64,000 nucleotides of DNA from a virus. A program made the position numbers and the translations under genes. The notes under the pieces were generated by a model that worked only from the letters and a program-made list of their open reading frames with translations, was not told the origin of the DNA and did not search any database. The stretch lies in IMG/VR virus record IMGVR_UViG_3300028920_000055, positions 1-64,000 of that record; one strand, written 5' to 3'. Within the stretch, counting starts at the first letter, position 1. Each line of letters begins with the position of its first letter. Below are positions 1 to 64,000 of this stretch, piece after piece.

Positions 1-4
1 TTCA

Positions 5-1285
5 TTGAAGAGGAAAGTGGCTTCTATTACAGAAAAGGAACAGAAAGAAGCCAGTCAAAAAGAATACATTTCCGATCTTGAAAAGACAAGAGATTCTCTC
101 ATTAAGGAAAAGACTACTGCTGTAAATACTGCCAGCGGATATGAAAATAGGGTTGTAGAATTAAGGGAATTAATCGACAATATCGGAGAGGGTCAGTGTC
201 CAACTTGTGATCAGATTGTGCCAAAATCTCATATTGATAAAATAAAAAAGAACATAAAAATATCAGAGGGATCGATACACAGATGGAAAGTTAAAGCGAA
301 TGAGATTGCTGCTGGTATTAAGGAAGTTACAGAGGAATTGGAGAAGAAAAGAGGTGAGCTTGAAAGATTACAACACACTCTAAGAGTGGCAAAGATAGCT
401 AAGAGAGAATTGGAATCTGCTCTTAAAAGCAAGGATGAAGTAAAAGAATTGGAGAATGATAAGAAACGTCTCAAAAGGAATTTGGATGATAAATTAAAAG
501 CCATAGATGGTTTGGTGGCAGAAGTAAACAAAGTGTTAAGAGGCAGAAAGTCATATTTACCAGGCGATATAAAAACATTGGAACGGGATTTTGAGATTGT
601 AACTAACGATGCTACGATACATTATGGTAATTACAAATCAATCAAAAACGATCTTTCACAATATCGGAGCAATGAGCGAAAATTAAAAGAGTTGAAAGGG
701 GAAAGCAAAGAAAAACAAAATGACCTTGATCTTTATGAATACATTTATATGTCTATTCCTATCATTAAGTTGATGATTATCGATACAGTCAACGTATTGT
801 TAGAAAAGAAATTTAATGAGAAGCTGAAGGAATTTGGAATCACTGTTACAATAGAACTCGATACTGAAATCGATAAAAAATCCAGTGAAGGGAAGATTGA
901 TAAATATGAAATCCTTATTGTTGAAGAGGGCCAAGATCCAAGAGATTATAAATCATACAGTGGTGGAGAGAAGCAACGTCTCGCATTAGCCATTTATACC
1001 GGAATACAAGAAGTTGCTGATTTGATGTTATCAGAGGATCAAATTCCTAACATAGTATTATTTGATGAAGTATTTTCGTCTCTTGATGAAGTGGGTAGGG
1101 CTACATGCCTTGATATATTTCAATCTTTTATTGATAAGTCCAGGCGTAATGTTCATTGTATTACGCACTTGGAAGAAATAGAAAAGACATTCAAAGTCGA
1201 TGAACGTATAATTGTGACTAAAGATGAAGAAGGTGTAAGTAAAATCGTTGGAGGTGGAAATGGAAAACATGGTGAAGAATATTAA
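5..1285 (+). CDS. SbcC/Rad50 (T4 gp46-like) recombination ATPase, C-terminal part (5' truncated by window)
   Basis: Coiled coil with CPTC zinc hook, ABC signature YSGGEKQ, Walker B VLFDE, H-loop CITH. Confidence 0.9.
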   Translation: MKRKVASITEKEQKEASQKEYISDLEKTRDSLIKEKTTAVNTASGYENRVVELRELIDNIGEGQCPTCDQIVPKSHIDKIKKNIKISEGSIHRWKVKANEIAAGIKEVTEELEKKRGELERLQHTLRVAKIAKRELESALKSKDEVKELENDKKRLKRNLDDKLKAIDGLVAEVNKVLRGRKSYLPGDIKTLERDFEIVTNDATIHYGNYKSIKNDLSQYRSNERKLKELKGESKEKQNDLDLYEYIYMSIPIIKLMIIDTVNVLLEKKFNEKLKEFGITVTIELDTEIDKKSSEGKIDKYEILIVEEGQDPRDYKSYSGGEKQRLALAIYTGIQEVADLMLSEDQIPNIVLFDEVFSSLDEVGRATCLDIFQSFIDKSRRNVHCITHLEEIEKTFKVDERIIVTKDEEGVSKIVGGGNGKHGEEY

Positions 1286-1478
1286 AGCAGCCAAGCAGGC
1301 GGTGTTAAGACTTTACGAACAACGGGGATTTTATTATCAACACGAAATCATTGAGGCATTTGGCGTTCCAATGTATGAGGATTTGGAAATTCTTATGATG
1401 GCGATAAAAGAATTGGCGGATGAAGGGATATTGGAGAAAGGAACTAAAGATGGACTCGAATTCTACCGGAAAAAATAA
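1260..1478 (+). CDS. small hypothetical protein, possible winged helix
   Basis: GGAGG RBS before ATG 1260; C-terminal AIKELADEGILEK...FYR resembles wHTH wing. Confidence 0.5.
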   Translation: MENMVKNIKAAKQAVLRLYEQRGFYYQHEIIEAFGVPMYEDLEILMMAIKELADEGILEKGTKDGLEFYRKK

Positions 1479-1890
1479 AAAAAAGATTTTAATTAACACA
1501 ACAAACAAAAGTTGTTTTAATTCCCAGCTGTTCAGAAGATTAAGACTTGAGCGGCCCTATAGTAATGTCTCTGATTCATATCGATTACATATGTCTAAGC
1601 ATCAGGTGGGATTGAAAATTGGTAAGAGTGAGCCGCAAATTACTCGTTATGAATCAGGAGAACAAAATCCCAGTCTCGAAGCGTTAAAAAAAATATGTTT
1701 ACTTTTTCAAATTGATCCAAAAGATTTAATGGGGTTGATTTGGATTTCAGCTACAGCACTAAGAGAGGGTGAGACTATTTCACTTGATGGCGATAATAAA
1801 AATCTCGATGTAAAAATAAAAATTTGTCCCAGGTGTAAGCATTTGGAGTTGGAAGTCAAACCTTACAAGGCGAAAAAACATGGCAAATGA
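1450..1890 (+). CDS. XRE-family HTH transcriptional regulator with C-terminal CxxC
   Basis: MSKHQVGLKIGKSEPQITRYESGEQNPSLEALKKICLLF is a typical XRE HTH. Confidence 0.8.
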   Translation: MDSNSTGKNKKKILINTTNKSCFNSQLFRRLRLERPYSNVSDSYRLHMSKHQVGLKIGKSEPQITRYESGEQNPSLEALKKICLLFQIDPKDLMGLIWISATALREGETISLDGDNKNLDVKIKICPRCKHLELEVKPYKAKKHGK

Positions 1891-2611
1891 AAAGGTTACA
1901 ATAGGAATCGATGCCGACCTTACAAAGGTCGGGATTGTAACTGTAGATCATGCTACAGGTGAATTATTTCGAGCTGTAAGAGTTAGTGCTGGTAAAAGTC
2001 ATTTTGGTCTGAAAAGATCAATAAATATTGTTGACAATGTGATAGAAGAATTGGCTATTTGCAAGGAACAATATGATATTGGTGTGGTGATGATGGAGGA
2101 TTTCGGCGTTAATATAATGATAATGAAACAATCCGAAAAAGCCGCACTGATGGGAATGATATTTTGGTTTCTTATCAAGAACAAATTTCCTTTGTTTAGA
2201 TACTATAGCACTAAGAAATCTAAAAATAGGACAATAACTTCTGAAAGATTCGTGTTGCCTACTCAATTGAAAAAATTTATCTTTGGTAGAGGGAATGTTA
2301 CAACCAAGGGCAAATCATCCACTTTGCTATTGGACATTTATAAAATGACTGGATACGATTTTCCAGATGATGATATAGCGGATGCTTTCATGTTGGCTCA
2401 AGCCGGAAGATTTTTCCTGAGAAATCTTGGTGATCCGGATGGAGTAAGGGCGTTACCAATTATAAGACACGATACGAAAAGTGTGAAGCCTGTAGTAAAA
2501 AGTTTTTATCTCGATGATAAGAGATTTTCAGTAATACAAGAATGGATAAAAAATCAATTACATCCTAAACCCGATATGTTAACAATTGGAGGGCAAGATG
2601 CTCAAGCGTAA
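1880..2611 (+). CDS. RuvC-like Holliday junction resolvase
   Basis: N-terminal IGIDADLTKVG, central MED, PTQLKKF, C-terminal DDIADA acidic motif. Confidence 0.8.
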   Translation: MANEKVTIGIDADLTKVGIVTVDHATGELFRAVRVSAGKSHFGLKRSINIVDNVIEELAICKEQYDIGVVMMEDFGVNIMIMKQSEKAALMGMIFWFLIKNKFPLFRYYSTKKSKNRTITSERFVLPTQLKKFIFGRGNVTTKGKSSTLLLDIYKMTGYDFPDDDIADAFMLAQAGRFFLRNLGDPDGVRALPIIRHDTKSVKPVVKSFYLDDKRFSVIQEWIKNQLHPKPDMLTIGGQDAQA

Positions 2612-3089
2612 ACACATTCATGCCGATGAAGTCTTTAATGTCGATCACAAGTTGACTAAAAGACTTGGTATCATGATGAAAAAGGCTTTCGGTGTAAAAG
2701 AGGATGGAGAGCCTAATCTTTCCTTGATAACATTTTGTGTACAAGGGAAAGATGAAAATGGCAAGACCGCTCTTAAATCAATGACTTTTTCTTATACCCA
2801 TCTACAACAGATGTTCGTATCTGATGATCGCAACCTTATTTTTCAACTGGCCCATGACTGTCCAGTGGCTTCTGGCACTTATAATGCTGAGTCATTGAAC
2901 AAGGCGAGAACAGAAAAATTGGGAGCAGAAGAAGATGAAAAAGGGAATGTTGAAGCTAATCGAACCGTGCGCCGCCGATCTGTACGCCAGCAGAAGAAGT
3001 TGGCAAAGAAGAGCAAGAAAAGATCAACGAGCCAACAAAAGAGAGGTGCGTCTGATACAGAATTTAGAACGGGATCGAAAAAAGTTTGA
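2598..3089 (+). CDS. hypothetical protein with basic C-terminus
   Basis: ORF with GGAGG RBS, overlaps the previous gene end. Confidence 0.6.
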   Translation: MLKRKHIHADEVFNVDHKLTKRLGIMMKKAFGVKEDGEPNLSLITFCVQGKDENGKTALKSMTFSYTHLQQMFVSDDRNLIFQLAHDCPVASGTYNAESLNKARTEKLGAEEDEKGNVEANRTVRRRSVRQQKKLAKKSKKRSTSQQKRGASDTEFRTGSKKV

Positions 3090-3181
3090 GGAAGCATTAC
3101 AAGGCGTTTTTAATTTAATGCTTGAAGAAAAAGTAGAACAAATGTTATCTGATATATTTCTAATGGAAGGAGAGACAGATT

Positions 3182-3577
3182 ATGTCAGATGTACCAGGCA
3201 GAGGCCCAGGGGGATGGCGCGGAGCAGACGAACTGGATTTCGGGACAGGCAAGGCAAAAGAAACAATGTATTGCCAATGTCCACATTGCGGTTCAGTTAA
3301 ATCTTATAACGAACGCACTGTTGGAATTATATGTTCCAATTGTGAAAAATACTTTCGAATAGAGGATGCAAAACCCGCAACAGACGAAGAAATTGCCGGA
3401 AGTACAGCTCCACATTTCGTTACGGAACAAGCTCAAAGGATGTTGAAATTTCGCGGAAAGATGGAGCAAAAGGCCCACAATTGGAAAGATAAGCAATTGG
3501 CCAGAAGAAAGCAACCAGGGTATAAGCCTGTCCACCATGGTCCAATTGATCCTGATACAGGAGAGAGAACAAAGTGA
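3182..3577 (+). CDS. zinc-ribbon protein
   Basis: CPHCG...CSNC, GGAG RBS. Confidence 0.6.
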   Translation: MSDVPGRGPGGWRGADELDFGTGKAKETMYCQCPHCGSVKSYNERTVGIICSNCEKYFRIEDAKPATDEEIAGSTAPHFVTEQAQRMLKFRGKMEQKAHNWKDKQLARRKQPGYKPVHHGPIDPDTGERTK

Positions 3578-3789
3578 AATTTAAGAGACCAACAGATGGC
3601 GATACAAGAGTGGTGAAGAAATTTGCTATTATTCCAATAACAATCGATGAAGAAACGATTTGGTTAGAAACAGTTTACATACTCCAAGTGTATGTTTCAA
3701 TATATGCAAGAACATTTCTTAATTGGAATGATACTGAATTTGTATCAAAAGAAGTGTATGAAGCCTCAAAAGAGAAGGAAAATGGATAG
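3574..3789 (+). CDS. hypothetical phage protein
   Basis: Overlapping stop/start coupling; GDTRVVKKFAIIP...WLE. Confidence 0.55.
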   Translation: MKFKRPTDGDTRVVKKFAIIPITIDEETIWLETVYILQVYVSIYARTFLNWNDTEFVSKEVYEASKEKENG

Positions 3790-4090
3790 AGCAGATCAAT
3801 ATCAACAACTTCAAGATAAAATTGCTCGCTGGTCAAATGAAACATTTGGCCCTGGCGAGAAAAGACTTTTAGGGATGTGCAATCATCTTGTGATGGAAGC
3901 GGCAGAATTGCGTAATCGTCCAGATGGATTATCAGAACTGGCAGATGTACTCATCTTATTACTCAATATCGCCCGTGTTAATGGGTATCATGTTGATTTG
4001 CTATTTTACGCCGCCGCTAAAAAGCACCAAATCAACGTAAATAGGAATTGGAAATTAATGCCGGATGAAACTTATCAACATGTGGAGTGA
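3782..4090 (+). CDS. dATP/dGTP pyrophosphohydrolase (DUF550/MazG-like)
   Basis: WSNETFG...HL..EAAEL..PD..SELADVLIL...K..IN..R.W pattern; start moved to ATG 3782 after AAGGA. Confidence 0.8.
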   Translation: MDRADQYQQLQDKIARWSNETFGPGEKRLLGMCNHLVMEAAELRNRPDGLSELADVLILLLNIARVNGYHVDLLFYAAAKKHQINVNRNWKLMPDETYQHVE

Positions 4091-4959
4091 TCATGTTACT
4101 CACAGTGGGTATGCCCCTTTATCAAGCTGAAAAAATCGGTTGGTTGGCTTTCGAGGGACTTTGTAGACAAGTATACGCCAAAAGCAAGAAGTATGACTGG
4201 CAAGTAGTTGTCTATGAAGATAGTAATTTAAAATACCAACCAATGGGCAGCAACGCTGTATTCTCCTTTTATGACCGATTGAAACTGGCTGGCTGTAGCA
4301 AATTGGTTTATCTTTCTAATAGCGACAAGAGAATCGCTCCAAGCCAGAAATGGATAGAAATAGCAAATTATGAAAATCCATTACTTGGATATGCAGATTA
4401 TGTTCTCGTACAAGATGCTGATTGCTTTTCTTTTCCAACAAGAATATATGAGACTTGGAATGCTGTAAAATGTACAGTGGGAGATGCTGATCATATACAC
4501 TCTGATATTGATTGGATACACAGCCATCAAGGAGTTTTTTACAATATAAAAACTGAACATACCGCTCTTTTCCGAAAGCATCGACATACCGGATTAAATA
4601 TGGCTTTTAGGGCATCTGCTTTGTTTAATAATCCCCATGAAGTTGAAGTTAAGAATCCAAAGAAATTTAGAGGATTGAATTATTGGCTTTATTATATAGC
4701 AACCAAATGGGCAAAAGGTTCAGACCTTAAACCAGTTATAAAAGAAATTGGTCAAAAGACATGGGAAAGTGGACTCGACACTCATGGCTACAATACTATT
4801 ACGACAGATGGTCGCAGCCAGATGATAGAAAACGCCAATAAAAAGCCTTTTTATCCTTATCATGGTAATATAAACAAGCACATCCCCGCTTTCGTTATGT
4901 CAAGATTAAGAAGTTTAAAACATGACGAAGGTACTTCAAAGAATATACTTACTCTATAA
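4087..4959 (+). CDS. divergent GT-A-fold glycosyltransferase-like protein
   Basis: LTVGMP start, VVVYED, DAD (DxD) motif; paralogous to 51554-52357. Confidence 0.6.
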   Translation: MIMLLTVGMPLYQAEKIGWLAFEGLCRQVYAKSKKYDWQVVVYEDSNLKYQPMGSNAVFSFYDRLKLAGCSKLVYLSNSDKRIAPSQKWIEIANYENPLLGYADYVLVQDADCFSFPTRIYETWNAVKCTVGDADHIHSDIDWIHSHQGVFYNIKTEHTALFRKHRHTGLNMAFRASALFNNPHEVEVKNPKKFRGLNYWLYYIATKWAKGSDLKPVIKEIGQKTWESGLDTHGYNTITTDGRSQMIENANKKPFYPYHGNINKHIPAFVMSRLRSLKHDEGTSKNILTL

Positions 4960-5228
4960 TGGAGGCGAAAATGGATAAGAAAGAACGAAAGAAAAGGGTG
5001 TTAAGTTATCCGCCCGCAGATCCAACGAAGGAGTGCCCTCTTGGTACACTTCATCAAAAGACTTGCGCTCACTGTCGTTTCGCTATTCAACGATACACCC
5101 AAAGAGAGATCGATGAATACAGAAGCAGAGGCAAGTTGGAAATGGCTAATAAACAGTATGCCTGTATTTTTACGGCCATTTTAATAGAGTTAATGAGAAA
5201 CAACCAACTCTTAGAGAGGATAAAATGA
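4959..5228 (+). CDS. hypothetical Cys-rich protein
   Basis: ECPL...CAHC...AC; coupled ORF. Confidence 0.5.
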   Translation: MEAKMDKKERKKRVLSYPPADPTKECPLGTLHQKTCAHCRFAIQRYTQREIDEYRSRGKLEMANKQYACIFTAILIELMRNNQLLERIK

Positions 5229-5494
5229 TACTTCTGCTTGTGGCCAAGGAAGGTGTTCCTGTAGATGCGAAACTTGACGCCAGTCAGATTCAAAAGGCAG
5301 TTACAGCCTATAACAAGAATCTAAAAAGGCACAGGGAGCCTTTTATCCTTACAATTCAAGGCTATGATGTATACGCTATTCCCGAAACCATTCGCAAAGT
5401 GGAATCCGAAGGGGATAACATAGTCAAGCTCGATCTTACAGCCATCATGAGATTGGCTGAAGAAGAGGAATTGGATCACTTGGAGTTAACATGA
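5225..5494 (+). CDS. hypothetical protein
   Basis: ATGA overlap, GAGG RBS. Confidence 0.5.
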   Translation: MILLLVAKEGVPVDAKLDASQIQKAVTAYNKNLKRHREPFILTIQGYDVYAIPETIRKVESEGDNIVKLDLTAIMRLAEEEELDHLELT

Positions 5495-6096
5495 AGAAAA
5501 AGAGAGATGCAAGAGAGCTTTTAAAGAAAGCCAAGAGAAAAAATGCGAAAGCTCTTTTAAGAAAGGCCAAAGACAGAAAGAAAATTACCAAGGCCAAGCT
5601 CAAACAATCCGTAAATCCCTACAAAAGGATCAGTTGGGCCAATGCTAAAAGATATTACATTTATGGTATTGTCGCTTCTGATAATCCTCATCCAAAGGAT
5701 AATATTGTCTATACGCAAGACCTTATTACTCAATTAGCTCAACGCCATCGATCTGTAGATAGTTTTCCTGTGTACTATAATTTCGATACGGAACGCCTAA
5801 TAGGATCAGCAAGGCTTAATGGAGTAATGAGAGATGGTGGAAGATATTATCTGCTTGGAGCGGTGACGGTTGTTGTACCTCTTAAATTCGCTGAGCGAAT
5901 GGACAAGATGTATTTGGGATTGGGAGTAAGCGCGGAAAAGTCTCAAATCAGAAGAACAACGGATCAAAAGCTCATCACAGGCGGTAAAGTAATATCCATC
6001 TCTCTTATATCGAAAGATAAAGTTTGCGATCCTTTATGTAAGGTGAATCAGATATTGAAGGATGCTGACATAGATCGTCGTCTCGAAGAAGATTAA
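5491..6096 (+). CDS. hypothetical protein, basic N-terminus, possible degenerate prohead-protease-like fold
   Basis: ORF; FPVYYNFD...LIG...LGLG...ISISLI echoes HK97 protease motifs. Confidence 0.5.
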   Translation: MKKKRDARELLKKAKRKNAKALLRKAKDRKKITKAKLKQSVNPYKRISWANAKRYYIYGIVASDNPHPKDNIVYTQDLITQLAQRHRSVDSFPVYYNFDTERLIGSARLNGVMRDGGRYYLLGAVTVVVPLKFAERMDKMYLGLGVSAEKSQIRRTTDQKLITGGKVISISLISKDKVCDPLCKVNQILKDADIDRRLEED

Positions 6097-6174
6097 AAGT
6101 CTCAACCGGGAGAAAATCAGTATATTATAGTACAATAAACCCAATCAAATTTGCTCTCTCTCGCATTTTTACCC

Positions 6175-6206
6175 TAAAGCCATATCTCGGTATGGCTTTA
6201 TTTTTT
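6175..6206 (+). terminator. intrinsic terminator
   Basis: TAAAGCCATA-tctcgg-TATGGCTTTA followed by a T run. Confidence 0.7.
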
Positions 6207-6212
6207 CCACCA

Positions 6213-6336
6213 TAAAAAATTACACCAGCGCATTTTATTAAATTCATTCGGGAACAAAAAAAGGGATGATGAAATTAAATTTTCATCGATCCCTTTTTTT
6301 ATTGTTTTATAGGAAAATGTGATAGCACCGAGGCAT
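6213..6336. repeat. tripartite spaced motif, copy 1
   Basis: TAAAAAATTACACCAG-N17-ATTCGGGA-N75-CGAGGCAT, identical spacing at 13989-14112. Confidence 0.8.
6256..6300. terminator. long hairpin / possible bidirectional terminator
   Basis: AAAAAAAGGGAT GATGAAA ... TTTCATC G ATCCCTTTTTTT. Confidence 0.6.
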
Positions 6337-6441
6337 TGGGAATGGGGTTTTGAATGCTGCCAGCCATTGTGGTGTGGATATTGTTGAAATTCAGGAGATT
6401 GGTTGTTGTGGTTTGTTAATTGTTATATTGGATATTGTAGA

Positions 6442-6725
6442 TTGGTGGTCGGGGACTTAGAATTTTTCGGTAAAAATTCTAAAAATTTACATTGTGTGTT
6501 GGGGATTGTGCAAGATAGTTGGATCTTAGGAGAGTTGATTGTTGTTCGGTGACGTTAAATAGAAGATAAAAGATAGGTGTTAGTTGTTGGGGGTTTTTCT
6601 TTAATCTTTAACGCTATAATATAAGAAAAAAAAAGGAGAAATAAAAGAGAAAAATTTACATTGTGTGTAGTAAAATGTTGGCGGGGGACTTAGTACTTTT
6701 TTCGAAAAAAATTTTTTTCCCCGGT
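6442..6725. repeat. GGGGACTTAG motifs and 19-bp direct repeats at a strand-skew switch
   Basis: GGGGACTTAG at 6451-6460 and 6684-6693; AAAAATTTACATTGTGTGT at 6481-6499 and 6650-6668. Confidence 0.75.
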
Positions 6726-6737
6726 TAAAAAAAGTAT

Positions 6738-6766
6738 TTGACTATTTAATTTATTTTTACTATATT
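6738..6766 (+). promoter_or_regulatory. sigma70-type early promoter
   Basis: TTGACT-17-TATATT with an upstream A-tract. Confidence 0.75.
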
Positions 6767-6826
6767 CTAACGTAATACCCTATATAAGCGAAAAGCCTAT
6801 AACAACTAACGGAAAAGGGGAAAGAG

Positions 6827-7405
6827 ATGACAACAGACGAATTAGTAAAGATTAAAACGATAGAGTTAGCACAAGTTTTAAAAGACAGGCGACAACAGTT
6901 CGGAGAAGATAAGAGAAGTAAGCTAAAGAAAAACTGGAGACAATTAGCTAAACCCTTTAAAGGGGACAACATGATAAATCCACATCCCAGGAAACACCCA
7001 CACCATTACGAAACACCAGACCCAGACAACATAGAGTTAGGGGATCACTACATACACCGGGGGAATAGAGAAACCTACGAAGTAGTAGACATCACAGATG
7101 ACAACGTTTACTTCTTATCACACAGAGAGGAAACATATTTTATTAACAAGAATGACCTAAACAACTTTCGCAAGACAATTCGCCCTTCACACACAACATG
7201 GTTTATAGAAACAACAGACGAGGAATCGGAAGGGAAAGAAGAAGAACCAGTACACAACGTTAAAAGACGGAAATACGGAACAGTACACAAAACAGAAAAA
7301 AGAGAACAACTAAACGATAGACCTTACAAAAGAAAGGGAACGGGAAGAAGAACAAGACACTATAACAGCATTGACGTAACAGTTCTCGATTTCTTAGGGA
7401 AGTAA
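6827..7405 (+). CDS. hypothetical early protein
   Basis: RBS AAAAGGGGAAAG after the promoter; 192-aa ORF. Confidence 0.65.
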   Translation: MTTDELVKIKTIELAQVLKDRRQQFGEDKRSKLKKNWRQLAKPFKGDNMINPHPRKHPHHYETPDPDNIELGDHYIHRGNRETYEVVDITDDNVYFLSHREETYFINKNDLNNFRKTIRPSHTTWFIETTDEESEGKEEEPVHNVKRRKYGTVHKTEKREQLNDRPYKRKGTGRRTRHYNSIDVTVLDFLGK

Positions 7406-7429
7406 ACAACAAACTAAAGGAGAAGAACC

Positions 7430-7921
7430 ATGGAACAACAAAGAAAAGAACGACCCGAATACGCCTTTCGAGGGGAGACACCAATGGACACAATGGACTT
7501 CACCAAACACAGACTCGAAAGCGAAACCGACTTCCAACAAAACGACACACAGTGGCTACTTACAGCTGCCGGATCAACAGACAATTGCCTACCTGACATG
7601 ACAGACGACATCCTACGATACGCCGTAACAGAAATCTTTTCCACCATCCTCTCTATCATGACATTTCACAGAGACAGCTATAACGATCCAGAAGTCTTTG
7701 ACCGAATCCGGGAACACTGTATCAAAGCTCCAAACATCTTTATCAATCCAATAGGAACAACCAACAAAGACATCACACCGGATCAAATCAACGAACACAA
7801 CTGTGACTGGTTTGTAGCTGTGGTTGTTGATCCTCTACGGTTCGCTTTTCTTAGCGAAAAACAACAGAAGGATCTCATCCAATGGGCTTTCGACGCACAA
7901 GACAATTATCGGGACGTTTGA
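7430..7921 (+). CDS. hypothetical early protein
   Basis: AAGGAG RBS, ORF. Confidence 0.65.
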   Translation: MEQQRKERPEYAFRGETPMDTMDFTKHRLESETDFQQNDTQWLLTAAGSTDNCLPDMTDDILRYAVTEIFSTILSIMTFHRDSYNDPEVFDRIREHCIKAPNIFINPIGTTNKDITPDQINEHNCDWFVAVVVDPLRFAFLSEKQQKDLIQWAFDAQDNYRDV

Positions 7922-7945
7922 CAACAAACAAGGAGACCAAACACC

Positions 7946-8284
7946 ATGGCAGAAGAGATCACAGCTTTGACTTACTATATACTTAAACACCATAAAGTAC
8001 CAGTTGAGTCTTACGAGAAAGGAGAACAATTAACAGACGGCGAAATATTCCTTACGGATAAAAAGACATCCATACAGGTGTGTTTCGCGCCAACTGTTAC
8101 GGGGGGACTACAATTCACAGGTTACAGAGTAGTAAAACTAACGGAAGATAACTGTTTCCACTATTCGAGACACTACACAACTATCGAGGAAATAGTAAAA
8201 CATCTCACAATAAACCCGGTATCAGCAAACATCTATGGCAATGGGGAAACAATGAACTTTGATTCACCAAACATCGATAAATAA
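7946..8284 (+). CDS. hypothetical early protein
   Basis: AAGGAG RBS, ORF. Confidence 0.65.
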   Translation: MAEEITALTYYILKHHKVPVESYEKGEQLTDGEIFLTDKKTSIQVCFAPTVTGGLQFTGYRVVKLTEDNCFHYSRHYTTIEEIVKHLTINPVSANIYGNGETMNFDSPNIDK

Positions 8285-8306
8285 ACTACAAACAAGGAGG
8301 TGTACA

Positions 8307-8504
8307 ATGGTTGATGTAATGAGAAAGTTGTTGGCGGCGGTCTTAGGATTTTTCCGTAAACTTTTTTCGCCCCGGAAGAAAGCCAAGACACCATTCAAGT
8401 TTCGGCCTACATTTACCAGTTACGAAGGCCCAGACAAGAGAGAACATGTGGCAGCTCACAGGCGAGGGAAACTCCCCCGGCCTCGGAAGCCACTTAACTT
8501 CTAA
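8307..8504 (+). CDS. small basic protein
   Basis: AAGGAGGT RBS before ATG 8307. Confidence 0.55.
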   Translation: MVDVMRKLLAAVLGFFRKLFSPRKKAKTPFKFRPTFTSYEGPDKREHVAAHRRGKLPRPRKPLNF

Positions 8505-8508
8505 CAAC

Positions 8509-8532
8509 AAGCGGGAGTTTCGGCTCCCGCTT
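8509..8532 (+). other. GC-rich hairpin with TTCG loop, no U-tail
   Basis: AAGCGGGAG-tttcgg-CTCCCGCTT, intergenic. Confidence 0.6.
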
Positions 8533-8557
8533 AACTTCAAACAAAGGAAACCAAACA

Positions 8558-9004
8558 ATGTTAGAATTCGAACAAACATTCGACATACTACAAGCCAAGT
8601 ATCGATGCACAGGAATGGCTGGACACCAACCATCTATCGAGCACCACACAACAGACGTGGTAGCTAACGCTTGTAAGAAGATAACACAAGCTGTTAGATG
8701 GGTTGTGCCTTTCTATTTCGATCCTGACCACAAGAAGGAAAACACAAAAGATAAGGAAGATTTAGTAACTTACATCAAACACAAGTTAGAACTCGGAGTA
8801 AACATACAATTTTGGGTTTCGGCCGGATCGATAGAAAACGATAACATCAACCAAGGATCAATTGAGGCGTTAGAGAAAATTGATAGTTGGGAGTGGATTA
8901 GCATTGCTGAATTGAGAGAAGAAAGTCAGTTAGGTGTTAATGGTGATGTGGATCTTAATATTCCCTATATTATCGAGGAATTGGAACGTCTCAATTGGAT
9001 GTAG
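8558..9004 (+). CDS. hypothetical early protein
   Basis: AAGGA RBS, ORF. Confidence 0.6.
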   Translation: MLEFEQTFDILQAKYRCTGMAGHQPSIEHHTTDVVANACKKITQAVRWVVPFYFDPDHKKENTKDKEDLVTYIKHKLELGVNIQFWVSAGSIENDNINQGSIEALEKIDSWEWISIAELREESQLGVNGDVDLNIPYIIEELERLNWM

Positions 9005-9079
9005 TAAGTTGTTGGGCGGGGACTTAGTATTTCCCCGCCTAAAAATTTTTTTTCTAACGAAGCAGGGAGAGAACAAACA

Positions 9080-9277
9080 ATGTCGAGTCCCATTCACATC
9101 AATCAACTGGAAAAGAAACTTATCGAGAAAGAGGAAGCCCTAACAGGTCTCATCTATCTACAGTGTACACATGAGTACTTAGATGGGGATACATTCACAG
9201 ACACAATAAAGGAGCTGTTGGAACAAATCTATGTGGCCAGGGATGAGTTATCAGGAGCGAGATCGAAATCACAATAA
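9080..9277 (+). CDS. hypothetical small protein
   Basis: GGGAG RBS, ORF. Confidence 0.55.
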   Translation: MSSPIHINQLEKKLIEKEEALTGLIYLQCTHEYLDGDTFTDTIKELLEQIYVARDELSGARSKSQ

Positions 9278-9306
9278 CTAATAACAACAGAAGGAGAAAC
9301 ATCATG
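9270..9306 (+). repeat. 37-bp leader/RBS direct repeat, copy 1 (copy 2 at 9748-9784)
   Basis: CACAATAACTAATAACAACAGAAGGAGAAACATCATG identical in both. Confidence 0.9.
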
Positions 9307-9747
9307 AACTTTACAAGAAACAGAGTCAAGGCTATTAACGCCGATATTAAATCGGCACTAAACAAGATCGGAAAGAAGTACCAATGTACAATTACATTGG
9401 GCAGTACAACATTCACTTCTGCCGATTTTAAAACTCGTATCTTAGGATACGCCACCACAAACGATGGACAGCCATTGTCCAGGGATGATCTCATCAGACA
9501 GGAAGTGACCCGAAACTTGGAACAAGGTTCAGGTATCGCACTTGGATTAACAATTGATCACCAAGGAACAGTATTCACCTATGGTGGACAAGCATACAAG
9601 TTTCTGGGAATCAAGCCAAGCTACAGGAAGTATCCCATCGTTGTTGAAAGAACTTACGACAAAGTACTCTTAAAACTCCCGGTATCGGCTTCATCAAACA
9701 TCATTAACGCTTCAATGACCAAGAGAAAAAAGGTTGCCACCAAATAA
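9304..9747 (+). CDS. hypothetical phage protein
   Basis: AAGGAG RBS; C-terminal F.Y.G..YK..GI....RKYPI motif common in phage hypothetical proteins. Confidence 0.7.
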   Translation: MNFTRNRVKAINADIKSALNKIGKKYQCTITLGSTTFTSADFKTRILGYATTNDGQPLSRDDLIRQEVTRNLEQGSGIALGLTIDHQGTVFTYGGQAYKFLGIKPSYRKYPIVVERTYDKVLLKLPVSASSNIINASMTKRKKVATK

Positions 9748-9781
9748 CACAATAACTAATAACAACAGAAGGAGAAACATC

Positions 9782-10306
9782 ATGTTACAATCAATTTGCA
9801 GCAGGGAAGGGTGTAACAACAAGCGAGCATCCAATTCCAAGTATTGTGTCCAACACAAAAAAGAAGCAAGACAACACTGGTTGGACATGATCAAGGAACA
9901 AGGAGCGGAAAGAGAAAGACAACAGGCTTTTTTCAAAGAAGTCTTTGACGAAGCACACAGGCTGGGCCAAATAGCAGCAGCCGATCACACACCCACTCCA
10001 ATGGTGGTACAAGAACACACCAACCAATTGGACGATAATTCTCCGGTAAAACAACAATGGATAGTAGGCGGAGGTGTTTGCGGCTTTGCGTGGGTGATTA
10101 TAAAGCCTGGTAATTGTGCAGCCGCTAACTACGCCAAGAAACACTGTGGCGCCAGCAAACACTACTACGGTGGAGTATCCATTTGGGTAGGCGAGTATGG
10201 ACAATCAATGGAACTCAAACAGGCCTATGCAAGAGCTTTCGCAGATCACCTTGCAAAACACCTGGGTGATAAAGTAACAGTTTACGCCGGATCAAGAATG
10301 GACTAA
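9782..10306 (+). CDS. conserved hypothetical phage protein
   Basis: Start placed after the duplicated leader; PMVV...GGVCGFAWV.IKP...QSMELK.AYA.AFA motif. Confidence 0.75.
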   Translation: MLQSICSREGCNNKRASNSKYCVQHKKEARQHWLDMIKEQGAERERQQAFFKEVFDEAHRLGQIAAADHTPTPMVVQEHTNQLDDNSPVKQQWIVGGGVCGFAWVIIKPGNCAAANYAKKHCGASKHYYGGVSIWVGEYGQSMELKQAYARAFADHLAKHLGDKVTVYAGSRMD

Positions 10307-10321
10307 CAAGGAGAAAGTACA

Positions 10322-10489
10322 ATGGAAGAAAAGGAAGGAAAAAGAGTATACATCGTCCAAGGATGGAACAAGAACAAGGAAAAGGTTTACAGTACAGCAT
10401 CCAATTTTGGTGACGCTCTAATAGTATTGGACAAAGCTATCGGAAGGCTCGATAAACAACAAATCAAATGGGCAACACTCGACATTTAA
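10322..10489 (+). CDS. small hypothetical protein (55 aa, not in ORF track)
   Basis: AAGGAG RBS; MEEKEGKRVYIVQGW...ATLDI-stop fills the gap. Confidence 0.55.
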   Translation: MEEKEGKRVYIVQGWNKNKEKVYSTASNFGDALIVLDKAIGRLDKQQIKWATLDI

Positions 10490-10501
10490 GGAGGCCAACA
10501 A

Positions 10502-10843
10502 ATGAAATACGTAATCACGAGACAACTTCAATGGCCAACAGGTGAATTGGTAGTAGAAGTTTCAACAGGCGGAATGGACTACACCAATCCAGATGCCTTG
10601 GCACCAATGTATCCCAACGAGATGGTTGAACTTACATTTAAGGAGGTGGAACAGTCAGCAATAAACATTGTTGAGAAGTGGCAAACAGACATCAACAGTG
10701 GGAAAACAAGATTCAATGGTAAAACAGTCAAGCTCGGATTCGGATCAACATTGGGCTTCACAATGCCATTTCAAGGAGAAGAATTCGACAAAGAAATATT
10801 AAAAGAGTTCAAACAGTGGCTCAGAAACACAAACAAGGAGTAA
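10502..10843 (+). CDS. hypothetical early protein
   Basis: TAAGGAGG RBS. Confidence 0.65.
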   Translation: MKYVITRQLQWPTGELVVEVSTGGMDYTNPDALAPMYPNEMVELTFKEVEQSAINIVEKWQTDINSGKTRFNGKTVKLGFGSTLGFTMPFQGEEFDKEILKEFKQWLRNTNKE

Positions 10844-10849
10844 CACACA

Positions 10850-11161
10850 ATGATCAAACGATTTTTCGCTAAAATCCGGAGTGACAGGAGTAAGAACACA
10901 CTCACAAGTTGTGGAGACAATTATCTATTTGTCAAAATGACCGGCTGTCACATCGGGGCTACAATTACCATGTGGCCAACAAGGTATGGAGGGGATCACA
11001 TAACAATCACCGTTACACCAGGTTCAGTTGGAGAAACAACAGGAGATGAATCGGAACAGATCATTTTTGAGAAAACAGTGAAAGGCCCACAACCGGGCGA
11101 CTACAAAACAATAAGAAGGCTCAAGAAACATTTGAGAACTTTGGAAGGAGACACACAATGA
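10850..11161 (+). CDS. hypothetical early protein
   Basis: AAGGAG RBS. Confidence 0.6.
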   Translation: MIKRFFAKIRSDRSKNTLTSCGDNYLFVKMTGCHIGATITMWPTRYGGDHITITVTPGSVGETTGDESEQIIFEKTVKGPQPGDYKTIRRLKKHLRTLEGDTQ

Positions 11162-11859
11162 GCAATCATGTGATATCGATTCAATTTACAGGTGAGACCA
11201 AAGAATATCAGGTCTCTTTACAAGACAAAGGAAACATTACTGTATTTACAGAAAAGAATCATGCCAACATAGAGGAAATAGTTGACATCAGAGACCCGGA
11301 TTGTTTGTTGAAAGGGATCGAGAATGATGTGCACAGGGAGGTGGACCATTATCTTAGATATAAAGACACAGTACAAAGAACATTTGCGGAAATAATAAAA
11401 AAATACGCTCCGAGCGATGGTGAGGAAACAATCAATTCACAATTACAAGCCAGAAATTGTGGTGACACCATGCACCAATTAGCAGACATGTTAAAAGAGG
11501 AAGTAACAGAAGTGTTCTTCTTCTCTTTCCTACCAGAATACGAAAATGGAGATCCACGTCTCGCACAAGAGGAACGAGACAAGAAGGTACTCAACAACTG
11601 GATCAGAAATCACGAACCATTCAGAAAAGACAACACAGATAGAATAATTATCTATGCACAAGCCTTTGCCACAGACTGCGCCGCCAGGAATCAAAATCCA
11701 AAAGAATACACAGGAAAGCAACTGGCAGATCATGATCCAACAGACTACAATGAATTGACATTGGTACTTTTCCAAAGCAACGATTGTAGTCTACTCGAAG
11801 CCACAGACATCAACTTTGCGGAGCTATTTCACAAGCTCGAACTTAACAATCCATTTTAG
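11158..11859 (+). CDS. hypothetical early protein
   Basis: ATGA coupling, AAGGAG RBS. Confidence 0.65.
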   Translation: MSNHVISIQFTGETKEYQVSLQDKGNITVFTEKNHANIEEIVDIRDPDCLLKGIENDVHREVDHYLRYKDTVQRTFAEIIKKYAPSDGEETINSQLQARNCGDTMHQLADMLKEEVTEVFFFSFLPEYENGDPRLAQEERDKKVLNNWIRNHEPFRKDNTDRIIIYAQAFATDCAARNQNPKEYTGKQLADHDPTDYNELTLVLFQSNDCSLLEATDINFAELFHKLELNNPF

Positions 11860-11870
11860 GAGGAACAACA

Positions 11871-12317
11871 ATGACACTCAGCGAAGCAAAACTATTAACT
11901 CCTGGTGATATCATCTATCACAAGACACAAACCAATTATAATGGATCGTCACAACAATGGAGGATCAACGGGAAAGTCAAGACTTGGAAAACAAGGCCCA
12001 ACGAGGTACGAGTACCAATCAAGAGAGGGATGTACGAGTATGACTACTTAACACACAGGAACATGGACCAATTTAATACCGAATACGGCTCTTTGGTGAA
12101 AGTTGGGTCAAGAGAGAATGGTGATGGTTGTGGCATCGATTGGTTTGTGTTTAAAGGAAAAGTTTCTCTCGATAGAGCCTTGACAACATTGGGCTGGAGG
12201 GACTATGATCTACTTCCAATTTATAAAGGCCCAGGTAAGATGTTCCGAAACATTCCAATAATCTTTCACAAGGGAACAAGAACAATTGTCTACAGTCGCA
12301 GAGGGCTTGACATCTAA
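11871..12317 (+). CDS. hypothetical phage protein
   Basis: AGGAGG RBS; WRINGKVKTWKTRP...PIK.G.Y motif. Confidence 0.65.
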   Translation: MTLSEAKLLTPGDIIYHKTQTNYNGSSQQWRINGKVKTWKTRPNEVRVPIKRGMYEYDYLTHRNMDQFNTEYGSLVKVGSRENGDGCGIDWFVFKGKVSLDRALTTLGWRDYDLLPIYKGPGKMFRNIPIIFHKGTRTIVYSRRGLDI

Positions 12318-12332
12318 CAAAGGAGGTGCACA

Positions 12333-12623
12333 ATGGTAATGCAACAACTAACTACAGAAGATGTAAAGTGGCTGTTGAAAAGGGAAATAGACGATAGGGT
12401 AAGTAAGTACGAACAGTTGATGAAGACAACAATCCCTAAAACATCAACCAAAACCTACAAAACAAGAGCTATGTGGTTGATGGCTCGTATCAATCAAGCA
12501 TTGTCTATTCCAATTGGCGACGATCAATCAATTGACAGCTGGCGCAAACAACAGAAAGATTTACAAAAAGTAAAAGAGTACATCGGGTATTTAATCGAAC
12601 AATGTCAACGACACAACATTTAA
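12333..12623 (+). CDS. hypothetical early protein
   Basis: AAGGAGGT RBS. Confidence 0.6.
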   Translation: MVMQQLTTEDVKWLLKREIDDRVSKYEQLMKTTIPKTSTKTYKTRAMWLMARINQALSIPIGDDQSIDSWRKQQKDLQKVKEYIGYLIEQCQRHNI

Positions 12624-12635
12624 GGAGGTGGAACA

Positions 12636-12860
12636 ATGTCAAATACCAGAACTTACATTGACCACGCAAGCTACTACTACCACGTGGACTTTAACAATGG
12701 TAAAAAGGCAATGGTGGAGATACAAGAGGATGAACGCAAATCATTGCGCGTGGAACAGGTATGGCATACACATATCGGAATGAGCTTATCAGAAAAGGAA
12801 ACAAAAAAGGCGGAACATGAGGCTCTTACTCTTCACACCACTCGAATGAAACTATCTTGA
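12636..12860 (+). CDS. hypothetical early protein
   Basis: TAAGGAGGT RBS. Confidence 0.6.
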   Translation: MSNTRTYIDHASYYYHVDFNNGKKAMVEIQEDERKSLRVEQVWHTHIGMSLSEKETKKAEHEALTLHTTRMKLS

Positions 12861-12874
12861 AAGGAGGCACACCA

Positions 12875-13312
12875 ATGAGAAAGGTAATACATTTCACAAA
12901 TCTCGTCAAACAAGTGGAAAGTCTTGCCGTTCTATTAGCCGAGAAAGACCAAGTACCAAAGTCCAGTGGCTATCTTGTAGGAGCATTTTTCACCTTAATA
13001 TTTCCATTCGATAATTGGGTACACATCGAGGAAATACATCCTACAGGATTTAAAATTAGCAAGCAAGAATGGCTGGACATCGCCAAAATTGGACAGAAGT
13101 GGGACAACGAGCAAAATATAGAATTGGCGAAACAAGGGGAAATGACCTATTTGCCAGGAGGCGGTTGGTTGAACAGCGGGCCATCCAGTGAACAAGTCCA
13201 GGAACTCAACACAGTACTTTACTATACAGAGGACATCACTTGGGAAGACAAAGCAGACACATTCGAGTACAAGGTACTACCGGGCGTTCCATACAATGGA
13301 GACACACCATGA
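12875..13312 (+). CDS. hypothetical early protein
   Basis: AAGGAGG RBS before ATG 12875. Confidence 0.6.
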   Translation: MRKVIHFTNLVKQVESLAVLLAEKDQVPKSSGYLVGAFFTLIFPFDNWVHIEEIHPTGFKISKQEWLDIAKIGQKWDNEQNIELAKQGEMTYLPGGGWLNSGPSSEQVQELNTVLYYTEDITWEDKADTFEYKVLPGVPYNGDTP

Positions 13313-13713
13313 GCCTATTACAGAGAAACAAACAGGAGGATGTCCATCCATCGATCACTGGAAGGAAAGTCCTTAGAGCCGACATACTACGCGAATGGAT
13401 TAAGATGGAACAAGACGATAGTGACATCTCCACCGTATTCGACACAATGAAGGCTCTACCATCATCCTTCAAAGGATCGAGATTTGGACATGACAGTCTC
13501 CGGATAATGGGATCCAAGAATTTCATTAAATCTATCATGGCTCTATTAACACCATTAACTAAACTGGAAAACGATCACAGGAGACTCGAAATAATAATGA
13601 GAGAGCTGGACAACAATTGTATTCAGCCGCCTTATAACAAGGACAAGTCACATTGGGTACTCTACGTTCGCCTTATAAGGCGGGAAATATCACTTAACAC
13701 CACTCAACTATAG
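13309..13713 (+). CDS. hypothetical early protein
   Basis: GGAG RBS, ATGA coupling. Confidence 0.6.
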   Translation: MSLLQRNKQEDVHPSITGRKVLRADILREWIKMEQDDSDISTVFDTMKALPSSFKGSRFGHDSLRIMGSKNFIKSIMALLTPLTKLENDHRRLEIIMRELDNNCIQPPYNKDKSHWVLYVRLIRREISLNTTQL

Positions 13714-13724
13714 GGAGATCAGCT

Positions 13725-13946
13725 ATGGAAAGACAATCGGTAGAAAGCTCCAATCTTGGATCAGTAGGCTATGATAAGAAGACACAGACCTTGGAAGTCC
13801 AGTTTAAGAACAATGGACGAGTCTATCAGTACAAAGATGTCCCAAGCAAGGTCGTGAAACAGCTATTGGAAGCCGAATCAATTGGCTCTTATTTCCGAAA
13901 GAATATAGCCTACAGATACAAGTACAAGGAAATGAAACAACAGTGA
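13725..13946 (+). CDS. KTSC domain protein
   Basis: VESSNLGSVGYD...LEVQF...YQY.DVP......LL.A.S.GSYF..NI. Confidence 0.9.
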   Translation: MERQSVESSNLGSVGYDKKTQTLEVQFKNNGRVYQYKDVPSKVVKQLLEAESIGSYFRKNIAYRYKYKEMKQQ

Positions 13947-13952
13947 CCAACA

Positions 13953-13985
13953 GGGATAAGCTGGTCTAACCAACCGGCTTATCCC
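13953..13985 (+). terminator. hairpin ending the early block
   Basis: GGGATAAGCTGGT...ACCGGCTTATCCC; no U-tail on the + strand. Confidence 0.5.
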
Positions 13986-13988
13986 ATC

Positions 13989-14112
13989 TAAAAAATTACA
14001 CCAGACCAAAATCAACAATCGATTCGGGACACAGGGGACAAAACACAAAATATTTTTTTACTTTTCTCCGGTTTAAATTTAAAGCCGTCAAATCACAATG
14101 CACACGAGGCAT
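13989..14112. repeat. tripartite spaced motif, copy 2
   Basis: TAAAAAATTACACCAG-N17-ATTCGGGA-N75-CGAGGCAT, as at 6213-6336. Confidence 0.8.
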
Positions 14113-14322
14113 GGAAACCAAAAAATTTAGAACTTACAACAAACTATAACCTATTGACTATTAAGGACTTACTAAGTACTTAATTCTATTGACTATAGCT
14201 ATTTTCTATATACTATTATAAATAAAAGGGTTATATATAACTATATAATAGTTAATACTATAACTAAGTTTTAACTATTAACGATTAATTCGTTATTTTT
14301 AACGAAAAAAATAAACAGTGTC

Positions 14323-14420
14323 AAAAGCCGATTAGCACGTTATAGAACGTTAAAAGCCGGTTGCAAAACCCTATTATCAAAAGCCGGTTGCAAAAAGCCG
14401 ATTAGCACGTTATAGAACGT
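14323..14420. repeat. nested direct repeats
   Basis: AAAAGCCGATTAGCACGTTATAGAACGT x2 enclosing AAAAGCCGGTTGCAAAA x2. Confidence 0.85.
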
Positions 14421-14518
14421 CAAAACCGGTCAATAGTATATAGTTAGTCGTTAGTTGACCTTTTCCGGCTTTAACGTTTTTTCGCTAAAATCTTTTTTAA
14501 AAAAAAGTAAAAAATAGC

Positions 14519-14587
14519 TTGACAAAAAGATAATAGTTTATTATATTCCGTTAGTCGTTAGATTAGCGTTAGACGGTTCTTTGAAAA
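14519..14587 (+). promoter_or_regulatory. rrn-like promoter with UP element and boxA (cassette 1)
   Basis: TTGACA(14519)-17-TATATT(14542), A-tract upstream, GTTCTTTGAAAA at 14576-14587. Confidence 0.85.
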
Positions 14588-14633
14588 TCGTTCTATTTCC
14601 GGCTTTAACTCTTTTTTCAAAAAGGGGAAAGTT

Positions 14634-15014
14634 ATGAAAACCGAACCGAAAAAAGCCGAAAAGCCGGTTGCAAAAAGCCGAAAAAAGCCGGTTGCAAAAA
14701 GTCAATATATCGTTAACGTCAAAAAGGGAAATAAAACCCTTAGATTGACGGTTAACGATATTCAAAAAGCCGATTATCACGTTTTAAATTCGATAGCCAA
14801 ACTGGCAAACGTTTATTATCCCGGTTTCCAGTTTTTGCCCCGCGCGGGGAAAATATCCGTTATTATTTCCCCGAATAGCGCGGAATCTAAAAGGTTTCGC
14901 GCGGAAACCGAAAAAAAGGTCAAGGATTCTGCCGAACGTCAAAAAGCCGGTTTGACGGAATATAGAAAAACCCTAAGAGCGGAAAAGGAAAAGATCGACT
15001 CTTTTCTTAGTTGA
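14634..15014 (+). CDS. basic hypothetical protein (cassette 1)
   Basis: AAGGGGAAAGTT RBS, own promoter and terminator. Confidence 0.75.
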   Translation: MKTEPKKAEKPVAKSRKKPVAKSQYIVNVKKGNKTLRLTVNDIQKADYHVLNSIAKLANVYYPGFQFLPRAGKISVIISPNSAESKRFRAETEKKVKDSAERQKAGLTEYRKTLRAEKEKIDSFLS

Positions 15015-15076
15015 CCGGTCTAAGGGTTAGCACGTCAATTGACTAAAATCGGCCGGAAATAGAACGTAATAACGCT

Positions 15077-15113
15077 AAAAAAGCCCTATAGTTTAACTAT
15101 AGGGCTTTTTTTT
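15077..15113 (+). terminator. intrinsic terminator
   Basis: AAAAAAGCCCTATAGT-tta-ACTATAGGGCTTTTTTTT. Confidence 0.85.
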
Positions 15114-15332
15114 ATATTTTAACGTGAAAATCGTAAATATTAGCGTATATAGTTAATAGTTTATTATAAGTTTATATAGGGCTTTTTAAAATGCGCTATA
15201 TAAAGCCCTTAGTTAAAAGTATAGCGTTAATCGTTAATAGGGCTTTATATAGGGCTTTATAATCGTTAATAGTTTATAGTTAGTTGACCTTTTCCGGCTT
15301 TAAAAATAAACGAAAAAAAAGTAAAAAATAGC

Positions 15333-15401
15333 TTGACAAAAAGGTTTTAATTTATTATATTACGTTAGTCGTTAGATTAGCGTTAGACGGTTCTTTGAAA
15401 A
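15333..15401 (+). promoter_or_regulatory. rrn-like promoter with UP element and boxA (cassette 2)
   Basis: TTGACA(15333)-17-TATATT(15356), GTTCTTTGAAAA at 15390-15401; near-duplicate of the cassette 1 promoter/leader. Confidence 0.85.
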
Positions 15402-15446
15402 TCGGCTTTTCGGTTTTGCATAACGAAAAAGGAAAAGGGGAAAGTT

Positions 15447-15884
15447 ATGCAAAACCTAAATATTAATCTTTATCGTTTAAACGATTCCCAATTGACCGAT
15501 TATAGAAACCTTTTAGCAAAAGAGATATTAACCTTAGAATTGACGGAATCCTTAGATAAAGCCCTTTTTTCTCTTTTGACCGTTAAACTGGAAACCGTTA
15601 ATACTATGCTAACCCTTAGAAAAAAGGTTAGCACGTTAAATCGTAAAAGGTCAATTGACCGGTCAAAAAGGGTCAAATATTTTCGGGATTTAAAAGAGGC
15701 GGTAAAAGCCCTTAAAAAGGAACCGGCTTTAAATTACGTTATAGTATTTAACCCCTATATAAACGATTTTCGCAGAATAGAACGTTATTTGACCTATAGG
15801 GGAAAAGATTTAAAACCGGTTCTAAAAATCGGCTTTTCTTATTTAATCGGTTCTAACGAAAAAAAAGCGATAGCTTATAAATAA
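15447..15884 (+). CDS. basic hypothetical protein (cassette 2)
   Basis: AAGGGGAAAGTT RBS, own promoter and terminator. Confidence 0.75.
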   Translation: MQNLNINLYRLNDSQLTDYRNLLAKEILTLELTESLDKALFSLLTVKLETVNTMLTLRKKVSTLNRKRSIDRSKRVKYFRDLKEAVKALKKEPALNYVIVFNPYINDFRRIERYLTYRGKDLKPVLKIGFSYLIGSNEKKAIAYK

Positions 15885-15929
15885 CTAACTAACGTTATGC
15901 AAAACTGAAAAGCCCTATTAACGCTATAT

Positions 15930-15962
15930 AAAGCCCTATAGTCAAGCTATAGGGCTTTTTTT
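15930..15962 (+). terminator. intrinsic terminator
   Basis: AAAGCCCTATAG-tcaag-CTATAGGGCTTTTTTT. Confidence 0.85.
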
Positions 15963-16218
15963 ATTTCCGGTTGCAAAACCCCGGAAAGTATATACGGGAT
16001 TATTAAACTCTTTGCAAAACCCTATTATCAAAACCCTATTATCAATTGACCTTTTCCCTTATTAAATCCCTTTTTGCATAACGATTAGCAAAACCCTATT
16101 ATCAAAACCCTATAGGGTATAGTATACCCCAACAGCCTATTAGCTATTGACTATTAGCTATTATCAATTGACGGTTTTCAATAGTCAATTGACTATAGAC
16201 TATATACGCTATACTATA

Positions 16219-16253
16219 CCCTATACCCTATACCCTATACCCTATACCCTATA
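16219..16253. repeat. tandem (CCCTATA)5
   Basis: Five exact 7-mers. Confidence 0.95.
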
Positions 16254-16440
16254 GACTATTAACGTATATACTATTATTAACTAACTACGAATAGTTAGCT
16301 ATTATTAACGACTATAAACTATTAATAAATAGTATTAACTATAAACTATTGACTATTAACGACTTACAACAGGGGGGGTCTATTAACAATGTAGAGCTAA
16401 CGGGAAGCGACTAACAGCATATACCATTTTTACATTGGAG

Positions 16441-16519
16441 TGTTTTCGAATAAAACACAAGTTTTAATGTTACAATATAATGTTTTCGAATAAATGAGAC
16501 TATAATGTTTTCGAATAAA
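16441..16519. repeat. three direct repeats TGTTTTCGAATAAA
   Basis: Copies at 16441, 16481, 16506. Confidence 0.9.
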
Positions 16520-16751
16520 ACAATAAATGAAAAACATAAAAGGTGTTCGATGGTTTCGTTATATATATCTTTTCTATCCCTCTATAGGGGAGATTTTACG
16601 TATTTTATTACATTTTCTTACATAAATATTTATCCGGTCAGATCGATTTTTTTCTTTACTTTTAGCGGGTTTTTCCTTATATTTAGATAACGTTAACGGC
16701 TTAATTAATTACTATAGTATCTCCCAAGTTCCAGGGAGAGAGTACAATGGA

Positions 16752-16874
16752 CTTGCTTTAGCTCTTGGTAGGGCCGGTAGGTTCATACCCTACTGTAGCG
16801 AATGGTGGTTTTTCCCGTATCGGGTTTTTCCCACCTAACAGGCTATGTGGTTCGATTCCGCGTGAGTGGGTCCA
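16752..16874 (+). tRNA. atypical tRNA, anticodon CAT (Met/Ile2-like), with ~50-nt variable arm
   Basis: Acceptor CTTGCTT/GAGTGGG, TA, D-arm GCTC-TTGGTA-GGGC, anticodon arm CGGTAGG-TTCATAC-CCTACTG, T-arm TGTGG-TTCGATT-CCGCG, encoded TCCA end. Confidence 0.65.
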
Positions 16875-16900
16875 TTGTACTTCTATTGTAAGGAGGGATT

Positions 16901-17086
16901 GTGAAGATTGCGTGGTGCTTTATTAGTTGGGGTATATCTGTTTTTCTTCTTATAGTGGCGGAGTGTCTTGTAAAAAATGAAGCCGCCAGGGACATTCTTA
17001 CCAAATCTTATATACATCTTGCTGTTTATTACATTGTTGCTACATTAATATACTTTATGTGTTTGGAAGGCGGATATATACAATGA
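16901..17086 (+). CDS. small membrane protein
   Basis: TAAGGAGG RBS, two hydrophobic segments. Confidence 0.55.
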   Translation: MKIAWCFISWGISVFLLIVAECLVKNEAARDILTKSYIHLAVYYIVATLIYFMCLEGGYIQ

Positions 17087-17310
17087 AGATTGAACTGAAA
17101 TTGGGGGATGGATATATTGCGTTGATGTCTAACATTGACTGTAAAGACACCAACGCCTTTTACTTGTTAATGACTTTTTATAAGAGTCGAACAGGTGGGT
17201 TTAATCATCCGGTGACTAAGAGTAAATTGGATGAACTGTTGAAGAAGAGAAATCCCAATTATTATTACATTGACTATGATAAAGCCTTTGACAAAGGGGA
17301 GATCGAGTGA
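17083..17310 (+). CDS. hypothetical protein
   Basis: ATGA coupling. Confidence 0.5.
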   Translation: MKIELKLGDGYIALMSNIDCKDTNAFYLLMTFYKSRTGGFNHPVTKSKLDELLKKRNPNYYYIDYDKAFDKGEIE

Positions 17311-17603
17311 TGAAGTTTAAAATGACTGCCAAATTGAAATTGGGTAGTGCCAGCAGACCTTGGGATGATGCTAACAAAATATTGTGTCCACGTTGTGGGT
17401 GTCAAATGTACACTGCGTCTGGAGAAAGGTATTATCCCAATGAGTCTAATGCTGATCATGTCGCTGTATGTAGGAATGAAGACTGTAGTTTATATGGAAG
17501 GGCGGGTGTAATATCTAATATGGCTAACATTACTTTAACATATGACTATAAAAGGGGAGATATGACCATAAAAGGGGAGATTAGTGATGGACAGCATTTA
17601 TAA
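17307..17603 (+). CDS. zinc-ribbon protein
   Basis: CPRCG...CRNEDC. Confidence 0.55.
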   Translation: MMKFKMTAKLKLGSASRPWDDANKILCPRCGCQMYTASGERYYPNESNADHVAVCRNEDCSLYGRAGVISNMANITLTYDYKRGDMTIKGEISDGQHL

Positions 17604-17799
17604 CATCCTTATGTCAACGTTTGGGCTTGGCTTAATATTGGTATTGGTATATTGGGCCAAGTTAATTTCTTTAGGCAAGGTCAGAGAAGATAATGCTATG
17701 GTGGCAATGACTGTCTACTTGATAGGATCGATGATATTTATTTTCATTACTTCTCTGACAAAGTTGTGGATGGAAATCACAAAAGGATTTACGCCATGA
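17584..17799 (+). CDS. small membrane protein
   Basis: Two hydrophobic helices, GGGGAG RBS. Confidence 0.55.
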   Translation: MMDSIYNILMSTFGLGLILVLVYWAKLISLGKVREDNAMVAMTVYLIGSMIFIFITSLTKLWMEITKGFTP

Positions 17800-18092
17800 A
17801 GGATTTTGCCATACCTACAGTTTTTATTTTGGCAGTTGTTATTGCCGTTGGGATTGGATATACAAGTAGACCTTTTATAACAATGGAGGACGATACCATG
17901 AAAACTGAATACCATGTAAAGGCGGAGTCTGTTGACGGCACAACAACACTTGAATTTACATTGGTCGCCGAAAACTTAAAAGAAGCCTTTGAACAAGCCC
18001 AATTAGAAGTGAAAAATGTTTTCGGCTATAAAGCAAGCGATCCTGTTTACAATATAAAATATCACATTAAGGAGATACGCCATGACAAATAA
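17796..18092 (+). CDS. hypothetical protein (N-terminal TM; possible internal start at 17898)
   Basis: ATGA coupling; GGAGGA RBS precedes ATG 17898. Confidence 0.5.
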   Translation: MKDFAIPTVFILAVVIAVGIGYTSRPFITMEDDTMKTEYHVKAESVDGTTTLEFTLVAENLKEAFEQAQLEVKNVFGYKASDPVYNIKYHIKEIRHDK

Positions 18093-18576
18093 AGAGAGAT
18101 ATATTGAAGCTGTAAAAGAATTGATAGAACGTTACAAAAGTCACAATATGGGACAAATTGTTAAATACGGAAGTGCACTTTCATGTCCATTGTGTAAAAT
18201 TGGAAGACATACGGACGGCTATGGAAATCTAAATTGTCTCCCTTGTCCAATGGCTGTTCGTGAAAAAGATGCAACTGGAGAAATAAGATTTTTAGAGGGA
18301 TGTTGCGATTATTTCGATGTAGAAAGTGGAAGAATGATTCATTCATTTATTAGACTACAACGAAACAGCTATTATAACTATATTTATCTTACACCAGAAA
18401 AACAAAAAGAAGCCGAAAAGAATTTACTTTATGCTTCTGATTGTAGGGCGAAAGCCTATCAAGAAGTATTGCGCGTGTTGTTGACTTGGTCTGAATCTCG
18501 TTTTACTCAAAAAGGTTGGAAACAGCACAATTGGAATAATGTTGATGGTAAAAAATTATTGGAGGCTGGAAAATGA
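18082..18576 (+). CDS. Cys-rich hypothetical protein, paralog A
   Basis: MTNKERYIEAVKELIERY...CPLC...C.PCPMA...LLEAGK. Confidence 0.7.
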   Translation: MTNKERYIEAVKELIERYKSHNMGQIVKYGSALSCPLCKIGRHTDGYGNLNCLPCPMAVREKDATGEIRFLEGCCDYFDVESGRMIHSFIRLQRNSYYNYIYLTPEKQKEAEKNLLYASDCRAKAYQEVLRVLLTWSESRFTQKGWKQHNWNNVDGKKLLEAGK

Positions 18577-19025
18577 CCAATAAAGATCGTTTTATTAAAG
18601 CTGTCAAAGCTCTTATTGAGCGTTATGACAGCGAGAATGTCGCTGAAATAAAAAAGATGGGGGATGGCAGCGTATGTCCCCTCTGTGAAGCTGTATTTAG
18701 AATACATCGTAAAGTGAACAACGAATGTTGTCCGTGTCCAATGGCAAAAAAGTCGGCTTTTGCAAATGCCAATAAGAAGCTAAAGAGAAGGGCTTATCCA
18801 CAGTGTGCTGAACATTTTGATTCAGAATCAGCGAGAACAATTGAATATTCATTGTGGTCTATAAAGGAACAGATAATACAAGCGGGACATTGGCGCGCAG
18901 CGGCTTTTCGGGAAGTGCTGAAATGTATTGAGAACTGGCCCAAGTCTCGATTTACCTTACGTGGTTGGTATGAAGTTGACTGGGACTATATCGATGGAAG
19001 AGAATTATTGGAGGCTGGAAAGTGA
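18573..19025 (+). CDS. Cys-rich hypothetical protein, paralog B
   Basis: MTNKDRFIKAVKALIERY...CPLC...C.PCPMA...LLEAGK. Confidence 0.7.
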   Translation: MTNKDRFIKAVKALIERYDSENVAEIKKMGDGSVCPLCEAVFRIHRKVNNECCPCPMAKKSAFANANKKLKRRAYPQCAEHFDSESARTIEYSLWSIKEQIIQAGHWRAAAFREVLKCIENWPKSRFTLRGWYEVDWDYIDGRELLEAGK

Positions 19026-19273
19026 AAATCTTGTTAAGAGCATTTGGTGGGAAGTTGGAAGGATATATGGAAATAAAAAATCCAGCTCCAGTGCTTAGAT
19101 TAAGATTGGCTCAACCAACAATTATTTATAAGTTGGGTAAAGATTCAGAAATGCCTTTTGGTCAAACACCTTTCGAATCTGAATGTGTATTCGAAACAAC
19201 CGGTAAAAGAATGGATGATTGGACATTGATATATGAATTAACAAATATAACTAAAACGGCTGTGTCTTATTAA
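19022..19273 (+). CDS. hypothetical protein
   Basis: GGAGG RBS, GTGA coupling. Confidence 0.55.
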   Translation: MKILLRAFGGKLEGYMEIKNPAPVLRLRLAQPTIIYKLGKDSEMPFGQTPFESECVFETTGKRMDDWTLIYELTNITKTAVSY

Positions 19274-19290
19274 TAACAGGGAGAAAGAAA

Positions 19291-19515
19291 ATGACACAAC
19301 TCAAGTATAAAGTGACTATTTGTTATCCTAAGTCTCGACTCTTATTTTATGTCTATGATGTAGACATAAAGAATGTTTATGAATTTGCCTTAAATGAGGC
19401 TAAAAGGATATTTGGCAATTTAATTGATTTGACGGCTGTTCACTTTACTGTAGAGGAATGTTCTTCTCCATTCGCGCAGTTTGGGGATATTGTACAGTCA
19501 GATATACACAAATAA
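19291..19515 (+). CDS. hypothetical protein
   Basis: GGGAG RBS. Confidence 0.55.
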   Translation: MTQLKYKVTICYPKSRLLFYVYDVDIKNVYEFALNEAKRIFGNLIDLTAVHFTVEECSSPFAQFGDIVQSDIHK

Positions 19516-19526
19516 CAGGAGGTGTT

Positions 19527-19808
19527 ATGAAAGCAAAGCGTGACATCAGCATCACAGAAGATGGGTATTTACAGATTAACACTCTTTGTCCCAAGTGTCA
19601 AAGACCCTTGAAAATAGGGGAAAGCAATAAGGGCAAATTGAGATTCATCTGTGAAAATCTGTCTTGTAAACTCGGCGGCAAAGTGTTGAAGCCTTTCATC
19701 AGTATCAAGCTCAAGAGGGCAGCGGATCAGGATGATTTCCTCGTTTACACTCCACCACAGACTGATGAGGAAGCTGTAAAATCTATTTCTGATCCTGTAC
19801 CGGCGTGA
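19527..19808 (+). CDS. zinc-ribbon protein
   Basis: AGGAGGT RBS; CPKC...CENLSC. Confidence 0.6.
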   Translation: MKAKRDISITEDGYLQINTLCPKCQRPLKIGESNKGKLRFICENLSCKLGGKVLKPFISIKLKRAADQDDFLVYTPPQTDEEAVKSISDPVPA

Positions 19809-19814
19809 TCATCT

Positions 19815-19844
19815 GTAAGGGGATGGTATTAACCATCCCCTTAC
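19815..19844 (+). terminator. hairpin / probable terminator
   Basis: GTAAGGGGATGGT-atta-ACCATCCCCTTAC. Confidence 0.6.
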
Positions 19845-19867
19845 CAATTTAATTTTGGAGGTGTAAA

Positions 19868-20083
19868 ATGACATTAACAGAAATGGAAAAACTCGATGTA
19901 GGTAGTGTAATTCGAAATAAAGAAACTAATCAGTGGTTTATGGTTATAGATATAGATGAAAGAAAGAGACTTACTGTCGCTACATTAATTTACAAATCTC
20001 ATCATAAAAAATATGAGAATGTGATGTTGAGGGGAGAGAATATGTTTGAAAAATATATTTCTATGTGTAGGAGGCTAATGTGA
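19868..20083 (+). CDS. hypothetical protein
   Basis: GGAGGT RBS. Confidence 0.55.
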   Translation: MTLTEMEKLDVGSVIRNKETNQWFMVIDIDERKRLTVATLIYKSHHKKYENVMLRGENMFEKYISMCRRLM

Positions 20084-20421
20084 GAATGTGGATGGTTCCA
20101 CCTCAGTATTTATGTCGCAAGCATTTACTTGGCGAACACGTAGAATTACATATGCTTGTGTCTTGTATTAACAAAGGATTTAAACTCGATGGCTTTATTA
20201 AAAAGCGTCTTATTGAAACTCATAGCATTAAATCTCGCCACCAAGCTCTTGTAACTGAAATGTTAACTCGCGGCTATAAGCATAATTCACCTCTTCCATC
20301 TTTTAAAGTGGAAAAGGCAGGAGATGTAAATGTTGTAGACAATATTCGTGAATTGCATAATCGTTGTTCTGATTGTAGGGAAAGAATAGGTACATTATTT
20401 GTAAAAGGAGAAGTAACATGA
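20080..20421 (+). CDS. denV: pyrimidine-dimer DNA glycosylase / endonuclease V (DenV-like)
   Basis: MRMWMVPPQYLCRKHLLGEHVELHM...RH..LV.EM..RGY.H.SPL. Confidence 0.8.
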   Translation: MRMWMVPPQYLCRKHLLGEHVELHMLVSCINKGFKLDGFIKKRLIETHSIKSRHQALVTEMLTRGYKHNSPLPSFKVEKAGDVNVVDNIRELHNRCSDCRERIGTLFVKGEVT

Positions 20422-20723
20422 ATACAGACGGAATGTTTAAAGTGTATAGGGAGATCGTTGAGGAAAGAATGCGCAGCATACAGGCTTTCGCTAAAGATCA
20501 CGCTATCGATATTGAGAAAGCCAATAAGGAAAACACTATCAATGAATGGTGCGCTTACGCAACTTATTATGCCGGTAGAGCCACCTCTCACCGCATCTAT
20601 AATCATTCTCACAACATCGGAAATTTTCGGAGCAACATGATTAAACTTGCCAACATCGCTATCGCAGCTGTACAAGCAGTTGATAATGGCGATGTTGCAA
20701 GACATGAACTTGGTGTAGAATAA
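20418..20723 (+). CDS. hypothetical protein, possible MazG-like helical fold
   Basis: EIVEER...EW..Y...FRSNMIKLANIAIAAVQAVD. Confidence 0.45.
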   Translation: MNTDGMFKVYREIVEERMRSIQAFAKDHAIDIEKANKENTINEWCAYATYYAGRATSHRIYNHSHNIGNFRSNMIKLANIAIAAVQAVDNGDVARHELGVE

Positions 20724-20764
20724 GAATGGAAGATTGAAAGAGTTTTTAGAAGGGACATATTGAT

Positions 20765-21445
20765 TTGAAAATAAAACAAATCAATCAATTAAGTCTTTTT
20801 AAAAGAGATGCACAGATAACATCTCAAGTAGTGGCAACGATGGTAGGAGATTATTTTGAAACTCTTACATCAGAAATAACAACAGGTACTAAATTGGTTA
20901 GTGCAGGTGTGTCAGATTGTAGGGCTGATTTAGTTGCTAATAATATGTTGATCGAGGTAAAATCAGGAAGTCAAAAAATCATTTTTACAGAGAGACAATG
21001 GAATAATTATAAAGATTATGCCGTTAAATATAACAATGTTAATATTTGGTTTTTTATATATTCATATAAAAAGAAAACACTCACGTCTTTTACGGAACCA
21101 ATAGAGATTTATCAATATTTATCATACAATATAAATCATCTTGTTTGTATAAATTATTCAATTATGTTGAAATGGTTTAATAAGTTAAATCCTAAATGGA
21201 TTGTTTGGAACAGCCCCAAATTCGAATGTTCCAATAAAGTATTTTGTATTCCTCATACTTTTATTAGAAATGAAGTAAACGATTGGAATAAGAAAACTAT
21301 TGGCGATACAATTATTGAAGGAATTAAAGTTTGTTCCTTTGATAGATATTATCTTGATGATATAGGTGTGTTTAATAATAACGAAAAATATAATCAACCC
21401 CCTCCAGAATATATTGAAGATAAAAAAGAACAATTACCGTTTTAA
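20765..21445 (+). CDS. PD-(D/E)XK nuclease-like protein
   Basis: GDYFE...ADLV...IEVKS motif; markedly AT-rich. Confidence 0.6.
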   Translation: MKIKQINQLSLFKRDAQITSQVVATMVGDYFETLTSEITTGTKLVSAGVSDCRADLVANNMLIEVKSGSQKIIFTERQWNNYKDYAVKYNNVNIWFFIYSYKKKTLTSFTEPIEIYQYLSYNINHLVCINYSIMLKWFNKLNPKWIVWNSPKFECSNKVFCIPHTFIRNEVNDWNKKTIGDTIIEGIKVCSFDRYYLDDIGVFNNNEKYNQPPPEYIEDKKEQLPF

Positions 21446-21469
21446 ATTAATCAAAATTGGAGGTGTAAA

Positions 21470-21652
21470 ATGGCCGTTGAAATTGGTGAGTACAAGGGAA
21501 AGCCTGTAATTTCTTTAACTGAAGAAGGAATGCACGGGCATCATCCATTTTCATTTGGTTTAAGGAAAGCTCAATTAATTCTTGATCACATTGAAGACAT
21601 CGAAGCCTTTGTGACAGAACAGGAGAATCTTAAATCAATGGAGGAAAAATGA
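21470..21652 (+). CDS. small conserved hypothetical protein
   Basis: EYKGKPVISL...PFSFGLRKAQLILDHIEDIEAFV; GGAGGT RBS. Confidence 0.65.
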   Translation: MAVEIGEYKGKPVISLTEEGMHGHHPFSFGLRKAQLILDHIEDIEAFVTEQENLKSMEEK

Positions 21653-21867
21653 TGGAAAGATTTGTGGAATCAAAAGCTAAGACCAATAAGTTGTGGTGTT
21701 CCGATTGTGGCAAAGATATAAAAAAAGGAGAAGATGTAATTTTTAAATTGGACTCTGATGAAAAAATGTTAGAAGTATTTTGCTGTAATTGCCTACATCG
21801 TTACATGATAGATGTAATTCACAGCGAAGAACATCCCTTTTCGTCAGAAGCACTTGGACAAGAATAA
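21649..21867 (+). CDS. zinc-binding hypothetical protein
   Basis: CSDC...CCNC. Confidence 0.55.
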   Translation: MMERFVESKAKTNKLWCSDCGKDIKKGEDVIFKLDSDEKMLEVFCCNCLHRYMIDVIHSEEHPFSSEALGQE

Positions 21868-21883
21868 GAATAGGAGCTAATCA

Positions 21884-22474
21884 ATGAAGTATCTCATCTG
21901 TGGTCACATGCGGAGTGGAACCAAGTATTGTAGCCGGTTGGCTCTTAATCTTGGTGTTGGAATCCTTCATGAAAAAGAGGGAAAGCAGGGAATGTCTTTT
22001 TGGGAGCATGTTGTTTGCCCAAAAAACTGGGCAGTATTAATACACATCGTTAGAAATCCAATAGATGTCATTTCTTCTTCTTATACTTGTATGCCTCGAT
22101 CTTGGAAATATATGAGTGAACATATAGGTATCGACCTCATGTCTTTTCCTATGCCTATAAGGGCAATGATTACTTGGGTGTGGTGGAATCGGGTAATAAG
22201 GAATAATTATCCTTCATTGACCTGTCGGGTTGAGGATTTGACATCTCATACTAAATCATTTGATGATTTCTGCAAATGGCTTAATGTGAGTCCAGATTCC
22301 GATTGGAATAAATTTCCTCCAAGCGATTGGAATACCTGCAAACATCGTAATCGTCCCACCTCTAAAGGCACAATGCCTTACAGAACCGTAACTAAGGGGG
22401 ATTTAATGAAAGCTGATATTCAGCAATATGAGAAGGTTGCAATTGAAGCGGAAAAATATGGGTACGTATTATGA
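21884..22474 (+). CDS. sulfotransferase-family protein
   Basis: 5'-PSB loop ICGHMRSGTKY, 3'-PB IHIVRNPIDVISS, RVEDL. Confidence 0.7.
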   Translation: MKYLICGHMRSGTKYCSRLALNLGVGILHEKEGKQGMSFWEHVVCPKNWAVLIHIVRNPIDVISSSYTCMPRSWKYMSEHIGIDLMSFPMPIRAMITWVWWNRVIRNNYPSLTCRVEDLTSHTKSFDDFCKWLNVSPDSDWNKFPPSDWNTCKHRNRPTSKGTMPYRTVTKGDLMKADIQQYEKVAIEAEKYGYVL

Positions 22475-22869
22475 ATATTAATGAATTGAACGAAAAGGTG
22501 ATGAAGGAATTAACCAACTTGGATGTTGACGTTACGAAAGTCAACGAAGAAGAAAAAGAGTTGTATTATCTTTTCAAAGCTATTCTTAGTAATCAATTCG
22601 AATTTAAAACAACAGAAGATTGTAAAGATATGTGGTATCGATCTTCTGTTATTGAAGGTTCAATGACTGAGGCAACCGCATTTGCTGTATTAAAATATTA
22701 TGCTTATTTATCCAGGAAAGGTTATAATCCATTGATTCAAATTGTAGCCAGCTTTCTGGCTTTGATGGCTGGAGAGGGTAAAGTTATTAACTTAGCGGAG
22801 GAAAAGAAAAATGAAGGATTGGGTTCTGAACACAAAAGCGATACAAGGCCAACGATACGAAAAAGGTGA
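22471..22869 (+). CDS. hypothetical protein
   Basis: ATGA coupling. Confidence 0.55.
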   Translation: MNINELNEKVMKELTNLDVDVTKVNEEEKELYYLFKAILSNQFEFKTTEDCKDMWYRSSVIEGSMTEATAFAVLKYYAYLSRKGYNPLIQIVASFLALMAGEGKVINLAEEKKNEGLGSEHKSDTRPTIRKR

Positions 22870-23143
22870 TGTCTTTCAAATCGTTAGAACAACAGAAGAT
22901 GGTGAAAGACAAGGGTGGCTTGGCTCATTCGTAATGGCCACCGAAATCAAGGATTTCGGGATCATAGGCTTTGTACACCACATTGAAAGCCATGAGGAAT
23001 CTTCTGCTGCTCCAACGAGACTGGAATGGCGCAACATCGCTTACGTTGGAAAAGCTCGTCTCATTCCAAAATTAGAATTGGAGGCTTATGATGAACAACC
23101 TGATAGAACCAGCGATGGCGGAGTCGATCAAGTCAAGAATTGA
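22811..23143 (+). CDS. hypothetical protein
   Basis: GGAGG RBS. Confidence 0.55.
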   Translation: MKDWVLNTKAIQGQRYEKGDVFQIVRTTEDGERQGWLGSFVMATEIKDFGIIGFVHHIESHEESSAAPTRLEWRNIAYVGKARLIPKLELEAYDEQPDRTSDGGVDQVKN

Positions 23144-23393
23144 TGCTTGGGAAGACAGCATGAAGGAGAAGTTAAAAGGTCATACTCCATTTCCAGCCAA
23201 TTGGACTTATTATCGGCGTGCCCAGCATATGCTCGATTGTTATGTTCAGCTCCGTGATCAAATGGAGAAAAAGGCAGCATCAAAAAAAAGCAATGATCCA
23301 ACAAGAATTGGAGATTTAAGTTATAACACAGTTAATAATCTGATTGCAGTAATACAACGTTGGCTACCAACATTGAAGGAAGCGGGTGTATAA
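23088..23393 (+). CDS. hypothetical protein
   Basis: GGAGG RBS. Confidence 0.55.
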   Translation: MMNNLIEPAMAESIKSRIDAWEDSMKEKLKGHTPFPANWTYYRRAQHMLDCYVQLRDQMEKKAASKKSNDPTRIGDLSYNTVNNLIAVIQRWLPTLKEAGV

Positions 23394-23812
23394 TGAATGC
23401 TTTGGGTATATTACAAGCAGCCAAAGAAAGGGGATTGTCAACATACGCTATTGAAAGGATAACAGGCATTCATCATAATACTATACAGAGGTATCTGCGT
23501 GGCAGTAAAATGATTTCTAAAAATATGTTGAAAATTGAGGATAGAAAGGATATTTTACTTGGGACATCCCCTAAAGATCATTATTCGCCTATCAACATAT
23601 TGTTACGTAAAAACAATAGGCTTTTAGAAATCCCAACACTTGAGAGTATTTGTTCAGAATGTATGCACTTTGTATTGGCCGCCTTTGAAGATGATATTGA
23701 GAATGGAGATAGGTGGTGGGAGGATGCAATATTGAATGTTAGAAAAGATGATACTCTAATACGTAAGTTACAGAAGCTGGTAATAAAATGGGGATTGAAA
23801 CATGAGTATTGA
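23393..23812 (+). CDS. HTH DNA-binding protein
   Basis: GLSTYAIERITGIHHNTIQRYLRG. Confidence 0.65.
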   Translation: MNALGILQAAKERGLSTYAIERITGIHHNTIQRYLRGSKMISKNMLKIEDRKDILLGTSPKDHYSPINILLRKNNRLLEIPTLESICSECMHFVLAAFEDDIENGDRWWEDAILNVRKDDTLIRKLQKLVIKWGLKHEY

Positions 23813-24020
23813 AAAGTATTTTTGGGATGTTCGCCATCGAGTAGAAGGCTGGTTGCAGGATGGCGCAACGAGAGATGTTGTTTTTGATTATCTTGGTGAT
23901 CTTTGTAAAAGGGAATTGGGAAAAGATGAATTGACTGATCAAGAGAGAATCGAGCTGTTTCAATACGGAATAAATGTTTATAGAAAAATAACAGGCGATA
24001 CAGGTGATACAGATGAGTAA
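23802..24020 (+). CDS. hypothetical protein
   Basis: Coupled ORF. Confidence 0.5.
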   Translation: MSIEKYFWDVRHRVEGWLQDGATRDVVFDYLGDLCKRELGKDELTDQERIELFQYGINVYRKITGDTGDTDE

Positions 24021-24696
24021 ACCAATCGGAAAATATGGAACATTGGATGAGGATGATGAAATGAATAAATCTATTGAAAAACGAAAGAGAAAAGCTCGTG
24101 ATGCCAAGGAATTGCTTGCTAAAGCAAAGCCTACATCCGTAAGACAAGCAGATTTTGAACTCGATGATGAAAAGAGGCGAGAGGCACAAGCAAGAGCAAA
24201 GCGTCAAAAGCGCAGAGACTATAATCAAGCGGAACGCAAATGGAGAAGATTTACTATTGTATCTTTATTTGTAGCTCCACTTGCTATTAGTGCCGTGAGC
24301 ATTATACACATGTTCGATTGGTTTCTTATCGGAAACAATCAATATTTGTCGTATGCTTTAGGCGTAGCATATGAATGGCTTATTATAGCGGCACTTATAT
24401 CTTTGAGACATTTCGGAGTGTTGTCATTCTTTACAAGAATGTTTACTTGGATATTAATCATATTATTGATTTTTCTCCAGGTGGCCGGTAATGTATATTC
24501 TGTTTATCTTAGAATTACAACAAAGCAAGAGATTGTAACTGTAGTATCTGAATTTATTGGAATGGAAGCTGGAATGGAAGTAATTAGATTGCTCTCTTTT
24601 GCTATCGGAGCTATATTGCCTCTTACCAGCTTGGTTTTTATGAAGATACTTGCTAACTATTGGGTTAAGACTCATGGACGGTGGCGCGATGAATAA
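24013..24696 (+). CDS. membrane protein (4 TM) with charged N-terminus
   Basis: Four hydrophobic segments. Confidence 0.65.
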   Translation: MSKPIGKYGTLDEDDEMNKSIEKRKRKARDAKELLAKAKPTSVRQADFELDDEKRREAQARAKRQKRRDYNQAERKWRRFTIVSLFVAPLAISAVSIIHMFDWFLIGNNQYLSYALGVAYEWLIIAALISLRHFGVLSFFTRMFTWILIILLIFLQVAGNVYSVYLRITTKQEIVTVVSEFIGMEAGMEVIRLLSFAIGAILPLTSLVFMKILANYWVKTHGRWRDE

Positions 24697-24731
24697 TCGT
24701 ATAACTTTATACGTTAATCGAAAAATTTTCC

Positions 24732-24760
24732 TTTACTTTTTGAAAAAAGTTTATTATATT
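24732..24760 (+). promoter_or_regulatory. sigma70-type promoter
   Basis: TTTACT-17-TATATT, same TTTATTATATT -10 context as the early promoters. Confidence 0.6.
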
Positions 24761-24789
24761 TATAACGGTTTCCATTTCTTTCCCCTTAA

Positions 24790-24870
24790 AAAGGGCCAAC
24801 ACTCTAAAATAACGGTCGGTGTGCTCAGGCAAGCACCCAGGGCGTAAAAAGGTGTGAGTGTTGGCCCTTT
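24790..24870 (+). ncRNA. candidate structured RNA / leader
   Basis: Perfect 15-bp stem AAAGGGCCAACACTC/GAGTGTTGGCCCTTT enclosing an A-rich bubble and an inner GTGCT/AGCAC hairpin. Confidence 0.45.
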
Positions 24871-24903
24871 CCCTTTATAACAAAAGCAGGAGGATAAAAC
24901 ACA

Positions 24904-25182
24904 ATGAAAAGTGTTAAAAAGTCCAAGAAAGGTGTAAGAAAGTCTCGAAAAGTGTCTAAAAGTGTAGAAGAACCAAAAGTTGATCAGGTAAAGTTCAAAG
25001 TTGTTATGCTTATGGACAACGGAGACATCGAGACCAAGAGTTTTACCAATGTTGCTGAATTACTTTCTTTCGTTTCTGCCCTTAATGTCGGGGTGGAAAT
25101 TCCATCCAAATGGCTCACTGTTATTTTCCCACCCGGTGACAGCTTACTTAATAAAATCAGGAGAAAATTATGGTTACTATAG
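24904..25182 (+). CDS. hypothetical protein, Lys-rich N-terminus
   Basis: AGGAGG RBS. Confidence 0.6.
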   Translation: MKSVKKSKKGVRKSRKVSKSVEEPKVDQVKFKVVMLMDNGDIETKSFTNVAELLSFVSALNVGVEIPSKWLTVIFPPGDSLLNKIRRKLWLL

Positions 25183-25457
25183 TGTTTGACGATGATTTCC
25201 GACCAGGCATCATTGAAGAGGTTGGAAAAGAGAACATTCGTACCGGTCATTTGCGCCCAGAGGTTGAGGCCAACTTATCTGGCCCACAAACTCCGGTGGT
25301 TTGGATTACGAATGAGGGCAATTGGAGGGCTATTTATGTGGAGCCTCATTCTTTGGCTTCTGAAACATTTCCTTTATCTGAGAGACCAATAACAGAGTTA
25401 AATAGTCTGATCCATGGATACGCTCTCAATTATCATTGGAGGAAACATGTCGGATAA
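25170..25457 (+). CDS. hypothetical protein
   Basis: AGGAG RBS. Confidence 0.55.
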   Translation: MVTIVFDDDFRPGIIEEVGKENIRTGHLRPEVEANLSGPQTPVVWITNEGNWRAIYVEPHSLASETFPLSERPITELNSLIHGYALNYHWRKHVG

Positions 25458-25893
25458 GTGTAGCTTTAAACAGATGGTGACTGAACAATTGGATAAGTGG
25501 TCTTTATTCCATTTATGGGTGCCACTTTTGCTATTTACCGTATTGACTCAAATTAATGTTTCTTTTTTTCTTTCCGCTTTGATAACTTGCACTATCTCAT
25601 TTATGTGGGAGTTGATGGATGATGCTTGGAGATATGAAAGTTATCTTTTCCCGCCTTTTGTTGAGAGTATTTTTGGAAGATGGGCTTTTGATAAAAGAGG
25701 GTTCAGCATAGTGGATTATTGGCTCGCTTTTGTACCACTCACCCTTATGTTGGCGGGACATTGGGTATTTACTTCTCCATTTACCATATTTGTAGAATTA
25801 ATATGGTGGCTTGTTTTTTCACTTCTTAGTAATTTTTTCGGTATTCGATTGTACAGGGAAGGAGATTGGGAATACAACTGTTTCGGAGACTGA
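25447..25893 (+). CDS. membrane protein
   Basis: GGAGG RBS; several TM segments; H...WE..D...D motif. Confidence 0.6.
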   Translation: MSDKCSFKQMVTEQLDKWSLFHLWVPLLLFTVLTQINVSFFLSALITCTISFMWELMDDAWRYESYLFPPFVESIFGRWAFDKRGFSIVDYWLAFVPLTLMLAGHWVFTSPFTIFVELIWWLVFSLLSNFFGIRLYREGDWEYNCFGD

Positions 25894-25894
25894 T

Positions 25895-26116
25895 ATGGGC
25901 ATGAAGAACAATAGAAAGATGTATAATAGGCGTCCAAGACCGCCTAACATCCCGGAAGATTTTCTTCATTGTTCTAAATGTAAAACATGGAAGCACGAAA
26001 AAGAATTTCGAAAGTCAAAAGTAAACAAAGCCAACAGATATAGATCATATATCTGCTTGGAGTGTGAGAAGCTCAAGAGTAAATTGTACAGCAGCGGTAG
26101 AAACTATGTATGGTAG
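25895..26116 (+). CDS. small zinc-finger protein
   Basis: CSKCK..K...F......ICLEC. Confidence 0.5.
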   Translation: MGMKNNRKMYNRRPRPPNIPEDFLHCSKCKTWKHEKEFRKSKVNKANRYRSYICLECEKLKSKLYSSGRNYVW

Positions 26117-26124
26117 GAGGAACA

Positions 26125-26529
26125 ATGCCACACAAAACAGTTGACCAGATGGACAGCAGACTCAGAGAAAGTCGAGTTTGTTTCGGATGCGGGCATCACT
26201 TTAAGGAAGGTGAGCAGGAATGGGCAGCGGAGGATGTAGGAAAGTTGTGTACAGATTGTATCATTGCTCTACTTGTAGAGGTTAATTGCGCTACAAGTAA
26301 AATACTTTCCCACTTAAATGTTCGCATGCACAATGATTCTTTCATCAAGGATTCCATAGCGGATAAGAACAAAGGCTCCGCTATGGATCTGAAAGACATC
26401 ATCAATGTTCTTGTAAGCGCAAGAAACAGCTCAATGACGTTGATCCAGAACGTTTCGTTTCAAGCGGGACTAAAAAGATCCAACATCAAAGGGCCGGAAA
26501 TCCCCGAAGTATCAGAAGAAGATGAATGA
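26125..26529 (+). CDS. hypothetical protein with CxxC pairs
   Basis: AGGAGG RBS; CFGC...CTDC. Confidence 0.55.
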   Translation: MPHKTVDQMDSRLRESRVCFGCGHHFKEGEQEWAAEDVGKLCTDCIIALLVEVNCATSKILSHLNVRMHNDSFIKDSIADKNKGSAMDLKDIINVLVSARNSSMTLIQNVSFQAGLKRSNIKGPEIPEVSEEDE

Positions 26530-26539
26530 GAGGTGAGAA

Positions 26540-27292
26540 ATGGGATGGCCAAGTGCTCCAGTTATAGACAAGAAAGATGTTGTAAAGAAGATGAAACTGC
26601 AGTTTGGACAAAGTAGTATCGATGTGTGTATTAACACTTACAATCGGTTTCCTTATCTTCAAAAATGCATCTGGTCTATTCTGGCGTCAACGACCATCCC
26701 ATTTCGTATCTTTGTGTATGATGATCAATCTACTGATGGTACAGTTGATTGGATTAAAGAAATGATAGGAAGGGGATTAATACACAAACTTATACAAAAA
26801 CCAATAAAGTTAGGTAGCGCCAACAGTCTTAATGAAGTTATTAATTCTTCAAATACACCGTGGTTCGCTTTTGCCAATGACGATATGTGGTTTCATCGTT
26901 GGTGGGATTTACTTTCTATTCAACTTGCTATGAAACATTCCGATTGCGGAATGATTAGTTTATACAATTATACAGCTTTAAAAATTGGAAAAAATTCTAA
27001 ACAGGTAAATGGTCATTTGAAAGTGGGATCAACTGGACTCGGTGCAGCCTTATGTTACCGACCGTCTTTTAAAAAAGCGGGCGGATTCAAATTGAGAACC
27101 AATAAAAAGATGGGATTTTTTGCCAATAAATTTTGTAATACTTTTTCAAGAATAAATGGAAAGCGTAACGGTATATATCATCATATTCCTTATCTTGTTA
27201 CAAATATGGATTTACCAAAATGTAATCTTAATGAAAGAGATTATTGTACGAAAACGGGTTATATCGAATATAGAAAAAGGGAGAAGTTATGA
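26540..27292 (+). CDS. glycosyltransferase family 2
   Basis: INTYNR...YDDQSTDGT...NDD. Confidence 0.85.
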   Translation: MGWPSAPVIDKKDVVKKMKLQFGQSSIDVCINTYNRFPYLQKCIWSILASTTIPFRIFVYDDQSTDGTVDWIKEMIGRGLIHKLIQKPIKLGSANSLNEVINSSNTPWFAFANDDMWFHRWWDLLSIQLAMKHSDCGMISLYNYTALKIGKNSKQVNGHLKVGSTGLGAALCYRPSFKKAGGFKLRTNKKMGFFANKFCNTFSRINGKRNGIYHHIPYLVTNMDLPKCNLNERDYCTKTGYIEYRKREKL

Positions 27293-27726
27293 AATGGTGG
27301 ATGAAGCCTCAAATAAGGATTTGGGGAAGGCATTTCAATGATCCTGATGAGTTAGTAAAAAAAGAAGTTGTAATATTTAAGAATGTAAGGGGATTTTATG
27401 TTCCATTCCAACCGTGGCCACAATCATTTTTTATTACAAGAGATTTAACAGAATATGACATGATGGAATTGAGACCGTTGACATTAACATCCTTTTTCAT
27501 ACACGTATTTAGAAATTTTGTAACAATGAATATAAATCGAATAAAATTGTTATTATATTATATGGGGTTTATGCATATTCAACACTTAGGGTGTAGAGAT
27601 TGGGAGTGGAGATGGAAATTTTGGATAGAATTGAAAGAGAGGAAAAGATCGAATAAAGTGTATGATGCTTATAATAATTTGATGAGAGTGTTTAAGGAAG
27701 AAAAACAAAAAAGGAGTAAACAGTAA
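27289..27726 (+). CDS. hypothetical protein
   Basis: ATGA coupling, GGGAG RBS. Confidence 0.55.
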   Translation: MKWWMKPQIRIWGRHFNDPDELVKKEVVIFKNVRGFYVPFQPWPQSFFITRDLTEYDMMELRPLTLTSFFIHVFRNFVTMNINRIKLLLYYMGFMHIQHLGCRDWEWRWKFWIELKERKRSNKVYDAYNNLMRVFKEEKQKRSKQ

Positions 27727-28076
27727 TGAAGAAATCAGAATCTCTTGAGTATTTGCTTGAGTGTAGCAACATCGAGCTAAATTATTTGCTCAAGAAAAAG
27801 GGCTTGTACGGAGATGGCTTTAATTATCTTACTAAGATTCAAAAAGTTGTTCTTTTGTACAAGAATGACATGGATGATCCTGAAGTAAGAATTATTGTGA
27901 AGAAGTTGAAGAGAAAGTTGAGTACTTTTCGTGAAACACAAGTAAATGCTTTGCGCAAAGCGGCGCACGATAAAAAAATGTTGGCTAAAAAAATGAGGGA
28001 GAAATACGGCAATGGGGAAAAGAAAAGTCAAAAGAGTTCCAAGAAAAGAGTCAGAAAGACTACAGGAGATGATTGA
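27726..28076 (+). CDS. hypothetical basic protein
   Basis: AAGGAG RBS. Confidence 0.55.
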   Translation: MKKSESLEYLLECSNIELNYLLKKKGLYGDGFNYLTKIQKVVLLYKNDMDDPEVRIIVKKLKRKLSTFRETQVNALRKAAHDKKMLAKKMREKYGNGEKKSQKSSKKRVRKTTGDD

Positions 28077-28221
28077 CACAATTGTGAAATATCATCAGTT
28101 GGTCTTGGAAGAGGATGAATTGGAATTCGTGGATCGAATGAATAACATCGATTGTATCGGTGTTACTAAAAAACAAGCTAAAAAGATTCAAACAATTTAT
28201 GACCATTGTGTTGTCTATTAA
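28012..28221 (+). CDS. hypothetical protein
   Basis: GGGAG RBS. Confidence 0.45.
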   Translation: MGKRKVKRVPRKESERLQEMIDTIVKYHQLVLEEDELEFVDRMNNIDCIGVTKKQAKKIQTIYDHCVVY

Positions 28222-28305
28222 ACACCTCTAAATAGGAACGCAGAATTGTTTTTTTATTTTAAAATTCCATAATTTTTAGTACTTTTACTTATAAAAGGTG
28301 GAGTT

Positions 28306-29256
28306 ATGAATCGAAATCCATTGGATTTACCCTTAAAAGCAGCGGATTCAAGATGCAACGCAAGAACACCAACCGGATATTGCAAGAACAAGGCCGGATT
28401 TAATACTACGCATCCAGGAGAAGGTCGCTGTTATTTGCACGGCGGGTTAAGTCCAACTACTGGACAAGACAATGACGCTCTTAAAGAGGCCATCTATAGT
28501 AAGTTTTTACCAACCACACTTGCTATAGAATTAACCGAAGTAAAGCAAGATCCAACTTTTACAACTCTTTTTGAAGAGTTGGCTTTGTTGAAGATAGTGT
28601 TACAAGGTTTCCTGTTTAAGTTACCTGCTGATATTGCTGCATCTTGGGGCAGAAGAGTCTGCCCAATATGTGGCGAAAAGATGAAGAAACAAAAAGGTTG
28701 GAAAGTTTTATTGCCCAGGAATTGGAGAGGTGAACAAGAAAGATTTAAACAACTTCTTAGCACTATTGAAGCGATTGGTAAAACTTTTGAAAGAATATCT
28801 AAACATGAAGAGAGGCAAAGAAGATTTGTAACAATATCCGAAATAGAATCGATTATGACTCGTTGGGGTCAGATTCTTATGGATGTTCTTGGAGACGATC
28901 CAAGAATCAGCATTATCCAACAAAAAATACTAAATGAGGGCTTTACAAGAAGGCCTGGTACACAGGATACAGAAAAATTAAAATTGATTAGAGAGTTCCA
29001 ACGAAGAGTGGAAAATCAAAGACACATTGTAAATAATAAAAGAAGTTTGGGTGATGCTATAAAACGAGTTATTCCAGAATATTTTGAAGATGTGGAGGAT
29101 GTTACAGAGGAAGAAGATGAGCCTGATAGAAAGACAACTCATACCCGTGTCAGTAAACAGAAAAGCCATTCCAGAGATGGTAAGGCAAGAAGGCGGGTCA
29201 AGAGCAAGCGAAAGAATGGAGCAAATAGCAATGATGACGCACTTTCAAGCTCTTGA
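28306..29256 (+). CDS. putative terminase small subunit (HGGxSTG-type N-terminal domain)
   Basis: RCNA...CKN.AG......GRCYLHGGLSP...NAL/DAL...YSK; first gene of the morphogenesis region. Confidence 0.6.
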   Translation: MNRNPLDLPLKAADSRCNARTPTGYCKNKAGFNTTHPGEGRCYLHGGLSPTTGQDNDALKEAIYSKFLPTTLAIELTEVKQDPTFTTLFEELALLKIVLQGFLFKLPADIAASWGRRVCPICGEKMKKQKGWKVLLPRNWRGEQERFKQLLSTIEAIGKTFERISKHEERQRRFVTISEIESIMTRWGQILMDVLGDDPRISIIQQKILNEGFTRRPGTQDTEKLKLIREFQRRVENQRHIVNNKRSLGDAIKRVIPEYFEDVEDVTEEEDEPDRKTTHTRVSKQKSHSRDGKARRRVKSKRKNGANSNDDALSSS

Positions 29257-29608
29257 GGATGAAAAGCGTAAAAAGGAATTGGAGGAGCAAGCGGTTGAAA
29301 TAATCAAAGCCGCCTCTATTAAATCCAAATCCAATTTTTGTCCCCTCTGTAAAGGTGAAAATGTCATAAATGAAGTAATCACTCCTGTAGGTGTGCTTGA
29401 TTATTACGAAGTCAAACATATTTGTCTTGATTGCAAAAAGGGTTGGAAGGCATTGGTTGCGATAAATCTTGTTTATGATGAATACATCGAGGTACAAAGA
29501 GCCAATGGTATTCCACAAAGAATGTTGATAGAGCGTTTACTTACGGCTTTATTAAGAGAAGCGCGGAAAAAAATTCTAAAAAATTTAAAGTCGGAATTCG
29601 ACATTTAA
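29177..29608 (+). CDS. zinc-ribbon hypothetical protein (start uncertain)
   Basis: CPLCK...ICLDC. Confidence 0.5.
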   Translation: MVRQEGGSRASERMEQIAMMTHFQALEDEKRKKELEEQAVEIIKAASIKSKSNFCPLCKGENVINEVITPVGVLDYYEVKHICLDCKKGWKALVAINLVYDEYIEVQRANGIPQRMLIERLLTALLREARKKILKNLKSEFDI

Positions 29609-29702
29609 CTATGGATAATAAAACATTGAATGATTTCGAAAGATCCAAGATACCAATATGTTTGTAAAATAAATTTTCACACTTTAACAGGAGGAAAGGA
29701 AA

Positions 29703-30101
29703 ATGGCTATGCCAAGATTTGATCCTAATGATTGGAAGGAGCGGCTTGAACAGAATCTCAGTCACATGGGAGTTTCTGTTAACGAGCTGTTTACTGGCCC
29801 TTTCAAGTGGACAGAGTTAACTACTTTCTTGCGCGCAGGCATCACTCTCGCAGAGGATGCTTTTCCAGAAGATGGAAATGGCCAGGCAAAGAGCTTGCTT
29901 GTAATGGCTCTTTGGGACTATTACGATAAAAAGTACAATTTGGTCCAACGGATTGATGATCTCGTTGATTTCAGGAAATTCTTGGGCACAATGATCGGCA
30001 CTGTGATTGAACAGTTCGATTCCGCCGCCATTCGTGGAATCATTGAAAGGATCATTATTCCGACAATGGTTGGATTGATCTTTCCAAATCCATCCAAATA
30101 G
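29703..30101 (+). CDS. hypothetical protein, possibly holin-associated
   Basis: AGGAGG RBS; AE..FP..GNG..K motif reminiscent of LL-H-type holins. Confidence 0.45.
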   Translation: MAMPRFDPNDWKERLEQNLSHMGVSVNELFTGPFKWTELTTFLRAGITLAEDAFPEDGNGQAKSLLVMALWDYYDKKYNLVQRIDDLVDFRKFLGTMIGTVIEQFDSAAIRGIIERIIIPTMVGLIFPNPSK

Positions 30102-30127
30102 AATCCCTGCGCTGCTGCGCGCCCTCA

Positions 30128-30172
30128 GAGAGGCGGTAATGTTGCCGGTCATTGCCGTCTCTCACTTTTTTT
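30128..30172 (+). terminator. intrinsic terminator
   Basis: GAGAGGCGGTAATG...CATTGCCGTCTCTC plus T run. Confidence 0.75.
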
Positions 30173-30203
30173 GTGTTAATTAACTGTTTGTTGGAGGTGT
30201 AAA

Positions 30204-30554
30204 ATGGCTCAGAAAGATACTTTCGTACCCAAGTCAACCGTGATAAACGATACCAATGTGGCTGCTGGAAATCATCAGTATGCTTTTCGCGGTACAGAAT
30301 TCTTACGTTGGCTTATGCAAGTCAACATCAAAAACATCACGGTGAAAATCTATGCTTCATTGTGGGACACACCTGGATCTTATGGATGGATTGATATGAC
30401 ATCCTATTTTACTGGGTCGGCAACTATTACATCCAATTCTATGATCATGAATACTACCTTAGTACACATGCCGTGGTGGAAGGTGGTATATACTCGATCT
30501 AAAGCCACTAATGTGGTAAGAATCGAATTGATGCAATATGATCGGGAGAAATGA
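30204..30554 (+). CDS. hypothetical beta-rich (virion?) protein
   Basis: GGAGGT RBS. Confidence 0.6.
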   Translation: MAQKDTFVPKSTVINDTNVAAGNHQYAFRGTEFLRWLMQVNIKNITVKIYASLWDTPGSYGWIDMTSYFTGSATITSNSMIMNTTLVHMPWWKVVYTRSKATNVVRIELMQYDREK

Positions 30555-30922
30555 TGGAAATCGAAATGAGCTTGTTAGCAGAAATTGAGCTGATTTTAGT
30601 TCTTGCTCTTTCATTCGTTACGGGCCAAATTTTTCATATCATCAAGAAAAACAATCTTGAAGATAAAAAAACATTTAAGTGCTGGTTTGCGGAGAATTGG
30701 ATTTCATTCGTTGTAAACACAGTAATTGGACTTGGAGCACTCGAAGTGCTTATGACTCAGTTAACTAATGCGCCAATCAATATCACCGGTTGGATCGTCA
30801 TTTTTTATACAGGATTAAATGCGGGAATTGCCTCAAATAGTATCGGTACGGATACTAAAGAGGGGCAAGTTCAGTTGAAAAATTATACCCAACAATTGCA
30901 GCAAAGGAGAAATGTAAAATGA
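30551..30922 (+). CDS. putative holin-like membrane protein (3 TM)
   Basis: Three hydrophobic helices, polar C-tail. Confidence 0.5.
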   Translation: MMEIEMSLLAEIELILVLALSFVTGQIFHIIKKNNLEDKKTFKCWFAENWISFVVNTVIGLGALEVLMTQLTNAPINITGWIVIFYTGLNAGIASNSIGTDTKEGQVQLKNYTQQLQQRRNVK

Positions 30923-33900
30923 GAGCAATGAAAGTTTTTGGCGCAACAATAATACTCGCAGTCATTATTGTTGGATTAGTTGGATTTATTACAGCCCAAA
31001 CCAATATCTTTGTTCCGCCTGATGAAAGAGCGCGGATACAGAGAGTCATTGAGGAAATGGATTTTGAACCCACCGGAGATTGGACTTTCACAGGTTCGGT
31101 CACAGGTGCTGGAGGTGGTGGAGGTGGATCTTATGATTTGCCATTGAAAGATACTGGAGGAACAGTATCTATTGGTGAAATAAGCGGTTACGGGACGAAG
31201 TACGAAGTTCCAAGGATGAATGTTGTAGCTAACGCTATGGAATGGGAACAAGCCGTTTTTACCAATCAATTTGATGCCCCTCTCCAATACATAGCTCTGG
31301 CAGATGTGGTTAATATTGGCGGGTTGGGATCTTTTGGAGCTGTTGGACAAGTAATGAAAGTAAAAGCTGGAGGTACAGAATTAGAATGGGCTAATGATGA
31401 CAACAGTACTTATACTTTTAGCGATGATTATCTTGATTTGACTGTAGCAGACGTAACTTTTGCCCAGCCAGCTAATATTGTAACTGTTGGGAAAAGTGGT
31501 GGTGTCGATTACAATACTATTCAAGGGGCAATTGATGCTATTACAGATAATGCTACAGATAAAAGATACACAGTTCTTGTTTATCCAGGCACTTATACTG
31601 AAAATATTGCCATGGAAGATTTTGTTTCTCTTCATGGTATAGGCAATAGAACCAATGCAATTATAGACGGAACTGTGACTTTTGCTTCTGACGCCGGAGA
31701 TGAATCTGGTTTATTTAATTTAGGAATTAAGGAGACAGTTTCAGCTGATCTTTCTGGTCTTATTGTCTCTCCAAGTCAAGATCATTACATTCATAACTGT
31801 GTGGTCGTTCTTAATTCCACCACTAATGGTGTTCAAGCTACTATGTTTGATATCGATGCGGGAACTTTTAAAATTATAAATTGTGATATTACTTATAATT
31901 TTACAGGATCAACTGATTCTAATCAAGAATGGCAAAGATTTGCTGATGTTGAAAATAGTACAATAATGGATATTTATAATAATTTAATTGACATCGATAT
32001 TGGAGATGAAGATGATTATGTAGTTGTATTTGACGAAGCTAATACAGCGGCATCAGAAATTCATTTCAGTGGTAATGAGATCCATCTTGATCTAAATCAT
32101 GCCGGTTACGATGGAACCGCTTCAGTCTGTTATCTTCACGGTACAGGTTCGGAACATTCTATTGGATTTAATCATTTTCACATGACTTCTAATGGTGGTG
32201 CTGGGGATACTGGTTATATTTATTATTCCAACGATTTAGCTAATGGTACAATTAACTCTACCAGCAATAGAGCGATTGTGTCAGGATTCGATACAGGTCG
32301 GTTTTATTCTATTGCAGTTGGGGATGTTATAAATAGCCATGGAGACGAGGTCCAAACTTCAGACGCTTCAATTTGTAATGGTAGTTGTAATTACGCATCT
32401 TCATTTTCGGACGGGAATTTCAATGTAAGCGGTATATTAACAGCTGCACAGTATTCTGGTATTATGGGTTCAGGTGGATTGCCTGCTTATGGTGCTGTTG
32501 GTCAAGTAATGAAAGTCAAAGCTGGTGGCTCGCAATTAGAATGGGCCAACGATGACAACGACAATACTGTTTATATGGCCACAAGTCCATTAAATTTAGT
32601 CGGAACATCTTTTAATGTTGGTGGCCTATCTTCATATGGTGCTGTTGGTCAAGTAATGAAAGTTGCTGCGGGCGGATCAAGTCTCGAATGGGGAGCGGTA
32701 AGTGGTGGCCATGTAGCTGTAACAGATAGTTTACGTGGAACCAGTCTTGCTGATAGTTGCACTATTTATGTCCAACCTGGTCAATCTATTGCCAACGCTA
32801 TTGCGGCAATTGATGATGAAGCTACTGATAAAAGATATACTGTAGTTTTAAGGAATGGCCGTCATACTATTTCCAGCGAATTGGTTATGGCTCAATATAT
32901 TTCATTGAGAGGTGAAGATCGTTCTTCCACTTGGATTTATACTTCATCTGCTTTGGATCCAATGATCCGGCTTGCCAACAACACTACAATTTCTAATATG
33001 ACAATTTACCACGATGGTGCAAATGGTGATGACCAAGCTATATTTGATACCAATGGGGCTGGAGTGACCAGTGCTTGGATTATTAATTGTGATTTGCGCC
33101 ATGATAATACCAGTTGGGATGGTCAAATAGTTTCTTGTCAAACTGGTTCCATGACTGATTTTCGAATATTGAATTGTGAATTAAGAGGGGATGATGAAGT
33201 TAATCCTGAAGGAGAGGCGGTTTATATTGGTGTAACAGGAGATCCACAGAATCCGTGGATTATCAAAGATTGCCACTTTCAAGGTTGGGAAATTGGTATA
33301 AGACGATACAATCCTACAATTCAATACGGCTCTATTGTAGATAATTGTACCTTTCATAGATGCGTTAATCAAGCCTATTACACTCGAACAAGTTATAGTA
33401 CCACCTTTTATGATTATATGAGTAATTGTGAATTTCAGGAAAATGGATCTGATATTCACATTTACAATGAATCGGGTGGAACATTCAATATGGAGTGTAA
33501 TGGACTTGGAAATTTTGTTTATACAGAATCTGCCAGTACTAATAATGTCGTATTTCGCAATTATTTCGATAAAAATAGCTGGACTGATGAAAATGGTGTT
33601 ATTAATACAACTGGGCCAGTAGTATACGTTCCTAATGCAGCTTCCAATGCTGGAACTTCTGTTTCCGATGATGGCGCTATTACAGTTACTGCTAAGTTAA
33701 TGAGAGTTGTTGGAGCCGACGCTGATGCATTACTTGATACAGCTCCGGCTATCAATGATGGAGCATATGATGGTCAAATGGTAATTATCCAAGGAACAGC
33801 AGATGGCAATACAGTTACAATAGCAGATAATTGTAATACTGCTCTCGCAGGGGATGCCAGTTGTATACTTGGAGATGGACATGTTATTTGTCTTATCTGG

Positions 33901-33951
33901 GATTCTAATGATAGTAATTGGATTGAACAATATAGAAATACTACAAATTAA
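30919..33951 (+). CDS. large beta-helix (pectin lyase-like) adhesin/tailspike-like protein with N-terminal signal/TM segment
   Basis: DYNTIQGAIDAI...YTVLVYPGTYTE and second SIANAIAAI...RYTVVL beta-helix caps; NC-rich repeats; GAVGQVMKV.AGG..LEW x3. Confidence 0.75.
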   Translation: MRAMKVFGATIILAVIIVGLVGFITAQTNIFVPPDERARIQRVIEEMDFEPTGDWTFTGSVTGAGGGGGGSYDLPLKDTGGTVSIGEISGYGTKYEVPRMNVVANAMEWEQAVFTNQFDAPLQYIALADVVNIGGLGSFGAVGQVMKVKAGGTELEWANDDNSTYTFSDDYLDLTVADVTFAQPANIVTVGKSGGVDYNTIQGAIDAITDNATDKRYTVLVYPGTYTENIAMEDFVSLHGIGNRTNAIIDGTVTFASDAGDESGLFNLGIKETVSADLSGLIVSPSQDHYIHNCVVVLNSTTNGVQATMFDIDAGTFKIINCDITYNFTGSTDSNQEWQRFADVENSTIMDIYNNLIDIDIGDEDDYVVVFDEANTAASEIHFSGNEIHLDLNHAGYDGTASVCYLHGTGSEHSIGFNHFHMTSNGGAGDTGYIYYSNDLANGTINSTSNRAIVSGFDTGRFYSIAVGDVINSHGDEVQTSDASICNGSCNYASSFSDGNFNVSGILTAAQYSGIMGSGGLPAYGAVGQVMKVKAGGSQLEWANDDNDNTVYMATSPLNLVGTSFNVGGLSSYGAVGQVMKVAAGGSSLEWGAVSGGHVAVTDSLRGTSLADSCTIYVQPGQSIANAIAAIDDEATDKRYTVVLRNGRHTISSELVMAQYISLRGEDRSSTWIYTSSALDPMIRLANNTTISNMTIYHDGANGDDQAIFDTNGAGVTSAWIINCDLRHDNTSWDGQIVSCQTGSMTDFRILNCELRGDDEVNPEGEAVYIGVTGDPQNPWIIKDCHFQGWEIGIRRYNPTIQYGSIVDNCTFHRCVNQAYYTRTSYSTTFYDYMSNCEFQENGSDIHIYNESGGTFNMECNGLGNFVYTESASTNNVVFRNYFDKNSWTDENGVINTTGPVVYVPNAASNAGTSVSDDGAITVTAKLMRVVGADADALLDTAPAINDGAYDGQMVIIQGTADGNTVTIADNCNTALAGDASCILGDGHVICLIWDSNDSNWIEQYRNTTN

Positions 33952-33963
33952 TGAGGTGATAAA

Positions 33964-35103
33964 ATGACTGTCGGGAATAAAGATCAAGCCTTTCGGCATG
34001 CTAAGACACCTGAACAGTTGCGTGCTGAGTTAGAGCCACCTGAAGAAATACTGGCACTTCGCAAGAATGTAAAAGATTTGCGCGGTAAAATGACGCAAAT
34101 GCGGAGCGAATATGGTAGGGTGAAAGAATTGATCCAAGAAGCCGCTTATGAAATGCCTGTACACAAAGCCGCCGATAGATATTATACACCACCCAAAGGT
34201 GGCCGAAAAGTTGAATCTCCGTGTATGGTTGTACAACATCGTACCGATGATCATTATGGAGCGGTACAATTGCCGGAAGAAATCGAGTTTTTTGGCAATT
34301 ACAGTCCTGACATTTTTAAAGAGCGGATTTTTGGCACTCTTGTACCGAAATTTGTGGATTGGATCGAAAACAAGAGAAAATCCTACATCATTGATGAATG
34401 TGTAATCATCGCAACAGGCGATATGATCTCTGGAGACATCCAGAGATTGTATGTAACCAATGCCTTCCCCTCTCCTGTGCAAGCTGTACAGGCTGGTCAT
34501 TATTTCGGTGAATATGTGGCCAATCTTTCTCCCCATTTCAAAAAAATAAGAGTGGAATGGATCTGTGCTGACAATCATGGTCGCTTGACCACTCTACCTC
34601 AATCTCGTGAGGAAGGCTATAACTCTTGGAATTATGTTGTAGGAGAATTTGCCAAATCTTCTTTGCGTGATCACGATAATGTAGAATTTAACATCTATCC
34701 AATGTATCAAAAAGTGATAGATGTTGTTGGCTGGAAATATCTGTCGATGCACGGCCATCAGATAAAAGGTTGGGCTGGATTTCCTTATTATGGATTGGAA
34801 CGAAAAGCCGCCCGTGAAGCCATTAAACGTATAAAATCAAGACATCAAATGTATAGATGGGAAGATTATCTGTTTGACAAAGTGTTGATAGGTCATTATC
34901 ATGCTCCCCTTAATCATCCTGTTTATATGGTTGGTGGAAGTGTAAGTGGTACAGACGCTTATGATCATAAAGATGGGCGTCATGCCGGAGCCTCTCAAAC
35001 TTCTTGGATGGTACACCCCAAGCACGGCGAGTTTGATTGGTTGGCATTTAATTTGATGGAGAGGGAGGCGCAGGATGTCACAATTCAGACTGAAGCTGCA
35101 TAA
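33964..35103 (+). CDS. calcineurin-like metallophosphoesterase
   Basis: DDHYG, GDMISG, DNHGR, HGH, GHYH motifs. Confidence 0.8.
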   Translation: MTVGNKDQAFRHAKTPEQLRAELEPPEEILALRKNVKDLRGKMTQMRSEYGRVKELIQEAAYEMPVHKAADRYYTPPKGGRKVESPCMVVQHRTDDHYGAVQLPEEIEFFGNYSPDIFKERIFGTLVPKFVDWIENKRKSYIIDECVIIATGDMISGDIQRLYVTNAFPSPVQAVQAGHYFGEYVANLSPHFKKIRVEWICADNHGRLTTLPQSREEGYNSWNYVVGEFAKSSLRDHDNVEFNIYPMYQKVIDVVGWKYLSMHGHQIKGWAGFPYYGLERKAAREAIKRIKSRHQMYRWEDYLFDKVLIGHYHAPLNHPVYMVGGSVSGTDAYDHKDGRHAGASQTSWMVHPKHGEFDWLAFNLMEREAQDVTIQTEAA

Positions 35104-35536
35104 TTACAATCCAGAGAAAGCAGAAAGATTGTTAAAGCTGATTGAGTATATTCAGCAGCATCCAACAATCGGAAGGGATAGACTTATGAATGAGACAGGC
35201 GCGAATCAATCGGAAGCCAAAGCGGCATTGCAGGAATTCAAAGCATCCGCCGAAAAAGAAGACAAGCAAGGCCGATTTCGAAGAGCCATTGATGTTAACA
35301 AATTTCTTGAAGACAATGATCCCAAGCGGATATTAAGAAGGGGATTGAAAGAGATCAATGGCAAAATCATTATCGACAATGATTTTCGAATCGCTCTTGG
35401 TATTTCTTCAGATAATTGGAGATCATTGAGAGAAGCAGAAGAATTTCTCGATTATCAAATTACAATCAAACAGAAGAGGTATTGGGGTTGGCCAGAGGAT
35501 TTGAAACGGCTCCAAGATTCTCTACAGATAATCTAA
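35075..35536 (+). CDS. hypothetical protein, possible N-terminal HTH
   Basis: GGAGG RBS; HPTIGRDRLMNETG. Confidence 0.55.
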   Translation: MSQFRLKLHNYNPEKAERLLKLIEYIQQHPTIGRDRLMNETGANQSEAKAALQEFKASAEKEDKQGRFRRAIDVNKFLEDNDPKRILRRGLKEINGKIIIDNDFRIALGISSDNWRSLREAEEFLDYQITIKQKRYWGWPEDLKRLQDSLQII

Positions 35537-35548
35537 GGGATTGCCAGA

Positions 35549-35941
35549 ATGGACACGGAAAAACGTAGACAAAGGGTCACTCTTTCCACCGAAATTCTCG
35601 ATGTGTTAAGAGAAAGTCGAGATACTTATGTGGAATTCGGTGAACTTCAAGCAAGCAATAATCAAGAGCTTAAAGCCATTAACAATAAGTTAGGAGATAT
35701 TAGAATTCAATTTGATAATGGTTTTAAGAAAGAGATTGTAAATGCTCTCAAAAAACATACACAAGAACATTGCGATATAATGTGTCAATTGATTGAGCAA
35801 AATAGCAAGTTGCTATTTTGGCGAATTATTGGTTCAATAACAGCAGTAGCAATAGTGTTAGCACTTGTCGTTCAACTTATACTTGCACTAAATGGCATAC
35901 CTATTCAAGACTCGCCTGTCAATGTAGGAGGATTACAATGA
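35549..35941 (+). CDS. coiled-coil protein with C-terminal TM (lysis-associated?)
   Basis: Single C-terminal hydrophobic helix. Confidence 0.55.
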   Translation: MDTEKRRQRVTLSTEILDVLRESRDTYVEFGELQASNNQELKAINNKLGDIRIQFDNGFKKEIVNALKKHTQEHCDIMCQLIEQNSKLLFWRIIGSITAVAIVLALVVQLILALNGIPIQDSPVNVGGLQ

Positions 35942-36411
35942 AATATGGGATTCTTATTCTTTTATTGCTAATCAGTAGCTGTTATTGTTACGGCTCTGAA
36001 TGGCAAGTTCCGGCTTTTAATGATTCGAGCCAATGGTTTTTCCCAGCAACCAAAGATACCATCAAGGTGCTTTGGTTGCAACCTATGGAGACTGATATAG
36101 GTAGTTACACCTTGTATTTTACGGAAATACCTGACACATTAGTTGCCGGAGATTCTCTTACATTTGCTCCAAAGTTTTCAGAATCTTGGTATGATTGGGA
36201 GACTGGTGTGTCTCACAATAGCCAATTGTATTGGGCCAAGATTATTGAAATCGAGCTGAATGTAAATAAGTTCATGGCCAATTTAACAGCAATTGATCAT
36301 GATGGTAATGAAAGTCCACCGAGTGATCCTGTGTGGATGAATGTAAAGGCTACACCAGAAGATTATACACCAAGATCACTCACAATCATCATTTACAAAT
36401 ATAAACCGTAA
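35938..36411 (+). CDS. secreted fibronectin type III-like protein
   Basis: AGGAGG RBS, signal-like MKYGILILLLLISSC, W......DI..Y.LY...LTAID..GNES..S. Confidence 0.65.
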   Translation: MKYGILILLLLISSCYCYGSEWQVPAFNDSSQWFFPATKDTIKVLWLQPMETDIGSYTLYFTEIPDTLVAGDSLTFAPKFSESWYDWETGVSHNSQLYWAKIIEIELNVNKFMANLTAIDHDGNESPPSDPVWMNVKATPEDYTPRSLTIIIYKYKP

Positions 36412-36412
36412 A

Positions 36413-38221
36413 ATGCCGCCGAAAAAAGACAATGATGAAAATGCCGAAGTAGCCTATTTAACAGGGCTTTCAAAAGCATTTAATCAGCCTAATGATTACA
36501 GAAAAACGGCTGATGGTGATATTATCACGAGTCATGCTGGTGTTGTGGACGCTGGGCTTGATTCTTATGATGATATTTGGAAAGTAAAGCCGCCATCTGT
36601 CACAACTTTTTTCGGCACATTTGATTCAGATCCAAAGGATGCTTGGTTTTATGAGCCTTTATATCCAATACAACAGGATTTTGTAGAAGAAATGATGGGA
36701 GAAAATCCTCTTGTATGGAATATTAAATATGATGAAGGTCACGCCTTTTGGGGGAAAGGTGGCGGTAAAGATCGAACGATTGCAAAAATGTTAATATATG
36801 TAATTGTGAAATTACTTTGTATGCATAATCCACAAAAGGGGTTGGAAAAATATGTTGGTGAAGGTACATTGGGACATGACTGTCCTATCGATATTGCTAA
36901 TGTATCTAAAGATCAGATACAGGCTAAAGATGTGTTTTTCAAAAATTTTAAGGGAATACTTAAAAATGTACGAAATCCAGAAACAGGAAAAAATTTCTTT
37001 GTAGAGCAAGGTGTGGATATTCGAGAGGGACACGATGTACAAACTACAAATGTACAGTTCCCTCATAATATTGCTTGTCACTCCCTTAATAGTAAACAAT
37101 ACGCCGGAGAGGGTTTGACTTTGTTCCTTGTAGTTGCTGATGAGATTGGAGCATCTCCTACGATAAAGGTGCGGAGTCAATTAACAAGTATCAGAGAAAC
37201 ACTTGACTCTCGTTTTCCAAAAGTTGGGAAATTGATGTTGCTTTCTTTTAAATACGAGCTTAACTGTGCTATGAGTATCGAGTATAAACTTGGCTTGAAA
37301 GATAAAAGAGTGTATTCCTCCAAAGCTGCAACTTGGGAAGTCAATCCTAAGAAGCACAAAAAGAATTACAAGCGTCATTATGAGAGGAATCCAGAAAAAG
37401 CCAAGATGACATTCGAGTGTGAAGATCCAGCTGATGCTGGAGGTGGATATATAAAGCGAACATATATTATTCCGTGGAATTTAACTACCGAACAAAATCC
37501 TTTTATTGGAGAAACAATAACTACCAATTCTATTCTTTCGGTACAATTTAAAGAGTGGTTTTGGAATAAAATCGGAACCACACCTTGCGCTATTCATGTT
37601 GATTTAGCGAAAGGTGCTGTGGAAGAAGGTCAAGATTGTGCCGGGATTGCCATGAGCCATCCGGTACTATTAAACAGACGTATTCATCCCAAGATTTCAA
37701 GTTTTTTGGAATCTATGGGTTTTGAAATATCTGAATCCGATACTAAGGCACTTAAAAAAGGAATTGTGTTTGATTTTTATCTTCAATTAACGGCTCCACA
37801 AGGTGGAGAAATTCCTTTTGCTGATATTATTACATTTATAGCCGGATTGAAAACAAAAGGTGTAAATGTATTTAAGGTGACTTATGATGGTTGGCAAAGT
37901 GTCGGAGAAATTCAACGTATTAACAATCTTGGTATTTTAGCCGATAATCTATCCGTTGACAGAGATACAGGCCCATATGATACTTTAGTAGATTTATTGT
38001 ATTTAGGGCTTGCTCGTGGATATTTTCATCCAATTCTTTTTCGTGAATTAAAAGAATTGGAGAAATTAGAAAATGGTAAGATTGATCACCCTGAAATGTC
38101 TTGGCAAAGATTGGAAGAAGAAGGATATGAACTTGGATCCAAAGACGTTTCAGATTCTGTTGCTGGTTCGTGTTTTACTTCAATAAAAGAAATTCCAATA
38201 ACAAGTGGTATTGTATTCTAA
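36413..38221 (+). CDS. terL: terminase large subunit
   Basis: Walker A GKGGGKD, Walker B LVVADE, nuclease HVDLA, YDGWQS, KIDHP, KDVSDSVAG. Confidence 0.9.
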   Translation: MPPKKDNDENAEVAYLTGLSKAFNQPNDYRKTADGDIITSHAGVVDAGLDSYDDIWKVKPPSVTTFFGTFDSDPKDAWFYEPLYPIQQDFVEEMMGENPLVWNIKYDEGHAFWGKGGGKDRTIAKMLIYVIVKLLCMHNPQKGLEKYVGEGTLGHDCPIDIANVSKDQIQAKDVFFKNFKGILKNVRNPETGKNFFVEQGVDIREGHDVQTTNVQFPHNIACHSLNSKQYAGEGLTLFLVVADEIGASPTIKVRSQLTSIRETLDSRFPKVGKLMLLSFKYELNCAMSIEYKLGLKDKRVYSSKAATWEVNPKKHKKNYKRHYERNPEKAKMTFECEDPADAGGGYIKRTYIIPWNLTTEQNPFIGETITTNSILSVQFKEWFWNKIGTTPCAIHVDLAKGAVEEGQDCAGIAMSHPVLLNRRIHPKISSFLESMGFEISESDTKALKKGIVFDFYLQLTAPQGGEIPFADIITFIAGLKTKGVNVFKVTYDGWQSVGEIQRINNLGILADNLSVDRDTGPYDTLVDLLYLGLARGYFHPILFRELKELEKLENGKIDHPEMSWQRLEEEGYELGSKDVSDSVAGSCFTSIKEIPITSGIVF

Positions 38222-38231
38222 GGAGGATGTT

Positions 38232-38528
38232 ATGATACTCTCAACAGGAAAGTGTTACAAGTACAAAGATAAGTTGTATCATCTTGTCGGAGTGGATCCT
38301 GGTCCAAGAGATATTGGTTATCTCAAAGATCCAGCCGCCAAAGACAACCGAAAGTGGCATGTAAGGGTAAAGTTATCGCTGTTGGAGCCCATCGATGAAG
38401 ACAAGTTGTCTCTTTATTTGAAAGAAAAACACTTGCGTCCAGTGATTATGGACAAAGAAGATGAGGCGGCTTGGAAGAAATATCTCGCCGAATTGAGAGG
38501 CGACAAGGACATCATAAATGAATTCTAA
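38232..38528 (+). CDS. hypothetical protein
   Basis: TAAGGAGG RBS. Confidence 0.6.
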   Translation: MILSTGKCYKYKDKLYHLVGVDPGPRDIGYLKDPAAKDNRKWHVRVKLSLLEPIDEDKLSLYLKEKHLRPVIMDKEDEAAWKKYLAELRGDKDIINEF

Positions 38529-38541
38529 GGGGGAAATTACA

Positions 38542-38979
38542 ATGAGGGAAAGCGCAATAGCAACTGCCGGAGATGTAATATCCGGGATTGTTGATAGGAT
38601 TGATGCTGAAAAAAAGCATCCGCCCGGATGTCAATGTACAGAGTGCGTTGAAAGTATGTTTACTGGAAACATTGAACGCATCAAAGGCGGTAATGGGGAT
38701 TTGGATGAAAATCAAGAGCTGCTTAAACAAAGCCTTGAAACAGACGAAAAAGAGAGGGAGTTGGCCAATAAAAAGGCAATTGAAGGAGAAGGCAACAATA
38801 AATTGGCCAATTTCTCTCATATTATGAATGTCATTCTTGTCTATTTTACGGCTTCTGGAATTATGATCGCCGGTTTAAGTATGCTCGTAACATTGATTAT
38901 TAATCCAACAATCCAGACCAGTTTAGCTCATGCTGTAACTATGATTGTGTTAGGCATCATCAATGAGAGGATCAAATAA
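38542..38979 (+). CDS. membrane protein upstream of portal
   Basis: HPPGCQCTEC motif, two C-terminal TM helices. Confidence 0.55.
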   Translation: MRESAIATAGDVISGIVDRIDAEKKHPPGCQCTECVESMFTGNIERIKGGNGDLDENQELLKQSLETDEKERELANKKAIEGEGNNKLANFSHIMNVILVYFTASGIMIAGLSMLVTLIINPTIQTSLAHAVTMIVLGIINERIK

Positions 38980-40559
38980 TGAGTTTAGGATTTAACAAAG
39001 CGTTTACAATAGATGTTTCTACTGATCCTGCAACTCGAAAGGGCAAACTGGATAGCTCTGAGTTTTTACAGGGTGGTGCTGGAGTAGGTATTTATGGTGG
39101 TGGAAGAAGATTGGAAGGTGGAGATACTCCCAGCAAAGTGATGGTGACTGAGCTTGATTTTCCCACTATGGAAGCTATGTATCACGGAAACGTATGGGTA
39201 CGTGCTTGCATTGATAAAATAGTGAGAAGAGCCACCGCCGTAAAGCCAATGTTACGTCCCATTCTTAGAAAGCCTACAGAAAAGCCTAATCGTGTACAAA
39301 GAAAGAGAATGGATCAAATCGAACAACTATTGGCTGTTCCAAACGATATGCAGGAATCCCACGAAAGCATCCTAAAGAAGATTTTTACAGATGTATTAAT
39401 TTGGGATGCCGCTGGTTTGGAGCTGGTTGGAGACAATTCCGAAATAGATGAGATATATGCTGTAAGCGGTGATACAATTCGAAAGAATGTGGATGAAAGG
39501 GGGATTTTTCGAAGCCAAAGCAGAGCCTATATCCAAAAAGAGAATTATACGGGCAAAACAGTGGCTTCTTTTGCTGCTGACGAATTGTGTTACTTTATGC
39601 AATATCCAAGAGCAAAACGGGTGTACGGATTTTCTCCACTTGAATCTCTGCGTCAAACTGTAACATCTGAATTGTATGCCGCAGAATTCAATAAAAATCG
39701 ATTCGTCAACGATGCCACGCCAAGATTTGCAATGATGTTCGAGAATCTTGGAATGGGACAAGGTGAACCGGCTATCAAAAGATTACGTCAATGGTGGGAT
39801 CAAGAATTGAAAGGTAAACCCCACCGACCTATTCTTATTGGTTCCGAAAATGGTCAGATTAAATTCGAAAAAATTGGTCTGACCAATGAAGATATGCAAT
39901 TCCAAGAATATTCTCGTTGGCTTCTTTCAAAGATTATGGCCGTTTATCACATGCAAGCCGCCGTTCTTGGAGTAATCGAAATAAATCAAGGTCGCATCAA
40001 TGCATCTTATCAAGAGGAACAATTCAAAAAAGATGCTTTGCGCCCATTGTTACAGATGTATTCTAATCAATTTAACACTCTTCTCATCTGGTCAAATAGT
40101 AATTTAGGATATAACGATATTTATTTGACTTGGGAAGGATTAGATGCTCTGGATAGATTGGCGGAAGCCGAAATACACGAAATATATTTGCGATATGGAG
40201 TGTTTACCATTAATATGGTATTGAAAGAATTGGGTATGGAATCTGTTCCTTGGGGAGATGTTCCATACTTGCTTAATCAAATGCTCCCAATCGAAATGCA
40301 TCCGGAAGAAAAGCGCGAAACAGAGCCGGGACGTAAGCCTGGTGAAAAGCCTGAGCTATCCGAAACAACTTATGTTGACGAGAACGGAAAGCTCAATGTG
40401 GAGAAATGGTTAAGAGCCGGATTGACGAAAGGTGGGCTTATTCCAACAGGTTTGGAACGAGTGGAGAAGAGTGAATTGAAAGAAGCCATTTCTCGAATCA
40501 AACGAAATAGACAACAAATAAGATCGGCTAAAGTCATTGATTTCACGGAGTTGGAATAA
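38979..40559 (+). CDS. portal protein (HK97 family)
   Basis: WVRACIDKI, YGFSPLE, F.N.A.P, DMQF.E......I..V. Confidence 0.9.
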   Translation: MSLGFNKAFTIDVSTDPATRKGKLDSSEFLQGGAGVGIYGGGRRLEGGDTPSKVMVTELDFPTMEAMYHGNVWVRACIDKIVRRATAVKPMLRPILRKPTEKPNRVQRKRMDQIEQLLAVPNDMQESHESILKKIFTDVLIWDAAGLELVGDNSEIDEIYAVSGDTIRKNVDERGIFRSQSRAYIQKENYTGKTVASFAADELCYFMQYPRAKRVYGFSPLESLRQTVTSELYAAEFNKNRFVNDATPRFAMMFENLGMGQGEPAIKRLRQWWDQELKGKPHRPILIGSENGQIKFEKIGLTNEDMQFQEYSRWLLSKIMAVYHMQAAVLGVIEINQGRINASYQEEQFKKDALRPLLQMYSNQFNTLLIWSNSNLGYNDIYLTWEGLDALDRLAEAEIHEIYLRYGVFTINMVLKELGMESVPWGDVPYLLNQMLPIEMHPEEKRETEPGRKPGEKPELSETTYVDENGKLNVEKWLRAGLTKGGLIPTGLERVEKSELKEAISRIKRNRQQIRSAKVIDFTELE

Positions 40560-40662
40560 AACAACTCTAATAAGTTTGTAAAGTTGTCTTAGCTCTTTTA
40601 AATGTTATAAATTTTAATTATATTATAATCGTTATAAGTTAACTGCTCATAAGGGAACAAGG

Positions 40663-42360
40663 ATGCCTTACAGTTATCCCAACAATATACCATCTTGGGC
40701 TAAGAATCTGCCAACAGGTGCTCAGAAAAAGGCAATTTCTGCTTTTAATTCTGTTTTAAGGGACAATGGAACAGAAGAAGAAGCAAGAATAGCCGCTTGG
40801 GCAAATGTTAGGCGCGATTATAAAAAGTCTGGTGGTAAATGGGTGAAGAAAACTTTTTCAATCCAGATTGATGACATCGTCACCTTGGACGAGTTGACAG
40901 ATGACATCTTGGAGTTACCTGGTAAGTTACCCGTTGTCTGGATGAAATTGTTTAATGGCCTGGTTGAGAAACAAGTAAGTGTCCCCCTTGCGAGACAGAA
41001 GGTATGGGAAAGCATTAAAAAGTATGTGTATCAAACAAGGGATGGCAGTTGGAAATTCAAAAAACTGTTACCCGCCGAACGAATACTTTTTAATGACACG
41101 AACAAAGAGAGGGTTCCAAAGATGCTGATCTTTAAACAGTCAAATTCCAAAGATGGCCTCTTCAAAATGTTCATTCCTTTCCAAAAGGGTGTACAAACTG
41201 ACCCCACTGGGAAAAAATTCTTGAAGGGCATCGCTTCTGGTAATTGGGTTGATCGAGAATCCGATCAGATCATGCCCACTTTTATCAAGAAAATGCACAG
41301 TGTGGCTATTGGAAAGCCTGTCTTTGTAGATCACAAAAGAGATCAGGATCACTTAATCGGAAGTGTTGTAAAGTCAGATGGTGATGATGACAAGTTCATT
41401 CCCACCACTGAACTTGAAGATGCTTTCGATAAGGAAAACCAAGAGGGCAACATACAAGTATCCACTCTCTTGAAAAGAATGGATAGGGGAATTAAATTTG
41501 CCTATTCCATTGGCGGTAGAATAACCAAAGCCGCAAAAGTTTGGCGCGAAGATTTGAAAAAATTTGTGCGTCAAATTTACGATGGAGAGTTGTACGAAGT
41601 AAGTGTTGTTCCTGTTGGCGCCCTTCCTGGTTCCGATGTAGTCATGTTTTCCAAAAATCTCACTGACGAAATGTTCGAAAAAGATGAGTTGGACGAGGAA
41701 TTCGAACAACTTATGAAGAGTGCTGGTGTGGACATCTCTAAGATCGAAGGAGATGTGGAGGTTCCTGTCATTGGGAGAATGGAAGAAGATGATTACTTTT
41801 GGCTTGATTTTGATAAGGCTGTTGACGCTTTTTCCGATCTAAGTATGGATCAACCCAAAGTCGAGGATGTTGATGTAGATTCCTTGTCAAAAGAGTGTTT
41901 CATACTACAGAAGAGCAAAAGATTCCCTTACAAATTTAATGACAATGAAAGTGGGGAGAATCTGTTACATCTTGGATTGCTTGACAAGTCTTTCCAAGAA
42001 GCTCACGATCAAGCCAAACATGATTCAGAAGCCAAGCTGGCTTATGAGTTAATAAATGGTATCCGCAAGACTCTCGGCATCAAGGACAAATATTACAATT
42101 TCATCGATTTTCGGAAACTGTTGGTTGGCACAATCGGAGAAGCCATTGAGGCTCGTCAAGCAAGACAGAGGCTTTACGATGTGTTTGACGAATTCAACAG
42201 TTCTGTTTATCAAGTCATTTGGTCGGATGCATCTGTAGCCGAAAAGAAATCGGATATTGATGGATTGGCGGATCAATTGAAGAATGAGATTGATGAATTG
42301 TCGGTCGCTATGTCGCAAGAGGTTGTGGTTGCCATGAAATCGCTATCTGTTAAGGAGTAA
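40663..42360 (+). CDS. prohead maturation protease with N-terminal ChaB-like domain(s)
   Basis: MPY...LP..AQ....AFNS...AW..V (ChaB); GIAS...DRESD, FVDH, YSIGG, LYEVSVV (HK97 protease). Confidence 0.85.
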   Translation: MPYSYPNNIPSWAKNLPTGAQKKAISAFNSVLRDNGTEEEARIAAWANVRRDYKKSGGKWVKKTFSIQIDDIVTLDELTDDILELPGKLPVVWMKLFNGLVEKQVSVPLARQKVWESIKKYVYQTRDGSWKFKKLLPAERILFNDTNKERVPKMLIFKQSNSKDGLFKMFIPFQKGVQTDPTGKKFLKGIASGNWVDRESDQIMPTFIKKMHSVAIGKPVFVDHKRDQDHLIGSVVKSDGDDDKFIPTTELEDAFDKENQEGNIQVSTLLKRMDRGIKFAYSIGGRITKAAKVWREDLKKFVRQIYDGELYEVSVVPVGALPGSDVVMFSKNLTDEMFEKDELDEEFEQLMKSAGVDISKIEGDVEVPVIGRMEEDDYFWLDFDKAVDAFSDLSMDQPKVEDVDVDSLSKECFILQKSKRFPYKFNDNESGENLLHLGLLDKSFQEAHDQAKHDSEAKLAYELINGIRKTLGIKDKYYNFIDFRKLLVGTIGEAIEARQARQRLYDVFDEFNSSVYQVIWSDASVAEKKSDIDGLADQLKNEIDELSVAMSQEVVVAMKSLSVKE

Positions 42361-42365
42361 TTACA

Positions 42366-43097
42366 ATGCCGAAGCAAAAGATTGCCGGTAAGAAGATCAC
42401 CAAAACAGCAGACGAAGCCATCAACAAGATGCTGGAAAGTATCGCTGATGAGGCTTTGGGAAAGAGTGCCGATGATGGTGACGATGAGGAATATGTCACC
42501 ATGGATCAGTTGGAAGAGTTCGGCAAGGGTCTGCTGAAACAGGTGCTTGATGGAACAAAAGAGAAATTCGATGGTATCGAAAAGACTCTGAAAGCCATCA
42601 AGGACAGCGTGACCGATCAAACCGATGGTGATGAAGAGGATGATGAAGAGGATGAGAAGATCAACAAGAAAGCCAAGAAGTCCAAGTCCAAGGACAAGAA
42701 GGAGCTGAACAAGTCCAAGGATGAAGACGATGAAGATGAGGATGAAGACGAGGATGATGAGGATTGGGATGAAAAGGACAAGTCCTCCAAGAAGATCAAG
42801 AAGTCCAAGGACAAGAACAAGTCCAAGGATGAGGATGATGAGGATGAAGACACAGCTATCGAAAAGGCTGTGGAGAAAGTTCTTACCAAGGCACTTGGAA
42901 AAGGCGTTTCCGGTCGCAAGAGCCATGTCGTTGTCGATGGAAAGTTGGTGAAGTCTGTTGACGGCGAAGTGCCTGAAAATGCTGTAACAATCGATGTTGA
43001 TAACATCGATATGGAAGATTGGAACGCTCTGCCTGAAGAGACGAGGAACAAGATCGTTGCTCGTGAATTCAAAGAGCGAATGTTTGGTTCCAAATAA
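42366..43097 (+). CDS. capsid scaffolding protein
   Basis: Between protease and capsid; D/E and K low-complexity runs. Confidence 0.65.
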   Translation: MPKQKIAGKKITKTADEAINKMLESIADEALGKSADDGDDEEYVTMDQLEEFGKGLLKQVLDGTKEKFDGIEKTLKAIKDSVTDQTDGDEEDDEEDEKINKKAKKSKSKDKKELNKSKDEDDEDEDEDEDDEDWDEKDKSSKKIKKSKDKNKSKDEDDEDEDTAIEKAVEKVLTKALGKGVSGRKSHVVVDGKLVKSVDGEVPENAVTIDVDNIDMEDWNALPEETRNKIVAREFKERMFGSK

Positions 43098-43148
43098 TCT
43101 GGCTGCGGCCAGCACGGATATACTCGAACTGTGATGGAGGATGTAGTC

Positions 43149-44153
43149 ATGCCGAAACTCGGAACTCTGACAGATGCTATTCAGAAGGCATTGACCACAA
43201 CCGCTGGTAGTGGTGGTGACTTTCTGCCAACACCACTCGCGGCCACCTACATCGATCTTGTTCGGGATTTGACGGTTTTCCGTCAAGTGTTTCGTGTGAT
43301 ACCGATGCCCGGAAAGACTTTTGACTTTCCGAAAATTTTGAGTGGGCCGTCTGTGTATTACGAAAGCACAGAGCTTACTCAAGAGGCAATCGAAACCACA
43401 ATGACCACAGGTACAGTCAGGCTAACGGCTCGTAAGTTCATGGCCCAATTGAAAGCGTCTGAGGAAATCTTTGAAGATTCCTCGCAAAACATGGACGCTA
43501 TCATTCGGGAGCATTTTGCCCGCGCCATGGCCGAAGCTGAAGAGGAAACCTGCCTTGTTGGTGACAGAAGCCACACTGCGGCTTCTGGAACCGAAGCCGC
43601 AGCCACTGAAGCCAATTGGTACACTAAAGACCATAGGCTCGCGTGGAATGGAATCCTCACCCTCGCTGGGGACATTGTCGGAACACTTTCTGCCGGAAAC
43701 CGCGCCGCCAATCGTGTTGATTCGTCTGGTGCTGGAATGTCCACTGCCCTCATTCGTCAGCTTCTGTACAATCTCGGAAAGTATGGTCGCCGGATGAGCG
43801 ATATAGTGGTCTTTTGCAACCCCTGGTCGGTTAACCAGCTGTTGGACGATTCGAAACTGGTGACTCTTGACAAGTATGGCCCGAAAGCCACCATTTTCAC
43901 CGGTGAGTTTGGGAAGCTGTACGGAAAGATCACGATGATCAACAGCGATTGGTGTACTGACGGCTATGCCGTTGGTACGCACAAATCTAATGTGGTTCTT
44001 GGTGATCGCCGGAAGATCAAGCTCAAGAGCGAGGAAATGATTGAATACGATGCAAGACGTTTCGTCATTTCCCAGCGTGCCGATATGGCATGTGAACACC
44101 AAGACGCATTGTGCCAAATCCACGACCTGGATCAGCCGAGCACATGGAGTTAA
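43149..44153 (+). CDS. major capsid protein (HK97 fold)
   Basis: GGAGG RBS; ALTT..GSGGDFLP, LTARK, SEE..EDS, GILT. Confidence 0.9.
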   Translation: MPKLGTLTDAIQKALTTTAGSGGDFLPTPLAATYIDLVRDLTVFRQVFRVIPMPGKTFDFPKILSGPSVYYESTELTQEAIETTMTTGTVRLTARKFMAQLKASEEIFEDSSQNMDAIIREHFARAMAEAEEETCLVGDRSHTAASGTEAAATEANWYTKDHRLAWNGILTLAGDIVGTLSAGNRAANRVDSSGAGMSTALIRQLLYNLGKYGRRMSDIVVFCNPWSVNQLLDDSKLVTLDKYGPKATIFTGEFGKLYGKITMINSDWCTDGYAVGTHKSNVVLGDRRKIKLKSEEMIEYDARRFVISQRADMACEHQDALCQIHDLDQPSTWS

Positions 44154-44179
44154 TGTGCTGATGTAGTGATTCTGAAACT

Positions 44180-44213
44180 GATGGGCCTCTGTAAAGGGGC
44201 CCATCTTTCTTTT
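44180..44213 (+). terminator. intrinsic terminator after capsid gene
   Basis: GATGGGCCTCT-gtaa-AGGGGCCCATC-TTTCTTTT. Confidence 0.8.
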
Positions 44214-44230
44214 AACTGTTGAGGAAAGAC

Positions 44231-46471
44231 ATGAACAGACCAGAAGAAGGTGGTTTTATTTCGGGCAGTAAAAACATTATCAATGTAGGCCCGGAAGGAA
44301 AGAAAAAGGCGTATCCATCAGGAATCATTGATACAAAATCATTGGTGGTTCCGAACGAATCTGCTATTGATGGATCTAATATTTCTATTGGACAAGATGA
44401 CACTCATTTTATGATTAAATTGTCCAAAGATTTTCTTGTGTCAGCCAGCAGAGAAGATGTTTTAAATTTAGTAAAAATGGCCTTATCCCCTATGTTTCTC
44501 TCCTTACCAAAAGATGATGCTATTCAAAAAGATATTGATGAAGAAAAGAAAAAACCAATTTCCGGCAAAGGAATTGCTATTTTTATGGACATGTTGTCAC
44601 ATTATACTGGCGGAAGATATAGTGTGGTACATCAAGGGGTGCTGCTCGCAGAAAATTTTGAAGTAACAATCGTAGCCAATCGAGAAATCCCATTTTTAAA
44701 AGATTTTAGGAACTATCCCGGCTATAACAATTTAAAAGTCGTAGTGGATTCTCAGTGGAGAATGAATGAACCTGAAAATCCTTATTTTCTTGTAATTGGA
44801 TTGCCCGTAGACGCTGCCCAATATGCTTATGTTTATTGTCAAAAATGGAAAATTCCTTTTTTCTGCTATATGTTTGAAAGTCCCAATTATGTATCTGAAT
44901 ATCGATCTGGCCCTGATTCTACAGAGGATTTTTGGGCTAATTTTAAAAAAGTGATAGAGAAAGCAGATGTTCGTCTTTCTCCCAGTGAAATAAGCAGTAA
45001 ATATTTACAAGATTGGATCAAATTGTATGATAATAGCTTTCATGTCGTATATCCTTGTATGAATACTCTCGTGGCAGATAAAGCCGCCGAAAGACCAATC
45101 AAAGAATACGATAAAGACCTTGTGTATGTTTCTCGAATGACTTCTTTTAAAAATCCATTGACTATCATTAAAGAGTTAGATCGAAGAAATTACAGCGGAA
45201 CTTTACATATCATTGGAAAGATTTGGCAAGATAATGCTATTCCAGTCGATGCTTTCAAGAATGTTAAGATAAAAATACATGGTCAATTGGATGATTATGA
45301 AAAGTTTCGCATTATTGCTTCTTGCAAAGCATTGATTTTCCCAAGCAAATTCGAAGGTTTTGGTATGCCACCAATGGAGGCACTGTATTTTAATAAACCT
45401 GTAATTTGTTATCGATTGCCTGTATTGGAAGAGGTGTACGGAGACCACCTTGTTTATGTGGACGGAAATTATCGAACTTTTGTATCAAGAGTGTTCGAAG
45501 TATTAAAGAATTATCAATTATACATTCCAAATTGGAAGCCTCCATTTTCTTCTCCGGATGCTTGTAAGAGAAAATTGCTTAATATAATCCCCAAGCGAAA
45601 AATGCAAAAAGTATCTGTAGGAATTTTGGCTTTTAATTGTAATGATTATTTGCCATACGTTATAAAATCTTGTTATGACGAAGTGGATGAAATAGTCATT
45701 TGTGAAGGGCCAGTAAAAGGATTCGAATATGGTGCTACAGAAGAATATCACAGCTCCGATGGTACTTGGGAGTGGCTCACGGATGATACTGGTCTCGGAA
45801 TTGAAGATCCAAAGAATAAAGTTAGAATTATAGCAAGAAATGATAAAAGAGCTTGGTATGATAAAATAGAAATGCAGAACGCTATTGCGGAACGAGTAAC
45901 AGGAGATATTTATATCAAGATGGATTCCGATGAAGTTTGGGATCCAAGAACAATAAGGTCTGTTGTAGAATATATGATTATGAATAAAAATGTAGATATT
46001 ATTCGAATGCCTTTTCTACATTTTTGGACATCTTTTGATAAAGTCGCTGTGGATGCTGGTGGTAAATGGGGAACTTGTCACCCACGAATATGGAGATGGC
46101 GCAGAAGTTTCCGACATCGTAAAACATTTAATGCTTTTCAAGATACTGCTCACGATAATAGAATGGTAGCAGAACCATTCTTTGTTGAGCATACTTGGGA
46201 GGCTGAAGAGGGTGTAATATTTCATTTTGGTTATGCGAGAAAATTATACTATGTGAATCAAAAATTGAGATATTATGCCGGAAGGCAAATAGAAAAAGTT
46301 GTAAAAACTGGTACATACGAGAATTGGAGAACACTTAAAGATTCTACCCAACCTACACAAAATGTTAGAAGTTGGGCTGTCAAATTTAATAAGGAATTGT
46401 TGCCTCCAATAATGAAGGAGCATCCTTATTACGAGATAGACGACATAAGGAAACTGGAAGATGAAGGATAA
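44231..46471 (+). CDS. bifunctional glycosyltransferase (GT4/GT-B + GT2/GT-A)
   Basis: FPSKFEGFGMPPMEA (GT4); second domain with SSDGT and MDSDE. Confidence 0.85.
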   Translation: MNRPEEGGFISGSKNIINVGPEGKKKAYPSGIIDTKSLVVPNESAIDGSNISIGQDDTHFMIKLSKDFLVSASREDVLNLVKMALSPMFLSLPKDDAIQKDIDEEKKKPISGKGIAIFMDMLSHYTGGRYSVVHQGVLLAENFEVTIVANREIPFLKDFRNYPGYNNLKVVVDSQWRMNEPENPYFLVIGLPVDAAQYAYVYCQKWKIPFFCYMFESPNYVSEYRSGPDSTEDFWANFKKVIEKADVRLSPSEISSKYLQDWIKLYDNSFHVVYPCMNTLVADKAAERPIKEYDKDLVYVSRMTSFKNPLTIIKELDRRNYSGTLHIIGKIWQDNAIPVDAFKNVKIKIHGQLDDYEKFRIIASCKALIFPSKFEGFGMPPMEALYFNKPVICYRLPVLEEVYGDHLVYVDGNYRTFVSRVFEVLKNYQLYIPNWKPPFSSPDACKRKLLNIIPKRKMQKVSVGILAFNCNDYLPYVIKSCYDEVDEIVICEGPVKGFEYGATEEYHSSDGTWEWLTDDTGLGIEDPKNKVRIIARNDKRAWYDKIEMQNAIAERVTGDIYIKMDSDEVWDPRTIRSVVEYMIMNKNVDIIRMPFLHFWTSFDKVAVDAGGKWGTCHPRIWRWRRSFRHRKTFNAFQDTAHDNRMVAEPFFVEHTWEAEEGVIFHFGYARKLYYVNQKLRYYAGRQIEKVVKTGTYENWRTLKDSTQPTQNVRSWAVKFNKELLPPIMKEHPYYEIDDIRKLEDEG

Positions 46472-47726
46472 GATATATTACAACGAAATGAAACCGGATG
46501 GCGACAAAAATTTTGTGGATAAAAATGCCGAACCAGTTAAAAGCAAAATTTTTGTTCAAAACGAATGGGTTGTTTCTCCATCTTCTACAAGGGATGTAAT
46601 TGAAAAATTTCAATCTGTTATGATAGGAACAAAAGTAAAAAGTTTGAGACAAGTAATGGAAGAAAATGATAATCCCGATATGCCCTTTCAGGGATGGAGA
46701 GTAAATGTGGTGACTTGGGCGGATGTCGATAGCCGCACATATATGTGTTGGGGAGATTATTGGGTAAAGAAACAAATGGAAAATCATTTAAAGAAAATGG
46801 GATGTGTACTTAATGTTGGTCTTGAAGAAGCTGATGTATCGATATACCTTTTTGGATCCCCTTTTAATTACCGACCTGTTAGACCCTATCAATACAATCC
46901 TCTTTCCTACAATGTAGTTTGGTTTTATAGCCATCCTGACAAGATGAATGTCACAGAATCTGCTAAATACGATTATTTGTTTTGTCTTTCGGAGCCTTAT
47001 ATCGAAAAAATAAAAAAACAACACTTTAATGTACACCCTGAACCACTGCTTTCTTGTACGGATTTTAAACAGCCAGATGTAATTAAATATGGTGAACATC
47101 GAGATATTGTTATGGTCGCTAATGCTCGTGGAGCCGGTGCTCCTTATGGGCGTCAAATTGTAAAATTGTTAACTAACATTAATTTAAAAGGATTGAAAGT
47201 AAGTGTTTGGGGGCATAAATGGAATGATAGTAAGAAATATCATAAATTTCCATCTAAATGGTATAAAGGTCAATATTGGGACTATAATCAGTTGCCGGAG
47301 CTTTATAGAGGGGCCAAAGCTGTTCTTATAGACGGTCACACTGACATGGAACGTGAAGGCTTTGTTCCTATGAAATTGTTTGATATATTCGCTTCTGGTG
47401 GATTACCTATCATACATAAAAATCCCGGTATAAAAAAGATATTTGGTGATTATGTTCTTCAATATCGTGACGAGGAATCTTTACATCAATGCATTACAAT
47501 TCTTTCCAATAAAGAGAAGTGTTTAAGAATCATTAAAAGGGGGCAAAAGATTGCTTTGCAACATACATTTAAAGATCGAGTAAATACTATTATGAATACA
47601 ATACGAGATAATGTAGTAAAATCTGATGCTCTAAGAGGGGATTCGAGAGCAATGATATTTAGAAGTTCGAAGACAAGTACTGTTAAAAGAACAGGCAAAA
47701 TAGAATGGGTAGGAAATGTCGATTAA
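46461..47726 (+). CDS. glycosyltransferase (GT-B, CgeB/Glyco_trans_1_2-like)
   Basis: WGDYW, LPELYR.AK...H.DM...GFV..KLFDI.ASGG, HTF..RV. Confidence 0.8.
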   Translation: MKDKIYYNEMKPDGDKNFVDKNAEPVKSKIFVQNEWVVSPSSTRDVIEKFQSVMIGTKVKSLRQVMEENDNPDMPFQGWRVNVVTWADVDSRTYMCWGDYWVKKQMENHLKKMGCVLNVGLEEADVSIYLFGSPFNYRPVRPYQYNPLSYNVVWFYSHPDKMNVTESAKYDYLFCLSEPYIEKIKKQHFNVHPEPLLSCTDFKQPDVIKYGEHRDIVMVANARGAGAPYGRQIVKLLTNINLKGLKVSVWGHKWNDSKKYHKFPSKWYKGQYWDYNQLPELYRGAKAVLIDGHTDMEREGFVPMKLFDIFASGGLPIIHKNPGIKKIFGDYVLQYRDEESLHQCITILSNKEKCLRIIKRGQKIALQHTFKDRVNTIMNTIRDNVVKSDALRGDSRAMIFRSSKTSTVKRTGKIEWVGNVD

Positions 47727-48465
47727 GCACGTAAAATATGAAGCCTTGATAATCACTTATAACAGATTGAAATATCTAACACAATGTATCGAATCTCTTA
47801 ATAAACAATCTGTTAGAGTGATGATAAATGTGTGGGATAACGGTTCCGCTGATGGAACGAAAAAGTGGATTAAACAAAATATATCCAAATTGAATGGCGG
47901 AGATTTTTTTGATAATGGGAGAAATGTTGGAACAGCAGACGCGAGAAATATTGGTCTTTCGAGACTTCAATCAGATATTGTATTATTAACAGACGATGAT
48001 ATGTGGTATCCAAGAGATTTTATGGAAGCCGCTTATGGAGTGTTCGAAGTAAAAGACGATGCAGGTGTAGTTACCGCCTACAATCCTCATACAGAGGCTC
48101 GATATAAGAAAAAATTTCTTAAAATGAGAACACACGAAGCTGATATATATATGATTGATTTGATACAATCTTGTCCACCTGGATGTTGGGTTTGTGACAG
48201 AGAATTAATATTAAGTTGTGGAGGATTCTTTTTACCCAAAGGAAAGTTAATGGGTTATTCTTCAAGATTTTTGGTAAGAAGCATATATGGCGAGGGAAAG
48301 AAATTTTATGGTATTTATAAATACAAAGGAAAGCCGATGAAAGTGGAGCATATGGATACTCTTAGCAATAAAAGATCACATTTGTTATATTATAAGGATA
48401 TAGGATATGTAGATTTTAGATTGAGACAGAAGTATGGAAGTAAATACAAAAGTAGAAAGAAATGA
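47716..48465 (+). CDS. glycosyltransferase family 2
   Basis: ITYNR, WDNGSADGT, ARN.G, TDDD. Confidence 0.85.
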   Translation: MSIKHVKYEALIITYNRLKYLTQCIESLNKQSVRVMINVWDNGSADGTKKWIKQNISKLNGGDFFDNGRNVGTADARNIGLSRLQSDIVLLTDDDMWYPRDFMEAAYGVFEVKDDAGVVTAYNPHTEARYKKKFLKMRTHEADIYMIDLIQSCPPGCWVCDRELILSCGGFFLPKGKLMGYSSRFLVRSIYGEGKKFYGIYKYKGKPMKVEHMDTLSNKRSHLLYYKDIGYVDFRLRQKYGSKYKSRKK

Positions 48466-48466
48466 T

Positions 48467-49438
48467 ATGAGAATTTTATACGCAGGTACATTTACTGGTT
48501 TTTGGGTTTCAGATCACCATAGAGCAAATTCTTTCAAGAAGTATTTTGATAGAGTTGTTCAATTCGATTATCGCACTGTCGGCAAAGGTGATAATCTAAA
48601 GATGTGTTCTATTTTACACCAATCTATAGGAAGCCTTAATCCTCATGTTTTATTTGTAAACAAAGGTGAACAAATTATACCGAATACTTTACATAGAATT
48701 AAATTGAATTTTCCCAATACCTTTATTGTAGCCTTTAACGGTGATCAAAGGGGAAAGGCTTCAAATATGACCGCAGCATTGGGAAGGGTTGCAGATGGTA
48801 TTCTTATAAACAACCAACACGAGCCTCAATGGAAAGAATATAAAGATATGGGGGTTAGAGCGATATATGAATATCATACAGCTTCTGATCCCTCTGTGTT
48901 TAAACCAATAAGAGGAATCGATAAAAAATTCGATATAGTTTTTGTCGGTGGAAATTATGGAGATAAGTTTCCGCTAAGTAAATTTAGATTAAATTGTATA
49001 AGAGAGTTGGCTAAGGATTTTAAAGTTGCTATTTCCGGCACAACTAATTGGAGAAATGTACCTGGTATTCATTTTCTTGGCCGCAATTATGATGTAAAAT
49101 TTTCAGAAATTGCTGCACAAGCTCGATGTATACTTGGAGTAAATGCTTTCGATAATGTAAATCATTATACAAGCAATCGAACTTGGAATAGTATGGCTTG
49201 TGGAAGGCCATATGTTTGTCATTATTATCAAGGGGCTGAACATTTTTTTGATGATAAGAAAAACATATTGTTTTTTAGGAATATAGATGATTTAAAGCAA
49301 ATTGTAAGTTGGATAAAAGCGAATGAGAAGCAAGCTGACCAGATTGGAGCGGCTGGAAGAAAATTGATTCAAACCCAACATACTTACGATCATAGAACTG
49401 AACAATTATTAAGGATATATGAACAATGGAAAAAATGA
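48467..49438 (+). CDS. glycosyltransferase (CgeB-like GT-B)
   Basis: DIVFVG, YTSNRTW..MACG, IG.AGR......HTY.HR. Confidence 0.8.
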   Translation: MRILYAGTFTGFWVSDHHRANSFKKYFDRVVQFDYRTVGKGDNLKMCSILHQSIGSLNPHVLFVNKGEQIIPNTLHRIKLNFPNTFIVAFNGDQRGKASNMTAALGRVADGILINNQHEPQWKEYKDMGVRAIYEYHTASDPSVFKPIRGIDKKFDIVFVGGNYGDKFPLSKFRLNCIRELAKDFKVAISGTTNWRNVPGIHFLGRNYDVKFSEIAAQARCILGVNAFDNVNHYTSNRTWNSMACGRPYVCHYYQGAEHFFDDKKNILFFRNIDDLKQIVSWIKANEKQADQIGAAGRKLIQTQHTYDHRTEQLLRIYEQWKK

Positions 49439-50163
49439 TTGACTTTTTTGTACTTACTTATAATCGATTAAAATATCTTAACCAGTGTGTTCGATCTGTA
49501 GTAGATCAAACAGTTGATATTAGGATTAATGTGTGGAATAATGGGTCTACAGATGAAACTACCGAATGGTTAATTAACCATTCGGAATTGCTAAATAGGG
49601 GACTACTTTTCAACAGTCCCGTTAATTTGGGAGTTGCAGATGCTCGTAATGTCATGATCGATTTAATAGATGCTAATTGGATATTTATTAGTGATGATGA
49701 TATGTGGTATGATACTAATTGTATGAAGTATAATTGGGAAATGTTACAAGCCTATGAAAATAAGTTTGGAAAATCTAAAATTGGTTTTGTTGGCTTGAAC
49801 ATGCCTTGGAGAAGAAGTAAATATGATGATGAAATATTTATTAAAAAAGTAAATGTTGATAAATTCGAAATACACGAAGTTAGAACAACTCCACCCAATG
49901 CTTGGCTTATTAATAAAAAGGCTCTTTTTAAAATGGGCGGGTTTAAATTGCCGCCAAATCGATTGATGGGATATACAGCTTTTCATTTGCCAAATCAGTT
50001 AAGACAAAATGGTTACAAGGTGATTAGACTCGATAAAGTGAATGGAAAATTATACAACGGTTGCGAACATACTGATAATATAGGTCACGAAAAAGGATTT
50101 AGAGATCATTACGAGGAATACAATGAGTGGAGATCCAAAGAAAAAAGATTGCCCACTGCCTGA
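49426..50163 (+). CDS. glycosyltransferase family 2
   Basis: LTYNR, WNNGSTDET, ARN, SDDD. Confidence 0.85.
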   Translation: MEKMIDFFVLTYNRLKYLNQCVRSVVDQTVDIRINVWNNGSTDETTEWLINHSELLNRGLLFNSPVNLGVADARNVMIDLIDANWIFISDDDMWYDTNCMKYNWEMLQAYENKFGKSKIGFVGLNMPWRRSKYDDEIFIKKVNVDKFEIHEVRTTPPNAWLINKKALFKMGGFKLPPNRLMGYTAFHLPNQLRQNGYKVIRLDKVNGKLYNGCEHTDNIGHEKGFRDHYEEYNEWRSKEKRLPTA

Positions 50164-50842
50164 TGCTGTAGAGTTAAAAAATCTTGCAAAAAGGTATAAA
50201 ACAGATAAAGTCAGGCATGGATTTATACCAATTTATTCCAGTTATTTAAAGTCATTCCGTCAAAAGGCTAAATTTGTAATTGAAATTGGAATAAAATATG
50301 GTGCCTCTTTAAAGATGTGGCACGATTATTTCCCTAAAGCCACTATCGTAGGCATTGATAATATGGTAAAACACGATCCATCTATTTGGGCTAAATCAGA
50401 ATTTGAATCAAGAGTGATTGTTTGGAAAGCAGATCAATCAAATCCAAAAGACTTGAGCCGGTTTATTTATCAATCTCAAGGGATGATGGGAAAGGTTGAT
50501 CTGATTGTTGATGATGGTAGCCACAAGATGTACGATCAACAGCTAACGCTGGCTAAATTGTTTGTAATGCTAAGGCCAGGCGGAATATATGTAATAGAGG
50601 ATTTGGATACATCTTTGGCAGGTGGTCCAAAAAATAAATTTGGGATAATAAAAGATGACCAAGATACCACATTACGTGTACTTGAAAGGGCCAGAATTAA
50701 AAAGAAGATACAAGTTACATCTCGTCACTTGGCTAATTTGGAAGTTAATAGGATTTATCTTTGTAAGCATATTGCTGGTATTGACATTTATCGCTTACAT
50801 GATTGCAGGAATATTATTGCTTTTATTAGGAAAATCAAATGA
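50123..50842 (+). CDS. class I SAM-dependent (sugar O-) methyltransferase
   Basis: TDK..H....Y, IEIGI..GASL.MW.DYFP, DLIVDDGSH, GG.YVIED. Confidence 0.85.
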   Translation: MSGDPKKKDCPLPDAVELKNLAKRYKTDKVRHGFIPIYSSYLKSFRQKAKFVIEIGIKYGASLKMWHDYFPKATIVGIDNMVKHDPSIWAKSEFESRVIVWKADQSNPKDLSRFIYQSQGMMGKVDLIVDDGSHKMYDQQLTLAKLFVMLRPGGIYVIEDLDTSLAGGPKNKFGIIKDDQDTTLRVLERARIKKKIQVTSRHLANLEVNRIYLCKHIAGIDIYRLHDCRNIIAFIRKIK

Positions 50843-51564
50843 ATCTTGAAGAAATTACAACAGCCGTTATTACCTATAACAGACCACTTTGTGTAGGCAA
50901 TTTTTTAAAATCCGCTCGCAAGCATCTTGACGATATGCCAGTGTTGGTAATAGATGGTTCGAGCGAGATAGGTGATGGATGTATTACTTTCGATTCCGCA
51001 ATATTTACACATAATAGACCATTATCAATCAATCTCAATAACGCTATCTTGTTCTCTCGAACAAGATATGTAATGATTTGCAATGACGATATTTATTTCA
51101 AAGATGGAATCATGCCTTTTTTGTTTAAGTTAAACGGGGCAGGATTGCATATCTTGAGCAATTGGAGCTGTTTTGTAATAGATAAAGCAATTATTCCTAC
51201 AGTTGGTTGGTTTGATCCAAGATTAGAGTCAGCAGGATACGATGGGAAAGATTACGGTTCCAGAATGAAAATCTGTGGAATCGAAATGAAAAGGTATGAT
51301 TGTAGAGAGTTTATACATCACGATCAGTATACAAGAAGGAAACATTATAAATCAGTAAGATGGAATTATCGTCAATCTTTTGATTTTTTTAGAAAAAAGT
51401 GGGATGTAGTAAATAGTAAAACTACTGTGAATAGTAAAACTACTGTGAATTTAAAAAAGTTAAGTGGTGCTAAGTTGAAGCAGATGAAGAAAATGGATGA
51501 TCCTGATTGGTATCCTTATTATACAGAATTATACAGGAAAGGTATCTGGTCAGATGAAATCTAA
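50839..51564 (+). CDS. glycosyltransferase family 2
   Basis: ITYNR, VIDGS, CNDD, VGWFD. Confidence 0.75.
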   Translation: MNLEEITTAVITYNRPLCVGNFLKSARKHLDDMPVLVIDGSSEIGDGCITFDSAIFTHNRPLSINLNNAILFSRTRYVMICNDDIYFKDGIMPFLFKLNGAGLHILSNWSCFVIDKAIIPTVGWFDPRLESAGYDGKDYGSRMKICGIEMKRYDCREFIHHDQYTRRKHYKSVRWNYRQSFDFFRKKWDVVNSKTTVNSKTTVNLKKLSGAKLKQMKKMDDPDWYPYYTELYRKGIWSDEI

Positions 51565-52357
51565 TGCAGAACTTACAGTTGCACTGGCCTTGTTCAAGGG
51601 AAAAGAGATTTCCTGGCTTGGTATGGAATCTTTATGTAATCAAGTTACAATTCCTGCTTCTTGGGAATTGCTGATAGCAGAAGAACAGTGCTCTGGAAGA
51701 ACAGGAGCTGATGAAATCTTAAAATATCACAAGCGATTAAGGGAAATTGGTTGTGAAAGAATTGAATATTATCCCCTTACGAAAACTATGGGATTGGTAA
51801 ATAAGTTTGTATTTTTAGCCAGTAACGCTGCAGAGACTTCAAAAATGTTTTTACTTTGGGCACAGGATGATTATTATGTGTCTACAAGGATAAGAGAAAC
51901 TTATGATGCTATGATGTCTTATCCTTATCATATGTATACAAGAGATAACAATTTCGATTATAGTTTTGCAACAGGAAATTTAACTTACAGACATTATAAC
52001 AATAGGATTTTCAGACCTTACATTGAATTGGCTTATCGTCCACACGCTTTAAAAAGAATTATTTTAACAGGCGATGCAAGGCGGAGAAGTCATTCAGATA
52101 TGACTCTGTTTAAATTGTATCAAGAAGTCGTCAAGAAGAAAAAGATTACAAGATTTATAAACACATTGCCCAATAATTCTGTTTATACTACAGGATTTAA
52201 TTATTATAACAAGCCAAGAATTAAAAAATTGAAGCCAAGTAAAATGTTTCAATATACAGAAGCTATATTGGAAGATGTTGTACCTGTAGATATAGCTATG
52301 AGACTTAGAGAATTAAAAAAGGTGTATGATGAAAGAACGCAAAAATATCAACACTGA
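51554..52357 (+). CDS. divergent GT-A-fold glycosyltransferase-like protein
   Basis: LTVAL...WL..ESLC.Q...QDD...RI.ETY; paralog of 4087-4959. Confidence 0.6.
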   Translation: MKSNAELTVALALFKGKEISWLGMESLCNQVTIPASWELLIAEEQCSGRTGADEILKYHKRLREIGCERIEYYPLTKTMGLVNKFVFLASNAAETSKMFLLWAQDDYYVSTRIRETYDAMMSYPYHMYTRDNNFDYSFATGNLTYRHYNNRIFRPYIELAYRPHALKRIILTGDARRRSHSDMTLFKLYQEVVKKKKITRFINTLPNNSVYTTGFNYYNKPRIKKLKPSKMFQYTEAILEDVVPVDIAMRLRELKKVYDERTQKYQH

Positions 52358-52994
52358 AACTTATTGGGACGGAAAGTATTCCAGAAATTATTGGAGTAAT
52401 CCCAATAATTTGGTAAAAGGTGCACACAAGCCTCTTTATGAAAAAGTTGTAGACATAATATTCGAGGTGCGTCATGATTATATTGTGGACTTGGGGGCCG
52501 GAATTGGTCCAGTCCCATTTTTACTATCAAAACGGGGTTTTGATTTTAATAAAAGAATATACATATGCGTGGATCAGTCAACCGTTGGACTTGATAGGGC
52601 TAAAAAATTCAGTCCCTCAGTGAAAGTATTGCCCGCCAAAGTTGATGAGCCTATTACTCAGCTTGAGAAAAGCAAAGCTGATCTTGTAATATGTTGCGAA
52701 GTGCTTGAACATTTAACCAATCCAATAAATGCTTTAAAAAATGCTTATGAACTTGTGAGCGATACAGGATTGGTTGTAGTTTCTGTTCCTCACGGAATAA
52801 GCAAGCATCAAGAACACGTACACTGGAGCATAAGGCAGGATTTGTTGGAGCGTTTTCATGAAGCGGTTGGGCTCAATGTTTATGGGGTTACAATCGCAGA
52901 TCGCTGGCGAGTTGTAAAAAGCAGAAGAATGTGGAGGAAGAAAAATGTCGAGCATCCAACAGTTCAGAAAGCCGATCTTTGTATTTCAGACTAA
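52326..52994 (+). CDS. class I SAM-dependent methyltransferase
   Basis: NT..YWD, VDLGAGIG, DLVICCEVLEHL..P. Confidence 0.85.
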   Translation: MMKERKNINTETYWDGKYSRNYWSNPNNLVKGAHKPLYEKVVDIIFEVRHDYIVDLGAGIGPVPFLLSKRGFDFNKRIYICVDQSTVGLDRAKKFSPSVKVLPAKVDEPITQLEKSKADLVICCEVLEHLTNPINALKNAYELVSDTGLVVVSVPHGISKHQEHVHWSIRQDLLERFHEAVGLNVYGVTIADRWRVVKSRRMWRKKNVEHPTVQKADLCISD

Positions 52995-54135
52995 GATCGA
53001 AAAAGATAAAGTATTGGCTACAATATCTGATTCAATTGATAAAGGTTGGATTGGACTCGGTAAGGTAACTGAAGCGTTCGAGCGAGAATTTGCTGAATAT
53101 GTTGGAGCAAAGTATGCGGTTGGTTTGAATAGTGCCACAGCTGGACTCCATCTTGCTCTTATTTTAGCCGGAGTAAAAAAACACCAGCAGGTTATAACTA
53201 CACCAATGACTTTTGTTTCAACCAATGCTGCTATTCTTTATGTAGACGCGAATCCCTTTTTTGTAGATGTTGGTGAATATTTACATATAAAAATCGATGA
53301 TATACTTAATCCCGAAATAAGTCCAAACAGTGCTAAAGCTATAATGTTAGTACATTTCGGCGGGATTCCTATTGAAAAGAAAAAAATTATACAGCTTCAG
53401 AATAATTGTCCCCATACAGCTATTATACAAGATTGCGCTCATGCTACAGGGGCGAAATTTGAAGATGGATCGATGGTAGGAAGTTTTGGAGATTATAACA
53501 TCTTTTCGTTCCATGCTGTAAAAAATTTACCATCACCTGATGGCGGAATGTTGGTAACTAACGATGCATCTATTGCCGCAGAAGCAAAAAAGTTGAGGTG
53601 GATGGGTATCGATAAAGATACGGCTTCAAGAACGCACCATCTACACAACGTTGGATATAGCTGGTATTATAATGTTGGGAAGCTCGGATATAAATATCAC
53701 ATGAACGATATAACTGCTGCATTTGGATTAGCTGGACTCGATACAATCAATAGAGATAATGACCGGCGCGGAGAAATTCGACAGGCTTATTATGACAAAA
53801 TAGACAAAAATTATGCCAAGTTGGTAATGGCAGATACTAATGTAAAGTCTGCTAATCATATGGCTACATTAATACTAAGACAAGGTATTGATCGAAATAC
53901 TCTTATCCAACGATTGAAAGATAATTGGAATATTCATCCTGGAGTACATTATACTCCAAATAATTATTTTGAGCCGTTTTCTAATTATCCAGGCGGAACT
54001 ATAATGGCTTGGAACGTATATAAACAGATTGTGACTTTGCCTTGTCATCTCGAAATGACCGATGAAGATGTGGCAAGAGTTATAACGGCGGTAAACTCTG
54101 AGATAGATAGAATATTAGAAAAATCACTACAATGA
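52945..54135 (+). CDS. DegT/DnrJ/EryC1/StrS NDP-sugar aminotransferase
   Basis: NSATAGLHLAL, TFVST, DCAHA, FSFHAVKNL...GG, GYKY.M.D. Confidence 0.95.
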   Translation: MSSIQQFRKPIFVFQTKIEKDKVLATISDSIDKGWIGLGKVTEAFEREFAEYVGAKYAVGLNSATAGLHLALILAGVKKHQQVITTPMTFVSTNAAILYVDANPFFVDVGEYLHIKIDDILNPEISPNSAKAIMLVHFGGIPIEKKKIIQLQNNCPHTAIIQDCAHATGAKFEDGSMVGSFGDYNIFSFHAVKNLPSPDGGMLVTNDASIAAEAKKLRWMGIDKDTASRTHHLHNVGYSWYYNVGKLGYKYHMNDITAAFGLAGLDTINRDNDRRGEIRQAYYDKIDKNYAKLVMADTNVKSANHMATLILRQGIDRNTLIQRLKDNWNIHPGVHYTPNNYFEPFSNYPGGTIMAWNVYKQIVTLPCHLEMTDEDVARVITAVNSEIDRILEKSLQ

Positions 54136-54201
54136 AACCAATCATATTTGCTCTCTAAGAGCAAATTACCTTAAATTCATAGTAGGATACAGGAGGAAAA
54201 T

Positions 54202-54489
54202 ATGTCTACAATAAGAGGATTTTCGTTGGTGGAGCCGCCGAAGGCGGAGAGCTTCATAAAATATGTACACCACGGCATTAATATGTGGGTACGTAATGCC
54301 TTGAAAGGAAAGCATCGGTTGGTGTGTTGTTGCTATCATTGTGATAAATTTCATCCAGGCAAGGAGAACAATTGTCCAATAGCTCAAGCTCTTTATGAGT
54401 TTGATGTGGATAATAGTGTAACAACTCCTGTTTGGGAGTGCGAAGGTTTCGAATTTACCGATACGCCTGATGTGGAGGAAACAAAATGA
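54202..54489 (+). CDS. small Cys-rich hypothetical protein
   Basis: AGGAGG RBS; CCCYHC..F.P....NCPIA...PVWEC. Confidence 0.6.
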   Translation: MSTIRGFSLVEPPKAESFIKYVHHGINMWVRNALKGKHRLVCCCYHCDKFHPGKENNCPIAQALYEFDVDNSVTTPVWECEGFEFTDTPDVEETK

Positions 54490-55013
54490 GTAATTGTAAA
54501 TACGACATCGTTCTGGTTCCTGTAAACAAAGATGTAGCTGGAGATTCTCAGTTTATTTACAACGTCAGGAACCATCCGGCCATCCGGAAAAATCTCATCA
54601 ACGAAAGTGAAATTCCAATCTCGAAACACAATCAGTATTGGAGTAAACTCATTCTCTCCAATGACGTTGTGCTCTATAAAATCGAAATGATGGATCCGAT
54701 TACTCATCAATTCATCTCGGTTGGATATTGTGATACTAAAGTAATCGGTGATGAGATGGAATTCGGTTGGAAGATTTTACCGGATTATCAAGGTCTTGGA
54801 CTTGGCCGGAAAGCCGTTGAAGCTCTGCTCAACGCCAATGAAGGCTATATTCAGATCAAAGGCTTAACACCATCTTTGACAGTATTCGATGATAATTTTC
54901 CAGCCATTAAGTTATATCAATCTTTTGGTTTTGAAACAGTAGATCAAAAGAAATTGAAGAGACTTGATGGTACAATTCGTGTCCTTTTGAAGATGAAACT
55001 CACCTCTAATTAG
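54486..55013 (+). CDS. GNAT N-acetyltransferase (PseH-like)
   Basis: IY.VRN.P.IR, YQGLGLG, V..DN.PA.KLY...GF. Confidence 0.8.
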   Translation: MSNCKYDIVLVPVNKDVAGDSQFIYNVRNHPAIRKNLINESEIPISKHNQYWSKLILSNDVVLYKIEMMDPITHQFISVGYCDTKVIGDEMEFGWKILPDYQGLGLGRKAVEALLNANEGYIQIKGLTPSLTVFDDNFPAIKLYQSFGFETVDQKKLKRLDGTIRVLLKMKLTSN

Positions 55014-55091
55014 AAAAGGATATTGGATATAATATAGTAAATTTGTAAAATATTTATTATATTATTCTTAGAGTAAACTTGAGGAACAAAA

Positions 55092-55784
55092 ATGGCAACT
55101 GGAGAATTAACAGCTTCTTATATCGATTGGGAAGATGCTTGTTATATGGTCGGGGCCGATCCTACGGCCATAGACAATATTAAGGATCCAATCATTCAAT
55201 GGGTTGAAACGCTCGGTATTGAGTTGGAGCTTGGAAGAGACATCTCTACGGCATTTCAGGAAAATACTGTTAGCTCAAGTGATCCAGAGCTTCACAGTAT
55301 TGAGCGCGATGATCAGGATACCCTTATAGCCAAGCATTTTCCTATCATAAGTGTAACTCGCCTGCGAGATAATATTCAAGCAAGCAATTCCAACAACATA
55401 TTAACTCTAACGGAACATACTAATTTCGAGATCGAAAAAGAAACTGGACTCATAAGGCTCACAGGCGAGTTACAAGACAGCAACCTGATGAAGAAAATCG
55501 AGTTCTTCACACAGGGTTATAATACAGTGGATCTGTGTTACGTGTGGGGATTTACTTCAATTCCAAACGATGTAAAGGCTTTCGCTAATTTGATGGCTGC
55601 TGCTTTGTTGAGACAATACGATAAAATGGTAGCCAGTGGAGAATCTGCTGGATTGAAGCGATTACAGATGGGCGATTATGAAGAAGAAGTGGGAGATATG
55701 TACAAGAACGCACAGAACGAGTTTATGGCATCTGTAAAGTTGTCTTCATATCGGTTAAAGAGTAAATACGGAAATTATGTTTGA
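55092..55784 (+). CDS. head-tail adaptor/connector (gp6-like)
   Basis: Position; FPIISV, G.I, Y.WGF..IP.DVK. Confidence 0.65.
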   Translation: MATGELTASYIDWEDACYMVGADPTAIDNIKDPIIQWVETLGIELELGRDISTAFQENTVSSSDPELHSIERDDQDTLIAKHFPIISVTRLRDNIQASNSNNILTLTEHTNFEIEKETGLIRLTGELQDSNLMKKIEFFTQGYNTVDLCYVWGFTSIPNDVKAFANLMAAALLRQYDKMVASGESAGLKRLQMGDYEEEVGDMYKNAQNEFMASVKLSSYRLKSKYGNYV

Positions 55785-56143
55785 TGTCGATAGATGAATC
55801 AAAACTGCCTCAATCGGTGACTATATCTGAACCATCATCTTCACTCGATGCTTATGGTAATCCAGATGGAACGCTGGCTGTTATTAATTCGAGCGTTCCT
55901 TGTCGGATAACAAGAAATAAACATTACAATGCAGAAGCGGGAAGTGAAGCGGGATTTTTGAGTCGATCAACGCATTTGATTTTTATGAATCATACTTATA
56001 ACAGCATTACTAATACTGTAAAGACTGGTTTTCAAATATCTACTGGATCTGACATCTATATAGTTCAATTTGTAGACGATGCTCCCGGTGGAGTTGAAGA
56101 TCATCATCAACAAATATATTGTACTAAGCAGGTAAAAGATTAA
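55784..56143 (+). CDS. head closure protein
   Basis: Position; DAYGNP, V.CR, HH.QI. Confidence 0.6.
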   Translation: MSIDESKLPQSVTISEPSSSLDAYGNPDGTLAVINSSVPCRITRNKHYNAEAGSEAGFLSRSTHLIFMNHTYNSITNTVKTGFQISTGSDIYIVQFVDDAPGGVEDHHQQIYCTKQVKD

Positions 56144-56721
56144 TGCCAAGACCAGTAAGGATAACAGGAGCAAAAGGGCGGAGAGCCACTGGGGCATTGG
56201 TAAAAGCTCCTGGTCGAGCACCTGCGGCTTTCAGAGGAAAGAAACTTACACCTCCGAAAATACAAATAGTTGTACACGGAGCGAAACAAGCAGAAAAAGT
56301 TTTTAAATTAATCAATAAAGCCTCTAAATCCTGGACACAAAAAGGTGTAGAGGCGACCCTGAAGATGTTCCTTAAACAAGCTCAAGCGAATGTACTTTCT
56401 AATCCTCAATTAAGAGCTTATGACAAGGGCAATCTTTACAAGGATTTAAAGTATAAAATTGAAGTTGTAAAAGATGGATTTGTACAAGGTTCTGCTGGAA
56501 ACTGGGGTGAACAAGCAACGGGCGGTACAAATCCAGCTTATGTGACTTATCATATATATGTACACGAAGGCACAAGAAAAATGCCTAAAAGACCTTATCT
56601 ACATTATGCCTATTTATGGAAAGTAAATCTTGCAATAAAACATCTGGAGAAAAGCATTCAAAAGGATGCTATCGAAGGATCAGCACCAAGAATTGGAATA
56701 GCGAATAGGCTCGCAAGATGA
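56143..56721 (+). CDS. neck protein (HK97 gp10-like)
   Basis: D.GNL...Y..YVHEGTRKMPKRPYL. Confidence 0.75.
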   Translation: MPRPVRITGAKGRRATGALVKAPGRAPAAFRGKKLTPPKIQIVVHGAKQAEKVFKLINKASKSWTQKGVEATLKMFLKQAQANVLSNPQLRAYDKGNLYKDLKYKIEVVKDGFVQGSAGNWGEQATGGTNPAYVTYHIYVHEGTRKMPKRPYLHYAYLWKVNLAIKHLEKSIQKDAIEGSAPRIGIANRLAR

Positions 56722-57185
56722 GTGTATCATACGATTTAGAATTAGTCAAAGCGATTAAGGCTTTATTTGTTGCCGATAATGTTGATCCAGACGCATCAAA
56801 TAATGAGCTATGTATACACTCATTTGTTGCTGATAGAATCGTCCAAGGTGATGTGCCGCTTCAAGATGTCGATCTGCCGCAAATTTCTATATCTGTTACA
56901 GTTGGACCAGGTGTAGAAGAAGGTTTACCGGCAGAGCACGCAATGATGGACATCAAAGCTTGGTATCCACGTACCACTGCTGGTGCTTCTTTATCTGTTT
57001 CAAGATGCGGAGCAAGAATAAGAGGATTGTTGGATCACAAGCCTCAAGTGGTTTTTCAATACAATTCTGCTTTGCATTGCTATTTACTTGATCGGATAGA
57101 TGGAAGTAAGTACTTGGGTGAGGAAGAAGAGTGTTACGTGTACCAAAATCTCTTTGATGTCGTCATGGAAAGGTCATTCTCTTAA
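56718..57185 (+). CDS. tail terminator protein
   Basis: Position; V.DRI..G..P.....P.I. Confidence 0.6.
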   Translation: MSVSYDLELVKAIKALFVADNVDPDASNNELCIHSFVADRIVQGDVPLQDVDLPQISISVTVGPGVEEGLPAEHAMMDIKAWYPRTTAGASLSVSRCGARIRGLLDHKPQVVFQYNSALHCYLLDRIDGSKYLGEEEECYVYQNLFDVVMERSFS

Positions 57186-57206
57186 TCATGATCATAGGAG
57201 AATAAC

Positions 57207-57662
57207 ATGTCAGTCCAATTCGGATTGGCCATCATGCGCTTGGATTCTGTGACTCTGGGTTATATGCAGGGTGTGTCGCTCGATTTTAATTTCGAGCAAG
57301 CACTGTTGTATAGCGGGTCTCAGATTTTCCCTGTAGACGTTCGAGTTCACACTGGAAGCATTGCTGGTAATGCTGAATTTGCGGATTTGAACGCCTTGGG
57401 AATTCACAAGCTAATTGGCGGCACAAGATCCAGCTATGGCGTTATCACTCTGACATCCACTTCATATCCCGGCACGTGGGAATGTTTGTTACACATGACC
57501 ACGGATAACAAGACGTTCCGTATCGTGTTGGAGAAATGCAGGAGTACCAAGTTGAGTTTCGCTTGGGCAAGGGATGCTCACATTATTCCCAACTTCGATT
57601 TTCAAGCGTTCGATGATGGCTCCGGTAACATTGGAACCATCACGCTTGAGGATGTTTCGTGA
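57207..57662 (+). CDS. major tail (tube) protein
   Basis: Position before chaperone and TMP, beta-rich, no sheath gene present. Confidence 0.65.
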   Translation: MSVQFGLAIMRLDSVTLGYMQGVSLDFNFEQALLYSGSQIFPVDVRVHTGSIAGNAEFADLNALGIHKLIGGTRSSYGVITLTSTSYPGTWECLLHMTTDNKTFRIVLEKCRSTKLSFAWARDAHIIPNFDFQAFDDGSGNIGTITLEDVS

Positions 57663-57678
57663 TGATTGCCTCCTGCTA

Positions 57679-57742
57679 AGGTGAGGATGGGCGATGAAGC
57701 TCGGTTAATGGTCTGGCCTTGTGGATTCGCCCATCTTATTTT
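57679..57742 (+). terminator. stem-loop after tail tube gene
   Basis: GAGGATGGGCGA...TCGCCCATCTTATTTT. Confidence 0.55.
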
Positions 57743-57777
57743 ATCTCGTCAAATCAGACCACGTTGAGAGGGACATT

Positions 57778-58236
57778 ATGTTAAAGAAAGATGATTTTGA
57801 AGAGTTGGAAGCCATTGTTGGCGAAACCAAAAAAGTCAAAGTAAGAGGGAAAATTTGGAAGATCACGGCATGTCCACTGTCTGATATTCCGACATTACAG
57901 AAATTGATCCGGCAATTTGAAAGTCTCAACAATGAAGAAGTCATTATGGAAAGGGGACGTGTTCTAATGGCGGAAATCATTTGGCATGGTATAAAAGAGG
58001 AACACTCCAAGGAAGTTGAGAAAGAAAAGGTAATGGATCATTTCACATTAGGAGCTTTTCCAGTAATTCTTAACATTATGCTGGATCTGAATGATTTTTT
58101 ATCAGGCATGCGGGAAGTGAGGAATCTGGGCCAAGCCGGAGCGAATCTCGCCGCTCCAAGCGGAAGTTTGGAATCAATGTTGCCGATGGAAAAATCAAGG
58201 GCCAACCGTGGCGCGAACTCAAAGAAGAAGAAATAA
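57778..58236 (+). CDS. tail assembly chaperone (gpG-like)
   Basis: Position before TMP; slippery T-TTT-TTA at 58095-58101. Confidence 0.7.
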   Translation: MLKKDDFEELEAIVGETKKVKVRGKIWKITACPLSDIPTLQKLIRQFESLNNEEVIMERGRVLMAEIIWHGIKEEHSKEVEKEKVMDHFTLGAFPVILNIMLDLNDFLSGMREVRNLGQAGANLAAPSGSLESMLPMEKSRANRGANSKKKK

Positions 58237-58664
58237 GAAATCTAACAGAGCGCCAACAGATAAAGTATGAGGTGTTAAGAGCACAACATCGAGCAAGTGA
58301 AGTAAGAAAGGCGATACCAAGCAGTGAAAGAATAAGTTACAAACGATTGTTTTATGTTCTGGCTACCGAATGTGGCTGGACCATTGATTATATAGCAGGT
58401 CTTAAATCTAAACAAATAAGATTGTTTTGGGAAGGAAGGAAAGATCATTTTGAATCGTTGGAGAAGTCCAAAGGTGAAGTAGAAACAAGGAAATCTAATT
58501 TAAGCAACCAACTACAGTCGGCTTCTGGTGGAAAATTTAAAAAACCATTTCCGAAGTCACGGGCCATGGCTGTACCGCCAACTCCTGATATAACAGATAC
58601 GAAAGATATGTTAAGATCGGGAATGTTTAAGGTCGGTGACATGAGGAAGAAGAAAAATGGCTAA
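58095..58664 (+). CDS. tail assembly chaperone -1 frameshift extension (gpGT-like)
   Basis: The -1 frame opens right after TGA 58092-58094 and runs to 58664; LA.E.GWT.DYI..L motif. Confidence 0.75.
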   Translation, partial: FFIRHAGSEESGPSRSESRRSKRKFGINVADGKIKGQPWRELKEEEIRNLTERQQIKYEVLRAQHRASEVRKAIPSSERISYKRLFYVLATECGWTIDYIAGLKSKQIRLFWEGRKDHFESLEKSKGEVETRKSNLSNQLQSASGGKFKKPFPKSRAMAVPPTPDITDTKDMLRSGMFKVGDMRKKKNG

Positions 58665-61600
58665 GAAACGATACACAGTTGCCGAATTAGTTGTAACAGT
58701 CAAAGGCGATGTAACAAGCCTTGTCAATGAACTTGACAAGGGTGTCTCCGATATAAAGAAATTTTCAGGAGACATGACCCGCGTTAATCGTGATTTGGTT
58801 AAGGTTGGTGCGGGAATGACAGTTGCTGCCGGAGCTATTATCGGGGCCGGAGCCGCAGCTGTTAAAGTGTTTGCTGATTTGGAACAATCGATAGCGAACA
58901 CTGCCTCAGTTACCGGCGATACATCAAGAGGTCTGAAGGAACTTGAAGCCTTTGCTCGTAAGATGGGCCGTACAACTATTTATACGGCTACACAAGCGGG
59001 CGAGGCTATGTATTATCTTGCCTCTGCTGGTTATAATGCTCAACAGATTTTTGATGGTTTAGAGGGCATCCTTGCTCTTGCCGCCGCTACACAATTCGAT
59101 CTTGCCGAAACGACCGCCACAGTAGTTTCTACATTACGTGCTTTTAATATGGAGGCTTCAGAAGCCTCAAGGGTGGCCAACGTATTTGCCGCCGCTATAT
59201 CTTCATCTCAGGCGACAATGTTTAAATTGTCGGAGTCTATGAAATACGTGGCTCCAGTTTTCGCCAGCTTAGATTGGAATATCGAATCTACAGTTGCTGC
59301 CTTATCTAAATTGTATGACAGTGGTCTCGAAGCCTCTATGTCAGGTACACAATTGCGTATGGCCATGACAAGGCTTCAAAAGCCTACCAGAGCCGCCCGT
59401 CAAGCCATTTCCGATCTTGGTGTAAAATTTAATGATTTGGATCCAGCCGCCAATAGTCTTGTTGACATTATATGGGCACTGGAAGAAGCCAACGCCGGAG
59501 CCGCCGAAAAAGGAAGGCTCATGTCAGAGATTTTCGGTGTTCGTTCTAAGAACGCAATGACTATCCTTGTAAGGACTGGAAGTTCTGCGCTTGCCGAAAT
59601 GGTAGACAATATTACAAATACTACCAAAGCCGCTGATATGCAGCAACGTCAGATTGATACGTTGAAAGGTACTTGGAGGCTGATGACATCAGCATTACAA
59701 GAAACATCTATTATTATCGGAACCAATTTGGAACCGGCTCTTAAAGCCATAATGGAGTCGATACGTCAATTGAATCTTTCGTTCAGTGCTTTACCCGATT
59801 TTGTTAAAACGATAATTGTAGGATTTACAGCACTTTCGGCTGTATTTTTAGCTGTGGGCGGGGCAGTTACTATGATTGTTGGTAACTTACCAAGATTAAT
59901 TGAAGGGTTGACTTTATTGAGAGCTGTGGCCGCAGGATTAGGATGGCAAATATCAGCGGTAACTGTTGGTATTATGGCATTGTTGGCTGCTTTCGGATAT
60001 TTGGCTTCTGCTCAAGAGAGGCAAAAGCGGCTGTTTGAAGAGAACATTTTGGAAATGAAGAATGCTATCAATTTGCGGAGAAAAGAAGAAAAAGCTATTG
60101 TTAATTCTGTAAAACAGTTAGAAAAATTGGTAGATGTACAAGAGGATAATAAAACGCTCTATGGACAGCAACAAAGAGCTATCAATAGGCTTAACAGTGT
60201 CGTACCTGGTCTTGTAGATAAAAATAAAAGTCTTGCGGAACAAATGGACAAGCTAAAAGACGCAGCAAATGAAGCCGAAAAAGAAGTTGAGGAATTGGGA
60301 GATCAATTGGAACGTGTGGAGGGTATTAAATTAAAGCGCACACTTTCTGAAAACAGAGAAGAAATAAAGAAATTGGAAGAGGATTTAAGAACTGGTGCAG
60401 GGTTGAAAGATTGGGTAAATGATGCTAAAGAATTCAAGTTAGAATCTTCTATGGTTCCGAAGGATTGGGATCATTTACAGAAAACAATGAATGGCGTATC
60501 CAAAGGTGCTTTCAAGAACATATTGGAAAATTCGAAATCTATATCTATACTTAATAGAGGTATTGGTGTAGACGTATCGAAATACAGAGATAATATGGAA
60601 AAAATTGCTTATGACGGTACAACTTATACTAATTTATTGGAGTATCAAGATCGGCTTTCAGATACAAGATTGGATGCTCAACAGAAATTTTTTGAACTCC
60701 AAGATAAACTTAACAATAGAAGCGAAAGCATGACATCTTATGAAGCCGAGCAACTTGTGCTTCTACAAAGAGAATATGCGATATTAAAAATGATGGACGA
60801 TGTTACTGCTGAAACTGTAAATAAAGTCGATACAATAAGGCAATTGAGACAAGAAAACAAAGAAATAGAAGAAGGAACAAAACCAACTGAAGAAGTTGAT
60901 GGTGAAGGTGGAGAGGATGAAAAATTGGCGAGACAACGAGAAGCATTGGAATTGGAGATTGCTGCTTATGGAGCCAAGAACAGGAGAGAAGTCAGAGAAA
61001 AGGAGCTTAAAAAATGGGAAAATACAATGAGGAATCGTCTTCATGAGCTTCAAATGGACGAAACTGAACTGAATAGAGTGGTGGCTATTAAAAAGAAAGA
61101 AATTGAAAGAGAAGCGGCTATTGATATAGCCACATACGAAAAAATGGTAATGATGAAAACCAGCAAAGATATATTTCAATCAAAGATAGCTGAATTAGAT
61201 ATATGGGTGGAACAAGCTGTTGAAAGAGGAAGGGAAGTTGGTTTAAGCGAGGCGGAATCTCGTATCAATGCTGAAAAAGCCTATGCTGCTGAAAAATTAA
61301 GAATTGAAAGAGATATTAATCAAGCAATCGAAAAAATGTCAAAAGATGTAAGTCTCGAATTACAAGAGGCAAGACTTGACAGTATTCGTAATACACAAGA
61401 GAGAGCTATAGCAGAGGAACAGTTAAAATATAATCAGGAAATAGCCAGTGCTAAATATGCTCTCAATGAAGAAACAAAAGCTGTTGAACAAGGATTAATA
61501 ACCAAAGAGCAAGTCCAACAGAATTATAGAAGTAGGATGGAGGCGGCTGAAGCGTCTCATACGGAAAGATTGAGACAATTGAATTATGATTATACAATGC

Positions 61601-62790
61601 AAGTGGAAAATGATCGTGCTACTTTGGCGGCGAGAATTAAAGAGATACAAGCCAAAACAGATACAAGCTCTCTTTACCAAAGAGACATCGAAATGTTAAG
61701 AGCCGCTAATATTGAAAAACTTAACAGTGTAGATCAATATTATGCTCAATTAATGGAGAAATATGTTGGAGACGAAGAAACAATAATTGATCTTGAAAAG
61801 AAACACAATGCTGAAAGAGAAGCCGCCAAAGATGAACTTAATGATAACATATTAGCTTTGCAAGTTGAATATGAAGTAAGGCGGCTTGAGATCGAGCTTG
61901 CTGGATTGGATAAAGACGATAGGATGTACAAAAAGAGATTGGAGCAACATAAAGAATTTTTAGAAAATAAATTGGAACAAATGAAAACTTACGGTGAAGG
62001 TAGAGAGGAAGTGGAAGAGGAATTAAATGCCACAGAAGAAGATTTGGAAGATCAAAGGAAAAGACGTGAAAAGAGAATCGAAAAACACGCCGCAAAGACA
62101 TTTGAGCTTATTGAAAAGGCGGCTGTAGCTTCTTCTGTTGGTCAAGCGGATGCTTGGAGAGAAGCGGCAAAAGAATATATCGCCCTACAGGCAGCATCAC
62201 TCAAAGGTGAGATTATATTAAAACTTGCCAAAGATACTGCTTCTTTTAATTGGTTTGGCGTAGCTAAGTGGACAGCTGCTTACGCCGCTGTAACTGCTGC
62301 TGAACATGCTGCTTATGCTTTATTGGGTAAAAGACAAAGACCAACTGCAGCTTATGGTGGAGAAATAGAAAGTGGTGGAGAGGCTTGGGTACACCCTGGA
62401 GAATGGATATTTCCAAGAGGTGTTGTAAATGAATTGAAGGGGGCAAATATAACAAGAAAGCCATGGCATGAATATCGCAATACTATGGCTGAAGGATTGA
62501 ATTTACCAATATCTTCTAATCCTATGGCTAATGCAGGAGCAGTTGGTGGAACAAATGAAGTTATAAAACAACAAGAAAGAACTGTTAATATTAAATTCGA
62601 AATAGACGCCAATGGTGCCATAATAACTCCTGCTAATGTGGATGAACAAGATGCTTTTTATGAGAGAATAATAAAGCCAGCAGAAGAAAGATTTAAAGAA
62701 GCCATTGGTGAAATGGAAGATAATTCTCAACACGGCGATCCTATTGGTTATTTGGATAGTTTTCACAGTCTTATAGTTAAAAAACTTTGA
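58657..62790 (+). CDS. tape measure protein (TP901 family)
   Basis: T.YTATQAGEAMYYLASAG, L.LAAA, MKYVAPV, GTQLR; long helical body. Confidence 0.92.
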   Translation: MAKKRYTVAELVVTVKGDVTSLVNELDKGVSDIKKFSGDMTRVNRDLVKVGAGMTVAAGAIIGAGAAAVKVFADLEQSIANTASVTGDTSRGLKELEAFARKMGRTTIYTATQAGEAMYYLASAGYNAQQIFDGLEGILALAAATQFDLAETTATVVSTLRAFNMEASEASRVANVFAAAISSSQATMFKLSESMKYVAPVFASLDWNIESTVAALSKLYDSGLEASMSGTQLRMAMTRLQKPTRAARQAISDLGVKFNDLDPAANSLVDIIWALEEANAGAAEKGRLMSEIFGVRSKNAMTILVRTGSSALAEMVDNITNTTKAADMQQRQIDTLKGTWRLMTSALQETSIIIGTNLEPALKAIMESIRQLNLSFSALPDFVKTIIVGFTALSAVFLAVGGAVTMIVGNLPRLIEGLTLLRAVAAGLGWQISAVTVGIMALLAAFGYLASAQERQKRLFEENILEMKNAINLRRKEEKAIVNSVKQLEKLVDVQEDNKTLYGQQQRAINRLNSVVPGLVDKNKSLAEQMDKLKDAANEAEKEVEELGDQLERVEGIKLKRTLSENREEIKKLEEDLRTGAGLKDWVNDAKEFKLESSMVPKDWDHLQKTMNGVSKGAFKNILENSKSISILNRGIGVDVSKYRDNMEKIAYDGTTYTNLLEYQDRLSDTRLDAQQKFFELQDKLNNRSESMTSYEAEQLVLLQREYAILKMMDDVTAETVNKVDTIRQLRQENKEIEEGTKPTEEVDGEGGEDEKLARQREALELEIAAYGAKNRREVREKELKKWENTMRNRLHELQMDETELNRVVAIKKKEIEREAAIDIATYEKMVMMKTSKDIFQSKIAELDIWVEQAVERGREVGLSEAESRINAEKAYAAEKLRIERDINQAIEKMSKDVSLELQEARLDSIRNTQERAIAEEQLKYNQEIASAKYALNEETKAVEQGLITKEQVQQNYRSRMEAAEASHTERLRQLNYDYTMQVENDRATLAARIKEIQAKTDTSSLYQRDIEMLRAANIEKLNSVDQYYAQLMEKYVGDEETIIDLEKKHNAEREAAKDELNDNILALQVEYEVRRLEIELAGLDKDDRMYKKRLEQHKEFLENKLEQMKTYGEGREEVEEELNATEEDLEDQRKRREKRIEKHAAKTFELIEKAAVASSVGQADAWREAAKEYIALQAASLKGEIILKLAKDTASFNWFGVAKWTAAYAAVTAAEHAAYALLGKRQRPTAAYGGEIESGGEAWVHPGEWIFPRGVVNELKGANITRKPWHEYRNTMAEGLNLPISSNPMANAGAVGGTNEVIKQQERTVNIKFEIDANGAIITPANVDEQDAFYERIIKPAEERFKEAIGEMEDNSQHGDPIGYLDSFHSLIVKKL

Positions 62791-62797
62791 GGAAATA

Positions 62798-64000
62798 ATG
62801 CAAACAGTAAGCGATGAATCATTAGTCCAACAAGAGAATCAAGTAACTCCTGTTCACCACGCAGATTGTTACGCTTATAAGCAATGGGTTGGATATATTA
62901 CGGATACAGCTGCCGGATCAATAACTGTGCTCGGTGATGCTACCAGTTTTGTATCAACAGGAGATGAAATTATAATAAGTAGTTCCAATCTTAACATAGA
63001 TTATGAAGTTGAATCTGTATCTTATAATGAGACCACAGGTGAGACTACAATTACTTGTGATGGATTGGGAGATTTAGGTGTTAATATTCCGAATGGTGAC
63101 TATTTTTATTTAAAAAAAGATTTAACAGAATATTTAATCAACGATGGAATAGGTGATATTCGAAAAGAATTTGAATCAAAAACATTTGGTACATTAAGAC
63201 CCTGGCAAGTAAATCTTCAGTTTATTGATGATGGATATGATTATCTTTTGACTGGAACGAGATTAAGTCCACAATTCTTTTTTAAAGACGTATATACATC
63301 AACTGTAATTAGTGCTACTGATGTCGGGAATTTTACCCAAATCGATCTTAACGAACATACTTATGAATTGTTTAATACAAATCTATTAAAACAATATGAA
63401 ATAAGGATATTGAATGGTAAGGCTCGTAATCAAAAAGCAAAAATATGTAAAGTGTCTGCAATATTTAAGAGAATTTGGGTATATGGTAATTTTGGAGATA
63501 CTATCAAGGAAGGTGATAGTATCTCTATCAATATGCAAAATAAATTTATGTTTAAAATTAGATTTGGTATGAAAGGATTTCCATCAGATCGATTAAACAT
63601 ATTTTTTGGTATGGCTTATCCAAAAACCATTACAAGAGCGAATAGAAGAGTTGATGTAATAGCATATAGTTTCGTGAAAGATTGGGAAGCCAGATATGCT
63701 TGGCAAGTATCACGTGAAACCAATAGATTTGCTAAAATTCCTGGAATTAAAGTATATTCTTACGATACCAATTTAAAATCTTATGGAGAAGAAAGACTTG
63801 TTAAAGTGAAATATAAATTTCCAGATGGATCATTGCAAGGTGTTACAGGGGTAAGTATTAAAGAGGCTTCTGTTGACGTTGGAACGAAAGCAAGATTGTT
63901 AAGGTTCAAAAGGCCAAATTATTTACAATGGGATGGTGGAAGTTGGACACAAAAGGCATCTGAAGCAGATGCTCAAACTCTTACAGCATCTGATAGTTCT
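62798..64000 (+). CDS. distal tail/baseplate protein (3' truncated, not in ORF track)
   Basis: GAGG RBS, ATG 62798, MQTVSDESLVQQENQ... apparently open to the window end, directly after TMP. Confidence 0.6.
   Translation, partial: MQTVSDESLVQQENQVTPVHHADCYAYKQWVGYITDTAAGSITVLGDATSFVSTGDEIIISSSNLNIDYEVESVSYNETTGETTITCDGLGDLGVNIPNGDYFYLKKDLTEYLINDGIGDIRKEFESKTFGTLRPWQVNLQFIDDGYDYLLTGTRLSPQFFFKDVYTSTVISATDVGNFTQIDLNEHTYELFNTNLLKQYEIRILNGKARNQKAKICKVSAIFKRIWVYGNFGDTIKEGDSISINMQNKFMFKIRFGMKGFPSDRLNIFFGMAYPKTITRANRRVDVIAYSFVKDWEARYAWQVSRETNRFAKIPGIKVYSYDTNLKSYGEERLVKVKYKFPDGSLQGVTGVSIKEASVDVGTKARLLRFKRPNYLQWDGGSWTQKASEADAQTLTASDSS

Follow-up and report, generated by a model that had tools for sequence, protein, structure and literature searches.

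A three-box DNA motif with conserved spacing occurs twice, in parallel contexts, in the early region of an uncultured phage

The early region of an uncultured phage from marine sediment contains two copies of a composite non-coding motif, TAAAAAATTACACCAG-N17-ATTCGGGA-N75-CGAGGCAT, whose three boxes extend over 124 bases. The boxes and both spacer lengths are identical between the copies, whereas the sequences between the boxes have changed. We propose, with a probability of slightly less than 0.4, that the copies are homologous elements, each forming the header of one of two early-region leader modules in tandem, where they would act as docking or boundary sites. The window analysed is a stretch of 64,000 nucleotides (positions 1 to 64,000 of the IMG/VR record IMGVR_UViG_3300028920_000055); the full record is 90,051 bp long and 92% complete, with approximately 9 kb of the genome missing. 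The copies are directly oriented on the same strand with an offset of 7776:

6213 to 6336, + strand: motif copy 1 (box 1, 6213-6228; N17, 6229-6245; box 2, 6246-6253; N75, 6254-6328; box 3, 6329-6336)
13989 to 14112, + strand: motif copy 2 (box 1, 13989-14004; N17, 14005-14021; box 2, 14022-14029; N75, 14030-14104; box 3, 14105-14112)

This pattern is real and non-random. The repeated 16-mer is not significant by itself, as shuffled genomes yield 0-5 such pairs; the combination of a pair of at least 12-mers with two extra in-register 8-mers was found in 0 of 60 block-shuffled genomes. The internal spacers of the two copies are 35% identical (32/92), which is near the background of 27% (p = 0.06), and show no length change. 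The spacing of the boxes is kept across randomised spacers, and the motif is under selection. A preliminary description of this DNA had reported identical boxes at identical distances with diverged spacers, and this was confirmed exactly in both coordinates and sequence. The full motif was found only twice when the whole 90-kb record was scanned, and allowing up to two mismatches per box revealed no more degenerate copies than expected by chance. The three boxes differ from one another and are non-palindromic, and the motif is devoid of internal repeats or palindromes. The word of box 1 composed of an A-tract and TTACA is seen two more times in the non-coding spacer downstream of copy 1 (6482 and 6651) and presents five matches in the window against 1.7 expected. 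Scans for the exact pattern in viral, metagenome and prokaryote collections returned chance matches only, and the contigs of the two recoverable relatives end before the early region. Based on these searches, the motif appears to be private to the lineage of this phage.

Large non-coding zones occur in the genome only where the two copies lie, and the same order of elements was observed at both: a strong hairpin, the motif, a spacer of approximately 400 nt, A/T tracts, a promoter and a ribosome-binding site (RBS). The corresponding features are the following:

6175 to 6200, + strand: intrinsic terminator hairpin with T-run (-12.7 kcal/mol, z = -4.65)
6256 to 6300, + strand: strong A7-stem-T7 hairpin between box 2 and box 3, in copy 1 only (-21.8 kcal/mol)
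6337 to 6737, + strand: spacer 1, non-coding, G/T-rich and C-depleted (7% C), with GGGGACTTAG hairpin repeats
6738 to 6766, + strand: sigma-70-like promoter of block A, TTGACT-N17-TATATT
6827 to 13946, + strand: block A, about 20 small genes
13953 to 13985, + strand: strong 13-bp hairpin without T-run (-22.5 kcal/mol, z = -7.0)
14113 to 14518, + strand: spacer 2, non-coding, G-poor, of restricted vocabulary
14519 to 14547, + strand: sigma-70-like promoter of the first block B cassette, TTGACA-N17-TATATT

The terminator at 6175-6200 closes the replication/DNA-metabolism operon and lies 12 nt 5' of box 1 of copy 1; the hairpin at 13953-13985 ends 3 nt ahead of box 1 of copy 2. The preliminary description had each copy following a terminator-like hairpin, which holds for the classical intrinsic terminator of copy 1, whereas the hairpin at copy 2 is stronger and without a T-run. 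The shift in base composition that it had placed at the copies was recovered: the C-depletion of spacer 1 begins at the end of box 3, and spacer 2 is poor in G. Block A is T-poor and A-rich. Its genes presented no Pfam match and no annotated PHROG function, with the exception of a weak HNH-like match and of the last gene (13725-13946), which encodes a KTSC domain.

Spacers 1 and 2 cannot be aligned yet are nearly equal in length (401 and 406 nt), and the start of box 1 is separated from the -35 element of the promoter by 525 nt in copy 1 and 530 nt in copy 2. The same RBS word, AAAAGGGGAAAG, is present at 6813, ahead of the block A ATG at 6827, and at 14620, ahead of the ATG at 14634 in the first block B cassette. 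The offset of 7776 is common to the three boxes only, as the promoters are offset by 7781 and the RBS words by 7807. The two modules are parallel in architecture. Because the context is the same at both copies, we interpret each as heading one of two early modules in tandem, and not the pair as brackets. The earlier view that the motif brackets an early block is doubtful: each copy is located about equally far upstream of the next early promoter, so copy 2 is better understood as opening the following module than as closing the 7.8-kb block.

No coding potential was detected for the motif, and the copies do not share an RNA structure. The consensus fold reaches only -0.45 kcal/mol on the + strand and -2.3 kcal/mol on the - strand, the folding of copy 2 does not surpass that of shuffled sequences, and no match was found in Rfam. 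The hairpin at 6256-6300 is shaped like a bidirectional terminator; at the corresponding place in copy 2 the folding energy is -4.2 kcal/mol, again no better than shuffles. Function as one RNA is unlikely because this strong terminator splits copy 1, and the absence of a fold common to both copies rules against a structured regulatory RNA (nut/put-like or riboswitch-like). It is also conceivable that the motif is an unconventional promoter, in which boxes 1 and 2 would serve as -35-like and -10-like elements for an alternative host sigma or a phage factor, and box 3 as a downstream element, with RNA polymerase being redirected. The 17-bp gap between these boxes is the canonical -35/-10 spacing, and the site is found just past a terminator, where a new transcription unit would begin. 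The layout further resembles the stem-loop followed by a promoter of the PeSL (promoter-early stem-loop) cassettes of T4-type phages (PMC2839356, PMC4122927). However, when TTACAC is taken as the -35, the sequence found 17 bp on (TTCATT/TCGATT) matches 3/6 and lacks the key A at position 2, and a transcript from copy 1 would hit a strong terminator approximately 5-45 nt past its start. The motif has no further copies ahead of other operons, even degenerate ones. Pfam models found no sigma-70-family (Sigma70_r2) gene, and there was no match to a T7-type polymerase, which is a weak negative, as the model's controls also matched nowhere. We consider a promoter of this kind improbable. Given that the motif is not coding, has no shared RNA fold and does not fit a sigma-70-type promoter, it most likely acts as DNA.

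The exact spacing over randomised spacers indicates a spacing-dependent site at the DNA level, plausibly a multi-site protein assembly. In general form, the nucleoprotein assembly put forward in the preliminary description is therefore supported, but none of the three mechanisms that it named (injection stop, terminase or terminal-repeat processing, excisive recombination) gained support. In the header reading, a module would be composed of a hairpin closing the previous unit, the 124-bp motif, an untranslated spacer of approximately 400 bp that is free in sequence and kept in length, A/T tracts, a host-type promoter, the RBS AAAAGGGGAAAG and small early genes. As double-stranded DNA, the three unlike and non-palindromic boxes would form a single asymmetric docking platform, located in the probably untranscribed gap between the terminator and the next early promoter, and this platform would bind a sequence-specific protein or protein complex. 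Once bound, the complex may work in cis to delimit or organise the early module, for example by halting read-through polymerases or by controlling the early promoter region. We identified no binding protein for the motif. Several observations speak against a header: its boxes are neither repeated nor palindromic, unlike those of usual operators; a distance of 400-500 bp is far upstream for the control of a sigma-70 promoter; and there are two copies in one lineage, with a third early promoter (15333) carrying no motif header.

Lambda cos (cosQ-cosN-cosB) and attP are also made of several different short boxes whose spacing matters, which cover 100-250 bp and are read by a protein assembly. The motif shares with them multiple unlike short boxes at a set spacing, but we found no evidence of cutting or recombination at its copies. 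These occur twice per genome in direct orientation, far from both the TerS-like gene at 28.3 kb and the candidate TerL at 36.4 kb, a candidate terminase that matches no known family. The resemblance to PeSL elements is of another kind: both are composite non-coding elements with a stem-loop first and then two boxes 17 bp apart, both are found among small genes that vary, and both are regarded as markers of module junctions. PeSL elements, however, contain a true sigma-70-type promoter and are present in many copies in hyperplastic regions, whereas the motif has two copies, departs from the sigma-70 consensus, and possesses a third box 75 bp on and a true promoter approximately 400 bp downstream. 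The concentration of many PeSL copies in a variable region and their association with indels between close strains are not seen here: a natural variant lacking 9040-10318 within block A, observed in contigs, has a deletion that is not bounded by the motif.

We then consider whether the copies are recognition sites that delimit either a terminal repeat of 7.8 kb or a DNA segment that enters first, which appears quite unlikely; if true, they would represent a new, directly oriented three-box end-definition signal, recognised by the machinery of packaging or entry. As borders of a long terminal repeat, the copies would be sites recognised by terminase or another nuclease, and virion DNA would carry the 7,776-bp unit that runs from copy 1 to copy 2 at each of its two ends. 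In K-like Staphylococcus phages, terminal repeats of approximately 7.6-8.5 kb are bracketed by a 12-bp motif (PMC6022877), and the likeness is that a virulent phage has a short conserved motif on either side of a block of small early genes that is about 8 kb long. Block A, with its roughly 20 small genes behind a host-type promoter, resembles the repeats of K-like phages, SPO1 and T5. The genes all run one way, copy 1 forms the junction of the last (replication) module with the first early genes, and the motif is asymmetric, multi-box and in silent DNA. In contrast, the K-like motif is one 12-bp word in inverted orientation and not three different boxes in direct copies of 124 bp, and the redundancy of the K-like block was proven by two-fold read depth. 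The depth available here comes from Logan contigs, with one figure per contig and mixed strains, and is weak evidence; it presents no step at either copy in two runs (X1 and X2). Across copy 2, depth went from 24.4 to 24.7-31 in X1, and from 23.2 to 29.4 and 24.3 in X2. An X2 contig inside the block (8035-9299) was at baseline (15.2 vs 13.8 and 16.2), and the sole step common to both runs is a drop at approximately 16.23 kb. Moreover, the strongest early promoters sit in block B, beyond copy 2. A terminal repeat is unlikely, and the suggestion of terminase processing sites gained no support. Injection-stop signals for stepwise entry, as in first-step transfer of T5, would fit the position of the motif, which is cis-acting-like non-coding DNA edging a block of probable host-takeover or pre-early-like genes. 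However, the T5 injection stop is a large untranslated region rich in repeats and palindromes that holds an ordered series of eight DnaA boxes and requires the A1 and A2 genes (bioRxiv 10.1101/866236). The motif has no such repeats or palindromes, and a near-consensus DnaA box occurs once in the zone (6373), among 41 unclustered hits over 90 kb with at most one mismatch. No A1/A2-like or other T5-like pre-early protein was detected among ten block A proteins searched with Pfam and PHROG (the largest is 233 aa), although divergent analogues may have escaped these searches. Finally, a stop signal ahead of the block, as copy 1 would be, has no role in the T5 model. We regard a T5-like injection stop, one of the candidates initially put forward, as very improbable.

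The copies might instead be junctions for homologous or site-specific recombination, as PeSL elements are in T4-type phages, with the boxes, chiefly the 16-bp identity, allowing block A to be exchanged or lost. The direct orientation and the identical 16-bp core are consistent with this, as are the composition of block A, unlike that of its neighbours, and its variation among strains, exemplified by the variant without 9040-10318. A separate direct repeat (14142 and 16337, 29/31 identical) also flanks block B. Nevertheless, no match to PF00589 (integrase) or PF00239 (resolvase) was found in the 92%-complete record, although control genomes matched, and no contig in three runs links 6.2 kb with 14.0 kb, bearing in mind that contigs drop rare forms. 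The motif does not bound the observed deletion, it is unlike the many-copy stem-loop and sigma-70 promoter cassettes of T4-type phages (PMC4122927), and three separate boxes at fixed spacing would be left unexplained. The suggested excision of the 7.8-kb block through these sites is not supported, and we view recombination junctions as distinctly unlikely. The same low standing applies to replication-origin or initiator-loading sites, which would be present in duplicate beside an easily melted, strand-skewed spacer. Two origins, oriL and oriR, exist in phage SPP1. Here, the DNA is silent with adjoining A/T-rich and strongly strand-skewed spacers, and the non-coding zone ahead of the genes of a related phage contains three 48-nt iterons, with an AT-rich stretch after them. 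The three boxes, however, are unlike one another and so are not iterons, the DnaA-like boxes do not cluster, no initiator gene was recognised, and a 10-mer common to this phage and the iteron of its relative is not significant. Lastly, a neutral relic of an old duplication would account for two copies private to one lineage, but a spacer identity of 35% does not fit with identical runs of 16, 8 and 8 bases and indel-free spacers, nor did any shuffled genome reproduce the pattern; this explanation is highly unlikely.

Even in model phages, little is understood of the non-coding signals that edge early regions; the injection stop of T5 and the border repeats of K-like phages are examples. The motif, a well-defined element of one uncultured phage, offers a clean case, with three short boxes at a kept spacing, everything between them changed, and exactly two copies. 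If it is a genome-end or entry signal, it would constitute a new kind of end signal in a phage group whose terminase is unrecognisable. Should it instead be a site of boundary or regulatory type, it would illustrate the way in which early modules in tandem are assembled and copied.

The tripartite element, box 1-N17-box 2-N75-box 3, occurs as previously described at 6213-6336 and 13989-14112, both copies lying on the + strand and offset from each other by 7776. The 90,051-bp record holds no third copy, and degenerate copies are not above chance. A repeated 16-mer is by itself unremarkable (0-5 such pairs per shuffled genome); an exact pair of at least 12 nt accompanied by two further in-register 8-mers was found in none of 60 block-shuffled genomes. 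The positions between the boxes were also correctly reported to differ at constant length: their identity is 35% over 92 positions vs. a background of 27% (p = 0.06), and no base has been gained or lost. These positions are essentially randomised. Without selection acting both on the boxes and on the distances between them, this pattern would be hard to explain. Once shifted by 1 nt, the two copies also show some similarity around box 3: GCAC(A)CGAGGCAT(T)GG. We conclude that the three-box element is real, selected, acting at the DNA level and private to this lineage.

Several other readings of the motif were dropped. Copy 1 has stops in every frame, which excludes a coding sequence, and the motif matches neither tRNA nor any Rfam family. 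A shared RNA structure was likewise rejected: the in-register consensus fold reaches only -0.45 (+ strand) and -2.3 kcal/mol (- strand). The good folding of copy 1 is due solely to a private A7-stem-T7 hairpin, and the folding of copy 2 does not exceed that of shuffled sequences. This private hairpin is a strong terminator placed midway through copy 1, which makes it unlikely that the motif works as a single uninterrupted RNA.

The record, from an uncultured phage, is linear with an estimated completeness of 92% and has the window as its first 64 kb; the public runs indicate marine sediment as the habitat, and all genes are carried by the + strand. The motif lies in the early region, arranged as follows.

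Features of the early region and gene order (all genes on the + strand)
Record start: falls inside an SbcC-like gene
After this gene, up to 6.1 kb: HTH protein, dATP/dGTP pyrophosphohydrolase and other DNA-metabolism genes
1420-1890 and 23360-23812: the two HTH proteins
3692-4090: the dATP/dGTP pyrophosphohydrolase (PF04447), within the replication module
6175-6200: hairpin before copy 1, -12.7 kcal/mol, T-run present
6213-6336, + strand: motif copy 1
6738: module 1 promoter, TTGACT-N17-TATATT
6.8-13.9 kb: block A, small early genes
13725-13946: KTSC-domain protein, final gene of block A
13953-13985: hairpin before copy 2, -22.5 kcal/mol, without T-run
13989-14112, + strand: motif copy 2
14519: module 2 promoter, TTGACA-N17-TATATT
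14.5-16.4 kb: block B, with small genes after it
Downstream of these small genes, in order: TerS-like gene (28306-29256), candidate TerL, portal, protease/capsid, sugar-gene island, tail genes
Past the window end: helicases, primase, DnaE

Large non-coding zones are found in the whole genome only at 6.1-6.8, 13.95-14.63, 15.0-15.45 and 15.9-17.06 kb. The candidate large terminase (36413-38221) matches nothing in Pfam, in PHROGs or among solved structures and is 52% identical to the gene in the same pre-portal position of a relative.

The preliminary description placed each copy directly after a terminator-like hairpin; a strong hairpin does precede each copy, the T-run being present only at copy 1. 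Approximately 400 nt of non-coding DNA follow each copy and cannot be aligned between the two: spacer 1 (6337-6737) is rich in G and T and has 7% C, whereas spacer 2 (14113-14518) is poor in G. Each is followed by A/T tracts and a near-consensus host-type promoter, downstream of which lie the RBS word AAAAGGGGAAAG and then the gene that opens the block. Box 1 and the -35 are 525 nt apart in the first module and 530 nt apart in the second. Most simply, one leader module would be present in two tandem copies, each at the head of an early transcription unit; copy 2 would then head the block B module instead of ending block A. On this reading, the bracketing of the early block would be a by-product of the tandem leader modules. 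The third early promoter (15333) has no motif header.

Other repeats were identified around these modules. A 41-nt element, TAGTACAATAAACCCAATCAAATTTGCTCTCTCTCGCATTT, lies at 6128-6168, just upstream of the terminator preceding copy 1, with a second copy (38/41 identical) in a 47-nt intergenic gap at 86710-86750 of the whole record and a partial third copy at 54126-54155; its role may be that of a promoter, or of a processing signal, serving non-early genes. The edges of block B carry the direct repeat AACTATAAnCTATTGACTATTAAnGACTTAC at 14142 and 16337 (29/31 identical; zones 14125-14194 and 16320-16369), the first edge beginning 30 nt past box 3 of copy 2 and the last copy continuing into ACAACAGGGGGGG. 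Words of the family GTTGTTGG(C)GGGGACTTAG, each with a small hairpin, occur at 6436 and 6669 in spacer 1 and at 8322 and 9003 within block A. The box 1 word A-tract+TTACA appears twice more in spacer 1 (6482-6491 and 6651-6660) as AAAAATTTACATTGTGTGT; the window contains five matches vs. 1.7 expected, four of them in the two leader zones.

From three public marine-sediment runs (X1, X2 and X3), contigs were placed on 1-20 kb. X3 covered the stretch only in part, with low depth, and contributed no information; contig-free regions of the window were not counted as evidence. Both motif copies are crossed by unbroken contigs in two runs. The depth of X1 is 18.7 (1-9299, a single long contig), 24.4 (9755-14528), 24.7 and 31 (14.56-16.24 kb), then 20.3; that of X2 is 13.8, 15.2 (8035-9299), 23.2 (10319-14528), 29.4, 24.3, then 16.2. 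With one figure per contig, neither X1 nor X2 shows a coverage step at either motif copy, and this pattern implies that the raised stretch continues beyond copy 2 to ~16.23 kb. In two independent runs, depth over ~9300-16230 is 1.25-1.6x that of the flanks; the left boundary is not the same in the two, and both fall at ~16.23 kb, within CCCTATA repeats. Mixed strains, or a true copy-number or end effect, could be the cause; the pattern fits mixed strains with part of the region in common. The public assemblies are broken at an exact 37-nt repeat (9270-9306 and 9748-9784) spanning the RBS and start codon of the adjacent genes 9304-9747 and 9734-10306. In an X2 variant, 24 other letters replace the 1,279-bp stretch 9040-10318, which indicates that block A varies between strains.

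Among known elements, the closest are the 12-bp inverted repeats at the borders of the 8-kb terminal repeats in K-like phages (PMC6022877), the stem-loop plus promoter cassettes called PeSL (PMC4122927) and the T5 stop signal, a repeat- and palindrome-rich untranslated region with eight ordered DnaA boxes that depends on A1/A2 (bioRxiv 10.1101/866236). The motif shares its location with all three but misses a defining feature of each. Per-contig depth cannot reveal molecule ends, so the terminal-repeat reading is unsupported rather than refuted. Recombination sites excising the intervening block had been proposed, and the two direct copies would be compatible with this; no contig of the three runs links 6.2 kb with 14.0 kb, and no integrase or resolvase emerged when the record was searched with Pfam models. 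The motif resembles PeSL in having a hairpin and then two boxes 17 bp apart. As a sigma-70-type promoter it was rejected: taking TTACAC for the -35 puts TTCATT and TCGATT in the -10 position, 17 bp downstream. Pfam models detected no sigma factor in the record. The Pfam model for T7-type polymerase matched nothing in the record, a negative that carries little weight because it matched none of its control genomes either. DnaA-like boxes do not cluster at the motif, which led us to discard a DnaA-box origin; the injection-stop candidate gained no support, since what characterises the T5 signal (the repeat- and palindrome-rich region, the DnaA boxes, A1/A2) is absent or undetected. Overall, the genome-end, recombination, promoter and origin readings each appear unlikely.

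The preliminary description had suggested looking for the gapped motif in relatives. Exact scans of viral, metagenome and prokaryote collections for box 1, and for boxes 1 and 2 together, returned chance matches only, which sat in unrelated coding DNA. Comparing the two copies with cultured phages by BLAST gave no match, and close relatives of the motif-adjacent proteins were not found. Homologues of the 290-aa protein (4087-4959) are only ~33% identical and come from unrelated phages. Phages sharing DnaE have replication genes alone in common with this one. Two true relatives were identified, a 49-kb viral contig (G001; portal 54% and capsid 78% identical) and a 59.6-kb contig (G015:C119; capsid 80% identical) binned in a MAG labelled Chloroherpeton thalassium. 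Both are syntenic with the phage from the ~20-24 kb equivalent onward, and neither contig includes the early region. One end of G015:C119 (50000-59565 segment, minus strand, first ~950 nt) is a complex non-coding zone before the first gene, beginning with G-free restricted-vocabulary DNA, continuing through a G/T-rich stretch and three 48-nt iterons, and closing with an AT-rich stretch. This zone has no significant similarity to the motif, and a 10-mer common to the motif and an iteron was dismissed as not significant. The zone shows that non-coding stretches of such complexity characterise the phage group. For the motif itself, the best reading, which we put tentatively at a probability of about 0.4, is that it would serve as a protein-docking boundary or organising site.

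Follow-up and report, generated by a model that had tools for sequence, protein, structure and literature searches.

Can the protein-coding messages of a phage be laid out like precursors of ribosomal RNA? This question is raised by two tandem gene cassettes (14499-15111 and 15313-15958) in the 90,051-bp genome of an uncultivated phage from a marine sediment metagenome; positions refer to the window, the whole stretch of 64,000 nt that was analysed. Textbook accounts of rRNA synthesis include the boxA element, the Nus complex, and leader-trailer helices; outside rRNA, boxA is to our knowledge only known from the nut sites of lambdoid phages and from the leaders of a small number of cellular mRNAs. 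In both cassettes, however, boxA is exact and the ends of the mRNA are paired into a long helix, so that each small-protein message is indeed organised as a miniature rrn operon, consisting of promoter, boxA, leader-trailer helix, and terminator. The following features are concerned:

14443-14474, plus strand: conserved upstream block of cassette 1 (GTTAG to TTGACCTTTTCCGGCTTTAA), a listed repeat aligning with 15272-15303
14499-14547, plus strand: A/T-rich UP-like tract and promoter 1 (TTGACA 14519-14524, 17-nt spacer, TATATT 14542-14547)
14550-14575, plus strand: leader 1, the same as leader 2, carrying the 5' strand of the outer helix (14564-14571)
14576-14587, plus strand: boxA 1 (GTTCTTTGAAAA), predicted to be single-stranded in a 17-nt/3-nt internal loop between two helices (unpaired probability 0.78-0.96)
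14589-14603, plus strand: inner 5' arm of cassette 1, the perfect 15-nt complement of 15052-15066 (mean pair probability 0.92)
14620-14636, plus strand: ribosome-binding block AAAAGGGGAAAGTTATG of cassette 1, including the start codon, identical to 15433-15449
14634-15014, plus strand: ORF 1, 126 aa, Lys-rich and basic, without detectable relatives or family
15052-15077, plus strand: trailer 1 with the inner 3' arm (15052-15066), TAA, and the outer 3' strand TAACGCTA (15070-15077)
15077-15111, plus strand: intrinsic terminator 1, a 16-bp stem with GCCCTATAG/CTATAGGGC and a downstream U tract
15272-15303, plus strand: conserved upstream block of cassette 2, aligned with the block of cassette 1
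15313-15361, plus strand: A/T-rich UP-like tract and promoter 2 (TTGACA 15333-15338, 17-nt spacer, TATATT 15356-15361)
15364-15389, plus strand: leader 2, carrying the outer 5' strand (15378-15385)
15390-15401, plus strand: boxA 2 (GTTCTTTGAAAA), unpaired probability 0.7-0.95 at the central bases
15404-15425, plus strand: inner 5' arm of cassette 2, which in the full-length RNA pairs with the 3' arm at a probability of 0.99
15433-15449, plus strand: ribosome-binding block AAAAGGGGAAAGTTATG of cassette 2, including the start codon, identical to 14620-14636
15447-15884, plus strand: ORF 2, 145 aa, basic, without detectable relatives
15893-15926, plus strand: trailer 2 with the inner 3' arm (15893-15914), CTAT, and the outer 3' strand TAACGCTA (15919-15926)
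15930-15958, plus strand: intrinsic terminator 2, with a natural variant of 5 extra nt in the loop only

The initial annotation had described these units as two monocistronic cassettes of shared architecture. All of its motifs were found again at their positions, and the identical leaders, boxA, and terminators were verified together with a direct repeat of 92 nt and 95% identity (14499-14590 and 15313-15404). The terminators were located at 15083-15105 and 15933-15955. Common to both cassettes, over a unit length of about 560-600 nt each, are the A/T tract with a TTGACA-17-TATATT promoter, the identical leader with GTTCTTTGAAAA at its end, the ribosome-binding block, and a tail of TAACGCTA and terminator. 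Similarity between the paralogues stops exactly at the arms and returns at the ribosome-binding block as well as in the tail of TAACGCTA and terminator; the arms are the sole UTR parts that differ between the two, and pairing is kept in each. Both promoters are the top sigma-70 matches within 5-24 kb (11/12 with a 17-nt spacer), and the transcription start of cassette 1 is predicted from the sequence at about 14553-14554. The 26-nt leader has two exact copies in the genome, both in the cassettes, compared with none expected by chance. The identity of the ribosome-binding block in both cassettes is an addition to the initial annotation. Apart from a single substitution outside the cassettes, at 13962, and 5 nt inserted in the loop of terminator 2, sequenced contigs are identical to the window; the cassette proteins are also carried by two other contigs. 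No RNA run was among the listed sequencing runs carrying the locus, and an Rfam scan of 13.5-17.5 kb gave no match above threshold.

That GTTCTTTGAAAA is an rrn boxA, as had been proposed, is confirmed by a Paenibacillus 16S gene that is preceded, at a distance of 90 nt, by an identical 12-mer, there also behind a TTGAC-type promoter. The 12-mer is furthermore contained in published Mycoplasma (Mollicute) 16S-23S spacer primers. Within the phage genome it is found nowhere else than in the two cassettes, starting in both of them 28 nt past the -10 hexamer and lying 45-46 nt upstream of the start codon. It is of the Firmicute/Mollicute type, with a G at position 8, where it mismatches the gamma-proteobacterial consensus GYTCTTTAANA; it may or may not correspond to the boxA of the host's own rrn operons. 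A phage aminotransferase considered as a clue to the host has homologues scattered over many phyla, and an 18-nt boxA context compared with metagenome contigs gave 50 unrelated matches, with neither relatives nor rrn leaders among them. Folds of the nascent leader contained only a weak 5-bp hairpin (14556-14568). Neither a boxB-like hairpin beyond this stem nor a boxC-like element was recognised in the leader, and no antiterminator family was found among 50 phage proteins scanned.

With regard to the helices, the 15-mer of cassette 1 pairs perfectly and the 22-nt arms of cassette 2 (15404-15425 with 15893-15914) form 21 Watson-Crick pairs and one G:U, both as originally described. An outer helix TAGCGTTA/TAACGCTA (14564-14571 with 15070-15077; 15378-15385 with 15919-15926) brings the totals to 15+8 bp in cassette 1, the inner helix of which comprises 15-16 bp, and to 22+8 bp in cassette 2. 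RNA folding, which the initial annotation had suggested as a check, returned both long-range helices as part of the MFE structure and of the centroid structure (z -7.6 and -5.7), their mean pair probabilities being 0.92-0.99. It also left boxA mostly unpaired, in agreement with the proposed bulge between outer and inner helix. Only the description of the inner stems as unrelated sequences that keep their pairing has to be amended, as the pairing holds but the stems have a short common core, TTTYCGGYTTT. Nevertheless, the arms of the two paralogues differ and yet each pairs between identical flanking blocks, an observation that concerns two paralogues only. In cassette 2, the nascent RNA offers an alternative partner: positions 15412-15424 are perfectly complementary over 13 bp to 15444-15456, around the start codon, and this local AUG hairpin was formed in folds of 99 and 134 nt; cassette 1 has no comparable alternative hairpin (z -1.1 and +0.5).

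When the flanks of 105 phage genes were compared by the length of the contiguous 5'/3' helix, the two cassettes ranked first and second (22 and 16 bp), followed by a helix of 13 bp, with a median of 8. Contiguous length was used because RNAduplex energy separates the cassettes poorly from other genes (-35.9 and -33.4 for the cassettes vs -32.9 for an interrupted duplex).

Similar leaders recur in other phages. In IMG/VR, the arrangement promoter-N15-45-boxA occurs at at least 120 loci compared with 13 for the reversed 12-mer, which corresponds to an at least 9-fold enrichment of boxA behind sigma-70-type promoters. These leaders mostly precede GOLLD, ROOL, and tRNA genes or arrays, and also manA RNA, and no 16S gene was found downstream among the promoter-boxA matches listed. 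In six of 91 non-redundant leaders, a helix of 18-28 bp touches boxA and closes 280-600 nt downstream; the reversed-target control for these helices reached 19 bp once and otherwise at most 17. Three of the six loci enclose ORFs of 67, 67, and 142 aa, the enclosing helices having pair probabilities of 0.96-0.996, and they have no sequence relation to the present phage. The initial annotation had proposed to look in related phages for ORF-enclosing inverted repeats with boxA; the three loci are from unrelated phages. In two loci, L102 and L150, boxA lies inside the helix, which in L150 is the ROOL closing helix. Non-coding RNAs are likewise enclosed by long boxA helices in unrelated phages. The phage genes for GOLLD (RF02032) and ROOL (RF03087) share the promoter and boxA leader with the cassettes, but their products are large non-coding RNAs, whereas the cassettes carry an ORF with a ribosome-binding site. 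No description of a phage mRNA design combining boxA with paired ends was found in the literature searched.

The reading that best fits these observations, and to which we would give an even chance, is that of a module in the style of rrn, where Nus factors are recruited by boxA and the mRNA is framed by the leader-trailer helix. Host RNA polymerase would start at the strong sigma-70-type promoter, and boxA, emerging about 23 nt into the transcript, would seed on the polymerase the assembly of an antitermination complex based on host NusB/NusE. For rRNA, a model has been put forward in which tethering by boxA promotes the formation of the leader-trailer helix, and helix structure outweighs helix sequence (PMC10250234). 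In the cassettes, the 5' arm directly behind boxA would likewise stay tethered close to the exit channel for RNA, with the ORF looped out. Upon synthesis of the 3' arm, the arms would zip into the leader-trailer helix, before the strong intrinsic terminator closes the unit. The output would be a discrete end-paired mRNA with boxA exposed in an internal loop, with the stop codon and the ribosome-binding site adjacent at the base of the helix, and its double-stranded stalk would be a plausible substrate for RNase III. Likely gains would be a synthesis that is fast and resists Rho, shielded 5' and 3' ends, and confinement of translation to completed transcripts; in cassette 2, the AUG would be hidden by the 5' arm until this is displaced by the 3' arm. 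An argument against the rrn-style module is that protection from Rho is of no obvious use to translated monocistronic mRNAs, and with 15-16 bp the inner helix of cassette 1 would be a short substrate for RNase III, except when stacked on the outer helix. The immediate-early timing and the circularisation of the transcripts that the initial annotation had considered are unsupported.

Among known systems, the bacterial rrn operon (E. coli model with rrnTAC, boxA, boxB, boxC, and a helix cut by RNase III; PMC10250234) has in common with the cassettes the A/T-rich upstream tract with a strong promoter, an rrn-type boxA, which the cassettes have some 20-25 nt from the start of the transcript, a long helix whose 5' strand comes right behind boxA and whose partner strand lies just past the enclosed product, and a strong terminator at the end. 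In contrast, the cassettes enclose a translated ORF with its own strong ribosome-binding site instead of rRNA, they have no clear boxB or boxC, and an extra outer helix of 8 bp places boxA in an internal loop. In the rrn operons of E. coli, boxA alone is reported to be sufficient (PMC10250234). A boxA is also known from the mRNA leader of suhB, where the Nus complex acts as a repressor of translation and favours termination by Rho (PMC5725501). The cassettes resemble this and other cellular mRNA leaders in having boxA within about 50 nt upstream of the start codon, but the regulation of suhB involves no leader-trailer helix. With the nut sites of lambda, which consist of boxA and boxB and act with N protein and Nus factors, the cassettes share a host-type boxA near the promoter of a phage transcript. 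They differ in that no N-binding boxB hairpin was seen, in their Firmicute/Mollicute-type boxA, and in that each stops at its own terminator without read-through into downstream genes. The early mRNAs of T7 and SP82 that are cut by RNase III are comparable in that host polymerase makes these phage messages and double-stranded RNA elements delimit them. Their RNase III sites, however, are local hairpins between the genes of one long transcript, while the cassette helix forms between the 5' and 3' ends of a single mRNA, in combination with boxA. Long-range pairing between both UTRs of one mRNA is found in the fbi element of hok, in hbs of B. subtilis, and in icaR of S. aureus. The helices of these mRNAs are shorter or overlap the ribosome-binding site, and we know of none with boxA or with a promoter-to-terminator layout copied from rrn.

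Precedents such as hbs and icaR suggest that the end helix might also serve as a clamp without any Nus factor, stabilising the mRNA against RNases that depend on its 5' or 3' end or gating translation, with the boxA-like 12-mer as a spacer or the site of another ligand. In its favour are helices that are robust in folding, the ability of the 5' arm of cassette 2 to sequester the AUG in a perfect nascent hairpin, and the lack of need for protection from Rho in translated mRNAs. On the other hand, chance would hardly place a 12/12 match to an rrn boxA directly before each of the two 5' arms, the 12-mer is enriched behind phage promoters and associated with long helices in six unrelated loci, and cassette 1 has nothing comparable to the AUG hairpin. 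We regard a clamp of this kind as possible but rather unlikely.

The predicted exposure of boxA allows a different role to be envisaged, in which abundant stable RNAs titrate NusB/NusE of the host and thereby lower host rRNA synthesis, with the proteins as a second payload. Competition for NusB by transcribed boxA is established for lambda, there are two copies of a strong promoter, the mature fold is predicted to leave boxA unpaired between the two helices, and the RNA ends would be shielded by pairing and the terminator hairpin. Nonetheless, such a decoy is improbable, as it could do without an ORF and its conserved strong ribosome-binding site, and the location of boxA within the helix in L102 and L150 does not agree with display as a general rule.

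The pairing itself could also be a by-product at the level of DNA, as the cassettes lie in a repeat-rich island of 2.2 kb (14140-16378), which would be made of a small vocabulary of words in two orientations (binding sites, an origin, or the end injected first), the flanks being chance products or recombination scars without a role in RNA. The island has the lowest number of distinct 8-mers in the genome, 30% of which are also present as reverse complement (vs a median of 6%), it contains eight exact inverted pairs of at least 15 nt, and the arms reuse its words, e.g. TTCCGGCTTTAA and TTTTGCATAACG. The depletion of trinucleotides is strand-symmetric. Because of this richness in inverted words, the 15-mer of cassette 1 is weak evidence by itself; it is the repeated placement of the arms that counts. 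Among all windows of the island, the best partner of each 5'UTR is its cognate 3'UTR, and the arm pairs lie inside the promoter-terminator unit at equal relative positions. Equally spaced island windows, apart from the true arms, reached 14 bp at most, a maximum that the 16-bp helix of cassette 1 only just exceeds and above which the 22-bp helix of cassette 2 lies clearly. Finally, the design recurs in phages without a comparable island. An origin of the design in the repeats alone is hardly probable.

The encoded proteins are both hydrophilic and basic. No relative of the cassettes was found in INPHARED by blastn or tblastn, the exact leader pattern had no match in IMG/VR, and both ORFs matched only themselves when compared with IMG/VR, 5.8 billion proteins, and the ESM Atlas, as did ORF 2 in a HMMER search of 1.84 billion representatives. 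Portal relatives at 55-66% identity (L001-L004) are on contigs that stop short of the equivalent region. A transposon with the arms as terminal inverted repeats was rejected because the arms lie within the promoter-terminator unit and enclose the conserved ribosome-binding block. A fold-back mRNA like those of type I toxins, in which pairing of the 5' and 3' ends holds a toxic message inert until processing, is very improbable: the mutually exclusive pairings of the 5' arm of cassette 2 and the end-to-end pairing that is a hallmark of hok-type fbi elements would suit it, but the products of 126 and 145 aa have no hydrophobic helix, neither a convincing antisense promoter nor an antisense RNA was seen at the cassettes, and the long-range helix of cassette 2 frees the AUG instead of blocking it. 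Of the view that phage mRNAs are built as rRNA precursors, the rrn-like layout stands, whereas gating in the style of type I toxins is not supported.

A wider reading, tentative and at somewhat less than even chance, is that phages of many host phyla package selected mRNAs for small proteins as mini rRNA operons, together with GOLLD, ROOL, tRNAs, and other non-coding RNAs. In this reading, the antitermination and chaperone complex of rRNA would be recruited by a boxA of host type, and the message would be closed by a leader-trailer helix. If this holds, ordinary mRNAs can be made by the transcription and chaperone machinery of rRNA, and the chaperone role that has been proposed for the antitermination complex would become testable by a simple protein readout. 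The combination of promoter, insulating leader, end clamp, and terminator might also serve as a compact, portable expression cassette for Firmicute-type hosts. The two present cassettes, with their own promoter, their own terminator, and boxA between two helices, would represent the most self-contained form and a natural case of a closed, end-paired bacterial mRNA. They would then belong to a general and so far undescribed class of end-paired bacterial mRNAs that co-opt the machinery of rRNA transcription and processing.

The two tandem cassettes share an architecture in which a promoter, a boxA 12-mer and a 5' arm precede a single ORF, which is followed by a 3' arm and an intrinsic terminator. 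Every element that the initial annotation had described in them was found where it had been placed.

14499-15111, + strand: cassette 1, encoding protein P0001
15313-15958, + strand: cassette 2, encoding protein P0002
14589-14603 with 15052-15066: inner helix of cassette 1
15404-15425 with 15893-15914: inner helix of cassette 2

A 92-nt direct repeat with 95% identity (14499-14590 and 15313-15404) comprises an A/T tract, the promoter TTGACA-17-TATATT, a 26-nt leader and the 12-mer GTTCTTTGAAAA; leader and 12-mer are absent from the rest of the whole genome. Within 5-24 kb, the cassette promoters are the top sigma-70 matches and the terminators rank among the three strongest. The cassettes are identical up to AAAATCG, diverge across the 5' arm, regain identity over AAAAGGGGAAAGTTATG and lose it again in the ORF and in the 3' arm, before similarity returns from TAACGCTA to the end of the terminator. 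One sediment run includes a minority variant in which the terminator 2 loop is longer by five nucleotides (ATTCC, at 15942) and the stem is unbroken.

Between the arms, ORFs of 126 and 145 aa take up the available space; the region is stop-rich with 33% GC, and both ORFs start 6 nt past a GGGG Shine-Dalgarno sequence. We take them to be real genes. P0001 and P0002 have no significant similarity to each other, and relatives of either product were not detectable in sequence and family searches.

The virus record comprises 90,051 bp, the first 64 kb of which are covered by the window, and all genes are oriented on the + strand. The window contains a prohead protease/capsid region, a glycosyltransferase island and the following genes:

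38979-40559, + strand: portal gene
58657-62790, + strand: tape-measure gene

A DnaB-like helicase, a primase, a SNF2 helicase and a 5'-3' exonuclease are encoded past the window end. Between primase and exonuclease lies the gene for a protein of 257 aa whose N-terminus carries a Rho_N/SAP domain (16773-17546 of L098, the remainder of the genome; genome positions 80773-81546). Among about 50 proteins scanned, no phage RNA polymerase, RNase III or RNA ligase was seen. The phage DNA is present in three marine-sediment metagenome runs, and INPHARED holds no close relative.

Folding of the full-length transcripts with RNAfold recovered the inner and outer helices of both cassettes in the MFE as well as the centroid structures (z = -7.6 and -5.7), as the initial annotation had described them. 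In the partition function, mean pair probabilities were 0.92 (inner) and 0.93 (outer) for cassette 1 and 0.99 and 0.94 for cassette 2, with boxA largely unpaired. The 8-bp outer helix, a local peculiarity of the cassettes, encloses boxA in an internal loop of 17-18/3-4 nt and thus leaves it accessible in the finished RNA. Alternatively, the pairing might act as a Nus-independent clamp, or the exposed boxA as a decoy.

A third alternative, that the pairing is a by-product of DNA repeats, concerns the surroundings of the cassettes, an island of 2.2 kb (about 14140-16378) in which 8-mer diversity is the lowest of the genome. About 30% of the island 8-mers are also present as reverse complement, compared to a genome median of 6%. 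Since the island contains eight exact inverted pairs of at least 15 nt, a perfect 15-mer such as that of cassette 1 is unremarkable alone. Under three chance controls that respect the restricted word vocabulary of the island, the arms still stand out. When each variable 5'UTR was slid over every island window, its own trailer was the best partner in both cassettes, and the cognate arm pairs reached -33.4 and -35.9 kcal/mol versus -9.3 and -15.9 kcal/mol for the weak cross-pairs. Island windows at the spacing of the real arms gave at most 14 contiguous pairs, true arms excepted. Among 105 phage genes, the longest contiguous helices between 5' and 3' flanks were those of the cassettes (22 and 16 bp), followed by 13 bp for the next gene (median 8). 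The claim that the inner stems are unrelated in sequence with pairing kept held for the pairing, but the arms have the common core TTTYCGGYTTT. If these cores are homologous, a single compensatory change (C:G to U:A) would separate them.

The composition of the island is foreign. Its CpG observed/expected ratio is 1.81 versus 0.83 in the remaining genome, and CA and TG are at 0.38 versus about 1.1. Several trinucleotides are depleted (observed versus expected: TGT 1 versus 39.5, TGG 2 versus 50, ATG 5 versus 57, ACA 6 versus 51), and this depletion comes in reverse-complement pairs. Such strand symmetry points to a constraint at the DNA level. ACA is absent from both cassette RNAs, and Trp and Cys from both proteins. 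Direct-repeat arrays made of AAAAGCCGGTTGCAAAA, AAAACCCTATTATCAAAACCCTAT, a 33-nt unit (two copies) and tandem CCCTATA flank the cassette pair (14320-14430 and 15960-16260) and resemble iteron or operator arrays; within ORF 1, one of their words also appears twice. Inverted partial copies of words from the cassette 2 trailer and terminator occur between terminator 1 and promoter 2 (15113-15312), where two blocks of complementarity link 15232-15252 to 15909-15939. The restricted vocabulary stops at a G7 run (16373-16379), just downstream of which lie three direct copies of ATGTTTTCGAATAAA-like words (16441-16520). A tRNA-like element (16741-16884) is enclosed by a perfect 12-bp stem (AGTACAATGGAC / GTCCATTGTACT); it matched the Rfam tRNA-Sec model below threshold (27.9 bits), and ARAGORN found nothing there.

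In a Paenibacillus genome, an exact copy of the 12-mer GTTCTTTGAAAA precedes the 5' end of the 16S gene by 90 nt, behind a TTGAC-type promoter; the 12-mer is also included in published Mycoplasma 16S-23S spacer primers. It departs at position 8 from GYTCTTTAANA, which is the gamma-proteobacterial consensus (PMC5725501). This difference makes it the Firmicute/Mollicute-type variant of boxA.

The pattern TTGACA-N16-18-TANNNT-N15-45-GTTCTTTGAAAA matched at least 120 loci in IMG/VR, compared to 13 in total for a control with the 12-mer reversed. Among the 120 matches listed, none has a 16S gene downstream and about 78 belong to a single leader type with a hairpin plus boxA, which preceded GOLLD RNA in all seven loci tested. 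Of the first 120 matches listed, 42 have a leader other than the GOLLD type, and this number alone is larger than the 13 loci of the complete control; other listed leaders precede tRNA arrays, manA RNA or ROOL RNA. The excess over the control and the genes downstream indicate that this type of boxA recurs in phage transcripts, mostly in structured non-coding ones. The phage GOLLD genes (L163, L219, L139, L147, L134, L199 and L167 in IMG/VR) have a conserved sigma-70-type promoter, a boxB-like hairpin and an exact GTTCTTTGAAAA upstream; a literature search revealed no study naming GOLLD RNA together with boxA.

In 91 non-redundant phage boxA leaders, the longest contiguous helix between the boxA neighbourhood and the region 100-2500 nt downstream was sought. 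Six IMG/VR loci had long helices, all beginning inside boxA or a few nucleotides past it and closing 280-600 nt downstream:

L187: 28 bp
L194: 27 bp
L102: 26 bp
L150: 26 bp
L172: 21 bp
L220: 18 bp

With reversed targets, 19 bp was reached once and all others had at most 17 bp. In L150, the helix closes a ROOL RNA (RF03087; reverse strand, oriented positions 1325-1944), and its 5' strand includes boxA, paired via several G:U. L187 (oriented 1519-1844) and L172 (2289-2606) enclose ORF-less segments of about 270 nt beside phage tRNA genes; these segments have no match among Rfam families and may represent new phage ncRNAs. L194, L102 and L220 enclose ORFs of 67, 67 and 142 aa, with clear Shine-Dalgarno sites in L194 and L102 and pair probabilities of 0.96-0.996. 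These loci have no sequence in common with this phage beyond the search pattern. The recurrence provides independent evidence of selection for an RNA design that combines boxA with an enclosing helix and is sometimes used on protein genes.

The rrn leader is the closest model for the cassettes. As in the rrn leader, the order is promoter, boxA, 5' arm 1-2 nt on, product, 3' arm and terminator. Strong intrinsic terminators of this kind also end rrn operons. In the rrn model, NusB/NusE binding to boxA keeps the leader attached to the polymerase during elongation, and the 5' strand of the leader-trailer helix is therefore already nearby when the trailer emerges; the structure of this helix counts more than its sequence, and RNase III cuts afterwards (PMC10250234).

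The 5' arm of cassette 2 has a second potential partner: its positions 15412-15424 are perfectly complementary over 13 bp to the start-codon region at 15444-15456. The resulting hairpin is dominant in folds of nascent RNAs of 99-134 nt and has a probability of 0 in the full-length RNA, which suggests that translation is licensed only after synthesis of the trailer. As cassette 1 has no comparable alternative hairpin, this model is held loosely. A fold-back of the toxin type is a further alternative reading.

The analogy of the cassettes to rrn is well founded for sequence, predicted fold and recurrence. The functional claims are ones we infer, membership in the rrn/Nus system is unproven, and Nus binding, cleavage, timing and circularisation are hypothetical. 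Relative to published systems, the cassettes are a variant of the rrn boxA with leader-trailer helix, of nut sites, of boxA-bearing mRNA leaders and of 5'/3'-UTR clamps. For the phage, the gain would be fast, Rho-resistant synthesis, RNA ends that are paired and protected, possibly trimming by RNase III, and a stop codon that lies next to the ribosome-binding site.

Follow-up and report, generated by a model that had tools for sequence, protein, structure and literature searches.

A glycosyltransferase island with a lineage-conserved core gene behind the capsid gene of a marine-sediment phage and its probable role in virion glycosylation

Between the major capsid gene and the head-tail connector of a phage genome lies an island of twelve genes that, as read from sequence, probably encodes a late O-glycosylation system that acts in the cytoplasm on proteins of the phage's own virion. 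We infer, as set out below, which protein accepts the glycan, that expression is late, which sugars are used and in what order the steps run. The window is the whole stretch of 64,000 nt analysed here (positions 1 to 64,000 of IMG/VR record IMGVR_UViG_3300028920_000055), and searches were carried beyond it to the whole viral record of 90,051 bp. The lineage is uncultured and from marine sediment, and no close cultured relative of it was found in INPHARED.

Gene content of the island

The twelve ORFs are all on the plus strand and occupy 44219/44231-55013 of the window. Ten of the eleven junctions overlap, by 4-68 nt, and the sole intergenic gap is one of 66 nt between g10 and g11, so that the first-pass annotation was right to describe twelve mostly coupled genes inserted between capsid and connector. 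On the 5' side are the genes of the portal, a ChaB-protease fusion, an acidic scaffold and the HK97-type capsid protein (43131-44153); on the 3' side a 230-aa ORF (55092-55784, plus strand), assigned as the first connector or head-completion gene and kept in relatives, with no family match in Pfam or PHROGs searches, is followed by the head-tail adaptor (55781-56143, plus strand; phrog_793, 5e-6), a Neck1/tail-completion gene (phrog_5) and the tape measure. For g1 we prefer the start that the first reading had chosen, the ATG at 44231 preceded by GAGGAAAG, over the mechanical call of TTG at 44219.

Families were assigned with Pfam, PHROGs, NCBIfam, ESM Atlas and a PDB profile search. The predicted fusion of GT4 and GT2 was recovered in g1 (44231-46471), a bifunctional enzyme with a retaining GT4 domain of GT-B fold (PF00534, 2e-14) and a GT2-like GT-A domain (PF00535, 1e-5); its AF2 model (pLDDT 86) places GT-B at residues 112-455 and GT-A at 460-746, behind a disordered N-terminal leader that has a motif in common with g2. 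E375-x7-E383 and D565-x-D567 are invariant across 40 homologues of g1. Glycosyltransferase folds do not tell the acceptor, and the Foldseek matches of g1 (MshA, BshA, PglA) are generic GT4 relatives only. Both g2 (46461-47726; PF13524, 5e-16) and g4 (48434-49438; PF13524, 2e-24) are the expected CgeB-like GT-B enzymes, and homologues of both occur among relatives, those of g2 in L004, L007, L010, L012 and L058. Three GT2 enzymes had been claimed: g3 (47716-48465; PF00535, 5e-21; DDD motif at residue 93) and g5 (49426-50163; PF00535, 3e-16; DDD motif at residue 90) are clear members and paralogues with 31% identity, whereas g7 (50839-51564) is a divergent GT2-like protein just below threshold (PF00535, 22.7 bits against a Pfam cut-off of 23.3), with a PHROGs match to phrog_2456 glycosyltransferase (5e-5). 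The one divergent GT-A enzyme is g8 (51554-52357; QDD motif), which had no match in Pfam, PHROGs or NCBIfam and was placed by ESM Atlas with viral GT2 clusters (feature score 0.98, structure TM 0.76); its probable start at 51554 is Met20 of the mechanical ORF beginning at 51497.

The tailoring enzymes also largely agree with the first reading. The two SAM methyltransferases are g6 (50123-50842; PF13578 and PF04989, Methyltransf_24/CmcI-like; phrog_21658, 1e-24), a MycE/TylE-like deoxysugar O-methyltransferase that among solved structures is nearest to TylE and MycE, both of them sugar O-methyltransferases (PDB 8ia9, 1e-18; 3ssm, 1e-16), and g9 (52326-52994; PF13489, PF08241), a class I enzyme with a DLGAGIG motif and a homologue in the close relative L058. 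The DegT-family PLP sugar C4-aminotransferase is g10 (52945-54135; PF01041, 1e-81; lysine motif SFHAVK193), matching ArnB in the PDB (7e-47) and, as its best NCBIfam match, PseC with 266 bits, below the cut-off of 423. The family of g12 (54486-55013; PF13508, PF00583; acetyl-CoA motif QGLGLG) as a GNAT N-acetyltransferase stands, but its naming as PseH falls below the equivalog threshold (42.5 bits, cut-off 93). The Cys-rich ORF, g11 (54202-54489; 95 aa, 6 Cys), is phage-only as far as the searches reach: no family match was found in Pfam or PHROGs, and ESM Atlas places it solely in unnamed viral clusters. It is missing from L058 and may be a passenger gene. Catalytic motifs of the island enzymes are intact. 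None of the twelve proteins has a transmembrane segment (peak 19-residue hydropathy 1.56), all are predicted to be soluble, and no priming phosphoglycosyl transferase, flippase, polymerase or membrane protein of any kind is encoded in the island.

The first-pass annotation saw no dehydratase or nucleotidyltransferase in the window, and this now holds for the whole 90,051-bp record, in which neither dehydratase/epimerase (PF01370) nor nucleotidyltransferase (PF00483) was found. Family searches of the record also returned no NeuB/PseI synthase. With neither a PseB-type dehydratase nor NeuB/PseI, nonulosonic acid could not be made by the phage alone.

Inheritance of g1 with the capsid gene

A synteny search for glycosyltransferase clusters behind the capsid gene, as the earlier reading had proposed, was run over IMG/VR capsid-gene relatives whose contigs extend about 0.7 kb or more 3' of that gene, and each of the 25 has a g1 homologue closely behind it. 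Identities to these relatives are 41-78% for the capsid protein and 25-48% for g1, and pairwise identities of the two co-vary (Mantel r 0.82; the value was reached in 0 of 5000 permutations). The remaining island genes differ between relatives, leaving g1 as the lineage-wide core: four relatives (L015, L016, L017 and L021) have g1 alone, and the island of L058, at 78% identity, has seven genes compared with twelve here. By analogy, this variability of the accessory set would be as in surface-glycan loci. The island is neither a one-off nor a misassembly.

The probability that the island was joined to the phage sequence from a bacterial EPS locus during assembly is negligible. Its GC content (0.33-0.37) is indeed below that of the adjoining capsid gene (0.45-0.48), but equally low values are found in other parts of the genome, genes overlap throughout the island, and the same layout is found again in 25 or more independent viral contigs, some of them from genomes with terminal repeats. 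The stretch is also present in two separate marine-sediment runs, although these may both represent the source sample. Because independent contigs from many metagenomes agree in this layout, misassembly with an EPS locus of the host is ruled out.

Candidate acceptors and the hairpin behind the capsid gene

The capsid protein (43131-44153, plus strand; HK97 fold, PF05065, 4e-19) is the proposed glycan acceptor. It has a conserved, Ser/Thr-rich C-terminal tail ending in ...PSTWS, and the terminal Ser is invariant in 13 of 13 members of the lineage. A second proposed acceptor is the probable tail tube protein (57207-57662, plus strand), assigned from gene order and a weak profile match to 9fkb (E = 0.021); it ends in D-x-S with the Ser invariant in all seven sequences, and its AF2 model has a pLDDT of 34. 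The C-termini of the portal, g1, g4, connector and adaptor are variable, and no mucin-like Ser/Thr tracts were found anywhere in the genome. There could be a structural reason for the conserved C-terminal Ser.

An 11-bp GC-rich hairpin followed by a T-run lies at 44180-44205 on the plus strand, 27 nt past the capsid stop codon. Comparable hairpins (MFE of -15 or lower) stand behind the capsid gene in 12 of 13 relatives, compared with 5% of random windows of this genome. The hairpin probably acts as a terminator or attenuator, setting the high expression of the capsid gene apart from that of the enzymes. If it fully terminated transcription, which it could, expression of the island would rest on another promoter.

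Proposed pathway

In our model the island would be transcribed together with the late head genes, the strong hairpin passing a fraction of transcripts into the enzyme genes. The core enzyme g1 would prime and first extend a glycan on a virion protein, most likely on the capsid C-terminal tail and possibly also on the C-terminal serine of the tail tube, and the accessory transferases g2-g5, g7 and g8 would lengthen or branch the chain. A host-made NDP-4-keto sugar would be converted by g10 and g12 to a 4-acetamido-deoxy sugar donor, and methyl caps would be added by g6 and g9.

Alternative targets

The enzymes may instead build or remodel a lipid-carried glycan of the host envelope (capsule, O-antigen or teichoic-acid-like) through the priming transferase, flippase and ligase of the host, which could mask receptors so that progeny escape trapping on debris, or exclude other phages. 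Soluble GT4 and GT2 enzymes also work on lipid-linked acceptors at the membrane, and such a target is therefore compatible with the absence of transmembrane segments. In NCBIfam the GT2 and GT4 domains match EPS, teichuronic-acid and Pgl enzymes best, though weakly, g3 weakly matches the GtrB-like phrog_841, and a depolymerase-type tail protein at 30919-33951 suggests that the host is probably encapsulated. We nevertheless consider an envelope target unlikely, since the island itself supplies none of the membrane-bound steps, and since a place in the late head operon with strict co-inheritance of g1 and capsid over deep divergence is unexpected for an envelope-conversion module. Modules of this type (gtrABC) are usually near attachment or immunity regions; no integrase was found in the 90-kb record, and hence there is no setting for lysogenic conversion.

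It is less likely still that the glycan is put on a minor virion part (tail fibres, a decoration or cement protein, portal or neck) with the major capsid protein left unmodified. In some relatives an additional ORF of roughly 200 aa does separate g1 from the capsid gene, the island region of L017 holds a weak 'phage cement protein' match, and the island adjoins neck genes; however, there is no decoration-protein candidate within the island of this window, the genome is devoid of mucin-like tracts, and it is the capsid gene itself that g1 accompanies in every relative. Slightly more doubtful again is glycosylation of a modified base of the phage DNA as hypermodification against restriction. It would fit with the atypical ThyX that the genome encodes at 85.7-88.6 kb along with a class-III aminotransferase and a dNMP kinase, and with the resemblance of DNA-glycosylating phage GT-A and GT-B enzymes, some encoded near structural genes, to the LPS and teichoic-acid-type enzymes from which they derive; yet known DNA-sugar clusters adjoin 5mYOX or ThyS and add mono- to trisaccharides (Pyle et al., bioRxiv 10.1101/2023.12.21.572611). 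The island does not have such neighbours, and its eight glycosyltransferase domains with amino-sugar and methyl tailoring go far beyond the DNA glycans of that preprint. Moreover, the ThyX module is ∼31 kb from the island, no ThyA was found, a lone GT2 at 26540-27292 amid non-structural genes is a better candidate, and in the complete relative G002, where ThyX is absent, both g1 and a large island are retained. The island is uncoupled from this genome's ThyX base-modification module. The late, virion-directed glycan of the first-pass annotation is thus strengthened by the capsid-g1 link, co-divergence, soluble proteins, independence of ThyX and the lack of an integrase, with the acceptor still a putative one.

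Relation to known systems

PseC and PseH supply cytoplasmic O-glycosylation of a self-assembling protein, flagellin, and g10 and g12 match them best in NCBIfam, but both scores are well under the equivalog cut-offs, and the record, searched for PF01370 and NeuB/PseI, is without the dehydratase and synthase of the pseudaminic-acid pathway. CgeB of Bacillus subtilis, the namesake of PF13524, glycosylates Thr112 of the spore-crust protein CgeA, acting from the cytoplasmic side on a hexameric self-assembling shell, a task akin to capsomer decoration (PMC13577073). This system is bacterial and consists of one transferase with a dedicated acceptor protein, and g2 and g4 match it at the domain level only, with no NCBIfam equivalog.

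The Mimivirus R132-L143 fibril-glycan cluster is likewise virus-encoded, has twelve genes and varies between clades; to decorate the surface of the particle it unites several glycosyltransferases with L136, a DegT-type aminotransferase, L142, an N-acetyltransferase, and R132, a sugar O-methyltransferase resembling MycE (PMC10117803). The likeness is in enzyme kinds and gene number. Mimivirus has its own 4,6-dehydratase (R141), which this phage does not, and its cluster lies away from the capsid gene, in a virus of a eukaryotic host with fibril-protein acceptors (PMC10117803).

Closest in function are the virion O-glycosylation systems of mycobacteriophages, for which PMC12619734 and PMC12363180 name Che8 gp110 with its neighbours, Corndog gp35-38 and Myrna, with glycans reported at the C-termini of capsid and tail-tube subunits (Freeman et al. 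2023, Cell Host Microbe, via the same sources), the two proteins that here end in an invariant Ser. Like Che8 and Corndog, this phage encodes its own glycosyltransferases. Within the head module of Corndog a methyltransferase and three glycosyltransferase genes also adjoin the capsid gene, but upstream of it rather than downstream, and no sequence similarity of the island enzymes to gp35-38 was detected. The island moreover has twelve genes with eight glycosyltransferase domains, compared with three to four genes in Corndog, adds DegT and GNAT amino-sugar tailoring and a second methyltransferase, and differs from the mycobacteriophage systems in its core enzyme, a GT4-GT2 fusion retained across the lineage. 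Since each of the relatives recovered has g1 behind its capsid gene, a complex sugar made by the phage itself probably coats the virion.

Gene content and setting of the island

The window covers the first 64 kb of an IMG/VR virus record of 90,051 bp. The record comes from a marine-sediment metagenome, is 92% complete (CheckV), and has all its genes on the + strand. Its head module runs from the portal gene (38979–40559) through a gene fusing ChaB to a prohead protease (40663–42360; ChaB, PF06150, 6e-13, at the N-terminus, the S78 match being weak) and an acidic scaffold to the HK97-type capsid gene (43131–44153), and the twelve ORFs of the island (44231–55013, g1–g12) follow directly. Next on the 3′ side are a 230-aa ORF, the head–tail adaptor (phrog_793), the Neck1/tail-completion gene (phrog_5), the probable tail tube gene (57207–57662), chaperones and a tape measure of 1377 aa. 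The first-pass annotation rightly set the island between the major capsid gene and the head–tail connector. The protease part of the fusion is present in relatives, and the ChaB part was matched in some of them only. A 1010-aa protein encoded just 5′ of the terminase region (30919–33951) ends in a domain of the family ‘Phage depolymerase C-terminal’ (PF25692, 1.6e-5); it is probably a tail spike that degrades capsule or EPS and has its gene outside the tail module. A sequencing-run search found the stretch in marine-sediment DNA runs only, with no RNA run listed. Among cultured phages, megablast gave no match to 40000–58000 and tblastn with the capsid protein and g1 gave partial matches only, at 26–33% identity; thus there is no cultured relative to lean on.

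Comparisons with Pfam, PHROG, NCBIfam, the ESM Atlas and the PDB bore out the earlier inventory of the island gene by gene. The first gene, g1, encodes a GT4+GT2 fusion, and g2 and g4 belong to the CgeB-like family PF13524. Among the genes called GT2, g3 and g5 are clear paralogues (31% identity), and g7 falls just under the Pfam threshold. The product of g8 matches no sequence family and is GT-A-like in the ESM Atlas (TM 0.76); PDB sequence searches with g4 and g8 returned nothing meaningful. Of the two methyltransferases, g6 is an O-methyltransferase nearest, among solved structures, to TylE and MycE, which methylate deoxysugars on oxygen, and g9 is a class I SAM methyltransferase. With PF01041 matched over profile positions 4–359 of 360 (1e-81) and the PLP-binding lysine K193 present in SFHAVK, g10 is a DegT/DnrJ/EryC1 sugar aminotransferase. 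The remaining genes encode a small Cys-rich phage-only protein (g11) and a GNAT (g12). Catalytic motifs are intact: DDD in g3 and g5, SFHAVK in g10, QGLGLG in g12 and the glycine-rich SAM loops of g6 and g9. Neighbouring genes overlap at 10 of the 11 junctions, and the sole intergenic gap (54136–54201, 66 nt, between g10 and g11) holds an 8-bp inverted repeat, TTTGCTCT-CTA-AGAGCAAA. The gap before the connector gene (55014–55091) is very AT-rich, and a promoter may lie there.

The capsid gene and g1 are inherited together

Relatives were gathered from IMG/VR with the capsid protein as the query of one search and g1 as that of a second; some of the contigs, about 90 kb long and bounded by terminal repeats, are complete genomes. 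A homologue of g1 (about 700–785 aa) lies just 3′ of the capsid gene in 25 of 25 capsid relatives with enough downstream DNA (capsid identity 41–78%), a count that leaves out seven contigs without g1, each of which ends <1 kb from the capsid gene. In some relatives one to three short ORFs (114–227 aa) separate the two genes. Moreover, the pairwise identities of capsid protein and g1 are correlated across 13 genomes (Mantel r 0.82, a value reached in 0 of 5000 permutations). The adjacency and the correlation together indicate that the two genes have been co-inherited as far back as the lineage can be traced, and the glycosyltransferase seen behind the capsid gene in the first-pass annotation is thus a constant of synteny among the relatives. 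By itself, this joint inheritance excludes a host EPS locus misassembled into the phage contig, and that explanation was rejected.

The rest of the island is not constant. The most distant relatives carry g1 alone, followed by small ORFs of no named family; one complete relative genome has a cupin gene with three CgeB-like and two GT2 genes, and in another relative a CmcI-like methyltransferase gene accompanies two CgeB-like ones. In the closest relative whose whole island is sequenced (78% capsid identity) there are seven genes, namely g1, g2, one GT2, g4, a g9-type methyltransferase, DegT and GNAT, and hence the twelve-gene island here is an expanded version, with a duplicated GT2, a MycE-like methyltransferase, two divergent GT-A genes and g11 as the additions. 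In general, loci for exposed glycans, such as those for O-antigen and capsule, show this combination of a constant core and variable outer genes. We rejected g11 as a member of the pathway: its phage-only family has no name, and the island of the closest relative lacks it. In the complete relative G002 the capsid gene and g1 flank the gene for the cupin protein (PF07883, 7e-11; 8629–9147 of its locus L010). This protein could act as a sugar keto-isomerase or epimerase, and that would be a hint that in this lineage the host supplies NDP-4-keto-6-deoxyhexoses as the precursors.

Architecture of g1 and a leader common to g1 and g2

In the AF2 model, g1 begins with a disordered leader of about 48 residues; a small domain comes next, and the rest is made up of a retaining GT-B half and then a GT-A half. 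The N-terminal catalytic half is a GT4 enzyme by the CAZy definition, with the GT-B fold of the model and E-x7-E; this motif and D-x-D are intact, and E375 and E383 are invariant across 40 homologues. Foldseek matched the model to MshA, BshA and PglA at 1e-11 to 8e-15, all of them generic GT4 enzymes that are uninformative on the acceptor.

The catalytic parts of g1 and g2 are unrelated, yet the two proteins have in common a disordered N-terminal leader of some 40 residues (44231–44370 and 46461–46590), whose motif has two parts, first KN[IFL][IVL][DN] and then SK-h-h-V-x-N. Sites in relatives lie from positions 9851 and 13131 and at the 3′ end of 15675–16970 in L010, from 9845 in L012 and from 2838 in L058. 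Of 42 g1 homologues, about half carry the first part of the motif at the N-terminus and most of the rest a looser variant; this part also stands at the C-terminus of a g4 homologue in L010. A terminal KN-h-h motif was counted in 9 of 68 ORFs of the islands and in 4 of 194 ORFs elsewhere, the ORFs counted not being independent of one another. The leader may be a docking peptide for a common partner. One g1 homologue (P0012, 43% identity) is an NCBI glycosyltransferase entry on an 18-kb contig of a ‘Candidatus Hodarchaeales archaeon’ MAG; because the phage encodes a bacterial-type DnaG and an NlpC/P60 lysin, this is probably a phage contig mis-binned into an Asgard MAG.

Proposed expression and sugar chemistry

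An 11-bp GC-rich hairpin followed by a T-run lies 27 nt 3′ of the capsid stop codon, and 12 of 13 relatives have a comparable hairpin behind the capsid gene, as against 5% of random windows of this genome. With such a hairpin, capsid message would be plentiful, and a smaller share of transcripts would read on into the enzyme genes. We propose that g1 would then attach the glycan and make the first extension, that g2–g5, g7 and g8 would lengthen or branch the chain, and that DegT (g10) and GNAT (g12) would turn a host NDP-4-keto sugar into a 4-acetamido sugar donor. Family searches of the 90-kb record found no dehydratase (PF01370), nucleotidyltransferase or NeuB (PF03102), so that the earlier statement that the first two are missing from the window holds for the whole record. 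The best matches are PseC or ArnB for g10 and PseH for g12, all below equivalog level: g10 scores 266 bits against a PseC cut-off of 423, and g12, which had been called PseH-like, 42.5 bits against a PseH cut-off of 93. With PF01370 and PF03102 also absent, the record does not encode a complete pseudaminic acid pathway. For the Mimivirus enzyme R132, 2-O-methylation of N-acetyl-viosamine has been proposed (PMC10117803). The MycE-like g6 is of the same enzyme class, and the enzyme logic of the island would thus parallel that of the Mimivirus fibril-glycan cluster.

Probable target of the glycan

We lean, with some reserve, towards the reading that the island glycosylates virion proteins, because it fits the position of the island, its co-inheritance with the capsid gene and its enzyme families; phage-encoded soluble GTs and a methyltransferase lie in or beside the structural module. 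The C-terminus of the capsid protein is Ser/Thr-rich and its last residue is Ser in all 13 sequences, which end in PSTWS, PSTAS, PSSTS, PGSGS and PSAS among others. The probable tail tube ends in D-x-S in 7 of 7 sequences; its assignment is weak, the AF2 model made from the seven sequences having a pLDDT of 34, and a PDB sequence search with a single sequence gave nothing meaningful. Freely varying C-termini are seen in portal, g1, g4, connector and adaptor. The invariant C-terminal Ser of the capsid protein and the probable tail tube is suggestive of an acceptor. There are no mucin-like Ser/Thr tracts in the genome, the highest Ser+Thr fraction per 25-residue window being 0.48, in a small ORF 5′ of the terminase.

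The smaller part of the probability is shared among three other targets. As regards DNA, the full record has, beyond the window, a base-modification module at 85728–88560, where an atypical 326-aa ThyX, a class-III aminotransferase and a dNMP kinase stand together; this module is about 31 kb away from the island, however, and the complete relative G002 lacks ThyX yet has g1 and a large island. ThyX was also found in relatives G003 and G005. In described DNA-sugar clusters the base-modifying enzyme is a direct neighbour and the glycans have one to three sugars (Pyle et al., bioRxiv 10.1101/2023.12.21.572611), and we did not find the island GTs clustered with a 5-methylpyrimidine dioxygenase or ThyS-like hydroxymethylase, there being no ThyA and a distant ThyX; a Tet_JBP profile search gave no match but is uninformative, as the control genomes were equally without signal. 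A more natural candidate for a DNA role than the island is a lone GT2 (26540–27292; PF00535, 1e-18) among small non-structural genes far from it, which is a candidate for a different target, for example DNA or the host; relative G001 has a similar lone GT2 (5414–5749). Action on the host envelope would be open to soluble GTs, which are able to work on lipid-linked acceptors, but a priming transferase, a flippase and a polymerase are all missing from the island, and an envelope-conversion module would have no evident reason to stay attached to the capsid gene. Nor does it look like a Gtr-type or O-antigen module, since none of its 12 proteins has a membrane-spanning hydrophobic segment and tyrosine integrase is absent from the 90-kb record. 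The glycan might also be placed on a minor virion component.

Glycosylation of virion proteins can be extended to a fuller picture, which we offer tentatively and which, taken as one claim, is rather unlikely to be correct in all its parts: throughout an uncultured lineage of ∼90-kb marine-sediment siphoviruses, the lineage-defining GT4–GT2 enzyme would O-glycosylate C-terminal Ser tails of capsid and tail tube, the short leader common to g1 and g2 would dock the enzymes onto the assembling particle, accessory genes would make the glycan differ among relatives, and the product here would be a methylated oligosaccharide with a 4-acetamido-deoxyhexose, made by Mimivirus-fibril enzyme logic. On this picture, complex, strain-variable ‘glycocalyx’ coats would be common in environmental phages and not peculiar to mycobacteriophages.

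Comparison with known systems

To our knowledge, a few mycobacteriophages, whose cassettes have two to four genes, are the only phages in which glycosylation of the virion by the phage's own enzymes has been shown. The cassette here is far larger and stays tied to the capsid gene throughout a deep uncultured lineage. By analogy, mycobacteriophage virion glycosylation would be the closest functional counterpart of the island; there, the subunits of capsid and tail tube carry glycans at their C-terminal ends (Freeman 2023, as cited in PMC12619734 and PMC12363180). In Corndog, a methyltransferase and three GTs likewise lie inside the head module. Sequence kinship is absent, however, the best BLASTP match of Corndog gp34–39 and gp41 to any island protein having E = 0.18, and the present island differs further in being three to four times larger, with amino-sugar tailoring, in lying downstream of the capsid gene, and in belonging to an uncultured marine-sediment lineage within which the core enzyme is universal. 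As a set, its aminotransferase, acetyltransferase, MycE-like methyltransferase and many GTs parallel the enzymes behind giant-virus fibril glycans. CgeB, which gave PF13524 its name, glycosylates a threonine of the hexameric spore-crust protein CgeA (PMC13577073). A literature search found no paper describing GT islands at the capsid–connector junction as a common phenomenon.

For tests, the reading of virion glycosylation singles out a simple pair, g1 and the capsid protein with the serine tail at its C-terminus. If this reading is right, phage sugar coats would be widespread in sediments and would differ among close relatives like bacterial O-antigens. This would matter for how phages adsorb, persist and stick to particles or mucus, and for how grazers or immune systems recognise them.
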